Assembly (NCBI GenBank): GCA_904063045.1 | Contig: CAJFCJ010000012.1 | Coordinates: 2,413,180 to 2,477,179 of the forward strand | Source: Dimorphilus gyrociliatus | Taxonomy: Eukaryota; Animalia; Annelida | Reading direction: 5' to 3' | DNA: 64,000 nucleotides | Shown here: piece by piece, positions 1 through 64,000 of the stretch | How the letters are laid out: every line of letters begins with the position of its first letter | Position numbering within the stretch: the stretch's first letter is position 1 | Position numbers and translations under genes: made by a program | The notes under the pieces: model-generated | The model's input: only the letters and a program-made list of their open reading frames with translations | What the model was told of the DNA's origin: nothing | The model's database searches: none

Positions 1-17
1 GACTCTGCATTGAGTAA

Positions 18-793
18 TTACAATTTCTCAAAGAAACGTATATTTGCTGTAAGGAAAGCAAAGACAATTAAAATGTTATGACGATTTATATAGAATTCTT
101 TGCTAACCCATTCATTAATATGAGTTATTTTGGTTTTTAAATAGTCCATTTTCTTGCGCAATGAAGATATATTTTCGAGATCTTGTTCATAATCCGCTTT
201 AGTTAAATTTAGAGGATTTTCAAAAGGAATGGCGGGTCCGTTAAGTTCTGATATTTCAGTTTTTGGTATATCTGATTCGTTTAAGAATACTGTTTCTTGA
301 GACTCTAATTCAACTTTTGAGCTGATAGTATCTTTAGTAATTTCATCGTAGTCATCATCATCTAGTGGAAGGGTCTCTTGGGATTCGATTTTAATTTTAA
401 TATCGTTACATTCTTCTTTAATTTTAGTAGGGGAAGGGGGTGCGTCAGATATTTCTTCGGTGTCCGAGCTCTTTAGAATGAACCGCCTTCTCTTGGGTAT
501 AGTCTTCAATGTTGAGTCCGGGCAAATACTGCGTATAAGTCAATAGATTTATGAGGAATCTTTCTTTATAATATCACAGCATATTATTCAAAAAATTCCA
601 TTTACGTAACAAACGAATTATGAAAATGAAAATTAGCTTACTTTTCGTTTGATCCAGTTCTTTTTCTCTTTTGACTTATCTTTGAATCATCAGATTCCAA
701 ATGATTACCTGAAAAAAATATATGAATAATTCTCTTATTCTAATAATCAAAAGTAGAAAGATTACTTCTCCCTCGTTTATTCTTTGCCGACAT
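18..793 (-). CDS. Uncharacterised protein of about 200 aa with a K/R-rich N-terminus and acidic middle; exons 793-766, 708-642, 528-18 (3' end uncertain)
   Basis: ATG at 793 and two GT-AG introns with matching phases join into ORF 18..509, giving MSAKNKRGRSNHLESDDSKISQKRKRTGSNENICPDSTLKTIPKRRR... No recognisable domain. A further intron near the 3' end cannot be excluded. Confidence 0.65.
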
Positions 794-1187
794 GAGCGTT
801 CGAGTAAATTTTCCTACGATATTTTTCAACTAAAGGCCTGAAGGCGATAATAGAGAATTACGAAATTTCAACACAGCTACGTTATAATTACATGAAATAG
901 TAGTAAAATCATAAAAAACGTTATGAAACTATACTCACTGAAAACAGATTGAAAGATTATGATTAAATTCTAAGTAATTTGGTCCTTTTTTTTGCAATAA
1001 ATTATTGGCCTGCTGCAGTGCGCCGACTCGACCGGAAACACTGTTTTGAATTCTCCTCTCGAAAAGATTTAGTCACAAAAGTTTGAGTTCGTATTTGCTG
1101 GAAAGTTGGAACTTATTTCTTTTTCTTTCAAGCTTCTTGAGTCTTCACAAAAAATTTTTTTTACAAATACGAAAATAATGCCACTTA

Positions 1188-1197
1188 GCGCATGCGC
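1188..1197. promoter_or_regulatory. NRF1-type palindrome GCGCATGCGC in a divergent promoter
   Basis: Perfect match to the NRF1 consensus, lying between the ATG at 793 (-) and the ZDHHC ATG at 1500 (+), in AT-rich surroundings. Confidence 0.55.
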
Positions 1198-1499
1198 GTA
1201 ATACCTGTTTGAAAAAATATCATATATCTGTGAAAACAGATAGATTATCATTCGATTAAATAACAATCAACTGATCAATAATTACCAAAGAAGTGTTCTC
1301 ACTCGGCCTGTTGTTAATCTTAAATTTGCCTAGTAACGAGGCGATCTATCGAAATATGGCCTATGTCCATAGTAGACATCATTGATATCGTTAGTGATTG
1401 GTAAATATTGATCAAATTTGGCCGATGCCCAGTCGTTCGTACGCCCCAGTTTCGACCGAATCGCCTAGGAAGATTTCAAAGCCTGTCAGCGTCGAAATT

Positions 1500-4127
1500 A
1501 TGCCTGCCAGACCAGTTAAAAGGTAAGTCTAATTATTCGGTCTTTACATATGTATTAGCTTACCATGCTTTTTTGGCTATATATTCTAAAAAGGTTATAG
1601 ATTTGATGTATTTCATACTCTTTTTTCAAAAACCATACGTCACACGTGACTCATCTATTTTTTTTCTATAATCTAATTTCAATATAATTCAGTACTCTAC
1701 AATTAATACATGTTACATCGACAAAAAAAAGCTAAATGTTAGAGTAAAAGTGCCGGTAGTGTACTTTTGTAGAACAATGCAATAAATTAAAAATCTATAG
1801 GATAAGGTCTGTTGATAGTAAATTGTAGATCAAGTTCAAAATATTTATTTAAGGATTTTAACCAATCTGAAGATTAAATAATAGTCTTAAATAGACATGT
1901 ATATACTAGGTTATACCAAGTATACGCTCTTTGCGTAGAGACATATTTGGTGCACTATCATTAAAGAGTTCATACACTCTATACTTGTTGCTTTCATAAT
2001 TAAATTCACTTTTGGTAAACAGTAGAACAATAAGCAGTATATGTCGGTTCTTTTGTAACAATAATCAACCACACTAAAGAATTAATAGCATACATACACT
2101 TGAGATTTATATAGGACTAGCAAAATAGCTCCATTTCGTTTCTCTAACGGTAAGGAAAATACTTACAATAATCAAACGAATTAATTATAAGAGATCTCTA
2201 TTAGGTACATTTAATAAAATTGTTAAGTTAATATAACTTAATTACATTCTATGTTATTACAGGTGGGAAGTCCTTCCAGGCAGGAATAAGTACTTCTGCG
2301 ACGGTCGCATAATTATGGCGAATAATACCGGAGTCTTCATCCTCACATGCAGCCTTATCCTTATTACAATGACCCTTTTTTTTGCCTTCGACGGGAGGCT
2401 TTTGGCACAAAGAGTCTCACCAGCTATTCCTGTTGCTGCGGCTATACTTTTTATATTCGTCATGTCAACCTTATTAAGAACGGCATTTTCTGATCCGGGT
2501 ATTTTACCGAGAGCAACAGTAGAAGAGGCCGCATATAACGAAGCTTACGAAGAACAGCAAAACCATAATGGTCAAAGGCCACCTCCTAGAACAAGAGAGG
2601 TTTTCGTTAAAGGTCAGGCAATACGCTTGAAATATTGTTTTACTTGCAAGATCTATCGGCCACCTCGTGCTTCACATTGCAGTTTATGCGACAATTGCGT
2701 AGGTTGGTATTAATTTCAACAATTTAATTATTTAGGAATTTTCATAAGAATACAACTAAATTTGGCATTTTTTTTCCTTCAACATCACAGAACGCTTTGA
2801 TCATCACGTAAGTAGCTAGATGTTACTTTTGAAGTTAATATATCAATAAATATACAGTATATATATATATATATAGTAATATCTTGTCCGTTTTTAATAA
2901 AAAATTCTCTTTTTTCCTACAGTGTCCCTGGGTTGGCAATTGTGTAGGAAAACGGAACTATAGATTTTTCTATATGTTTATTTTTTCACTCTCAATTTTG
3001 TGCATTTATGTGTTTGCTTGTACAATAACGAATTTAGTTTTATGTAAGTTGTTTTATTATATTTTTAATCAGAAAGCAAAATTTTGTTACCGAAATTTTT
3101 TGAATATTGAAAATTTCAGTGTCTAAAGAGAAAAAGGATGGTGAACAATCTAATTTTGTGGATGCAATTAAGAAAAGTCCAGCTAGCATAATTGAAGCCA
3201 TTATTTGCTTCTTCTCAATTTGGTCTATAGTAGGTTTGGCTGGATTTCATACTTATTTAATAGCCTCCAATCAAACAACAAACGAAGATGTAAGTTGGTT
3301 TTGAATTGACATTTATATATATATTTATAAAATTGTAGATATTTATTTAAGGACTGTATAATTATTTAAAGAACCTAAAGAACTAATAATGTAGTGTTTC
3401 TTTAATTAAAATAATAAGTAAAATCAATTATATAAATAAAATTAATGATTTATTAAAACAGAATATATTATTTACAGATCAAGGGCTCATATTCCAATCG
3501 TCGCGGTGTCGACAACGTTAATCCATTCAGTGAGGGGAATGTATTTAAAAATTGCTGTGCAATACTCTGCGGACCGTTTACTCCCTCTCTCATACGACGT
3601 CGAACTTACGTTGTTCCAGAAGCTTCTAGACACGGCTCATCAAATGGTGCCTTGACTGAAAATAATATAATCACGAATAATCGACAGCAGAATGTTTACG
3701 GAACCGTAGAAAGCATTCATATTCAAACAGATGTGGTAATAATTTGCATAATTTACTTTTATCTCTAATTACTCTCGGTAATACGCCAGTAAGATATATA
3801 AATCCCGTAGTACTTGGCTAATTTTACATAGCATTTATTATAACTCTATTCATTTTCCCCAAATAACGGCTAGAATTGAAGCTGAAATCGATCCCAATCA
3901 AACAAGAGGTATTCGTATTTGGAGTGATTTATTTTCATTATGAATCATTTCTTTGATTTAAACGCTTTTGAAGAATTAGGATCGATAGCCAGATTAATAA
4001 GATTAAGCGTTTTAATTATAAAAAAAGAGAATAAAACTATATAGAGTAACATTCTGGTTTTATTTTTCAGGAAAAAGCAACTCCACCAGCTTACAGGGCG
4101 TCTCCAATGCAAACAAGAACCGAGTGA
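1500..4127 (+). CDS. ZDHHC14: DHHC palmitoyltransferase, ZDHHC9/14/18 (approximated) subfamily
   Basis: Exons 1500-1522, 2263-2702, 2791-2807, 2923-3043, 3120-3289, 3478-3735, then uncertain 3' exons near 3870-3910 and 4071-4127 (or 4162). Translation includes [75 protein letters not shown] and the NQTTNEDIK motif. Confidence 0.93.
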
Positions 4128-4265
4128 AACCTGAACTAGTTGAAAATAATTTTGCTACTTAAACGCTTTCATTATTCTTATATCACTAATGTTCCTTTCT
4201 TTAAAGGCAAATTTTGTTTGATGTTTTGAAAATTTAAAGATTAATCGATATTAAATGTATTTTTG

Positions 4266-4796
4266 CTACCGTTTTTTGCCGTCTTTTATTATATAATCTA
4301 TAAGTTCTTCAGCATTTTTAAAGTCTGATTTTCCTGGATTTTCTTTACGAGGCACTGGAGGCATTAACTCTTGCATTTTTTTGCCAAAATCCTTGACCTA
4401 GTATAAAATTAATAGTTAGCTTTGTTTAAGGTGACATTTCCAGTTAATAAACTTACATTTCTTACACCAAGCATTCCACAAACTCCTAGACAGAATAGCG
4501 TGAATCCTCCGACAGAGTAGAGTGTCGCTCGTCCAAGTGCTCTAAAGGCTAGAGTAGTACCATTTTCTAACCCTTTCGCAAACATTTCGCTGTCTTTCCT
4601 CTTGGATGATGTTAAGGCTGCTCCAAAGCCGGCAAGAAGTGAAGCCCCTCCGACACCAAGTACAAAAGCTGCTTGAGCTGTACTAGAAATTAGAAGAAGC
4701 AGTAATGTGTCAATTTAATCTACCTTTAAGGTCATTTTTTGTGGCTGTTATTTCGCCAGGATGGGATTCTGAACTACAAGTGTCCTTCTCTGTCAT
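4266..4796 (-). CDS. TMEM242: Transmembrane protein 242 (mitochondrial assembly factor family); exons 4796-4724 approx., 4677-4457, and a last exon ending at 4266
   Basis: Spliced translation ...LLAGFGAALTSSKRKDSEMFAKGLENGTTLAFRALGRATLYSVGGFTLFCLGVCGMLGVRNVKDFGKKMQELMPPVP... matches the TMEM242 pattern (AGF..L..AKKK..E.F.KG...G..LA.RALG). Intron phases are consistent. Confidence 0.88.
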
Positions 4797-4820
4797 TTCT
4801 GTTAGAAATTTTTACGCTAA

Positions 4821-4859
4821 TGCCATCTATCGGATGGACTTTACGATTTCCGTTTCCTG
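4821..4859. promoter_or_regulatory. Bidirectional promoter elements: CTCF-like TGCCATCTATCGG (4821-4833) and tandem ETS/GABP-like TTTCCGTTTCCTG (4847-4859)
   Basis: Motif matches just upstream of the TMEM242 ATG and upstream of the opposite-strand snoRNA host exons. The same 13-mer recurs at 9030-9042. Confidence 0.4.
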
Positions 4860-5199
4860 AATAAACTTACAGAGTACGGCCTGAAAACCACATGGTCTTG
4901 AAAAAAATCTACTTAAATCGGTAGCAAAATAAAGAAATCCTTACAAAAGATGCGTATGAAATGAAAGCCAACCCTCTGAATGGCAACTTAACAAACGTCA
5001 GTATTCGAAAGCTCTTCAATTAAGAGCGAGTATGTAACAGCTGTAATGACAAAAAGATGACAAAGTACTAGAAAGCTATTGTCCTAAACAAGGTAAGACA
5101 TCTCCCTCTATTTATTATTCATAATATACCTATTCCTTTTCTTTTAACATTCTACTGAAAAAAGAGTATTAGAAAGGAATATAGAATTAATTAATTTAG

Positions 5200-5252
5200 A
5201 TGAAGACAACGAGACAGGTGATAAATAATGATATACTGTCCTGCAATTCTGA
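5200..5252 (+). ncRNA. SNORD96: Box C/D snoRNA, SNORD96-like (guide for 5.8S rRNA Gm75), copy 1
   Basis: Box C-like ATGAAGA (5200-5206), internal GTGA/ATGATA, and box D CTGA (5249-5252) preceded by TGTCCTGCAATT. That 12-mer is the exact reverse complement of the conserved 5.8S rRNA segment AATTGCAGGACA. The +5 rule points to the G of AATTG, which is G75 in human numbering. Confidence 0.85.
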
Positions 5253-5422
5253 TATTTCATAATAATAAAAACTATAATGATTGTTGATAAGCTTTTTATT
5301 TAATGGTCAATTTTTTCCCTTTAACAGATGATTTACATATACCATCATCCCCTGAAGAAAGCAGACTTAAAGTAATTAGAATATTTTTTTTTCAATATTT
5401 AACACACGCATTAAGTTAAAAC

Positions 5423-5475
5423 ATGAAGACAACGAGACAGGTGATATATAATGATATACTGTCCTGCAATTCTGA
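5423..5475 (+). ncRNA. SNORD96: Box C/D snoRNA, SNORD96-like (5.8S rRNA Gm75 guide), copy 2
   Basis: 53-nt copy differing from copy 1 at a single spacer position, with unrelated flanks, located in the next intron. Same boxes and guide. Confidence 0.85.
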
Positions 5476-5971
5476 TTATTTTGTCGTCTTATTTTCTGAT
5501 TTATTTTTTACTGCTTGTTTTTAAGGTTATTTTTCTATATTCTATAGATATTCTTTCAATACGACACTTCAAAAGAAATTATCTACAATGAGAAATTCTA
5601 TTTCATATTTGAGAAAGATGGTTATGGAACAAAAGACTATTTTACATGTAATTAAAAAATGTTGATTGTTTCCTTTTTTTCTTTAATATTCAATACATTT
5701 AATGGGCTTTTTTACTATCATAAAATTGTCTATATTTAGTCTTTGAAGTATTTAGTTGTCGTATCAATGTTCAATATTTATGCACTAAGAAATATTGGAA
5801 TAGATAAATTATTTAATACACATAAAACGTGTTTAGACAATCGATAAATTATCAATACAAAGTTAAAAAAAAAGTAAACTGGTATATTAGGTTACTGTAT
5901 ATTTCGTAATCTTGTCGAAAGTTAATTATCGCCCTTCTAAATATTATCTAAATTTTATTTATTTATAAAAT

Positions 5972-8025
5972 ATGTGTAGCGTTAACGAAGGAAATTGTGA
6001 TTGTTTTCCACCTCCCGAATCTAAAAAGTAACTTTATATACCTTATTATATCTTTCGTTTTCTATATTGTTGAATTTTTATAGGAAAAGTACCACGTGCG
6101 TAAAATGCAATAATCCTGCAATAGTTTGCATTAGATTTAATGATTCATTTTGCAAGTAAGATGATAAATTTATCTTAATAAATGAATTAATTCTTAAATT
6201 TAAAAAATGGTAGAGATTGCTTTATTCTCTATTGTATTCACAAGTATCGGTCAACATTTGGTAAATCAAAAATAGTAAGAGATGGAGAAAGTGTTATATT
6301 AGGTTTTAGTGGTGGACATGGAGCATCGGCAATGTTACATTTAACAAAAGAGGTTATTATAATCTAAATATATGAAAATTATGTTGTATAATAAATGTTT
6401 TTATTTGAAAAAATGAAGGGTAAAAGCGCAAGAGCAGCGAAGAAGCTTCGATATCTACCAATTCTAATTTATATTGATGGTAAACAACTGTTTTTTCCTC
6501 TATTTGTAAAAAAGAGGATATTATAATTGAAATTAACGATGGCTTTATATTACTTAACTATTTCAACAGACACGAATTTCGTGACTACTAATAAAGAAAT
6601 GGCTGCTAAAATTAGAGACAAAGTGATAGAAAAAATGAAAAAATCTGAACTAGAATACGAGTGTATACCTTTAGAAAGAATGGTGACGAAGGAGTTTTTG
6701 CAATCATTGGATACGTTAACGTCGAAAGAAGAGACTATTGACATTTTGAAGTATTAACATTTCTTGTTCTTACAGAAATCATAATTTATATAAAATAACT
6801 CTTTGTCTTCTGTTAGGAGACAATTATTGGCAGAAATAGCCTTAGAACGAAAATGTCAAAAGGTACTACTTGGAGATTCATCAACTAAATTATCAATCAA
6901 TGTTGTCTCGAATGTTGTACAAGGACGTGGAAGTCAGGTTGCTCATTCAATGGTATGCGAATTACTCCATCCAGCTTTATAATTAACGAGTAAATAATTT
7001 CAGAAATTCGATGATTCTCATATGAAAGATGTTACCCTAATTAGGCCAATGAGGTAGCGAATTTTCTACTTAGCAATCTAACCGTGAAATTATTATTAAA
7101 TGTAGCATGGAACAATCATTAAATTTTATGTTATGTAATAAAGATATATATGTATACATGTAAATGGTAGAATTTCTTTAAATCTTTAAATGTACCAGTA
7201 TAGTGTAATATTATTTGATGCGCTTTTTTTTCATACATCCTTTCCCTTTAAACAGAGAATTAACATCAAAAGAAATTGCAATGTACAACAAAATAACAGG
7301 CATTGAAGTTGTTGCAACTCCATCTTTTTCTTCCAAGGTTATTGGTTACTTCACTTTAATTAAATATATCATAAATCTCTTTTATTAGACTCCGAAGCAC
7401 TCGAGTATGCAAAGGTTGAGCGAAAGTTTTGTTTTATCTCTCCAAGCGAGTTTTCCTTCTACCTGCAGCACTTTATTCAGGTAAACCATATCAAAGACTT
7501 TAGAGAAGCACTTTACACCTAAGTATATATTTTTATTTTTATAGAAGTGGCGAAAAACTTGAAGCAAAATTGAAAGACGATGGGAAATCTTGCGCTCTTT
7601 GCGCCGTATGTATTTGATTGATTGATTTATTTTCATTTCTTTAACCCACTGCTCCTCTCCATCAGACAATATTGTAATCTCGCTTTTTACAACTGTTTTT
7701 CAGAATCGTTTGGACACAAATATGTCTGCTTGTTCTGCTTTAGAAGCGGCCGAATTTTCTCGTCAACAGACAAACTGTAATACAATGGAATCTAACAATT
7801 TCCTTCAAAGCTTTTGCTACGCTTGTAGGAATATTATGTTGGGCTTAGATAAGAGTAGTGAAAACTCCAGATTGCCTGACTTTGTTCAACGCAACATTCA
7901 AAGGTAATTACATATGCATATAATTTATCTAATGTTTACTAATAAAAATATTTTCGTTGTCTTATCAAAGGGACCAAGCCACTGACGGAATCCAGAAATA
8001 TTTGTTAGACGAAAATACTGACTAA
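5972..8025 (+). CDS. CTU2: Cytoplasmic tRNA 2-thiolation protein 2, multi-exon
   Basis: Spliced pieces MCSVNEG..., CVKCNNPAIVCIRFNDSFCKDCF..HKYRSTFGK, VILGFSGGHGASAML, VLLGDSSTKLSINVVSNVVQGRG, LIRPMRELTSKEIAMYN and FCYACR match CTU2 motifs. Stop TAA at 8023-8025. Confidence 0.92.
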
Positions 8026-8290
8026 AGTAGATTGCCTTTCTTCTTCTTTTCACTATATAATAATACAGTTATCCTATTAATCTATTTTAATAAGGTTAAA
8101 TTTTATAAATCTTCAAACAATTGATTACAATCTGATTATACAATAGTAGGTATTTTCAAGGCTATTGTACAAGGTTTTCTAGTGAGAAAGAATTGTTTCG
8201 TTTTATGATTCACATACGATTTAGAATTTTTATTAATTCTGCACTTGCTGAATCGCACTAAATTTCAGTTCTATCAATAGTTGTATTAGT

Positions 8291-8649
8291 TCATTCGGCT
8301 GGAGCAGGTGGAAATGTCATCTTGTACAAATTGAGGATGCCGTAGCCCACGCCAACTGTTGACACAATCAATATAGCGTAATACGACAATTTGTCAACTC
8401 CGCCACGTTTTTGCCAAACGAGACCAGGTGACGACTGCAATGAACAAAGTTACTTTTACTTTACAACCACTTCATGATCAAATTAACGAAGGGACAAGAG
8501 TTGATTCTTACCGCCCATTCAGTTTGAAGTTGTTGGATACGTTGGTATCCGGGAGCACTTGGTACAACACCCTTAGCTGTAGCAATTGGTTGGCGTAAAT
8601 CTCCGCTCCTTTTAATAGTTGTGGAAAACGTGCGTAGAGCGGTCTGCAT
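8291..8649 (-). CDS. COX7A: Cytochrome c oxidase subunit 7A-like; exons 8649-8512 and approx. 8434-8291
   Basis: MQTALRTFSTTIKR (mitochondrial presequence-like)...RIQQLQTEWA|SSPGLVWQKRGGVDKLSYYAILIVSTVGVGYGILNLYKMTFP. The K.GG.D..Y motif, single TM segment and terminal FP fit COX7A. Confidence 0.72.
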
Positions 8650-9005
8650 TTTTTGAAAATATATTAAAGATCTTTTATAATATATAAACTATCGAATAAT
8701 CGTATTCTATACTTGATTAATAATTTTTAATAAATTAATTTAGAATAGATAATATTTGTTTTGACGCTACTCTTTCACAATTTAAAAGAAATGATCTCTC
8801 AAGGAACAGATAACCTTTAGGAAGGTCGACAAACTATATAGGCAATATGAAAAAAATAGGAAGAATCCCTTGGAGAATTTACAAAAAATGTTTTAATATA
8901 AAGAAAAACTAACCCTTAAAGTTGCCATTCTGATAATATTTTTCCCAATATAAGATAGAAACTTTAAAGAATCGGTGACCGATGAGAAATATGGCGTATT
9001 TTCGG

Positions 9006-9042
9006 TTCCGCTTCCGTAAAATATTGCTGTTTCCGTTTCCTG
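9006..9042. promoter_or_regulatory. Clustered tandem ETS (GABP/NRF-2-like) sites in the COX7A / kinectin-like divergent promoter
   Basis: TTCCGCTTCCG (9006-9016) and TTTCCGTTTCCTG (9030-9042) are tandem GGAA cores on the minus strand. A partial NRF1-like ACATGCGCA lies near 9110. Confidence 0.5.
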
Positions 9043-9326
9043 CAACGTATTCGATTTATTTAAATACTAAGCAAAATTGGTCAAAAATCTACCAATCGAA
9101 TTTTGCCACACATGCGCAATATGTCGGATAAGACACGTCGCTAAAGTATTAAAGGAGGAAATCTGCAAGATAACGATATCTGGCGCTTGGATATGAGAAT
9201 ATCGATTACATAACATATTAACACGTCAACGTCAAGGTTATCTTATTAAAACCGGCTTAAATTATTCTTTCTGGTCCATTCTTGTGGCAAACTTTTCATA
9301 TTTGAAAAAATTATTCTCGAGAAAAG

Positions 9327-12300
9327 ATGGATTTGACAACGTTTTTTATAGCGATAGGCGGTTTCTTGATATCTGTTGCTGTACTTTGTGCAATAGCAGT
9401 TTTTCTTATGAAGGAAAAAACTTATGAAGAAATGATTGAAGAACAACGTCAAAGAAGCGGCTTAGTAGACGATGTGAAAAAAGTTAAAGAAGAAAAAAAG
9501 AAGACTAAAAAAGAAAAGAAAAAGAAGAAAGATGAAAAGGAGGTGGGTAAGTCTAAGGAGAAAACTGTCGAACGTCAAGTAGAGACACATACAAAAGAAA
9601 GCAAAATGCTGGAATTTGAGATTGACGCCGAACAAATTGCTGAGGCTGACAGTGGAGAAGTGAGAAACAGAAAGAAGAAGAATAAGAAGGACGTGCATGG
9701 AATTCTACTGAACAAAGCAGAAAAGCCAGTCATTAAAGAACGACAGGTATGAAAAAGTTCTAAAATAACATGTGAGTCTTTTGAATAGCGCATTCGAAAA
9801 AAAGAGCCGGTAATGATTGATTTCCGAAATTGAACTTTTACTGATTATAATTGAAGAAATTCAATTCACATTTGGCGCTGACCTAACAAATATTGTAGAA
9901 TATCGCATGTTAATATGTTATATTCTCGTGAATTTTTTATTGCAGTCTATTCTCTTGAACCAGCTGGCTTCTTTTACATTTATTCGCTACTAAGCAGACA
10001 CATAGACACATAGTTGCACTCTACCGGCCGGTTTAAGCGCGTGTTGTTCAGAGTAGTCAAAAAAAAAAAATGGCTTACATAGAAAAAATCTTTATATAAA
10101 TACTTCGGCGTTGATAAGTATCTTATTGTAGAACAGCTATACTGCTTTTATATGCAATTTACTGTATAATATTTTATAATAGCTGCTGATATCAAAGTAC
10201 TTATTAATTGAAATAGTATCCTCAGTAATTGATAAATTTAATTCAACTTTTTATGTTTTTATTTTACAACCTGAAATCTCTTCCTTATTAGTATTACTAA
10301 TCGTTATTTGTTTGATTTTGTTTCTATTTTCTTAGGTTACCGAAACTGAATTCCGAAAGCTACCTAGAGATGAAGTTGAAATGGAATACGATAGAAGATC
10401 GAGGCATTCCTCTTTCTCTGAACCACCCGTTGAGGATGATAAGAAAAAAATTGCGGAAAAACGAAAGACTTTCGAATCTCTATTAGACAAAGTTAAGGGC
10501 GTTAAGCTAAACGAAAAAGATATAAAAAATCTAATATCTAATCTTCAACTTGATGAAAAATGGAGTCTGATAAAGAAAGTTAAAGTTGAAAAATGGCAAG
10601 AAAAGATCAACCTTAAAGAAAGTGAGGTTAAAGAACAGGTTAAACGAGCTGATGAAATTGAACGTCGTTATTACGTGGCACAAACTGATGTTGAAAAGAT
10701 TCAAAGGAAAATGAAGGAATCCACTGATAAATTGTTAGCGGAGAAAGAAAAATTGTCCTTAAAATTAGAAAATGTCGAAAAAGAACGAGGAAATGAAATA
10801 ATACAATTAAGAGGCCAAACTCATAACATGAATGAAAAAGTCAATCAATTGAACCAACAAATCAGGATTGTTACCCGTGAATTGGACAACAAAGTTAGCG
10901 CTTTAACTACTACTCAACAAAGATTGGCAAGTTTAGAGCAACAACAAAAGCAACAGCAGCAACAGCAACCGAAAGCTAATAATATTGACGCTGAGGCAGC
11001 TATTAATAAAATGGAACAATTAAAGAAGGAAAATGACGAGTTGAGAAAGAAAAATGAAGTGAGTACATTTAATTTTAGCTTTCTCGGAAGTTATGTAAAT
11101 TTATTACGGAGGAGAATTAATTTCCTATATATATATATACAGTTATTTCTCAATTTATATACTAATATATATATATAAATGTATATAAGATATAGGTTAA
11201 TATGAACTTTTAGAAAAAAACGTAAAACATTTTGATAGTTTAAGCCTTAACAACAAGTTATTTTACTCTATTTATGTCGGGTATTAGAAGGTATTTTTTT
11301 TGTGTCTTTATTTAGACACTGAGAGACCGGAATAGAAAAGTCCACGAGGCTTTAACTGTAGCCGAGAAACGTGCCTCTGCTTTGAACGACGAAAGCGTAT
11401 GTTATCTTAATGAATTATTGGGTGTTTTATGTTTTTCATTTAGTCGCAATTATTTAACTGACAACGGAATTTCAAGAATTATGTTTGTGTTTGTTTATAT
11501 AACCTAGAAAAATGCATGAAATAATAGTTTTAAGTGCATATAATGATAATTTAGCAAATTTCGACAACTATTTAGAAAACATTACTAGTGATTTTAGTGT
11601 TACTGTCTGTATCAGTAACAGCATGTTTATGAAACTTAAAGATCGTAACATTCCTTTGTCAGTCTTTCGTTACAATTTTATTTTTATAGCTAGATGTTTT
11701 ATGCTTGATTGCTTTTTTTCAACCCGCTTCACATTAGATTTTACTCATGATCACAGGTAGACAATCGTCAACTGCAACAAAACTTGCAGTCGCTAAACGA
11801 TCAGCTTCGCGAACGTGAGGCACAATTGAGTGAAATGTCATTGAAAGTCCAGGTATTGGGGAATATTTATTTTACCTTCATTCTTTTTTTTTGCTTACTC
11901 TTTGTTTGTTTCCTTTTTCGTGTTAAACATAGAATTCAGAAAAATTGGGAGCAGCATACGAGCGTTTACAACAGCAATTGAATGAAGTAGAAGGATTTAA
12001 AGTTGAATTGGAGAAAAAAATTCAAACTTCTGAAGAAGCGAATAAGAAATTGGTAGCAGATCTGAAAGAAATGGAAAAAATTTGCGATGGCAAAACAAAC
12101 GAGTTTAAATCCGAATCGGAAAAATTGATAAATGCTACTCAAGAAATTGAATCTTTGAAATCTTCTCTAGATGAATTAAAAAATTCTAATCATGAACAAA
12201 ATTCTTTTGCCGAGAAGATCGGTGACTTAGAAAAACAATTGAGCGCTGCTCAAGATGCTAAGAAATTGGCTGAAGAAGAATTACAAAAAGTTACGGATGA

Positions 12301-15300
12301 ACTAACTAAAAAGAATGATGAGGCTACCAGGAAAATTGAAGAAACTAAGCAAAAAGCTCTTGAAGAATATAATAATATTTGTAATGTGAGGGGGCTTTGA
12401 TATTTAATTTATTACCTTATCCCTTTGCATTGTTTTAATTGAATTCTTTAGCTTTAGCGTAAAGAAATTTTAACGCTCTATCGATTTTTTAATAGGCTAA
12501 TGGAAACACTGAAGCTGAGCTGAGGAATCTAAGAAAGGAGAACCAAGAATTAAGAGAAGGCTGCCAGAAGGCAACTGATGCTCTTACTTTTGCTGAAGCA
12601 GATGCCGAGAATATTCGAAAGGATTTGAACAATAAAGCGAAGGCTTTAGACAAGCTGAATTTGGAGAATAAGGTGAGAGCTTATCAGCATTAAACATTTG
12701 AAAACAATGAATGATAGGATTGGATAATATTACTAACAGCATTTTAACTCTTATCCTCAATTAATTTTGTTGCCAGAATTTTCTACAATGAGAACCTTTT
12801 CTGTTTTACAGGAATTTCAGGAGCGGGAGAACAAGATAAAGAGTGAATTAGCAGCTGCACAGGATAAACTGTCATCTCTAGAAAATTCCACCAATGACAA
12901 TCATAATAATTCGTTTGATCTCTTGAGGCGGTTATTCCCACAAGTAGATTTGAAAAATAATATGGTAATTTTTTAAATAGCTAACCTACCAACTCAATTC
13001 ATTCTGAAATTTATAAAATATTTTCTAGAGTGAAGATGAAGTAATTACTCTATGCTCCAGCTACACTCAAGATGAAAAGTTGCAGGCAAAACTACAACTA
13101 CAAGAGTCAACATTAGTTCAAACTGTAAACAAAGTTTTATTTTAAAAAAACATAAACCTAGTATAAATATTTTACAAGTAAAGACTTTTTAAATGGGGCT
13201 ATCAAGTGCCTTTTACCATCCGTTGATATTAGAAAAGCGATAGTATTTTTTTAAAAAACAGTAGACTGACTTTTAACTAGAAATTAAAACTAAAACGAAT
13301 TCTTCTAAATTCATTTTATTTTCCCTGAACAGAAAAATGCCTTAGATGCAATTGAGAGTTCTGTTGAAAAGAACGAAGCTCAATGGAAAGAGGAGAAACA
13401 ATCCATGTTAAATGATTTAGCTAAAACGAAGGAAGAACTAGAGAGTCTTCGACGTAACCAAACTGAAGTGAGTCGATAGCCTTGTTCTTTAGCTTATTAG
13501 AATTTTGCCTAATGATAGTTTAACCTTAAAAGTATGCACTTTAGTAATTTTCTCTAGTCTTTCTCTTTATTAGTGAAAGAGAAGAATTAAAATGTTGAAT
13601 ATGCAATTTGCAATTTGCATGTGCTATTTTGTTAACTATTATACCGAGCAGATGTGTTAAAATAGATGAAGTATTAGAAATCTGTGTTGTAGAAATTTTG
13701 CTCGTTATTCAACATTGTATAGAAGAAGCATATACTAATTATTGTTTGACTCTCATAGATCATCTTTTTCTCGCCTTTTAAACATATTTTCAGATTAACA
13801 ATCTCATTCAATTGTTATTGCGTAATAATCAGGATAAATATTTAACACGAATTTTCTGTAAGAAATACAGCGAAAACGTAGGAAAACATATTTAAAAAAA
13901 GAAAGTTAGATTTTAGAAAAATGGATAGACAACTAAAGTCGTTTTACTTAACGAAGATCAATACAATTGCTGATCTATCCATTCATTTGTAATTAGGAAA
14001 ATTTATAATTCACATTTATTTTTAGGTGTTTATCACGAAAAAATGGAAGTTTTTGTCCAAATTTCGAAAATACAATGATCTTGAACTTAAGACGGCTTCA
14101 GACTGGTTAATGATTTTTCTCCACTTTTGGGACACAACTATGACATGATTTTAGAAACATGATTAGACTTATACACATTTACATAAATACAATTTTAACA
14201 TATTTTCTCTCTGTTGCTGTCTCCGTCCTGTCAAAACCTTTCTAAGAAATTGATTTTAAAAAAAAAACCAAATTTTATAGATAAGTCTACGTGTTTGAAC
14301 TATTTATCTTAATGCATTTAGACAAGAAACATAATCAAAATTAATATGTCCTGAATATTAAACATGTAATAATTACCTTTTGTACATTGTACCTTTATTC
14401 ATTTGGCAGCTTAATTAAAATCATCAAAAGCATTTAAAACTTGAAAAGGCGAATAGGATTGGTCGCTTAGTTTTTGTTATAGTTTGTGTTAATTACTGTT
14501 AGTATTAGTAGATTTAGGAACATTAGATAATTTAGAAGTTAAGTGCTCGGTATATGAATTTCTTTCTTTAATTTAAAACATTTTTTTCCACTCTTAGTCT
14601 ATTCGATTGATTCATAGTTTTTCTTTTAAACAATACTTTTTTTTACTACCTTGCTGTGTAACAGTTTATTTTCAGTTGAATTTTGTATTGAAGAGCGGTT
14701 TATGTTTTTTTGCAGCTGAGCTCATAGCAAACGTTTCGAAGGAATAGGAACGATTAATAATGGAGGAGCTAAGAAAATTATACAAATTTCAGTTTATAGA
14801 GGAACGTTTATTACACTCGATTTTTTTCTTTGAAATATGTTATCTAATGTTTCGCTTATTTATGACTTAATGTTAATTGGAGAACATTTTCTATAATTAT
14901 TTTTATATCGATTCTGGTCGATTATCGTGATTTTGACAAGGGGATTATGTATATGTATTAAGCAAACAAAAAAAAAGGAAAAAAAATACATGACGTCTTT
15001 TTGTTTCTGGTCACTTGATGGTATTGGTATTTGTTAATTTTTTGCTGATGTAAAATGCAAATTGCCTTCAACAAACTTCCCTCACTACTATCTTTTATTT
15101 AAATAAATGGTCAATATATTAAAATATCATAAGATTAAGAGTCTGTAGAGTTCTTTTTTTCATTCACTCTTTTATTGCCTTAGGCTTCGGGGTATTCGGT
15201 GCATTTCATTATTATATACACTATATATATATCTATACTGTATATACATATATTATTTTTATTATCGTATCAGCATTATTATTATTTATTATCGTATTAT

Positions 15301-17209
15301 CGCTATCACAACTATTCCAATTAATTATCTTTAAAAGCTATTATCATTAAATCAATCGTTGCAGATATAAGAGCCGATGCATTTACCTTCTCAATTAGTC
15401 ATTTTAAACTAACGGTCGACAATAGTGTAGGCGTATAGGCCTATGAATTGTCGCCATGAAACACCTTAATAAATGATATACACATATTTTATTATGTTTA
15501 CTAACTTTGCTATTTGCTACGAAGAAAGCTTACTATTTTTAAGGTCTAATCGACGTTTTAGAAAGATATACCGCAATTTATAGATTTGCTTTGAACTTTA
15601 TTCTCCCTTCTATTATTTTTGACATACTAAAGTTCCATATTTAAATAGCATTTATATATATTAGCTTTTACGCGCTAGAGATTATCTCTTCTGCTGAACT
15701 ATAAGCCGACGATAAATGACTTAAATTGTAAATGTTATACTTTACGTATAGGCTGACGTCGAGTTGAACAACTGTAGAGAACGTCTAAGTATGCTAGAAA
15801 GTGACAAATTGCAGTTACAAAGCGATCTTTCAAAATCAACAATGTCATTGAAAAGTTTGGAAATGGTGGAAAGTCAAGTTGGTACTCACTTATTCAATAG
15901 AAAACACACTGGCAATTAGGATTGTTTATAAAAACAATTATCATTCGCAAACAGGTAATCGATTTGAGAAAAACGTTAACGGATGAAAAACGAAACACAA
16001 CAAAATTAGGTGGTATGCTTAAGACAGGTCAGGATGCTCTAAAAGCTGAACAAGAGCGTGTTAAATATTTAGAAGATCAATTAAAAGCCAAGTCCGAAGT
16101 AAGTTTTGATGGAAAAACCAATTTTGTTCAATTGTTTTTTCTCGTCCTTTCCAATTCATGAAATTTTTAAGAGAGACGGCCTTTCGTTCGATTATTTATG
16201 TGTAAAACGTCTCTGAATTCAGGAGTTGATTACGTTGGCGAAAGAGACGCATCCGGATTGGGATGTTATCGATACGGTTGTAGAGGTATTAGGATGCATA
16301 TAGAGAAATGTTTAAGTTTAACAAACGACTAATATGATATAAACAAAAAGCAAACAAAAAACTTTGTACTGAACTCTTCTTCTTCTTCTTCTCCTTCTTC
16401 TTCCTCTTTTTCTTCTAACTATTATTATTATTATTTTTACTTTCCTTGCATATCTCTTTCAAGCGAAACCGGGAAATGTTCAGCGAAAACTCTCATCCAG
16501 ATTTCTTCTATTCTCTATAGTAACTGTTCTATGTTTCATGCCTGTTTCGTATTTTCCTTTTAAAGTTTTCTTTTATCTGTCTGGTGAATGCCGTGTGTAG
16601 ATAGATAGAAGAGTGACTATTCTCGAAAAAGACTTTTAACGAGAAGACCGATCCAAGAGTGACAGTACAATGCTGTTTAAGCTTATTAACAATTTGTTTG
16701 GTAGAGAAACCCATTAGTCTGTAAAGCCTGAACCTTGATTTTTTTTGAAGTCCTAGCTAATATTACAACTCTCTGCTTCTAATACGCCTATATTTATATA
16801 CAAGATAGCTAAATTTAGAGGTTTTATTGAGGAGATTAGCCGAGTAACGACTGTTTCTTTTTGAATAGGGTTTGAATAGTGGGGAGACTGAAAAGAAAAT
16901 CGATGAGGTAATGATTATTAGATAAATTTGAATGTGAATGGAAAAAATCTATGAGATTTTCATTGTTTTGTTTTTTTTTTCCCCACGTTACCCAGTTGCA
17001 CGAAAAATTGGAAATGACTCAACGGGAGCTGCAAGACGAAATAAAAGCTAATCAACATTTATCTGGTAGATTAGTGAGTGAATAATAAAATAAGAGAGTG
17101 CTGCGAAAGGAATTGAATGATAATAAAATTTTGTTTTTTTTTTCTTTCCTCTCTTCCAACTTTTCAACAGGCTTCGCTGGGGATTATGGTCAATAATAAG
17201 AAGAAGTAA
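9327..17209 (+). CDS. RRBP1/KTN1: Kinectin/ribosome-binding protein 1 (p180)-like ER membrane coiled-coil protein, many exons
   Basis: N-terminal TM followed by MKEKTYEEMIEEQRQR and a Lys-rich stretch, the typical RRBP1/KTN1 head. Long heptad coiled-coil exons at 10338-11058, 11317-11396, 11755-11852, 11932-, 12497-, 12811-, 13030-, 13333-, 15752-, 15956-16099, 16870-, 16998-17073 and 17171-17209 (ASLGIMVNNKKK*). Internal boundaries are approximate. Confidence 0.8.
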
Positions 17210-17807
17210 TAATAATAATAAAACAATAAAAACTGCTAAAGAAAAAAAAATGAAGTAAGAAATGAGAAGAGGACGGCTGGAAAAAAAATATTAGATGAAA
17301 TATATAGAAAATTACTGGAAAATAGATAAAAAAATTGATAAAAAATAGATAAAATTTATAAATAATCAACTAATTGAATATATTTAATGCTAATATATAA
17401 GAAAAGAAATGAATATAGATACGTAATGTATAATTTATTAAACAAAATGTTCCTAGGGGTATTTATTCGAAGAAATATTGGCTCAAGACATCAATTTAGA
17501 CTTGTGTTATGAAATGTTCTGTTTCAATTCGTTGCATGTATTAACGATGATGATTATGATGGTGGTGATGTTGTTGTTATTATTATATACTATATTTATT
17601 AAAACAAAAAAAAACAAAAAGACTAAATACACTGCTTCCTTATATCATGTTGAATACTGGCTAGATGTCGCTAGTTTAACTTTTTTGTAAGAAATTATGA
17701 ATATTCAAGATAACGATTACCGATAATCGGCCTACCGCCGGCCGCACTAGGAGACAGCAACAACAACATGGCAGTATGTTGTCGGATAAGGAGAATTTTG
17801 CAGTTTT

Positions 17808-17845
17808 GTAGAAAATGTCTTTAAATGTAGAAAATGTCTTTAAAT
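17808..17845 (+). repeat. Exact 19-bp tandem duplication GTAGAAAATGTCTTTAAAT x2 spanning the start codon
   Basis: Units 17808-17826 and 17827-17845; ATGs at 17815 and 17834. Confidence 0.9.
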
Positions 17846-20800
17846 TGGTCGGATAACGATTACTTTGTACGGCTTTTAAAGGCCGATAAACGCGGTTACG
17901 CCGCCTTAGAATGCCTCGTCGACGATCTTCACGTGGATAAAGATCGTACAATCGGCAAATTATTAAGACATTCAGGTTCTGAGGATTTTTTATGGGCCCT
18001 CGTTAAACTACTAGGTGACCCAAATTCAAGGTTAGTCTATCATTGTACTAAATGTTAGTAATATAAAAATATATCTATAAATATATATCCGTGCGGCAAG
18101 TGTGTGAAATCAACAGCAAAATCAATAATAACAGAAGGGATTGAATTTTTGTTTGGCAGATTGATTTTCTCATTTTAATTCCTTTTTATCCTTTTGATCT
18201 AACGAGAAAAATCTTTGTACGTTAATTAGCCAAAGTATTATTAATAATCAAGTGATATTTATTTGTTATTTAGCTATAAATTTATTAATTATTATTTACT
18301 CAGCCATATTCTTCTTATATATTTCAATATACCATAAAGCTTTACAAGAATCTCTCTACTGCCTAAATTCATTCAAGCTACTTGAACAATAATGGATTAT
18401 AGAAACTCTCCTACAACCGATTTAAGCTTTAAGATTAAACTAATCTGATTTAGTGGTAAAAATAGCATAGTTTTTAGGGAATAGTGAAAGAGAAAGACTG
18501 ATGATTGACACTCTAATTGTTGAATATCCTGAATCTTCTTCCTCTTCTTTTCAGGGTTGCTGGCAACGCCGCTTATATATTGGGAACTCTAGCCGAAAAT
18601 GAACTTGGCTACCTTCGAGTCATCTCACTCATCAACTCAAAATGCGCGGAAAGTAGACGGATACTATCCGACCTAACTAATATGTTGACCTTCGACGACT
18701 CGGAAAGCGTTATGAACGCAGCTGGAACTATAGGTGGGCATTTCTGGGTCTTTGTTAATTTTCTATCAGATTTTTCCTTTGTTTCTTTGTGTTTCAGTGT
18801 AATGTTATAGATTTATTGAGTTGAGTATACACTTTAATCTATTTATATTTAGTTTAATTGTCATACAAATATATTAAAATTGCTATCAATTTACTTTACC
18901 ACACACTTTCTATTTATACTAGTCTTTTCTTTATTCGTTTCTTCAGGAACCCTCGCCGAAAGTCCGGAAGGTAGGGAGTGGATGCTAAGGCAAGACTGCT
19001 TGGACGATACTATCGACCGTATTACGAATCTACTATCGCACAATAATCTTTGGACGGCTAGCAACGCTGCCTTAGTCTTAGCTAGAATTACCATCTCGGA
19101 AGACGGCTGCGAACGTCTGCTTTGCCATTCGAATTCCTCTTCGATTCTTACTAATCTAATACTTTCGTTGGGTGTCGACGAAGCGGGAAGGGGTATGAAC
19201 GCCGCTTTTGCCGTTGGACGCCTGTGCGATACCGATAAGGGTAGGCATAAACTCCTATCGTTACCAGAGTCCGAAAAGATGATAAGTTCACTATCCAAAA
19301 TGCTATGCTGTAACGATTCGGGAGCGTCGAAGAACGCCTGCTTCGCTATAAGTTGTCTAGCCACAAATCCAATGGGACATTCTCGACTATTAGAAAATCA
19401 AAGATCGGAAACGGTTTTAAAGACTTTAGCCGAACTGTTGTGCGCCGAAGATTCGGAGACTGCCTGGTTTTCTGCTATGACCCTACATACTTTAGCTAGT
19501 CAGCCGAAGGGTTGCCTTAGGTTAAGGAAGACGAGCGACGTTACCAACTCCCTCAAGTCAATAGCCCAATCGGAGATGAGCGAACATAAGTAAGTAAACT
19601 CGAATGCATCACAAACAGAATGTTCAATAAACTTTGTTTTACCTCTTATCCAGGGAAGATTTAAAGGAGGAGGTAAATAAGACTCTGGCCATTCTCAAGA
19701 GGTTAGACAAAGCCGAACCGCCTGACATTGAACGTAAGTTGTTAAGTAAACACAAATGCTTTATGATATGTTAATGAGATTTTGAATTGCAGAGGAGTCG
19801 TTCGAGAAAGTCCTAGTTAAATGGAAAGAGTCAAAAACAAATTCTGGACTCAAAGTAAAATATCAATTGTTTTTAGGTAAGTGATTAATCAATGAAAAAT
19901 TCAACTTGAACATAATTAATCATTCAAATATCAAGAATAATCCATTTTTTATCTTCATTGCCCCTGTCTTTTTTTTCATTCTTATCAAATAGTAAAATGC
20001 ACTTAAAGTATACTTGATATTCTAGTTATTTATTGCTATTATTCTTTATCGAGTATCATCGTTATACAATCTAGACGGCTGTAGACCGGATTCTCTCTTA
20101 TCAATATATCTATGTAGTTTTTGTTTGTTCAACGCCATCTAACGGTGGGAATTGTCACTTTCCCCCTCCCTCCGACCAATTGTTAGTAGAGAGAATTCTT
20201 AGTATTTAGGGGGGCGGGGGGAGTAACGGGAAAAAATGCGATTAATTGAACGCTTACGTTTAGTCATAGAAACTTATCTCTCCATATATCGATTATTTAA
20301 TTGCTTTGTATTAGGTTCTTTTACTTGGATATGTACTTCTTGTCGATTCAATTATCTTTACTGGATATTGTTTGAAACGCCATCTAACGGTCAAAATAAA
20401 ATATTCATTATAATAAGTGTAATATGCAATTTTTATAAGATGTACTATGGAATTAGGTTAAAAAAAACCAAACTTTAATGAATAGTTAAAATAAAGCGAT
20501 TAATTAACCTTTTTCAGACGATATATCTGTTTACAACGGTGAAAAAATTGAACACGTTCTTAACAAGCTACAACCTCATACGACTTATACTGTTCGTTTA
20601 AGAGCCTTTACGGAGGGTGACGAAGCTCCACTTTCCGATCCAGTTAATTTTACAACAGCCGAAACTGTTCCAACTATTCCACTTAATTTTAGATTGTTAG
20701 TTCGAACAACAACACAACTTAAATTAGCTTGGGATCCTCCAGAATTTTCTAATGGAATATTAAAAGGATACTACGTTTATCTTGGGGAAAAACTATCCGA

Positions 20801-23712
20801 ACATACTTACGAAACCAGTTGTATAGTCTCTAGTTTACAGCCGAGTACTAGTTATGACTTTAAAATATGTGCCGCGACGAGTAAAGGGAAAGGACCTTTT
20901 GATCAAATCACAGCAACAACTGCTGAGATGGGTAATATAACTATTATATATAAATATACAATTGTGTATTTCGAATCTCTATACCTAAACCATCGTATTT
21001 CCTATTCTATTTAATAGGCGCACACGCTCCAAGTAAACCCGAAGTTGTAGTTCTTGGACGAAATGAGTTAACTGTTTCGTGGAATCCACCAGAAGTACCG
21101 TTAGGGCGTATTTCTAGATATGATCTAGTTATGAATAATAAAACGATATTTTCTGGAACGGATTTACATTTTCATGTGACCAGATTATCGCCTGATACTG
21201 AGTATACATTCCACGTTACAGCGGTGACTTCTGAGGGGAAGGTAAGTTTAAAATGACCGAATTAATAACGGAGAGCAGATTGTAAATCACATATTCATTC
21301 ATTTTTTCTTTTTTGAACAGTGCGAAAGTAAAACCACAAAGAAGCGAACCGCAAAAGATGAATGTAAATATTCTCCTTCTCTATTCAATCTATTGCAAAC
21401 TCCTTTTTCCTCTTATTCATTCATTCATTCATTCATCAATCTTTTTAACGACATATTCCTTTCCAATCGATGTAGACGAAGGTGAGAGACAGCCACTTTA
21501 TCAAACTCCAGTGAAAAAAGATGGAACAGAAGTCGACATTAAAGTTGATTCTCCGCCAAAATCTGTTAAAAGAAGGCGAAAATCAACAGCAACAGTTTGC
21601 TCTCAAGAAAATGTCCCAGCAGTTCAGACAACTCCAAGAGTTAGTAGCGCAAGTGCCAAAAAGGTAAGACGGAAACAGAAATCTCATCATCTAGGCATTT
21701 TATTAAAGAAAGAAAAGTAGGACTAAAATAAGCAAACAAACAAACAAACAAACAAAACAAAAACAAATTATTAACAAAAATCACCGCTTTGCACTCGATG
21801 TGTGTTTTATTTATTTTCTTACTGATTGACGAGAATAGGAGAGTGAGACCCTAGAAGAAAATGGATGAAAAATTAAGGGAAAGATTTAAATTGTTAAAGA
21901 TCGCTAAAATAAACAAATAAACAAAGAAAAAAACATCATTGTTTTTAATGCACGGTGTTTGTGTGTGTGTGTGTTTTTTTCCCACTAATTTCTTAAACAA
22001 AATATTCAGAAAAACAACCACGTTCACAGCGCTTTGCCGAAAGCCAGATTAAAATTACAGGTAATTATATCTAACAGCAAAAATAATTCAACATTAACCT
22101 ATCACTTGTATCTTTTAAGTATTTCCTTTTATATATACTGTATTATATTTATATACTTTACATCTTTTCCTTCACTCTCTCTCTCTCTCTCTTATGCCAC
22201 AACAACAACAAATACAATTACCATAACAACCTAATTCTCTTGGACTAGTTGAATATATTCATTAAATTGTCTATAATCTCATTTCAGAAAGTTCGTGCAA
22301 AAACTCCAGATGTAACCTTGAAAAGGTCGCAGACAATGATAGGTATCTATAAAAACTAGATTGTTTAACGTATATCGGATAAAAGACTTTGTATTCATTA
22401 GAAAAACCTGTAAGCTTAGTGAGGAAAGAAAGTGTAGAAACAACTGTAACATCTAAAAGTTCTGAAGTTGAACAGCAGGAGGTAAGCGTTTGATTTTTTA
22501 GCAAATAATTAAACATATTCCCCATAAAGATTTTCTTATCATTACAAATTGTTGTAAACAAATTATTAAACCAAAAACAACCTTATTGTTATATAATAAA
22601 GATTTGTAAAGAACTTAACGCACAACGTTGGATTGAAATGTTCGATTGGCGCACTACTTTACGTTGTTATAATAATTTTACAGAGGTAGTCGAAACTTTG
22701 TTGTGTGAACATTTTGTGTTTACTTATTTAATTAATTAATTAATTAATTAGATAATTATTTTTTAGATAGAATAGAATTAATATTATTATTACTATTATT
22801 ATTATTTAGTATTAATTCTTTGTTTTAAATATGTTATACAATAACTACTAACTTGTTGGGTTTTTTTTATATTTACCTTTACTTTCGTTTTCATCTTGTT
22901 TTATGTAGTTTCACACATCAACGATTTATACCTTATTATATCTATTATTAGAGTGCTCCTGTTCCTAGAAGGCGAACGTCCATTTCTAAAAAGGACATAG
23001 AAGTCAGTGAAGAGGAAACTACTAGAGTTCATTCCAAGTTAACAATGCCTAAACCTGAGTTTTTTGGTATTAAGAAACAAACTCGAAATAATCAATTTGA
23101 GCATCAAAATTCGGCTAATTCAACAAGAAAAGAATCTCAAACACCTTATCGCTTCGATATTACTCGAACTTTTACTACTTTCAATCTCTTGAGAACTGCC
23201 TCTCAAAACCGTCCAAAACCCGGTTATGCTGATGAAAATCAAGGTCAAGCTGAGAATCAGATGCCAAGCTTACGTAGAGCGGCGACTTTTGTTCAGAATA
23301 GCAGAAGAGATAGTGGCCTAAGCCGATCATCTAATAATAGTAATTCTAATAATAACTATGTAATTGACGTTCCTGAAACAGCAGTGAGATCTGCGGCAAA
23401 CCATACAAAATTTGTTCCAATGCAATTTAGAACTCAGCCGCAAAATTTGCCATCTTCTTTACACAGACAAGCTACAATGGTTAAGGGGGATAAATCAACG
23501 CAATGGTTAGATAATCTGCCAAAAAAGGAAGATCATGGCCATCTGACTGGTTTAAGTATGAAAACCAAGTAAGTTAACAAACATAAACAAGCATAATGTT
23601 TTTTTTATTTAACGAAAAAAAAACACGCAGAGTCTTTCAAAGCCGTCCGTTGCCAAATCAACTTCCGTCTTCGAGTCGAAAGCCTAAAAAGACGGTTGCT
23701 TTCGTTTCATAG
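17834..23712 (+). CDS. Uncharacterised protein: N-terminal armadillo/HEAT-like repeats, about three fibronectin type III domains and a long basic low-complexity tail
   Basis: ARM-like helices with recurring NAA..LG/LA motifs (RVAGNAAYILGTLA, VMNAAGTIGTLA, ASNAALVLARI, GMNAAFAVGRL, SKNACFAISCLA). FN3 signatures LQPHTTYTVRLRA, LKLAWDPP..SNG..KGYYVY, LQPSTSYDFKICA, LTVSWNPP and LSPDTEYTF. A final exon at 23631-23712 gives ...KPKKTVAFVS* using the donor at about 23569. Confidence 0.75.
20131..20391. promoter_or_regulatory. Two identical 16-mers AACGCCATCTAACGGT (20131-20146, 20376-20391), CTCF-like, in an intron
   Basis: The reverse complement core CCGTTAGATGGCG resembles the CTCF consensus CCACTAGATGGCG. 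The flanks are unrelated. Confidence 0.4.
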
Positions 23713-24418
23713 TGCCTTTATTACCTGTTTCATTAATGGGAAATAAGCGAAAATAAACAGAATAAATAAATAAATAAAATAAACTGATCATTTGGTTCTC
23801 TTTTCAGTTCCTTTTTTTTTTAAATGAAAACAACAAATATTTGTTATACAAGAAACAATCTACCTTTTATGTTTTTCTCTTTCAATAAAGATTACTTAAT
23901 TTCTCTTTTTGGGTTCGATTGATTCTGTAGAATAATTTAATTAATAAAATTTCTATGTAAATCTATACCTTCGCTAACGATCGAATATTCTAGTTAATTT
24001 GTGTGGGCGTATTCCAATGAAGAATTTAGAATTGGCATTAAAAGTAAAAATTAAACAATTCATCGGGTAGTCAAGCCAACAATCCAAACCACCGCCTTTA
24101 TAAGTGACTAATTACGGTCGATTTCATTGAATTTTATGAAAAGACACTAGCGTGGGAGATATTTGTTTTTTATTTTTATTTTAAAATTAACATTTGCTAT
24201 AGTGATAAAAAAATACTTTTTTATTCCCTTCGATACCCCTCCCTTAATCCTTTGTCAAAGATAGATCAGTAAATCTTTTCCGTTACGAGTGAAAGCTTTG
24301 TAGACGTTTTCCTTATGAAGACTTTTGAAGGATTTTGTGACTAGTTGATTTGAATACAGGGAAAAAAGTCCTATATCTAATAAAACTGTAAAATTGTCTA
24401 TCCATTTTTCTTGTCGAA

Positions 24419-26389
24419 TTAATACATAACGGGCCAAATTGACGGCTGTTCGCAAACGTCCTTTCCTGTTCCACAAACAACGTTGTACGTAGTTTTCGCA
24501 TCAAAACCTAAAATTTGACGCTCTTCGTGTATTCGAAAAGAGAATGTAGATAAATTTGTGCCAATAAAGAATCTGTAAACATTTCGATATACAGTGTAAA
24601 TGTGTTCGAAAGAAAATCTATTAGGCAAACGCTTACCTGGCATGAACACATATTAGTTGATCAATAATTGCTATTCCTCCGTCCGTAAATTTTTCGAGCT
24701 CCTCTTGAGTTGGTATGTATCTATATACTTCAAAATCTGGAAGACTTTCAACGAGTTCTCTGTACTCATTGTCCGGAGCGTCAGTAGCTACAAACAATTT
24801 CATTAGATCTTTATCAACTAGAATTTTTCGAAGTTGATGAGCAGCCCATTGAATTGACGGAACATCATCTTTGTGACCGTATAAAAAATCCCTCCTCCTT
24901 AAGTGAACTGCAACGTACGGTCCTCCTATAGCTTCACCGGGTTTTTTCTGGAAAAATTCAAAAATTTATTTAAAGAAAACAGTTGCAATCCTCTACCAAC
25001 CACTTGTTTAGTCCAATCAGGATCTTGTATAGTTTTATCGCTGTCGTCTGTTGATTGTAGCTTTTCCTTCCTGAATGAGTTAGCTGTGTTGACTAGTTCC
25101 TTGGAAAATCTCATACTTCTTCTTGCCTTAATTGAAAAAGAGTGATAATATATATATATATATACAGTATAAATTTATGTATTTATATATATTAAAAAAT
25201 AATTACAGTCCACCATTCTCTACTCCATTCCGAAAATCGACCGTGAATTAATTCTTCAGCGTGAAGAAGGAAAATTGACCTATTTCGTGAACATGCATTA
25301 AAAATAGAAAATATAGCATTCCCATATAAAACAATATAATAATATCATGTGTCTTTGATGGTATTCACTAACTAATGATACAACTATATCTAATATTTAA
25401 ATGTCATCATTGTGTTTACTATTTTTACCGTCCAATAGAAATACTCTCCAAAGCCGAAATGAATTAAATGTTCGGCACGATCAATTAAAACAGATCTATT
25501 ATAATTATATAACAATAATAACATTAACAATAATAATAATGACCCTCTTTGATTGAAAATTATTAAAAAAAACTTGCAAATTACCTAGCTTTTTCATTTA
25601 AAAGAAACTTTTTCATAGTGGCTATTTCGGCTTGAACCGATAAACAATCAAATTTTTCACCGTATATTTTTTCAGAATAACCAAAAAAACTCCACTTCCA
25701 TTTACCGTCTATCTATTAGTAATAAACATACAAAATTATAGATAACTGTGCAAAACCGACAAAACTTTTATTAACCTTTTCAAAGCCTGTTGGATCTAAA
25801 CAATCTCTAACATCTATTTTTTCTTCCCAACGACCTCCCGACCAACCTTCCTTATATCGTTGCAAATAATATATTTGTTCAATTTTAGGCTTAGAATCTT
25901 CTATAAAAACAAACAGAATAGATGAATGTTAATCGCTGAAAACAATTTTAGCATATAAAGACTTTTAATATAATCTTCAAATTCCATAACGGGAATATGT
26001 TTACTTAAACTTTGCACATCAAAGAAAGTTTTCCAAGGAATTCTACTACTTTTAATGCCAGAAGTTTGCCAATGATATAGACGACCCCAAGGTGGAAGAA
26101 CTAACACCCACTTTTCTTTCTCATTTAAAAATTTTATCATATTTGCCATTCTTATATAAACATCTCGCCTTAAATTAAATCCTTCCCCAGGATTAATATC
26201 GTACAGTAAGTATCTGCAAGTTATTGATTGTATAAATAATTCAAGAAACTTGTTGATGTTCGAAAAAAAGAATATCAACAAAATTTAACGAAAAATAACG
26301 TTTTCTTACCTTGTATCACTTTCTTCATTAGCATTTAAAAGAGATATGGAATTAAATATTAATATAAAAATGGAGAGACTTAGGATCAT
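24419..26389 (-). CDS. POFUT2: GDP-fucose protein O-fucosyltransferase 2
   Basis: Signal-peptide exon [27 protein letters not shown], then [24 protein letters not shown]...[13 protein letters not shown]...IPWKTFFD. C-terminus [22 protein letters not shown]...TTYN..CG....CEQPSIW..Y. Confidence 0.96.
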
Positions 26390-26593
26390 ATTTAAAAGAG
26401 ATAGATAGCTATGGTTTATTAAATATATATATGAATATAGAGCGAAGATGACGGTCTACCAGTTTATTCTGAATATTTTGTTTTTTTCAATATCTACCAG
26501 TTTTTAAGTAGTTCAGGTGACTAATTTACAGGTAAAGTAACCTGTGGATAAGACTTGTTTTTAATTTGAAGATAATCAAAGTGATACTTAGTT

Positions 26594-27482
26594 ATGAAGA
26601 TCTTGGGACAAATTTTATTAGTTTTATCCATGGTTGCTATAGGTAAGGAGCTACAAATATATATTTATTTGTTTCAAAATATCAATAGAATCGTCTGTTT
26701 ATTTTATACAATCTCTTTTCTATCTTCGAATAGGTTACTCTTTGGAGTGCTATAGATGCCGGGAACAGAGGGATAATTCTGATTGCACACTCGAGAGACA
26801 CCAATGCGCCGAATATCAAGATGCTTGTACAAGCTACGTGAGATGGGGAGGTAAGACGATAATGCAAGAAATATAATACTGTATACTAACACAGATATAC
26901 AGTATATATATACTGTATATAATTGATATAAAATTGGATAAAACTGTTTCATAGCTTTTACTAAAAAATAATATTTTAACTATAGTTCCATCAAAATGGA
27001 CACCTAGAGGAGATCGAGTTCATTCTATATCAAAAGATTGCGACACTATGCAAGGTTGCAATAGACGTCAGGCTGCCCTGCAGGTAAACAACAAGCGAAA
27101 AGTTTAAAAAATCTACCAGCATTAATCCAATATGTTGTGTTGCAGATGCACTGCAGAAGGGACTGGTTTCACGATTGGGCCTGCGTTGAATGTTGCAGAG
27201 GAGATTTATGCAATCATTATATAACTGTAAGTTGTCTTAGCGAATAACCAAATGTCTTTTTCATCAAATTAAACAAACAAACAGAGATGCGACTCTTTGA
27301 CCGGAAATTGTAACTATGTAATGAGATTTCACGTAAGTTTCTATCTTCATTTCTAGAGAACGATAAATAATAATCAAATCTTTCTATCTTTACAACAGTC
27401 GGCTGCTAACAACGTCAAAGGAGAAAGTGGATTATACCTGTTGCTTACCACATTTGGTTTTATTTCGTTATTCCATATATGA
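26594..27482 (+). CDS. bou: GPI-anchored Ly6/uPAR three-finger protein, boudin-like; exons 26594-26642, 26734-26850, 26986-27083, 27146-27226, (27285-27332), 27399-27482
   Basis: Signal peptide, LECYRC...C...C..YVRWG...SISKDC....C...MHCRRDWFHDWACVECCRGDLCNHYIT and a hydrophobic C-terminal GPI-type tail. The RWG, W..DWAC.ECC.GD.CN pattern is as I recall for Drosophila Boudin. Confidence 0.8.
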
Positions 27483-27655
27483 AACTGTTATAGTTGTTTT
27501 CTTCTCTTTTTTTGTACTTACCTTTAAATGTTTTTAGAGAATTTAACCGATGATTTTATATTATTTTTATTAATACGTAAATTGTTGAAAAAAGGTGAAA
27601 AATTAAACAACGGATTTTGTTTTGTAAAGTGGAATTGTATTAATTTAAATTCACT

Positions 27656-28862
27656 TTAGAAATATTTTCTGAATTTTGCAGTAGTGTGAGGATAAACGAT
27701 ATCATCCAATGTTAGGGTGTAGCAATTCTGCGTTCCCATACTAGCTTTCTTGAAAGCTTTTACCACACGGCCATTGACTTTGACACTTGCGGCGTTGATA
27801 TCATCTTGGACTGGCTTCATAAATTCATACTTGTTGTTTGCAGTAAAGCCGAACAAACCACCATGATGTTGATCCAACAATTGACCTGGTTGAGATGTTT
27901 CCGACACTAGCACGTTCAAGTAACTTTTGCCATATTCCTGGACAGTTCGCTGAACTTGAATGGCAATTTTTCTGGATGATCCATGAACATGCACAGTTAA
28001 GGTCTTGTCGAGTTCCATAAGAAGAGAAGGATCGCTTCCAAGTGTTACTCGTTGTACATCTTTCCAGCTTCTCTTGAAGTGACCAAGGCAGGAAATTTCT
28101 TCGGAGGTGGCATAAATAACACCCAAAGGAGTATGAATACGAATTGCTCCAATATAGAAATCATCTCTCAGTTTGCACATAACACTTACATCTAGCTTTT
28201 CATCGGTAATCAGTTCAAATACATCTCCAGCTTTTCCAAATAAGTCGTAGCAAATGTTCTCCTGAGTTTCTAGTCCATTTTCATTCAATCCAGAAACTCT
28301 TTGAATAATATGAGGATCATCGCACATTTTTGCTAAATCTTTAACTTGAGAAATATGATCGCATGGATCAACAGTAATCTGATCTTCATTGTTATTTACT
28401 ATTCTTACGCAAGCAGCATGGAAATATATATTTTCACGACAGTCAGGGCGATCCGAAATATTATCTTGTATATAGTTAATCGTAAAAGTGACAACAGGAG
28501 AACCTGGTGTCAACGTAACCGTCCAAGGAAAATTTTCGCTTAGAGAAAAGTCTGGATTAGGCGAGCCTGGCTTTTCAGCTGGTTCTATAGTACTGACGAC
28601 TTCATTAGGATCTCGGCAAGTCAGGATACATTGTACTTGATTACCATAATGTGTATCCCAGGCTCCTATAAGTCCGAATTTCACATCTTGGGAAGTTCCT
28701 TCGAAGCCCATACTCATTTCCTCATGAAAACCAACTGAAAGACAAGATTATATTGATACTTCAATCTTTAGGAACAGATTATTCTCTATGATACTTACTT
28801 TTGCCATAGCACACATGTAAAGAAATGAACACGCAAAGAGCAATTGATTGAAACCACTTCAT
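27656..28862 (-). CDS. Secreted protein of about 380 aa: novel or CUB-like N-terminal part plus an inter-alpha-trypsin inhibitor heavy chain C-terminal-like domain; exons 28862-28799 and 28734-27656
   Basis: Signal peptide MKWFQSIALCVFISLHVCYG joins ORF 27656..28717 through a phase-1 intron. DPHIIQ.V...NICYDL.G..G....LITD and YLNVLV...HHGGLFG resemble the ITI_HC_C pattern. No VIT or vWA domain. Confidence 0.7.
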
Positions 28863-30476
28863 ATCTTCAGTGTCCTTTAACGTTTCAGCTAAACTGACGA
28901 TGAGCATATGACAAATTTTCTTTTTATATTGTAAATAAGCATCTCCAAATTAGTTCAAATGTGATTAGTAGTACTCAATTACTTGCATCTCAAACTGAAA
29001 AATTTTCACAAGTTTTCAAGTAATATACCAACCTAGTTAGGGGGTTTTCTTGAATAAAATTCCTTTTTAACAAAGCAAGTTGATGATAAATTTACTAGCA
29101 ATTGGTGAAAAACTAAAAAGATTTATTGATATATAGTTTATAAACAAAATAGAAGCGAAAATAGAGTTGAATAAGAGAATACTTTTCTTGGCCCCCCTTT
29201 CTTTAATTAATAGGATTACTGTTAACTTGTTTTTTGGATGTTTTTGGAAGAGGAAAAAAAAAGTCGTCTTGTTTTTTAATTCTGTCTATTTTTGGTGTAA
29301 TAAGTAGAGCATGGAAATAAAAGGGTCATTATGTGCGTCTAAATATATATACACAGTATATAAATACGTATTAGTAATATCTTATCTCTTCAATTATGTA
29401 TTCATTATTAAGGAATATAAAGGGAAAACTGTGAATTTAACGGAAAAACGAATACTTTAAATTCAATAAAGTTATATAAAATTCTGTTTACGAGGTTTAT
29501 TGACCCAGAAAGGTGACGAGTTGTCAAATTAAAAAAATGAAGTGAAAAGGGAGACGTAGACGGCTTTCTTTTTTTTAACTCTCTGATTGAGATTAACTGA
29601 TACGAAGATAATTAATGATATAGAAAAAGAGAAGAAAGACATATAGAAAAGAAAGTAGAGAAAGAGAAAATAAGATAGAAAAACGCTAGAAATCTTGATT
29701 TTTTTTCTAATGACAAGACATTAATAACTAATTAAATAGTTATTTACAATAGTGAAGAAAGAAGCTTTCGTTTAATAAAAGCATAATTGATATAATATAG
29801 AAATATATTTATATTATTCCATTTTGTTTATGTGTTTATTACGAATTTCTTACTTTGTATAGTATTTAATCAAAATTTCATTCGTTAAGATATTTGTTGA
29901 CCTTTCACTCTTTAAATGAGAGAGAAAGCATACGAATCAATGGAAAGTGTCATTGTTGCTATAATCTAGGTTTTTATTAATCTGTTGTACATATTTATAT
30001 GAATTTTGGAATAAATATTTAACGGTTATTTTAATGCTCAATTAATTCCTTTGAAGGAGAGGAGAAAATGGAGGATTTGCATAAAATACTAGAAGAAGAA
30101 GAAAGTTTGAAATTCCCTCATTTGTAATATATCAAAATCAATAAATCAATAAGAGAAAATTGGAAATTGCAGAAATCTCGGCGATTTTAATACAAAAAAT
30201 GTACGATTACGATATTTAGTTGTTTTGAGGAAATTATTAATAACGAAAAGAAAGAGATTTGTCGTTTATCTTATTAAATAAGTAACTAATAACGAAAGTG
30301 TCTACAAAGCTTTGATAGAAGCATTGAAATCGCTTTTAATAAACAAGTGAAAAGAAAGAAGGGAAGAGTGAAGAGGTTTGTTCTTTTTCATTTAAATTCA
30401 ATTACGCTGTTCTTTCTAAAACACTTAGCCTTTTCCCTCTATCGTCTATATAGTATAATTTATACTAAAAGAGAAG

Positions 30477-31734
30477 ATGGACACAGTTAGTTCAAAGACT
30501 AAATTCTTGTATAAGTCACAGCATAACGACGATGACTTTATGGACAAAGTTAATCATAGATATACAATCGCTATTCTCCTTTTCTTTATAATTATTCTTG
30601 GCGCTAAACAACACGTTGGCGATCCAATTGATTGTTGGTGTCCAGCTCATTACACAAGCAACCATATTAAATATGCCAATTCGGTTTGTTGGGTAGAGAA
30701 TACTTATTACGTTCCAATAACTACAAAACGTATACCGGATAAGAAAAAGATAATTGTCTATTATCAGTGGGTTCCTATAATACTATTACTTTCGGGGATG
30801 CTCTTTTACTTTCCAAGATTTATATGGAAGATAATGAACATAAGGGAAGGAGTTGAAATCAATGATTTCGTCGAAACTGCTTGTGCATTGTATTCGGCTA
30901 AAAATAAGATAGATAGAAAATCAACTATAAATTCTTTAGTATTTATTATACACAAATATCTATTGTTCTCTAGAAGTAAGAAAGAATATCATAAAAGTAT
31001 TAAAAGAATCTTTTACGGCGATACCTTATACATTCTATTTATTGCAACAAAGTTATTATACATTATCAATTCTGTTGGACAATTGTTTCTAATTAATTCG
31101 CTGTTGGGAGGAGATAAATATCTCTTTGGTTTTAAATTAATTCAAAGTCTCCTTACTACTGATGAATTTCAAATATCATCAATGTTTCCTAGAGTAACTA
31201 TATGCGATTTCAATATCAGAGTTGTTAATAATATTCAACGTCATACTCTTCAATGTGTTATTCCTATCAATTTATTTAATGAGAAGATCTTTGTTATACT
31301 TTGGATGTGGATAGCTCTCCTTGCATTTTTTAACGTTTATACTCTCCTCTATTGGCTGTACGATAGCCTTTCTTACCAATCGAGAAAATCTTACATTCTA
31401 GTAAGTTCTCTTACATATGTACTTTACTGTTTATAGTTATACTTAGCCTTTTCCTCCTCCGAAGGGACGATTAAGCCTCCAAGATCGTATATGGAAAATG
31501 ACAAATATCAATCGTCAAAGCAACATAAATCCTTCGGAAGAGGATAGTCAAATATCACATTTTACCAAGGCATACTTACAGAAGGATGGTATACTAATAA
31601 TGAAATTATTAGAGATAAACGCCAGCAAGCTCGTCGTTATTCGCTTAATAGCAGCCTTATACCTTTATTGGAAAAAATCTCTAACAATGAAAGAAAACCG
31701 GCGAGATATCTTCTCTTTCCTAGAGCAATCCTAA
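30477..31734 (+). CDS. inx: Innexin (gap junction protein), about 397 aa; exons 30477-31400 and 31465-31734
   Basis: DDFMDKVNHRYT, GDPIDCWCPAHYT...YANSVCWVENTYY, YYQWVP, FPRVTICDF, HTLQCVIPINLFNEKIFVILWMW and YLQKDG: canonical innexin motifs. Confidence 0.97.
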
Positions 31735-32307
31735 GAGAAGATTAACAATTAACAAAAAGAGATTGGATTTTTTTTTTAATATTTTCATCAAATATATTTT
31801 TTCAAGGCATTTTTTTTTCAATTTCCCTTTTTTCTCTTTTCTTCTAAAATTTAGAATTAAAGAAAACAAAGGAAAAATGTTTTTTTCAACATCTTAATAA
31901 GAATAATAAAAACAAACAATTTTTAGAAAATCAACTTTTCAAAACTTCATTAATTATTTGTTTAAAAGATAAAAAGAAAATTACTTCTTGAAGAGGAAGA
32001 TAATAATCAATTACCTTTCAATAGAAATCATATCAGTTCTGATAAAAGTATCATATAAATAAAGCAACAGTTTTCACAACAAAGAACAATGAAAAACTAC
32101 AAGTCTTCCACTGTCTTTCATTCTATTGCCCTAATTAAGTCTTCAGCATGAATTGATGCATCTTCAGACCCTACTTTTCATACTTTTTCTTTTACATTCT
32201 TTCAAATATGAAAAGTGGATAGAGAAATATTACAAGATCATTAAAAAACACAAAATTACATAACATTACATAAATTTTTTCGTTATCTGAATTGTTCATA
32301 GGGTATC

Positions 32308-35300
32308 TTAGGCCATCATTGCAGCAAAGATAGCTGCTAGAATTAGCGAGATGTTAATAAATATAGCTGCAGCTCCCGCATCACCGTCGTTGAAGAAGAT
32401 GTTACATTTATCTCCTACGCAGCATTTTTCACATGCTGTTGTACCATCAGATGTTTTCTTACAGTGTTCCTCCTTTGTTGAACTAGTACATGTTACATTT
32501 CTACATTCTCTTGTAAATGTTGTTACGCCTCCCTTTTCTAATCTAGCAACCCAGCAGGCGCCACCATTACCGCATTCTTTCAATTTGATGGTGTCAGTTT
32601 CATTGACAAAGTTGGATTGTTCCTTTCCGCAGTTTGCTTCATTTCCAGAACAAGTAAGACATTGGACTGTTCAAAGTTCATAGGAAAAAATAGGTTTTAT
32701 GAGTAATGAAACAAATGATTATGTATATATATATATACTTACTTGCACATTGTCTGTCATTATCGTGAAGATGATACGCGCTTGAGCATTTATCACATTT
32801 AAAGCCATGAACACAAACTCCACAATTTGTTACTTGATTGGAACTGCACGAAATACATTCAGTTTTATCATCAGATAAAGTGTAGCCGGATTGACATTTG
32901 AAGCAACTTGCTTTTCCAGTAGTGTCCGCTTGTGGAGAACAATCCATGCAATTAGCGAAAGCAGATGTTGAACAGTCTGAAAGAAAATATATTTATTTTA
33001 GCCCAAAGCCTATTAACTATAAACATTAACTATAAACATAGATGAAAATACAATCACTTTACCTTCGCAAACTCCAGCTTTCAATGTAAATCCTTTTCTA
33101 CATTTAGTACATACTGATTTATCTGATGCGGAGGCGGTACAAACGTCACAATTGGCGGGACATGAAGCGCATTGTTTGAATGAACTTCCGTATAGAGCAT
33201 AGTATTGTTTGCATTGCGAACAGGATACGGAACCACTGTCAACTGTACATGTTGGACAATTCTTTGGACATTCGCTACATTGTTCTGAGCTCTTTCTGTA
33301 TCCTTGCATACAATTTGAGCATACAAGAACCCCTTTATCGTCTACATCTTTACATTCTGAGCATTGATTTGGACAAGAGTAACATTTTCTATCGGATGTT
33401 TTTCTGCCATAATTACTATCACAACTGTTAACGTCACATCCAATGACGTCATTTTCGTACGAACATTTGTTACAGTTATCAGGACAAGCTGAAATATTCA
33501 TTGAAAAATTATATTCAGTAATAATTCATTCTGTTTTTTTTTCTTCAAATTTTTACCTTCACATTTTGCAGTATTAGAATTCAAAACAAATCTTCCTTTA
33601 CATTTTGTACAAAGTGTACCAGTTTTATCATCGTTCAATTTACAAGTTTCGCAATTTCCTTCGCAAGCTGTAAACATCATTTTTCATAATTATAAAAAAT
33701 ATACTGTTACTTATGGATTATTTGACTTACGTAGACATTTTCCATCAGCAGTTGATGATGCGTAACCAGCAATACATGTTGCGCATGTTGTTACTCCTTT
33801 AGAATCAATGTTACAAGATGAACAAGGACTGTTACACGAAACACATTTGTTTCCAGATGTAAACAGTTTGTGTGTGCTCTTACATTCCTTACATTTTGTT
33901 TCTTTTGCAACATCATCCCAATCGCAATTTACGCAATTACTCGGGCAAGATATACAATTCCTACTACTGTCGAAAGTGAAACCAGAAGCACATTTAGAAC
34001 ATCCTTGACTTCCGTCATTTTTCAAATAACATCTCATACAAGAATCATCGCATTTTACACATGTTCCATCGTCAGATTTTGTGATATATCCATCAATGCA
34101 ACCAGTTGGAAGGCAATATGTTTGTTCGTTTTTGAAATAACACTTGGCACAGTTTGATGGACACTCATTACAATCAAAATCTGACCAATCAAGAGCATAT
34201 CCTGATGTGCATTCTACACATTTCTTTACTGCTGCATTATCTTGAACACATTTATCACAATTACCTGGGCATTCTATACATTCGTAACTACTGTCAGTTA
34301 AACCATAGCTACTGGCGCAATGGAATTGTAAGCATAGAGTTTCTGTATCACTTTTAGCTCGGCATTTTCCACAATTATCAGGGCATTTTAGGCAATTCTT
34401 TTTGGTGGTAAGTTGAAGAACATGAGTGTTTTCATCACATTTTGTGCATTTGTCTACAACGTCGCCTTCTTTAATTGTACAAGAAAGACATCCATCTCCG
34501 CAAGAAACGCATGTTTTTTTATCAACACTTGGAGCGTATCCCGACTTGCAAACTTGACATTCGTTTGGTGTAATGTCGTCGGGTTTTAGTGAACAAGTGT
34601 TACAGTTGTCCATGCATCCAACACATGCTGTTCTTGCACTGTTCGTCGAAAATCCACTCTCACATTTAGAACACTCCTTTACTTTTGATACTCCTCCTCG
34701 ATCAACAAAGGAACAAGTTTCACAAAAATCGTAACAACCATCACAATCCTTTTTATGTTCTTTAAAGATTTTACCAGTTGTACATGAGGTACATTCGACA
34801 AGAGTTGCACCACTATATTTGCAAGTTGGACATGCATCAGGACATTTTCTACATTGCTTAGCAGCTGTATCCAAATTATAGTTCGATGCACAATCAGAAC
34901 ATTCCGTGGTGGTGAAGGTTTTGTCAACGGAACAAGTTTTACAATTATTTTCACATTCTGTGCATGTTGTTTTATCATCAGATATTAAATATCCATCGTT
35001 GCATGTATCACATTTGGAACTATCTGATGGACAGGTTGCGCAGTTGGCCACTTGGCATGTTTGACAAGTAGTTTTTGCAGTATCAGGGAATTTAGTAGGA
35101 TCTGTACATTCTTCACACTGGGCTTTATTGGCATCACACTTTTTGCAACCACCAACGGTACATTCCTCACATGTTTTAGTGGCGGATACAAATCTATATC
35201 CATCAGCACAACCAGTTGATTTACATGCTGCCTTGTCGTTTAGTTCGCAATCATCGCAATTAGTAGCTGTACAAGCTACGCATACACTTGCTGCACCCGC

Positions 35301-38300
35301 ATCAATAGCTTTTCCTTTGACGCAATCTGTGCATACGTCTGGTGTACCAAAGTCACAGAGTTTACAATTGCTGCCAACAGTACATGGTACACAAGTTTGA
35401 TCAAGAGCTTTATATCCATGTCCTGTAGGACAACCAGTTGGCTTACACTTTGCCTTGTCATTTGGTTCGCAGTCGTCGCAAGGGGCTGTGCAAGCTGCGC
35501 ATACACTTGCTGCACCCGCATCAATAGCTTTTCCTTTGTCGCAATCTGTGCATACGGCTGGTGTACCAAAGTCACAGAGTTTACAATTGCTGCCAACAGT
35601 ACATGGTACACAAGTTTGATCAAGAGCTTTATATCCATGTCCTGTAGGACAACCAGTTGGCTTACACTTTGCCTTGTCATTTGGTTCGCAGTCGTCGCAA
35701 GGGGCTGTGCAAACTGAGCATACGCTTGATGCACCCGCATCAATGGCTCTTCCTTTAGCGCAAGATGTGCATACGGCTGGTGTTGCTTTATCACAGGTTG
35801 CACAGTTACTGCCTACTGTACATTGATAACAGGTCGCATCAGCCGAATTAAACAGATATCCGGAAGAACATCCAGTTGATGTACATTTTGTCTTGTCAGT
35901 TGGTTCACAAACATCACAATTTGTTGCTACGCAGGGTTCACAAGTACCCAAGTCTGTTACTGTATATGTAGCTGCACACACACTACATTGATTAGGATCC
36001 TTTTCTTTATAAAGACACTTTGTGCAAGGTGAAGGACAGCTTACACATTTGTTCTTCCTAGTATTTACAACATAGTTGTCATTACATACACTGCACGTTC
36101 CATCAGAATTACAAGTGGCGCAATTAGCAGGACATTTGTTACATTTGAGACCATCGCTTTGAACTTCGTATCCCGTATTGCATTTCGTACATTTTCCAAG
36201 TCCTGATAGATCAGTCTTCAAACTGCATTCAATACAGTTGCTATCAATACCACTACATGCTAAACATTCAGAGTTATCTTTATTCAAGATATATTTGTCG
36301 TCGCATTTCAAGCAACCATTTGCCCAAATTCCATCTCCAGCTTCATTCGGAACACACTTGATACAATTTGAAATAGTATCGGCACAAGCTTTACACGTTT
36401 GTAAATCGTGTTCCAAAGTTCTGCCACTTGAACATTTCTCTTCATAGCATTTTCCATTTCCATCACATTTGTCACAATTTCCGGTACAAGCGGTACAACT
36501 ATCACCATTTTTACCATATTTATTCATGCAGACGATACATTTTGGACTGCCATCAACAATTTTACAATGAGCACAACCTTCTCCGCAGGCTGTAAAACAA
36601 TATATTTCAATTAGGGTTTTCCTTGTTTTTTCTCTTTATTTGCTTTACAAATTGAAAATATGAAGACAAAGAAGACTTACATGAACATTGTCCACTTTCA
36701 TCAACAAAACCATAGTTAACTTCGCATTCGGAAGCAAAGCATCGAGAGACGCCACTGACATCTTTACACAGTTTGCAGTTTGATGGACAACCTTTAGTTG
36801 AAAAATAACAATAATGAGAATATGTCGAATAGAAGGCATTTGAAGCTTTTATATATTGACTAATTAATTGTTATCGCTTCATATTTATCATTTTATCGGA
36901 GATATATTTGCATGAAAATTGAACTAACCTAAACAAGTTTTATCAGAATCTTTGATGACGTATTTAGCCTCGCAGTTCGTACATTCGGCTCTGTTGTTCT
37001 TCCATTGACACGAGTTACAGTTGGATGGACATGCTTGACATTTTCCGTCACTGTCTTTTATATACTTGGCTTTACACAGCGTACACAATGTCGATTTACC
37101 AGATAGAACGCAAGTGAGACAGTTGGATGGACATTGTGTGCATGTTGTTGAGTCGGCAGAAAGTTGATAATACGATTGGCATTCAGTGCATGTTGTTCCA
37201 TCTGGATTGTTGGAATCTTCCGTACATTTATTACAGAATTCTTTGCAGGCCATACAAGTTTTGTCAGCAGATCTAACAGTATAACCAACAACACATTCCG
37301 AACATTTGGCAACCCCATTATCATTAGTGCATGTAGCGCAATTGGAAGGGCAGGATAAACATGTTCCATCACTATTTTCTACATAACGATCTCTACATTT
37401 CGAGCAAAACGTTTTCTTCGTATCTGATTTGAAAGTACATTCGAGACAAGCCGAAGGACACGAATCGCATTTCTTTGTTTCGGTGTTAAGAGCAGTTCCT
37501 TTATCACAAGACGAACAAACGAGATTATCGTTAGAATCGGCACTACAAACAGCACAATTGGAACTGCATGAAGAGCATGATTTATCAGACTTGAGACCGT
37601 ATCTTTTGAAGCACTGTGAACAGACTGTAGCTGCACCACTGACTGAACAAGTTTGGCAGAAACTGGGACATTCTGAAAATGAAAAAATTTTATAATATGA
37701 AGAACAGAAGAAGAATACAAATGTGAAGAAAAACATACTCATGCATTTTTTGTCATCTGTCAAAGGAGCACTAAAATCGTAGCAGTCGTAACATACTGGT
37801 TTACTATTTGTAACGTTACAAAATCTGCACGTACTGTCATCCGAGCAAGCTGTATTGACAAAAAATTGGTATATAAGCTTCAATAAATATTAAACGGCGA
37901 AGAAGAAAGATAGATAGATAGATTGATAATACAAATAATCATTTACCAATGCATTTTTGTGTTGCGGGATCTACACCATAACCATGTACGCATTGAAGGC
38001 ATTTTGTGTTGTCACCAGTTCCAGTTAATTCGCATTTCATACATTTGTCTGAGCAGTCTGATATTTAAATAAGCAGTTAATGAAAATAATGATGATGAAG
38101 GAGATAATGATAAAACTCTTTTTTTTTATTGATTTGAATAATGAAAACTTACCGATACACTTTTTCTGATCAGTGGATATAACTTGATTTGTGGCGCACT
38201 TCGCACATCTCAGGTCTCTTTTTGCACAAGATTCACAATTTGATACACCGTCACAGCCAGAGGTAGTTGCCGATTGCACGTATGCAACGGCAAGCAGGAA

Positions 38301-38327
38301 ACCTGCTAATGCTAGAAATACTTTCAT
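32308..38327 (-). CDS. Array gene A: giant Cys-rich CxxC/furin-like repeat protein with C-terminal Ly6-like domain and GPI signal, about 1,746 aa, intact
   Basis: Ten exons: 38327-38153, 38057-37947, 37849-37739, 37672-36929, 36791-36681, 36589-33731, 33667-33557, 33488-33063, 32976-32743, 32666-32308. These total 5,241 nt by hand count and all introns are phase 1. Signal peptide MKVFLALAGFLLAVAYVQS; the last exon has C..C...CEKCCVGDKCN plus a hydrophobic tail. Confidence 0.9.
35274..35711 (-). repeat. Near-perfect 219-bp (73 aa) x2 internal coding tandem repeat in gene A
   Basis: AGGGGCTGTGCA at 35481 and 35700, a period of 219. CTAPCDDCEPNDKAKCKPTGCPTGHGYKALDQ... is repeated with only a few substitutions. 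Confidence 0.92.
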
Positions 38328-38443
38328 GTTTTCGTTTTCTTCAACTTCTTATAAGTTTCTCTTCAAATGTGTATATTGTAAATAGGAAACTTTAATGTGA
38401 ATCTCTTCGTTCGAGTTGCTTGAAAGTGTAATGGATTGTTGCC

Positions 38444-38451
38444 TTTATATA
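38444..38451 (-). promoter_or_regulatory. TATA box (TATATAAA) of gene A
   Basis: About 120 nt upstream of the ATG, at the same relative position as the TATA boxes of B and D. Confidence 0.6.
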
Positions 38452-39676
38452 TACATAGCTTTTCAGTTTAGTTTTAGCAACCGCTAAGGAAAATATTTAT
38501 GAAGTAATATGTAAAAATATTCAAATCAGTTAATATTAAGGGTGAAAGACAGTGTAACCCATTTTTCTGTTTTTTAAGCAATACAACCAATGGCAACTTT
38601 CAAAGTCTAAGAATATTATTTATATTATGCTAGGCAACTATTTATTAACATATCAGCGTTTCGTGTTTCAACTTGAAAAGAAGAATAGAAGAGATTTTCT
38701 CTATTGAACATTTAATACCAAAATAGACTTTTTTTTGGGTTTAATAGGCTATTTTTTCATTTATTCTTTAATTCATTCATTCATTCATTCATTCATTCAT
38801 GCATTCATTGGGTTCATTATATGAAATTCAACCTTGTGAAAGTACTATTCGTTTCCGAAGGTAAAACATACTTCAACGAAGAGTCGAGGAAACTTTCTAT
38901 CTGAAACTTTTTGAAGAGCTTCCTTTGAAGAAACTTTGTCAAGTAAACTACTTGTTTGAATAGATGAGAACAAAATATTTATTAATTAGTCAAAAAGTAG
39001 GATAATAATAATAATCATTTATTTGATTTAATTGAGTCAAATTACTATTCATTAAATGTTTAAAGTATTAAATATTAAGAAATTAATTTATTCATCTTTA
39101 AAGAAAATAGCAAAGACTACGATTTTTGCTTTTAATTTATGCGGAAGTCTAAATTAAAGATTTTGGCTTGTTCTATTTCTTTATTATTCATTAATCTTTT
39201 TTTCTTCTTCTTCTTCTTCTCTCTCTCTCTCTCTTTCTATTCTTACAATTAATAGGTTTTGAGAAATTTCGAAGGGTTTAGTAAAAATTAATCATAAATG
39301 ATCGATTCGAAATAATCCTTAATACAAACAGAAGAAGTTGCATTTGTAAAGAAAGGCTTGGCAACAAAAGGCTTTTGTTAATACAATATTTAGAAATGGC
39401 TTCTTCTTTTCTTAAACCAAGGATTAGTTGGACATTAGCCTTATAGAGTTGAAATTGTATTTTTGGACATTTTCTTAATACTAGTTCATAATGAATTGTA
39501 AATGATGCTCTAAATAGTTTGAATTATCTGAACGATAGAATGAAATAAATATAATGTTTCATTACAATTAAAAATGATAGTTTTAAATATAAAGTCTATA
39601 TTCAATTCAACACAAGAGTCATAAAGTAGTTTACAATTGAATAATAACGGTCTTTTTACTTTGATTTTTAAGTTTT

Positions 39677-42639
39677 TCACGTTTGAACAAGTTCTATTAC
39701 TTCTTCTTGTTCTTTTTCTTGATCTTCTATTAATATAGATTTCGTTGGGCTGTAGCAATAATCCCTTCTGTATTTGTGACCTCCACAGCCATGACAATAA
39801 ACAAACAGTTTTGCTAGAATATTCTTCCAGCTAAGGGTGAGCAATATCGAAAATAAACATAGCATTACTAAAGCACTAATACAACCCATTGCAACAGATA
39901 TAAAGATCATTAGCGAAAATCTTCTCAAGGCGTGAATATCTGTACAATACGATATAAGGCTTGTGCCAATAGACGTTAAGGCTGCAAGACAAACAGCCAT
40001 ACCGATCCTATCCACAGTAGCCTGAACTCTGTAGAAAGGTTGATCGGTTAAATTCGATGTATCGAGTTTAGCTTGTAGAACTGAAATATGCAATATAAAG
40101 TCAACACTTAAACCGGCTCCCAAAGCCAGACAGACTGTATCGCTAACGCCTATCTTCCAGTTCATTAGGGCCAGAACAGATATAGTAATTAGAACGGAAG
40201 AAGCCAAACTTGTAATAGATATAACAGAAATACATAGTTTTCTGGTAGATAAGATTAATACTATCGCTGTACCTGAAAGGGCAATTGCCAAAGACGAGCC
40301 CACACCTGTTAAGAGTGTTCTCTGAAGGTCGAACAATTCGAACTTTGACCAAAAAAAACCGTATCTTAACTTTCCTTTTTTGGAATTTTTAACCCAAAAC
40401 GCTTGCACCTTACGATAGAATTGCGCAATTTCGTTATAAGCAGGTGTAAAGTCTTGATTCGTGATGAAACTATAAGAAAATATCGACGATGAGTAATTAT
40501 CTCCATGAGCAAAATTTCCTAATTGATGTCCTAATAGTTTGTTTTCTATTAAAAAATTTAATTGTCTTTCATAGCAATTCTCAAAGAATTTATAGCCATT
40601 CAATAATTTCCAGTTACAACAATCTGGAGAAAAGGTTAAAGGTAATCTTGAACATTCTCTCGAACCATATTTGAGTAGTGTATCGATTAAACAAGGATAA
40701 TTTGTAATATTAAATTCTTTTCTTAAACTGTAACAGAATAATTGTAAATCTCTAACAGTTTCAGGATTAAACACGTCAATTCTCTTATCAACTTTTCCAG
40801 AGATCTTATCAAGAGGTTTCAGGAAAGGATAGCTCTTTACATCCTCAACAATTCCCCAAACGAAAGCGAGAGGCATTTTATACGTATCTACTTTGCCACG
40901 AAGATCTTGATATTTTTCGAGAAGATTATTTTCAGAGAATAAAAGTTGTCTCTTCCTATCCGATAGTTTTAATGGTCTACCCCATAATAGAATATAGCAT
41001 GACCCAATTCCACACATCAAATACAGTCCTATCCATATATACCTGAACTTGAAGATTAACTTAGAGACAAGTTGCGCAATCTTCTCAGATAACTTGACAA
41101 GTTCTACCTTTAATTTATAACGACAAATAGCCTTAATACTGTCGGGAGTTAGTCTATATTTAATGGGTTTAATGTATATTTGATGGATGCAAAGAGTCAT
41201 AGGTGTCCATGTCAAAGCGAGTAAAAGGTTGAATAAGAGTCCAAAAGTTGTCATTGTTCCAAACGCGTGAATAGCCGGAATTTTTGTTGTTAGTGTAGAA
41301 CCAGTGAAGGGAAGAGATTAAGAGAGAGAAAAAGGAAATTTATCATTATATTTAATTGGTAGGTCTCTTCCATTCACTAATAAATACCTAAAATGGCTAT
41401 ACAAGTTGAAAATGTTGAAGTTTGCAAAGATACTATTGAAAAGCGTAAGGCATCTCTAATAGCTAATTGTAAATTTAAGTCTGGTTCTGTTCTCTTCCAT
41501 GCTGCTAGTATAATGAAGACATCATCAACTCCAACTGCTAGGTGAATAACTATAGATACCAGATTAACAAATGGGAAAAATCTTATCGAAAAGACAATGC
41601 TATAGGTGAATATAGAGAAAATGATGCTCATTAATAGTAAGAGACCAGTTGATAAGGTAATTGTTATCGATTTACTATTAAAGTATACTAGTAAAGATAT
41701 GAAAATTCCACCCAGTATAGTTATCCTGGTGATAGTTTCGTTTAATCTAACGAAGAATAGATGACGATAAGTGTCAAGGCTATATTCGGTATCAAGTCTT
41801 ACTCCAGCTATCGCTATATCTTTCGTATTAATAGAATGAAATATAGAAAAATGATCTATGTACCAATTTGTTGTCTCTTCCATTGTAAAAGTTGGTTGTT
41901 TACTTGAAAATATATAAGTATATGTAGAATTATGAAGAACGAATTTGTAAGATTCCTCAACATTTTGAAATAATTGATTAGATTGAATATTCTTTAATTG
42001 TTCTTTATCTAAATTACAACAAGATTGATTGAGAAATGATGAAACTATTACGGATATCGATGTGTAATCTTTCTTAAATAATCTCTTCCCAAATTTCTCT
42101 ATTGAACATAATATCTCCCTATCTTCTAAAGATTTCCTCTTTAATTCCAATAGAATAAATGGTCTTGAATTATGAGGATTAACTAACAACGCAATAGCGG
42201 GGCAAAAAAAGAATAAAGACATTATTCATAGTAGTTAAGTAGTTAAGTACATGTATATACTTACAGTCTGATAATCCACTTCTCGGTATACGTCGTTTAA
42301 AAATATTATATTTCACTCTAATATCATTCATTAATAGTCTAAACTTGGATAATTCTGTTCCTTGGGCGATAAATCCCTAGTTAAATTATTTAGATATGTG
42401 TTTTTATATATGCAATAGTTGTTATGTAATAGTTAATTAACAGTCTCACATCTTCCGGTGGCGATACTTTAGGGAAATTGTACAGAATTATGAATAGAAA
42501 GAGTAAACTAAGAGAAAATATAATGCCGCAAAATTTTGTACTATTATTACAAATGAAACTGGAATAACTGTAATAATACTATTATTATATTCAATATATG
42601 ATTAAAAAAAGAGGAAGAGTACCTGTTCAAGATATACAT
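39677..42639 (-). CDS. DISP: Divergent Dispatched-family (RND/sterol-sensing domain) membrane protein, about 888 aa; exons 42639-42623, 42567-42450, 42376-42265, 42182-41388, 41301-39677
   Basis: YSSFI...TM1...PEDGFIAQGT, SSD motif FFPFVNLVSIVIHLAVGVDDVF, LLFSENNLLEKY, and TM10 GAGLSVDFILH. The acidic TM4/TM10 residues are retained. The last intron lacks an AG acceptor (see findings). The start exon is tentative. Confidence 0.78.
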
Positions 42640-43389
42640 TCCAAATCTATACAATTCTTTATTAACCTAAAAGAATGAAGGAGAAACGTATGAATGTTCA
42701 AGTTTATTGGCTTTTCTGTATTTTATATTATAAATATTGTTATTTTTCTTATAAAACTAATTGGTAATAAGATATTTAGAAAATATTCAAATTATTAGCT
42801 AAATATTCTTATTACACAATAAGAATAAAGAGGGAAAAAATGATATATCGCTTATAGAAGAGATATAAGAAAAAACTGCAACTAAGCCAGTTTGTTGGTA
42901 AATCCTTTCAATTTATATTTAGCGTTGACTATAAATAAATATTTATACTCTGTTCAAACATTGTTAAAAAAGTTTTCCAATTCAACAGTGACGAACTAGT
43001 AGTGACACCTGAAATAATCAGATATTCAACGCGATTTATAGCTATTCATATATTTAATACTAGAATAGTAATATAAATATTTCTATTGATTTATATATAA
43101 ATAGCATAAGTACTTCTATATACGAATGCAATATATGAATAGCATTTGTTCCTTCAGTTTACAACCTATTCCCTTAATTCATCTTTCCTTGTCAAATTTA
43201 ACCATATATGTTACAGCATAGGAGTAACAAAGAGCATATAATAACTATATAATAGTAGATAGACTGCGGATTATTAAGTTCTCTTTGTATTAATTATAAT
43301 TATTTACTGAAAAAGGTAATACATATCTTTAAAGCTTTCACAAAATATAAATTAACTTTTCTCGTTAGCTGAATTGTTCATAGGATATC

Positions 43390-46300
43390 TTAGGCCGTCA
43401 AAGCAGCAACCACAGCTGATAGAATTAGCGAAACATTAATAAATATTGCCGCAGCTCCCGCGTCACCATCGTTAAAGAAGATGTTACATTTATCTCCAAC
43501 ACAACATTTTTCACAAACCGTTGTACCATCCGATGTTTTCTGACAGTGTTCCTCCTTTGTTGAACTACTACATGTCACGTTTTTACATTCTCTTGTAAAT
43601 GTTGTTACACCTTCCTTTTCTAATCTGGCAACCCAACAGGCACCTCCTTTCCCGCATTCTTTTAATTTGATTGTATCAGTTTCATTGACAAAATTGGATT
43701 GTTCCTTTCCACAGTTTGCTTCATTTCCAGAACAAGTAAGACATTGGACTGTTCAAAATTCATGAGAAAAACCAGTCATATGAAGAATAATGGGATTGAA
43801 TATGTATATATACTTACTTGCACATTGTCTGTCATTATCGTGAAGATGATACGCGCTTGAGCATTTATCACATTTAAAGCCATGAACACAAACTCCACAA
43901 TTGGTTACTTGATTGGAACTGCACGAAATACATTCAGTTTTATTTTCAGATAAAGTGTAGCCGGATTGACATTTGAAGCAACTTGCTTTTCCAGCAGTGT
44001 CCGCTTGTGGAGAACAATCCATGCAATTAGCGAAAGCAGATGTTGAACAATCTAATAAAACCAAAATACATTGTACCTCATTTAAGTGGTTGATGACTTT
44101 TTAAGATAATAAATAATTTATAACCTTCGCAAGCTCCTGCTATAATTGAAAATCCTTTTTTACATTTGGTACATACTGATTTATCGGATGAGGTTGCTGA
44201 GCAAACATCGCAATTAGGGGGACAAAAAGTGCACTGCTTAAAGGAATCGCCGAACAAAGCATAGTACTGTCTGCATTTCGTACAAGATATTGAACCTCTA
44301 TCGATTGCACAATTTGGACAATTCTTTGGACATTCGCTACATTGTTCTGAGCTCTTTCTGTATCCTTGCATACAATTTGAGCATACAAGAACCCCTTTAT
44401 CGTCTACATCTTTACATTCTGAGCATTGATTTGGACAAGAGTAACATTTTCTATCGGATGTTTTTCTGCCATAATTACTATCACAACTGTTAACGTCACA
44501 TCCAATGACGTCATTTTCGTACGAACATTTGTTACAGTTATCAGGACAAGCTGAAATATTCATTGAAAAATTATATTCAGTAATAATTCATTCTGTTTTT
44601 TTTTCTTCAAATTTTTACCTTCACATTTTGCAGTATTAGAATTCAAAACAAATCTTCCTTTACATTTTGTACAAAGTGTACCAGTTTTATCATCGTTCAA
44701 TTTACAAGTTACGCAATTTCCTTCGCAAGCTGTAAACATCATTTTTCAAAATTATAAAAAATATACTGTTACTTATGGATTATTTGACTTACGTAGACAT
44801 TTTCCATCAGCAGTTGATGATGCGTAACCAGCAATACATGTTGCGCATGTTGTTACTCCTTTAGAATCAATGTTACAAGATGAACAAGGACTGTTACACG
44901 AAACACATTTGTTTCCAGATGTAAACAGTTTGTGTGTGCTCTTACATTCCTTACATTTTGTTTCTTTTGCAACATCATCCCAATCGCAATTTACGCAATT
45001 ACTCGGGCAAGATATACAATTCCTACTACTGTCGAAAGTGAAACCAGAAGAACATTTAGAACATCCTTGACTTCCGTCATTTTTCAAATAACATCTCATA
45101 CAAGAATCATCGCATTTTACACATGTTCCATCGTCAGATTTTGTGATATATCCATCAATGCAACCAGTTGGAAGGCAATATGTTTGTCCGTTTTTGAAAT
45201 AACACTTGTCACAGTTTGATGGACAAGCATTACAATCAAAATCTGACCAATCAAGAGCATATCCTGATGTGCATTCTACACATTTCTTTACTGCTGCATT
45301 ATCTTGAACACATTTATCACAATTACCTGGGCATTGTGTACATTCGTAACTACTGTCAGTTAAACCATAGCTACTGGCGCAATGGAATTGTAAGCATAGA
45401 GTTTCTGTATCACTTTTAGCTCGGCATTTTCCACAATTATCAGGGCATTTTAGGCAAGTCTTTTTGGTGGTAAGTTGAAGAACATGAGTGTTTTCATCAC
45501 ATTTTGTGCATTTGTCTACAACGTCGCCTTCTTTAATTGTACAAGAAAGACATCCATCTCCGCAAGAAACGCATGTTTTTTTATCAACACTTGGAGCGTA
45601 TCCCGACTTGCAAACTTGACATTCGTTTGCTGTAATGTCGTCGGGTTTTAGTGAACAAGTGTTACAGTTGTCCATGCATCCAACACATGCTGTTCTTGCA
45701 CTGTTCGTCGAAAATCCACTGTTACATTTGGAACACTCATTTACTTTTGATGCTCCTCCTCGATCAACAAGGGAACAAGTTTCACAATTTGTTTTACAAC
45801 CAACACAACTCTTTTTATCATCATCTAAGATTTTACCAGTTGGACATGAGGTACATTCGACAAGAGTTGCACCATTATGTTTGCAAGTTAGACATGAAGA
45901 AGGACATGGTTCACATTTGTTATCACCTGTATTGAAATTAGCGTCCGATGCACAACCAGAACAGAGTGGTATAAAATCTGGTTTCCATGTACATGTTTTA
46001 CAGTTATCTTCACATTTTGTGCATGTTGTTTTATCATCAGATATTAAATATCCATCATTGCATGTATCACATTTGGAGCTATCTGATGAGCAGTCTTTGC
46101 AGTTAGCCACTTGGCATGTTTTACAAGTTTTACTAGCTGTTATGAAGTTAAATCCAGCATCGCAACCAGTTGATTTACACTTCGTCTTGTCGTTAAGTTC
46201 GCAATCATTGCAATTAGCAACTGTGCAAGCTACGCAGTTGCCTGAATCGATAGCTTTTCCTTTATCGCAATCTGTGCAAGTTCCAAGAGTACCGGTAACA

Positions 46301-49300
46301 CATAATTTACAATCAGTTGCCGTGCATGGTTCACATTCTTTACTACCAGCATTATATGCAGTTCCAGCATTGCAACCAGTAGATTTACACTCCGCCTTGT
46401 TGGTTAGTACGCAATCATTGCAATTAGCAGCTGTGCAAGCTACGCAGTCGTTTCCATCGATAGCTTTTCCTTTATCGCAATCTGTGCAAGTTCCAAGAGT
46501 ACCGGTAACACATAATTTACAATCAGTTCCCGTGCATGGTTCACATTCTTTACTACCAGCATTATATGCAGTTCCAGCATTGCAACCAGTAGATTTACAC
46601 TCCGCCTTGTTGGTTAGTACGCAATCATTGCAATCAGCAGCTGTGCAAGCTACGCAGTTGCCTCCATCAATAGCTTTTCCTTTATCGCAATCTGTGCAAA
46701 CTGCAAGATCAGCGGTAACACATAATTTACAATCAGTTCCCGTGCATGGTTCACAGATTTCAGTACCAGCATTAAATGCAGTTCCAGCATTACAACCAGA
46801 AGATTTACACTTGTCCTTGTCACCTTCTTTGCAATCATTGCAATGAGCAGCTGCACAAGCTACACAAGTGGAATCACTAGCGATAAACATAAACCCAGTT
46901 GAACAGCCGGTAGTTTTGCACTTGGTCTTATCAGTTGGTTCACACTCATCACAATTTTGTACGGTGCATGGTTCACAAGTACCCGAATCTGTTGGTGTAT
47001 ATTTAGGAGCACATACACTACATTGGTCGGGATCCTTTCCTTTATAAGTACAGCTTTTGCAAGGTGAAGGACAACTGATACATTTGTTTTTCCTACTATT
47101 CACCACATAGTCATCATTACATACACTACACGTTCCATCAGAATTACATTTGTTGCAATTATCTGGACATTTGTTACATTTGAGACCATCGCTTTGAACT
47201 CCGTATCCCGATTTACATTTCGTACATTTTCCAAGTCCCGATAGATCAGTCTTCAAACTGCATTCAATACAGTTGCTATCAATACCACTACATGCTAAAC
47301 ATTCAGAGTTATCTTTATTCAAGATATATTTGTCGTTGCATTTCAAGCAACCATTTGCCCAAATTCCATCTCCAGCTTCATTCGGAACACACTTGATACA
47401 ATTTGAAATAGTATCGGCACAAGCTTTACACGTTTGTAAATCGTGTTCCAAAGTTCTGCCACTCGAACATTTCTCTTCATAGCATTTTCCATTTCCATCA
47501 CATTTGTCACAATTTCCGGTACAAGCGGTACAACTATCACCATTTTTACCATATTTCTTCATGCAAACAATACATTTTGGACTGCCATCAACAATTTTAC
47601 AATGAGCACAACCTTCTCCGCAGGCTGTAAAACAATATATTTCAATTATAAGTTTTCCTTGTTTTTTCTCTTTATTTGCTTTACAAATTGAAAATATGAA
47701 GACAAAGAAGACTTACATGAACATTGTCCACTTTCATCAACAAATCCATAGTTAACTTTGCATTCAGAAGCATAGCATCGAGAGACGCCGCTGACATCTT
47801 TACACAGTTTGCAGTTTGATGGACATCCTTTAGTTGAAAAATAACAATAATGAGAATATGTCGAATAGAAGGCATTTGAAGCTTTTATATATTGACTAAT
47901 TAATTGTTATCGTTTCATATTCATCATTTTTTCGGAGATTTATTTGCATGAAAATTGAACTAACCTAAACAAGTTTTATCAGAATCTTTGATGACGTATT
48001 TAGCCTCGCAGTTCGTACATTCGGCTCTGTTGTTCTTCCATTGACACGAGTTACAGTTGGATGGACATGCTTGACATTTTCCGTCACTATCTTTTATATA
48101 CTTGGCTTTACACAACGTACACAATGTCGATTTACCAGATAGAACGCAAGTGAGACAGTTTAATGGGCATTGCGTGCATGGTGTTGAACCAAAAGAAAGT
48201 TGAAAATACGATTGGCATTCAGTGCATGTTGTTCCATCTGGATTGTTGGAATCTTCCGTACATTTATTACAGAATTCTTTGCAGGTCATACAAGTTTTGT
48301 CAGCAGATCTAACAGTATAACCGACGATACATTCCGAACATTTGGCAACTCCATTATCATTAATGCATTTAGCGCAATTGGAAGGGCAGGATAAACATGT
48401 TCCATCACTATTTTCTACATAACGATCTCTACATTTCGAGCAAAACGTCTTCTTTGTATCTGATTTGAAAGTACATTCGAGACAAGCCGAAGGACACGGA
48501 TCGCATTTCTTTATTTCGGTATTAAGAGCAGTTCCTTTATCGCAAGATGAACAAACGAGATTATCGTTGGAATCGGCACTACAAACAGCACAATTGGAAC
48601 TGCATGAAGAGCATGATTTATCAGACTTGAGACCGTATCTTTTGAAGCACTGTGAACAGACTGTAGCTGCACCACTGACTGAACAAGTTTGGCAGAAACT
48701 GGGACATTCTGAAAAATAAATGAATATGATAAAGAAATGGAAAAGAATGTAAGATTTAAAAAAGACTTACTGATGCATTTTTTGTCATCTGTCAAAGGTG
48801 CACTATAATCGTAGCAATCGTAGCAAACTGGTTTACCATGTTTAATATTACATAATTTGCATGAATTATCTTCGGAACAGGCTGCAAGTAATTAGACTAA
48901 AAATGAAATAGTTTGACAAGAGTAAAGCGATCTGAAAATCAAAATTCTGTTTGGCTATTGCATTCGTATTTTTAGCATTATTTTTTTGGAAATTGTAAGA
49001 CATTCGGGAAAAAGTAAGTATGTAAGAGTCAGGCGAAAAAATGTGAATAGAGCTGTTTTCAATTTGACTAGTTGAAGAAATAGGTTTAAAGGGAAAAAGC
49101 TTGTATAACAAGTTTGTTTTATTGAAAGAATGTTTCAAAACGAAGTATTACTATTTTCTTAATTTTCATGAATAATGACATCATAATCTCTTAAATTGGA
49201 AACATTGCTTGAACTTTTTTTATCTACATAAATGACTTTTGTCCATGACAAAAAAGACTATCTGTTTTTTTAAAATTAGTAATGCCATACTGATTAGGTA

Positions 49301-49737
49301 TGAAAAATTTCTTCCATATTCTTTCATGAAAGATATAGACATAAGAAGAGATTCGGAATAAAAGAGAAATGTTTACCGAAGCACGTTTGAGTATCGGGAT
49401 TGACAGCATAACCAATAAAACATTCAAGGCATTTTGTAGCATCACCAGAACCACTTAAACTGCATTTCATACAGTTTGCCGTACAGTCTGAAATGACGAT
49501 AGAGAATGAATGGAAATAGAATTAATGACAGAGAAACGAGGATAAAGATAATGAAAACATACCAATGCATTTCTTCTGATTACTGGATAAAACCTGATTG
49601 GAGGCGCACATTGAACACCTTAATCCTCTATTGCTGCAACTTTCACAATTCGCTATGTCTTTACAGGCAGATGTGGTAGCGGATTGCAAGTGTTTAGCAG
49701 TAAGCCAAATTGTTATTAAAAACAGATAAAGTTTCAT
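43390..49737 (-). CDS. Array gene B: paralog of A with the same 10-exon layout, appears intact
   Basis: Signal peptide MKLYLFLITIWLTAKHLQS; large exon 47624-44793; Ly6-like last exon ends ...SAVVAALTA* at 43390. No stop or frameshift found in the exons I read. Confidence 0.88.
46228..46857 (-). repeat. 210-bp (70 aa) x3 internal coding tandem repeat in gene B
   Basis: CGTGCATGGTTCACA at 46321, 46531 and 46741, a period of 210. Two copies are near-identical and the third is more diverged. Confidence 0.92.
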
Positions 49738-49842
49738 ATTGAACTTTATTGAACTTTTACAATTGAAAAAGTGTTTATTACAACGGGAAACTTTTAAAGC
49801 TATTTTGTCTCCTCCTTTATGTCGCTTGAGGAATCTATAGCG

Positions 49843-49871
49843 AATGAATGGTGATGTCTGAAGCTTATATA
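49843..49871 (-). promoter_or_regulatory. TATA box (TATATAAG, 49871-49864) and Inr-like TCATT (49847-49843) of gene B
   Basis: Spacing of about 26 nt, with the same arrangement conserved upstream of gene D. Confidence 0.6.
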
Positions 49872-50823
49872 AGAATTTTTATCAATCTGAAACGAAAAGG
49901 CTAAATGAAAAAATTAAAGTAAAAGTGTAAATATTGAAAATATAAACAGTAATGCGAAACAATGAATTATTAATTCCATTTTGATAGTTTGAAAGAAATG
50001 AATGATTTTGTTGTTGATTTGAAGAATACAATAAATTGCCAATTTCTTAAGAACCTTTTATTAAAGAGAAAGTTTTTGTTAAGTTTTATTTTAGTTACCT
50101 AACAACGCCATTGTTTTTCATAATAAATTTGTTGTTTGAAAGAAATTTCCTGGTTTTATGCAACAAATGCAACTTTCTTTTTCTATCTGATTTAAAATCG
50201 TTTCCTTAGAGATTATCTACATATGTTCAAGTCTAATGAACATTTTTGCGAGTGATGTCTATTGCTATGTCTATTGATTGTTTTTTGTGATTTGTAATGC
50301 TATGCTTGTTTCGATAATTCTCAACATAAGGTGAAAGAATATTTTACAAACACTGATGGTATATTAATCGCTGTGGACATTACAAAAGCAGAAAATTAAA
50401 TGCTTCTTCTTTGATTTATTATGTAATCGTAGAAATATATAAATTAGGAATAAATCTTTCTTCAACACTCTAGTTATTCGTTTAAAAGGCGACAACTACC
50501 TATCATAGATAAAGTTTCGGTGCTGCTAAAAGTATCATAAAATTAGAGCAATAGCTTTTTATATCATCAAATAACAATGAAAATCACAATTGTTCAGCGA
50601 TCTTCCCTTCTATTACTTTTATTGTGTCTTCAGCAACAAATGTTACATCTTCAGATCCTGTATTTCTTACAATTGGTTTTAATGTCATTTAAATATGAGA
50701 GGTGGATAGAGAAGTATTACGAGCACATTAAAAGACTCAAAATTACCGAACACAACATAACTTAAAAACCTTCAAAAATATAAGTAGACTTATTTTCGTT
50801 ATCTGAATAGTTCATCGAAGATC

Positions 50824-52107
50824 TTAGGCCATCATATTAGCAAAGACAGCCACTAGAAGTAGCGAAATGTTAATAAAAATTGCTGCAGCTAACGCATCGC
50901 CTTCGTTGAAGAAAATGTTACATTTATATCCAACGCAGCATCTTGCGCACATCGTTGTACCGTCAGGTATTTTCTTGCACTGTTCCTCTATTGTTGAACT
51001 ATCACAGGTTAGATAGAACTGAAGTTAGACATAATACGATTGGCAATCAATTCATGTTGTTCCATCTTGATTGTTGGAATCTTCGTACATTTATTACAGA
51101 ATTCTTTGCAGGCCATACAAGTTTTGTCAGCAGATCTAATAGTATAACCATCAACACATTCTGAGCATTTGGCAACTCTATTATCATTAGTGCTTGTAGC
51201 GCAATTGGAAGGGCAGGATAAACATGTTCCATAAGTATTTTCTACATAACGATCGCTACATTTCGAACAAAAAATAAAGAAAGTGTTTGTATTATTATAA
51301 ATTGTGTTTGTTGTTGTCAGCTGTCAAAGGAGCGCTATAATCGTAGCAATCGTGGCAAACTGGTTTTCAATGTTTAATTTTACAGAATTTGCATGAATTA
51401 TCTTCGAAACAGGCTGTAAATAATTGGAGTAAAAATGGAATTCTATGGCAAGAGTAAAGCGATCTAAAAAATCCAAATTTTCTTTGTGTATTGCGCTCGT
51501 GTTTTTACTGTAATTTTTGCGGGAAATTATGAGAAATTCCGGGAAAACTTGAAGGTGAAGTTAGATGTATAGAAAAAAATGTAATAATGAGTTTAAAGGG
51601 AAAAAAACTTGTACGATATGATGATCATCGGAAGAATGTTTCAAAATAAAGTATTATTAATATATCGTGCAATTTTTTGAATACTAAAGTTATATTCTCA
51701 TAAATTGAAAAAATAGCTGAAATTTCATTTATCTGCATAAATGACTTTTTCCATGGAAAATAAAACTAGCAGTCCTTTAAACTTAAAGTAGTACAATACT
51801 TATTTGGTATGACTAATTTCTTTGATATTCTTTCATGAAGCATATGCAGATTAAACAGAAAAAAGCCTTAAGAAAAATAGATAAACATTTACCAAAGCAG
51901 GTTTTAGAGTCGGAATCTACAGCATAACCAACAGACTGCATTGTATACAATTTGCGGTACAATCTAAAATTAAGAGAAACAATGAATGGAAAATAGAAAT
52001 AATGGTAAAGAAATGCAATTGAAAAAGAGTTTATGGCAACGGGAAACTTTTACAGCTACTTTATCTCTTCCCTTACGTCGCTTGAGGAATCTATAGCGAA
52101 TGAATGT
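50824..52107 (-). pseudogene. Array relic C: collapsed copy with multiple large deletions
   Basis: The 5' UTR/Inr fragment (about 52020-52107) lacks TATA and exon 1. Exon 2 is frameshifted (about 51960-51895) and exon 3 has an in-frame TGA (about 51370). An exon 4 fragment (51270-51030) with a frameshift is fused near 51005 to the end of the Ly6/GPI exon (stop at 50824). Confidence 0.88.
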
Positions 52108-52553
52108 AGCAAATTCAACTTTCTCTTTCTATTTGATTTATAATCGTTTCCTCACAGATTATTTACGGATGTTCAGAAAATTGAATGCTTATCATTTGAC
52201 TTATTACATATTGGCAGAAATTTGTAAATTGGGATTAATTGTTACCTCAACACTTTAGTTGTTTGTTTAAAAGGCAACAACTGCAATAGATAGAGTATGT
52301 GTACAGTTAAAATTATCTTAAACTTAAGGCAATAGTTTACCTTACATCATCAAATAACAACGAACATCTAGAAGTTTTCACTTATATTTCTTTCTATTAC
52401 CTACATTTAGTTTTCAGAATAAAATGTTCGATATTCAGATCCTGCTTTTCTTAAATTACGAGAACATTAAAATACATAAATTACATAACTTTAAAATCAT
52501 CACAAAATTTAAATTAACATTCTTTTCATGATCTGAATAGTTTGTTGACATTA

Positions 52554-55500
52554 TTAGACTTTCATAGCAGTAAAAATAGCTGCTAGAATTAGCGTAATGT
52601 TCATAAATATACCCTCAGCTCCGGCATCGCCATTGTTAAAGAATATATTACATTTATCTCCTACGCAGCATTTTTCACATGCTTTTGTACCATCAGATGC
52701 TTTCTTGCAATGTTCCTCCACTGTTGAACTACTACATGTCACATTTCTACATTCTCTTGTAAATGTTGTTACGCCTCCCTTTTCTAATCTAGAAACCCAA
52801 CAGGCGCCACCATTGCCACATTCTTTTAATTTGATTGTATCAGTTTCATTGACAAAGTTGGATTGTTCCTTTCCGCAGTTTGCTTCACTTCCAGAACAAG
52901 TAAGACATTTCACTGTTCAGAGGAAAAATGAGTTATATATGTAATGAAAAGAGTAATAATGTATGTATACTTACTTGCGCATTCTCTATCATTCTTGTAA
53001 AGATGATACTCACTTGAACATTTATCACATTTGAAGCCGTGAACACAAACTCCACAATTCGTTACTTGATTGGAACTACACGAAATACATTCAGTTTTAT
53101 AATCAGATAAAGTGTAGCCTAGTTGACATTTGAAGCAACTTGCTTTTCCAGTACTATCAACTTGTGGAGAACACTCCATGCAATTAGCAAAAGCAGATAT
53201 TGAACAATCTAATTAAGCAATACATATTGTAGGTCATTTAACAAGTTGATGATATTTTAAGATAGTAAATATATAATCACCTTCGCAGGCTCCTGATCTA
53301 ATTGAAAATCCCGTTCTACATTTGGTACAGACTGAATTATAGAATGAAGTAGCAGAGCAAACATCGCAATTAGGGGGACAAAAAGTGCACTCCTTAAAAG
53401 AATCTCCGAACAAAGCATAGTACTGTCTGCATTTCGTACAAGTTATTGAACCTTTCTCAATTGCACAGTTCGGACAATTCCTCGGACATTCGCTACATTG
53501 TTCTGTACTTTTCCTAAATCCTTGCATACAAGTTGAACATACAAGAACTCCTTTATCGTCTAAATCTTCACAAACTGAGCAGTGATTTGGACAAGCATAA
53601 CATTTTCTATCGAATGTCTTTCTGCCAAATTTATAATCACAACTGTTGACGTCGCAACCAATGACGCCATTTTGAATCGAACATTTTTTACAGTGATTTG
53701 GACATGCTGAAATGTTTTGAATTAAATTAAATTGAATTGTACAGGAAAATTCCTTTCGTAGAAATTACCTCTGCAGTTTCCAACATCCAAATTCAGAATA
53801 AACCTTGGTTTACATTCAGAACAAAGTGTACCAGTTTTAGCATCATTCAATTGACAAGTTAGACAATTTTCATCACAAGCTGTGGGAATAGTTTTTTTCA
53901 CATATGCAAAAAAAGATTATAACATCAGTAACTTACGTAGACATTTTCCACCATCAGTTGATGAAGCGTAATTAGTAATACATGTTGCGCATGTTGTTAC
54001 TCCTTTCGAATCAATGTGACAAGATGCACAGGGACGATTACAGGACACACATTTATTTCCAGATGTAAACAGTTTATGTGTGCTTTTACATTGCCTACAT
54101 TTCGTTTCTTTTGCAACATCATCCCAATCGCATTTTACGCAATTACTCGGACAAGATACACAATTCCTACTAATGTCGAAAGTGAAACCAGAAGAACATT
54201 TAGAACATCCTTGACTTCCGTCATTTTTCAAATAACATCTCATACAAGAATCATCGCATTTTACACAAGTTCCATCGTCAGATTTAGTGATATATCCATC
54301 AATACAACCAGTTGGAAGACAATACGTTTGTCCATTTTTGAAATAACAATTATTACAGTTTGTAGGACAAGCATTACAATCGTAATCTGTCATGTCAAGA
54401 GCATATCCTGATGTGCATTCTACACATTTCTTTACTGCTAAATTGTCTTGAATACATTTATCGCAATTACCTGGGCATTGTGTACATTCGTAACTGCTGT
54501 CGGTTAAACCATAACTACTGGCGCAATGAAATTGTAAGCATAGAGTTTCTGTATCACTTTTAGCTCGGCATTTTCCACAATTATCAGGACATTTCAAGCA
54601 AGTCTTTTTCGTGATCGGTTCTAAAACATGGGTGTTTTCATTACATTTTGTGCATTTGTCAACAATATTTCCTTCTTTAATGTTACAAGATAAACAATCA
54701 TTTCCGCAAGAAATGCATGACGTTTTGTCAAGACTTGGAGAGAATCCAGACTTGCAACCTTGACACTCGTTTGGTGTATTGTCGACTTTTAGTGAACAAG
54801 TTAAGCAGTGAGCCATACATGGAACGCATGATGTTTTCGCACTGTGAACCGAATATCCACTCTCACATTTAGAACACTCCTTTACTTTTGATACTCCTCC
54901 TCGATCAACAAAGGAACAAGTTTCACAATTTGCGGGACAATATACACAACTCTTTTTATCTTCGGCAAAAATTTTACCATATGTACATGACATACATTCG
55001 ACAAGATTTGCACCAGTATGTTTGCAAGTTGGACATGAAGAAGGACATGTTCTACATTGCTTAGCAGCTGTATCGAAATTAGCGTTCGATGCACAACCAG
55101 AACATTCCGTGGTGAAGGTTTTGTCAACGGAACAAGTTTTACAATTATCTGTACATTTTGTGCATTCTGTTTTATCATAAGATATTAAATATCCGTCGGC
55201 ACATATATCACATTTGGAGCTATCTGACGAACAAGCGGCGCAGTTGGCTACTTGGCAGGTTTGACAAGTAGTTTTTGTAGTGTCAGGGAATTTATTAGGA
55301 TCTATACACTCTTCACACAGGCCTTTATTGACATCACACTTTTTGCAACCTGCAACACTACATTGTTCACAAGTTCTAGTGGGCCAAATGAATCTGTATC
55401 CAAGAGCACAGCCGGTTGATTTACATGCTGCCTTGTCATATGTTTCGCAATCGTCGCAATAAGTAGCTGTACAAGCTTCACAGTTGACTCCATCAATAGC

Positions 55501-58500
55501 TTTTCCTTTGGGGCATTCTGTGCATTGATGTGGTGTAACATAAAGACACTTTTTACAATTACTAGCTACCGAACACTGTATACAGATTTTATCAGGTTTG
55601 AATGAATATCCGTCTGCACAACCAGTTGGTTTGCATGCATGCTTGTTATATTCTTCGCAATCGTCGCAATTGCCTGTACAAGTTACGCATACATTTCCTG
55701 CTCCAGCGTCAATAGCTCTTCCTTTATCACAAGATGTGCATTCATTTGGCGAATCAGCATAACATTTTTTACAACTACTAGCAGCAGTACATCTCACACA
55801 GGTTTTATCAGAAGATTTAAATGAATATCCACTAGGACAACCAGTTGGTTTGCATGCATTCTTGTTATATTCTTCGCAATCTTCGCAATTGCCTGTACAA
55901 GTTACGCATACATTTCCTGCTCCGAAGTCAATGGCTCTCCCTCTATGGCAAGATGTGCATACAGCTGGTGTAGCTTTATCACAGGTTGCACAGTTACTGG
56001 CAGGTATACATTGATAACAAGTTTCATCAAAGAAGCTGAATAAAAATCCGAAAGCACAGCCGGCTGCAGTACATTTAGTTATGTCTATTGGGTTACAAAC
56101 ATCACAATTTTGTGCGTTGCAGGGTACACAAGTACAAAATTCTGTTAGTGTATATGTAGCTGCACACACACTACATTGATTAGGATCTTTTTCATTATAG
56201 AAACACTTTGTGCAAGGAGAAGGACAGCTTACACATTTGTTTTTCCTAGTATTTATCACGTAGTTTTCATTGCAGACACGACACGTTCCATCAGAATTAC
56301 ATTTGTCGCAATTATCAGGACACTTGTTACATCTAAGACCATCGCTTTGAACTCCGTATCCCGTATTGCATTTCGTACAGTGGCCAAGTCCCGATAGATC
56401 AGTCTTTAAACTGCATTCAATACAGTTGCTATCAATACCACTACATGCTAAACATTCAGAGTTATCTTTATTCAAGATATATTTGTCACGGCATTTCAAG
56501 CAACCATTTGTCCAAATTCCATCTCCAGCTTCATTAGGAACGCATTTAATACAATTCGAAATAGTATCGGCACAAGCTTGACACGTTTGTAAATCGTGTA
56601 GCAAAGTTCTGCCACTCGAACATTTCTCTTCATAGCATTTTCCATTTCCATCACATTTGTCACAATTTCCGGTACAAGCGGTACAACTATCACCATTTTT
56701 ACCATATTTATTCATGCAGACGATACATTTTGGACTGCCATCAACAATTTTACAATGAGCACAACCTTCTCCGCAGGCTGTAAAACAATATATTTCAATT
56801 AGGGTTTTCCTTGTTTTTTCTCTTTATTTGCTTTACAAATTGAAAATATGAAGACAAAGAAGACTTACATGAACATTGTCCACTTTCATCAACAAATCCA
56901 TAGTTAACTTCACATTCGGAAGCATAACATCGAGAGACGCCATTAACATCTTTACATAATTTGCAGTTTAACGGACAAACTATAATTGAGAAAGGCAAAC
57001 AATGAGAATATGTAAGATTAAATGAGATTTACAAGTGATGTCTACAAAATTATCAATCACTTATCTGTATTACCTAAACAAGTTTTATCAAAATCTTTGA
57101 TGACGTATTTGGCTTCGCAGTTCGTACATTCGGCTCTGTTGTTCTTCCATTCACAAGAGTTACAGTTGGATGGACATGCTTGGCATTTTCCGTCACTATT
57201 TTTTATATACCTGTCTTTACACAACGTACACAACGTCGATTTACCAGATAGAATGCAAGTAAGACAGTTGGATGGACACTGTGTGCATGGTGTAGAGCCA
57301 AAAGAAAGTTGATAATAGGATTGGCATTCAGTGCAGGTTGTGTCGAGTTTATCATAGTCCTCTATACATTTATTACAGGAACGGTGGCAAGATATACAAT
57401 TTTTGTCAGTAGATCTAATAGTATAACCAAGGTCACATTTCGAACATTTCGGAACTCCATTATCATTTGTGCATATGGCACAATTGGAAGGGCACGGTAG
57501 ACAGATTCCATCAGTATTTTTTACATAGCCGTCGCTACATTTCCAGCAAAACGTCTTCTTAGTATCTGACTTGAAAGTGCATTCAAGACAAGCGGAAGGA
57601 CACGAATCGCATTTCTTTGTTTCGATATTAAGAGCAGTTCCTTTATCGCAAGATGAACAAACTAGATTATTGTTAGAATCGGCACCACAAACAGCACAAT
57701 TGGAACTACATGAAGTGCAGGATTTATCAGACCTGAGACCGTATCTTTTGAAGCATTGTGAACAGACTGTATCTGAACCACTGACTGAACAAATTTGGCA
57801 GAAACTGGGACATTCTGGAGATGAAAAAATATTTTAAAATGAAGAAAATAAAGAAGGTGTTTGTATTAAAAAACCATACTCAAGCATTTGTTGTCAGCTG
57901 TCAAAGGAGCGCTATAATCTTAGCAATCGTGGCAAACTGGTTTACCTTGCTCAATTTTGCAGAGTTTGCATGAATAATCTTCGGAACAAGCTATAAAGAA
58001 TTAAAATGAATACGTAGTTTTAGTTTCTGATGAAATTATTTGATTTGCTTTTCATTTCAACTTTGGAATTAAATGCTTAACTTCTATCGACATAAATGAC
58101 TGTATGGCATAAGAAAATGGAACTCTCTGTTCTTTGAAATGAGTAATGCAAGAGCAAATATGCATGAAGAACTTCTTTGATAAAATACTAATATCATGAA
58201 AGATATTGATGTAGGAAGAGATTAAGAATAAAAGACAAAATTTTACCAAAGCATGTGTTACTGTCGGGATCTAGACCATAACCAGCAGAACATTCAAGGC
58301 ATTTTGTGGCATCACCAGATCCAGTCAAACTGCATTTCATACAGTTTGCGGTACAGTCTGAAATGAAGAAAAAGATTGAATGGAAAATAAAATTAATGAT
58401 AGAGAAATGAGGATAGAAATAATGAAAACATACCAATGCATTTTTTTTGATCAGTTGATAAAACTTGATTAGAGGCGCACTGCAAACACCTCAAGTCTTT

Positions 58501-58608
58501 ATCGCTACAAATTTGACAATTCGCAATATCTTCACAGCCAGATGTTGTTGCGAATTGCAGATTTGTAGCCTTTAGCCAAATTATTATTAAAAATATATAA
58601 AATTTCAT
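52554..58608 (-). pseudogene. Array gene D: full-length paralog whose only lesion found is TAC>TAA (57922-57920) in the 111-nt exon 3; either a young pseudogene or functional by exon skipping
   Basis: Signal peptide MKFYIFLIIIW...; exon 3 (57990-57880) reads CHDC*DY where B reads CYDCYDY. The other exons I read are open (large exon 56777-53937; last exon to 52554). Confidence 0.75.
55471..55899 (-). repeat. About 219-bp x2 internal coding repeat in gene D
   Basis: ACCAGTTGGTTTGCATGCAT at 55621 and 55840, a period of 219. CTGNC.DCEEYNK.ACKPTGC is repeated and the remainder has diverged. Confidence 0.85.
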
Positions 58609-58713
58609 TTTGAACTTCCTTTAAGTTTTACAATTGAAAAAGTGTTTTTGGCAAGTGGAAACTTTCACAGCTACTTTTGTCTCTTCTTTTGCGTCGTTTC
58701 AGGAATCTATGTT

Positions 58714-58743
58714 AATGAATCGTGGCTTGCGCTAGGTTATATA
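58714..58743 (-). promoter_or_regulatory. TATA box (TATATAAC, 58743-58736) and Inr-like TCATT (58718-58714) of gene D
   Basis: Homologous in sequence and spacing to the gene B promoter. Confidence 0.6.
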
Positions 58744-59639
58744 GGAGATATAGAGTTTTGACAAAAGCAAAAGAAAAACTAAAAAAAATAACCATTTATA
58801 ATATCCATAACATTTGAATAGTTTAAAAGTAATTAATCACTGTTTGTTGATTTTAGCATTTCGATCAAATGGTAATTTTCCTTCAAATACTTTTATCAAA
58901 CAACATCAGAGAGAATGACAGTTGTTTTAGAAGGATTTTTCATTAATTTTTCTTTAAACAAAATAACTTTTTCCTTAGTTTTTGTTTCAATTATCTGTCA
59001 ACGCACATCCTTTTTCTTATATAATTGTCAATTGAATGAAATTTCCAGGTTTCATTTAACAAATTCAACTTTCTGTTTATATCTGACATCAGAAACTTTG
59101 CTGTGGCATTAAAAATATTTATCTAATGGGAAAATAGAAGAAGTCTTATAGACTTGAATGGTCTAATCAGAATAAAAATCATGTATTCTTTTGTTAGATT
59201 TATTCAAATAATTAGTATGAAAACTATAGTGTGTAAAATGTTTACAGCTTTGCTATTAAACTCCATTCTTAAAGCTACTAAGGATTTTCATTTATTAAGA
59301 TATAGAAGAAGCGAGAGGGTTTTCACAATTGATCTTTATGTTAATGGCATATGGTTGTATTATCGCTTTGTAATGCTAAGCTTTCTTTTTCAACATTATA
59401 TAAATTTATCTAAGCTTAACTGATATATTATTCTAACAAAAGAGATTGTTTAGTCGTGATTTTGTAAGTTATAAATGCTTATAGGATTATTACTACTGCT
59501 ATACAGATAACTTTATATCATCAGCAGATCTAGTTAAAAGTACAGTGAATAAGCTATTGGTTAAACAAAAGTAAAGGCAATTTGAAGGATTGTTAAAAAC
59601 AAAAGTAGCCTCTTTTAATAAATCAGGAGTTTGAAGCTC

Positions 59640-60440
59640 CTTCAAATATCCATTGACACATACTTCACATTTTGAACTATCTTATTTGCAGATTGCGCAA
59701 TTCATTACTTTCAAAGTTTGTCAAGTAGTTTTTGCAGTGTCAGGGAATTCAACACCACTTGCAAATTGTTCTTTTGTTCGAAATCAGGGCAGTTAGTATA
59801 CAGTAGATATCACGTATTGCATTTCGTACAATTTCCAAGTCCCGATAGATCAGTTTTTAAACCGCATTCATTACAGTTGATATCAATACGACTGCATTCT
59901 GAACATTCAGAGTTATCTTTATTCAAAAAATATTTTTCATTTGGAACACACTTAATACAATTCGCACCGTTGCAAATTTGCACAGTTGCTTATGTTTGAA
60001 ATTATAAGATATTCGGGAAAATTTAAAGACAAACCTCAATTTTAGAAATACGTTTAAAAGAAGAGAAACTGGTATAATATGATTTTTTTTATTGGAAGAA
60101 TGTCTCAAAAAGAAATATTAATATATCTCTATTTTTCATTTTGAACTATGAAATTATATGCTGAACTTCTATCTACATAAATGACTGTATGACATAAGAA
60201 AATGGAACTTTCTGTTCTTGAAAATGAGTGAAGCAATAATGATTTTGCATGATAAATTTCTTTGATATCATTTAATGAAAGATGTAGATTTAACTTGATT
60301 AGAGGCGCAAATTAAACACCTTAAGTCTTTTTTGCTACAAATGTGATAGTTTGATATATCGTCACAGGCAGTTGTAGTTGCAGATTGCATGTGTTTAGCA
60401 GTAAGCCAAATTGTTACTACTAACAGATATAATTTCAGAT
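59640..60440 (-). pseudogene. Array relic E
   Basis: Exon 1 remnant has CTG in place of ATG and one Cys lost (LKLYLLVVTIWLTAKHMQSATTTACDDISNYHIC..., about 60437-60295). Scrambled fragments of the large exon lie at 59640-59990, e.g. KTDLSGLGNCTKC and TTCK. Confidence 0.85.
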
Positions 60441-61344
60441 ATTGGCGGTATATAAAGCCTATATAAAAAACTTGATTCAAACTGAAAGTAAAAGGTTAAA
60501 TATAGAATTTTGGGAGAAAGTAATAAATATTAAAGAAATAACCACTAATGCTAAGTAACAAAACATTCATTTCATTTGAATAGTTTGAAAGAAATTATTG
60601 ATTTTGTTGTTGGTTTTAACAATTCAATCAATTACCAATTTCTCTGGCTATTTTTTATGAAAGATTGTAAATGAGATTGATAGTGGCTTTACAAAGATTA
60701 ATAGATATTTTTGCTTTGAGCAGAGCAAATTTTTTGTTAGTTATCTGGCAAACCCAATTAGTTTTATAACACAATGAAATTTCCAGCTTTTATTTAGTAA
60801 ACTTTGCTATAACATTTAAAATATTTATCTAATAGCAAAGTAGAGAAAGTCACCTTGACTTGATAGCGACCACTGGCCTTTAAAGAATTAAATTATCTAT
60901 TCTTTGTTAGATTTAATCAAACAATTACTATAAAAAGTATACTCTGCGGAGCTTTCGCAGCTTTACTATTAAACTTAATTCTTCAAACTATAAGGGATTT
61001 TCGATTATTTTATTTCAGACATTCTATAAATATTGAAGACTTGCAAAGGTTTTCTCTGATGATTTTCATGTTTATTCCATTAGGTTTGTATTAACGCTAT
61101 TGTTAATGCTATGACTTTTTTGAATCGATATTGCACCTAAGCCTTGCTAAAGAATATTCCAACAAGAATGTTTGTTTAATCGTGGTTGTGTTATAATTAA
61201 TATTATAATCATGATGTTATTCATCAGTAGGTCTAGTTGAGATCTGATGAGTTTTGATCAAAAATGATAGAGAGAATAGTTATTTATATAAACAAAATGT
61301 ATACTTCCGAATATTTAGATGCATAGTGCATCATTTCTCATTGA

Positions 61345-61562
61345 AGATTGAACAGAAAGTAAAATTAATGATAGAAAAATGAGGATAGAAATAATGAAAT
61401 ATTATTGTGACCAGTAGATAAAACTTGATTAGAGGCGCACATTGAACACTTTAATCCTCTATTACTGCAACTTTCGCAATTCGCTATATCTTCGCAACCA
61501 GATGTGGGTACGGACTGCAAGTGCTTAGCAATAAACCTAATTGTTACTACAAAGAGATATGA
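61345..61562 (-). pseudogene. Array relic F: exon 1 and intron 1 remnant only
   Basis: YLFVVTIRFIAKHLQSVPTSGCEDIANCESCSNRGLKCSMCASNQVLST has no ATG and the donor is deleted. It starts about 100 nt after the stop of gene G. Confidence 0.85.
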
Positions 61563-61660
61563 CGGATTATATTAAACTATAGTGAATGAATGGTGACATC
61601 AATCAATTGACAATTTCTCAGAATATCATTTCTCATTATCTGAATTGTTTATTGAGTATC

Positions 61661-64000
61661 TTAGGCCATCATAGCAGCAACAACACCTAATAAAACTAGC
61701 GAGATATTAATAAATATAGCTGCAGCTCCCGCAATACCATCGTTAAAGAAGATGTTGCATTTATCTCCTACGCAGCATTTTTCACATGCTTTTGTACCAT
61801 CAGATGCTTTCTTGCAATGTTCCTCCACTGTTGAACTACTACATGTCACATTTCTACATTCTCTTGTAAATGTTGTTACGCCTCCCTTTTCTAATCTAGA
61901 AACCCAACAGGCGCCACCATTGCCACATTCTTTTAATTTGATTGTATCAGTTTCATTGACAAAGTTGGATTGTTCCTTTCCGCAGTTTTCTTCATTTCCA
62001 GAACAAGTAAGACATTTCACTGTTCATAATTCATGAGAAAAACAAGTCATATAAAGAATAATGGGATTGATTATGTATAGATACTTACTTGCGCATTGTC
62101 TGTCATTATCATAAAGATGATACTCGCTTAAACATTTATCACATTTGAATCCATGAACACAAACTCCACAATCGGTTACTTGATTGGAACTGCACGAAAT
62201 ACATTCAGTTTTCTCATCAGATAAAGCGTAACCGGATTGACACTTGAAGCAGCTTGCTTTTCCAGTACTATCCACTTGTGGAGAACAATCCATGCAATTA
62301 GCGAAAGCAGATGTTGAACAATCTAATAAAATCAAAATACATTGTACATCATTTAATTGGTTGATGACTTTTTAAGATAATAGATATTTATAACCTTCGC
62401 AAGCTCCTGCTCTAATTGAAAATCCTTTTTTACATTTAGTACATACTGATTTATCGGATGAAGTTGCTGAGCAAACATCGCAATTAGGGGGACAAAAAGT
62501 GCACTGCTTAAAAGAATCTCCGAACAAAGCATAGTACTGTCTGCATTTCGTACAAGTTATTGAACCTTTCTCAATTGCACAGTTCGGACAATTTCTCGGA
62601 CATTCGCTACATTGTTCTGTACTTTTCCTAAATCCTTGCGTACAAGTTGAGCATACAAGAACTCCTTTATCGTCAACATCTTCACAAACCGAGCATTGAT
62701 TTGGACAAGCGTAACATTTTCTGTCCGATGTTTTTCTGCCAAATTTATCATCACAACTGTTGACGTCGCAACCAATGACGCCATTTTGAATCGAACATTT
62801 TCTACAGTGATTCGGACAAGCTGAAATGTTGTGAATTGAATTGAATTGTACAGGAAAATTCCTTTCGTAGAAATTACCTCTACAGTTTCCAACATCCAAA
62901 TTCAGAATAAACCTTGGTTTACATTTGGTACAAAGTGTACCAGTTTTAGCATCATTTAATTTACAAGTCACACAATTCCCATGACAAGCTATAAAAACAA
63001 TTTTTTTTTCATATACACAAAGAAAGATAATAAGAATCACTTTTCAACAAGAATATAAATGATTTATTTCACTTACGTTGACATTTTCCATCAGCAGTTG
63101 ATGAAGCGTAACCAGCATTACATGTTGCGCATGTTGTTACTCCTGTGGCATCAATGTTACAGGATGCACAAGGACTAGTACATGACACACATTTGTTTCC
63201 AGATGTAAACAGTTTGTGTGTGCTCTTACATTCCTTACATTTTATTTCTTTTGCAACATCATCCCAATCGCATTTTACGCAATTACTCGGACAAGATACA
63301 CAATTCCTACTAATGTCGAAAGTGAAACCAGAAGAACATTTAGAACATCCTTGACTTCCGTCATTTTTCAAATAACATCTCATACAAGAATCATCGCATT
63401 TTACACAAGTTCCATCGTCAGATTTAGTGATATATCCATCAATACAACCAGTTGGAAGACAATATGTTTGTCCGTTTTTAAAGTAACACTTGTTACAATT
63501 TGTAGGACAAGCATTACAATCGAAATCAGACCAGTCAAGAGCATATCCTGCATTGCATTCTACGCATTTCTTTACTGCTGAATTATCTTGAATACATTTA
63601 TCGCAATTACTTGGGCATTGTGTGCATTCATAACTGCTGTCGGTTAAACCATAACTACTGTCGCAATGAAATTGTAAGCATAGAGTTTCTGTATCACTTT
63701 TAGCTCGGCATTTTCCACAATTATCAGGACATTTCAGGCAAGTCTTTTTCGTGGTTAGTTGAAGAACATGGGTGTTTTCATTACATTTTGTGCATTTGTC
63801 TACAACATCGCCTTCTTTAATTGTACAAGAAAGACATCCATCTCCGCAAGAAACGCATGTTGTTTTATCAAAGCTTGGAGCGTATCCCGACTTGCAAACT
63901 TGACATTCGTTTGGTGAATTATCGGCTTTTAACGAACAAGTGTTACAGTTAGTCATACATTTAACACAGGATGTTTTCGCACTGTGAACCGAATATCCAC
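61661..64000 (-). CDS. Array gene G: 3' part only (end of the large exon, exons 7-10), continues beyond the window
   Basis: Open CxxC repeats 64000-63076, then the same exon pattern to a Ly6-like/GPI last exon ending ...VVAAMMA* at 61661. Confidence 0.88.

Follow-up and report, generated by a model that had tools for sequence, protein, structure and literature searches.

The window analysed here, i.e., the whole 64-kb stretch of a single haploid reference assembly of the annelid Dimorphilus gyrociliatus, carries a tandem array of related genes and gene relics, all on the minus strand, in the order A, B, relic C, D, relics E and F, G and relic H. A Patched/Dispatched-like gene, unrelated to the family, intervenes between A and B, and the 5' end of G falls beyond the window. 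Gene B retains an intact reading frame, and its introns are GT-AG and phase 1 throughout (Table 1). Its product, of which 15.9% is cysteine, begins with a signal peptide, carries CxxC repeats and ends in a Ly6/uPAR-like domain followed by a hydrophobic tail; the N-terminus reads MKLYLFLITIWLTAKHLQS and the C-terminus reads DGDAGAAAIFINVSLILSAVVAALTA-stop, features that were weighed for a GPI anchor. Separate TATA boxes start 122-135 bp 5' of the respective ATGs of A, D and G. The array encodes giant cysteine-rich, Ly6-ended surface proteins, probably with GPI anchors.

Table 1. Gene B, its segments and the matching stretches of other copies (positions in the window)
Feature	Position	Strand	Remarks
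Gene B coding region, intact	43390-49737	-	10 exons; open frame of 1737 aa
Exon 1	49737-49563	-	
Exon 2	49487-49377	-	
Exon 3	48881-48771	-	
Exon 4	48708-47965	-	
Exon 5	47827-47717	-	
Exon 6	47624-44793	-	
Exon 7	44729-44619	-	
Exon 8	44550-44125	-	
Exon 9	44051-43818	-	
Exon 10	43748-43390	-	
Gene B TATATAAG box	49864-49872	-	starts 134 bp 5' of the B ATG
Far-upstream segment	49861-50067	-	nearest G (89%); A not alignable
Proximal promoter and 5' UTR	49760-49850	-	nearest relic C (90%); D 81%, G 80%
Exon 1, intron 1 and exon 2	49377-49737	-	non-A (A 63-71%); trichotomy with D and G
Exon 3, G-like	48771-48881	-	G 92.8%, A 81%
Older A-like tract	47350-48708	-	starts at the first base of exon 4, ends early in exon 6; A counterpart 37672-36315
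Central variable block	45721-47349	-	private or mixed origin
Young tract, putatively A-derived by conversion	44315-45720	-	exon 6 end, intron 6, exon 7, intron 7, exon 8a
Probable donor stretch in copy A, matching the young tract	33253-34658	-	
Exon 8 junction	44313-44315	-	44315, final A-specific site; 44313, earliest site at which B = G = D, not A
Exon 8b and intron 8	44052-44313	-	older G-like backbone of B
Copy G, exon 8b and intron 8	62323-62583	-	nearest relative of B 44313-44052
Exon 9, A-like patch	43818-44049	-	5/234 sites differ from A, 20 from G
Intron 9, G-like	43749-43817	-	5 differences to G; 17 and a 6-bp indel to A
Exon 10, part (Ly6/uPAR-like domain)	43498-43711	-	D = G, A close; B private substitutions

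The spliced protein model was used for checking the frame and for dN/dS only, and databases were searched exon by exon. Across 24 paralogs, exon 10 contains 12 invariant cysteines ending in CCxxxxCN, and 12 of the 24 family members gave weak Pfam QVR matches. An AlphaFold model of exon 10 (pLDDT 77) matched only three-finger folds (TGF-beta receptor II ectodomain, GPIHBP1, Lypd6b, C4.4A, uPAR and snake toxins); all 43 of the PDB fold matches listed were three-finger/LU, with probabilities as high as 1.00 and E-values no better than 0.012 (range 0.01-0.3). With its cysteine framework, CN motif and predicted three-finger fold, exon 10 qualifies as a Ly6/uPAR domain. Unlike other Ly6/uPAR (LU, three-finger) proteins, however, in the B family the domain terminates a cysteine rod of about 1600 residues. 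At threshold, neither Pfam nor PDB sequence searches with exons 10 and 4 returned a match, Rfam gave none within 32-64 kb (conserved intron 5 included), and a search of the literature brought up no account of the family or locus.

Long runs of furin-like CxxC cysteine modules are also found in Giardia VSP and ciliate immobilisation antigens, and the nearest ESM Atlas clusters were ciliate furin-like/VSP proteins (score 0.88, a lead only). Identity with Giardia VSP was rejected because exon 6 scored 21.5 bits against Pfam VSP (PF03302), below the gathering threshold of 31.4. Unlike Giardia VSP, the B family is an animal, intron-bearing one, with a Ly6/uPAR domain and hydrophobic tail instead of a transmembrane-CRGKA tail.

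Segments of gene B and their nearest relatives

Gene B comprises at least eight segments, between which the nearest neighbour switches at least six times. A previous reading made from the sequence alone had described B as a three-part chimera, D-like at the 5' end, A-like in the middle and G-like at the 3' end, with a breakpoint within exon 8. The mosaic and the breakpoint stand, but three parts are too few and the 5' end was mislabelled. The promoter and exon 1, which had been matched to D and relic C, are indeed non-A, and the promoter is nearest to relic C, but the match to D is not specific. Relic C has no exon 1, and the closest copy of B exon 1 is relic F (85%; D 79%, G 76%). Intron 1 is closer to G (91%) than to D (87%), while exon 2 is nearest to D (84%). 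Because the nearest copy varies in this way (G, relic C, relic F or D), and because the approximately unbiased (AU) test of exons 1-2 did not distinguish (B,D) from (B,G), a specifically D-like 5' end was rejected.

From exon 4 onwards, and with the central block excepted, B had been described as nearly identical to A in exons and introns alike, and this was borne out. Within the older A-like tract about 3.4% of sites differ between B and A, and intron 4 is 97% identical. In the 5' half of this tract A, B and G concur, with D the outlier; in the 3' half B equals A, and D and G are mutually identical.

Copy D is itself 100% identical to G at 56600-57290 (minus strand) over 81 consecutive polymorphic sites (B coordinates 48181-47447), a run also returned by the GENECONV-like permutation test described below. 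It marks a separate, recent conversion inside the same array.

The central block contains a B-specific tandem repeat (210 bp × 3.4 copies, 46153-46863). A search of the whole assembly found no closer copy of this block, the best matches being 66-87%, and the whole-genome search found no closer donors outside the array for it, for exon 10 or for the 5' and 3' ends of B.

In the young tract B and A differ at only 11 positions in 1406 bp, with none in the final 396 bp. Intron 7 is identical (0/68 bp), intron 6 has a single difference (1/63) and dS in exon 7 is zero, whereas introns 6 and 7 of B/A differ from those of D and G by 37-51%. Nine of the 11 differences are private to A; two B-private sites are also present. 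The similarity to A ends just beyond the ECPKNC codons (44335-44318), between 44315 and 44313, in agreement with the earlier estimate of about 44315. Over the 261 ungapped columns from 44313 to 44052, B differs from G in 14, from D in 37 and from A in 82. As had been noticed, G is the best match to the remainder of exon 8 (94.7%) and to intron 8 (93.1%); D comes second, at 88.9% and 76.4%, and A is at 75.8% and 47.9%. Both flanks of the young tract therefore differ from it in genealogy: sequence 5' of 45721 is B-private and D/G-like, and that 3' of 44313 is G-like.

The 3' end is not uniformly G-like as had been proposed, since exon 9 is A-like, intron 9 is G-like and exon 10 has 22 B-private substitutions. 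The latter are mostly synonymous (exon-wide dS 0.41-0.49, omega 0.09-0.22). In exon 9, dS is 0.02 between B and A versus 0.23 between B and G; the left break of the patch lies at 44049-44004, and the right break at 43821-43813, i.e., the exon 9/intron 9 boundary. The AU test did not reject a topology with A outside (B,(D,G)) for this exon (p = 0.27), and the patch, which probably derives from A, has weaker support than the other tracts.

A single history for gene B was rejected by permutation, MaxChi, 3SEQ-like and AU topology tests. In a GENECONV-like permutation test the A-B match run extended over 95 polymorphic sites (44710-44315), the maximum in 5000 shuffles being 21 (p < 2e-4). The best MaxChi split fell at 44315|44313, exactly at the junction given above (chi2 213, permutation p < 1/2000), with 190 A-type and 9 G-type sites to the left and 5 A-type and 73 G-type sites to the right; a 3SEQ-like test gave p < 5e-5. 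The segment trees, whose congruence would have spoken against a chimera, were incongruent: in rooted trees A and B grouped together at 45799-44315, and A fell outside (B,D,G) at 44314-44052, both with 100% support. For the left segment the AU test rejected every topology without A+B (p ≤ 0.003), and for the right segment every topology with A+B (p = 0.004-0.008). The segment boundaries, the incongruence of the trees and the intactness of the reading frame are demonstrated directly.

Direction and mechanism of exchange

Identity between A and G is uniform over the junction (exon 7, 0.775; exon 8a, 0.839; exon 8b, 0.758; introns, 0.46-0.64), whereas that between B and G rises there from 0.49-0.84 to 0.93-0.95. 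Since A-G divergence is even and B alone switches, A would be the donor and B the recipient. Of the 11 young-tract differences nine are A-private, a pattern that could reflect mutation of A after the event or patchy conversion, so that this direction is inferred from divergence patterns only. The reverse, i.e., that B gave 45720-44315 to A and that A is the recombinant, could appeal to the same A-private differences and to the fact that identity is symmetric by itself. We nevertheless consider it improbable, because the sequence common to A and B lies at the same distance from G and D as the neighbouring sequence of A (exons about 76-84%, introns about 46-64%), and the neighbouring sequence of B is 93-95% identical to G. 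Were B the donor, the distance of native B sequence to G would shift abruptly at 44315 without reason.

An assembly error is also an unlikely source of the junction. The published assembly was built from noisy PacBio RS II reads of pooled animals, selected at ≥5 kb, polished using Pilon with 101-bp Illumina reads and passed through HaploMerger2 (PMC7854359). Reads from A might thus have been merged into locus B by the PBcR consensus, Pilon or HaploMerger2, and the polishing and haplotype-merging steps could make the junction haplotype-specific or partly artefactual. A protein search with the exon 8 ORF yielded no independent identical ORF, the sole match being a 58%-identical Logan protein (P0001). 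However, had B been G-like here, the tract would have been 16-50% divergent from A (exons 7-8a, introns 6-7), too much for mis-recruited reads or short-read polishing to replace 1.4 kb cleanly. The tract also holds the two B-private sites, B-private sequence lies within 1.5 kb of either side of it, inside the span of reads of ≥5 kb, and similar patchiness occurs in other pairs, such as D-G. Since B has private blocks, and G-like parts that are 5-7% from G, it is a locus of its own rather than a composite of A and G reads, and we give a merger of reads very little credence.

The sequence-only reading had left the choice between unequal crossover and ectopic gene conversion open. That B was born as a hybrid of an A-like and a G-like copy by unequal crossover, with no later conversion, might be expected of tandem, co-oriented genes with long identical stretches in common, all the more because any exchange would preserve the frame when all introns are phase 1. 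Such a hybrid requires a single breakpoint and parents of equal age. B has at least six nearest-neighbour switches where one is expected, its A-like parts are internal patches, and the ages are unequal, with A-like sequence diverged by 0.8% (young tract) and 3.4% (older tract) against 5-7% for the G-like backbone. A crossover would also delete or duplicate the Patched/Dispatched-like gene between A and B. We therefore rejected this origin, which seems highly improbable. That the segments are alike through selection on the protein, with no recombination, we discount almost entirely, because although purifying selection acts on the exons (omega 0.1-0.35), the identity extends to synonymous sites (exon 7 dS 0) and to introns 6 and 7 (1 and 0 differences), which in D and G differ by 37-51%.

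A-like patches bounded by older G-like sequence fit non-crossover ectopic gene conversion, and the sequence patterns strongly support ectopic (non-allelic) conversion in B. The older backbone of B would have been G-like in the far-upstream segment, intron 1, exon 3, exon 8b and introns 8 and 9 (about 5-11% from G), and private in the central block and exon 10. At least two, and probably three, conversions would then have transferred sequence to B from A, which lies about 11 kb away: one giving the older tract (exon 4 up to the early part of exon 6, 3.4% diverged), one the young 1.4-kb tract at 45720-44315 (0.8%), and the third the exon 9 patch. The tracts appear to end where the similarity of donor and recipient collapses, i.e., at the intron 3/exon 4 boundary, in mid exon 8, past which the identity of A to B drops to 76%, and at the edges of exon 9, as homology-dependent repair predicts. 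The number of events, the A to B direction and the homology-limited termination are what we infer from these patterns. Overall, we have good confidence that B is a genuine, intact mosaic paralog shaped by conversion.

Relation to known conversion systems

Interlocus gene conversion between tandem paralogs is known from human gamma-globin (HBG1/HBG2), RHD/RHCE and CYP21A2/CYP21A1P. Three features by which non-allelic conversion is recognized, a near-identity tract, discordant flanks and clustering beyond chance, are present in B. As in the human cases, bounded tracts of near-identity include introns and synonymous sites and have flanks of different genealogy, the tracts stop where homology drops, the frame is kept, and pseudogenes of the array take part. 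In contrast with them, the host is a miniature annelid, the mosaic is finer (at least eight segments in one gene), one junction can be placed to within about 2 bp, and the family is functionally undescribed.

In Trypanosoma brucei, mosaic VSG surface-antigen genes arise by segmental gene conversion. A similar origin of mosaic surface antigens is reported for Pneumocystis MSG (bioRxiv 10.1101/158881). The array resembles both systems in its cysteine-rich, probably GPI-anchored products, in its truncated relics and in intact genes that are patchworks. It differs from them in that the flanks of B are under purifying selection (dN/dS 0.1-0.35), with no sign of switching or of a parasitic lifestyle. 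A silent-cassette system with a single expression site (VSG/MSG/vlsE) was rejected: because A, B, D and G all carry a TATA box and an ATG of their own, there is no single expression site, and the relics, being only 76-90% similar to B, are not recent donors. By analogy with protist antigen families, the array and its relics might be kept for germline or somatic shuffling of modules that diversifies a GPI-anchored coat, or the patch restricted to exon 9, which sits between unconverted introns, might reflect RNA- or cDNA-templated repair; both strike us as very unlikely.

The mechanism, textbook gene conversion among tandem duplicates, is ordinary, though the animal gene family in which it acts is unusual. 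That conversion is assembling new variants, as had been suggested, holds only as a description, given the low omega in the flanks and a net effect that is homogenisation as much as diversification. The locus provides a case of conversion resolved at the base-pair level, of inferred direction, that shapes a tandem gene family of a spiralian with a compact genome. Trees and orthology calls based on whole genes will mislead for this family of giant cysteine-rod, Ly6-ended surface proteins, and the locus offers a concrete test of whether such a family is being homogenised or diversified.

Layout of the array and gene models

The published D. gyrociliatus assembly, of about 78 Mb in about 350 scaffolds, was made from PacBio RS II reads with PBcR, followed by Quiver, Pilon and HaploMerger2 (PMC7854359). 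The genome searched here was the 77.9-Mb assembly of 349 contigs, in which the window occupies contig positions 2413180-2477179. Self-comparison of the window revealed a tandem array with all copies on the minus strand, and a more distant copy on contig C214 (locus L002) served as outgroup.

Layout of the array in window positions (ext, extended past the window end; L001 and L003, loci reaching beyond it)
Feature	Position	Strand	Basis or remark
Copy A	32308-38327	-	self-comparison
Patched/Dispatched-like gene, unrelated to array, between A and B	39.7-42.2 kb (39677-42222)		Pfam match
Copy B	43390-49737	-	self-comparison
Relic C	50.4-52.1 kb (50389-52106)	-	self-comparison
Copy D	52554-58608	-	self-comparison
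Relics E/F	59.8-61.6 kb	-	self-comparison
Copy G	61661-67938 ext	-	5' end beyond window, from L001
Relic H, truncated	past G, ext 68792-71039 (L001/L003)		outside window

The gene embedded between A and B looks Dispatched/Patched-like, with two long minus-strand ORFs matching the Pfam Patched SSD/sterol-sensing domain. Relic C is a deletion derivative that contains, in order, a promoter fragment, parts of intron 1, exon 2, intron 2, exon 3 and exon 4, and then exon 10; it has neither exon 1 nor a TATA box, and its promoter fragment is also a mosaic (core identical to G, ends B-like). Relic H, the end of the array, retains an exon 10 that contains a TGA, together with exon 9 and pieces of exons 7 and 6.

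The B model has 10 exons, with every intron GT-AG and phase 1, and an open frame of 1737 aa (15.9% Cys). When this model was projected onto the other copies, A (1746 aa) and G (1699 aa) were intact; D carries one in-frame TAA in exon 3 (57920-57922), at a codon that specifies Tyr in B (CHDC* against CYDCY), its frame being otherwise open over 1739 codons. D may be a very young pseudogene, still exchanging sequence with G. Database searches were run exon by exon. Exon 10 encodes a Ly6/uPAR-type domain, with 12 cysteines invariant in 24 paralogs and ending CCxxxxCN, followed by a hydrophobic tail; it gave weak Pfam QVR matches and an AlphaFold model of pLDDT 77, for which the PDB matches listed were all three-finger folds. 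The cysteine rod scored under the cut-off against the Pfam Giardia VSP profile; its nearest ESM Atlas neighbors were ciliate furin-like/VSP clusters, which we treat as a lead only.

Mosaic structure of copy B

We aligned A, B, D and G across the whole locus (MAFFT) and tabulated identity per feature. The sequence-only reading had described B as a three-part chimera, with a D-like 5' end, an A-like middle and a G-like 3' end. Near-identity to A in the middle, introns included, was borne out: intron 7 is identical, intron 6 has one difference and intron 4 is 97% identical. Over a young tract (45720-44315), 11 of 1406 sites distinguish A from B, none of them in the last 396 bp; nine of the 11 are private to A and mostly derived, reflecting either subsequent mutation in A or islands of B that escaped conversion. 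A second A-like tract (48708-47350) is older (about 3.4% divergence) and partly common to G. Between them lies a central block (47349-45721, in exon 6), which holds a B-specific tandem repeat (210 bp x 3.4) and had no close relative in a genome-wide search.

The reported loss of similarity to A at about 44315, just after ECPKNC (codons 44335-44318), was also found: the last A-specific site is 44315, and the first at which B equals G and D but not A is 44313. The rest of exon 8 (exon 8b) and intron 8 match G (94.7% and 93.1%) rather than A (75.8% and 47.9%). A single history was rejected by every test run. In a GENECONV-style permutation over 1606 polymorphic columns, A and B shared matching runs of 95, 52 and 33 sites (shuffled maximum 21; p<2e-4), and D and G one of 81 sites, spanning 735 bp at 100% identity. 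MaxChi over 45720-44052 placed the best split at 44315|44313 (chi2 213; permutation p<1/2000), with 190 A-type and 9 G-type sites to the left and 5 and 73, respectively, to the right; a 3SEQ-like random-walk statistic gave p<5e-5. Segment trees were incongruent: in C214-rooted maximum-likelihood trees, 45799-44315 grouped (A,B) and (D,G), each at 100%, whereas 44314-44052 placed A outside a B+D+G clade (100%). In AU tests the left segment rejected the right topology (p<=0.003), and the right rejected the left (p 0.004-0.008).

The outer parts of B were less simple than had been proposed. At the 3' end, exon 8b, intron 8 and intron 9 (5 differences to G versus 17 and an indel to A) are G-like, but exon 9 is A-like (5 differences to A versus 20 to G; dS 0.02 versus 0.23), and exon 10 is mostly private to B, with 22 singleton substitutions, dS of 0.41-0.49 to every copy and omega of 0.09-0.22; across this private part D equals G, and A is close to both. 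In its Ly6-domain exon (43498-43711), B represents an old lineage of its own, with dS near 0.45 to every other copy and omega around 0.1-0.2; over this stretch A, D and G have been homogenised among themselves. The 5' end is indeed not A-like, but neither is it D-specific, the nearest copy being G far upstream (89%), relic C in the proximal promoter (90%), relic F in exon 1 (85%), G or D in intron 1, D in exon 2 (84%) and G in exon 3 (93%); AU tests did not separate (B,D) from (B,G). Relic C had also been named as a match for exon 1, which it does not possess.

Direction and mechanism of the exchange

Identity between A and G is similar on either side of the junction (exon 7, 0.775; exon 8a, before it, 0.839; exon 8b, 0.758; introns, 0.46-0.64), while B switches from equality with A to 93-95% identity with G. 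Because A-G divergence stays constant, the shared tract is probably native to A, with B as recipient; transfer from B to A is disfavored by this pattern. The G-like parts of B are 5-7% from G, versus 0.8% for the A-B tract, and are therefore much older, suggesting that A sequence was pasted into a pre-existing, G-related B copy. An assembly artefact at the junction would fit with the exon 8 ORF protein search, which gave no independent ORF, but is unlikely because B-private blocks lie within 1.5 kb on either side of the tract and the read set had been size-selected for lengths of at least 5 kb. (The sole external protein in the length range, P0001 from a Logan assembly, is 128 aa long and 58% identical.) Selection keeping A and B alike cannot explain identical introns.

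Unequal crossover and ectopic gene conversion had both been suggested. Non-crossover ectopic conversion is favored over unequal crossover on two grounds: the A-like stretches form patches inside B, and A and B are separated by an unrelated gene. Tract ends coincide with loss of alignability between A and the G-like backbone: at the 3' end of intron 3, in the middle of exon 8 (the next 40 bp contain 13 differences in A) and at both edges of exon 9 (flanking introns in A 48% and 75% identical). Such ends would be expected from homology-dependent repair, which would terminate tracts where similarity drops.

Conversion across the array

The array shows pervasive gene conversion. Copies D and G match at 100% identity for about 735 bp (56600-57290 in D; ext 65617-66307 in G), from the end of exon 4 through intron 4, exon 5 and intron 5 to the start of exon 6, whereas in neighboring introns the same pair is only 63-75% identical. 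Intron 5 is identical among A, D and G, and B (47625-47716) departs from them by two substitutions plus an indel of 1 bp; for every other intron, some of the copies align poorly with one another. Intron 5 had no Rfam match. In intron 1 of G (L001:6817-6867, outside the window), a 51-bp stub matches the 5' half of B exon 2 at 100% identity; after it come 19 bp that include a 3' splice site, and then the exon 2 proper to G. The arrangement resembles the trace of a non-homologous join by which G acquired a B-like 5' end; G exon 1 spliced to the stub acceptor would run into a stop codon.

Every intact copy has its own TATA box, the relics are not recent donors and the flanks of the variable core are under purifying selection, so that nothing indicates a programmed variation system. 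The case is a clean and statistically solid one of interlocus gene conversion, ordinary in kind, within a family of animal surface proteins that is itself unusual.
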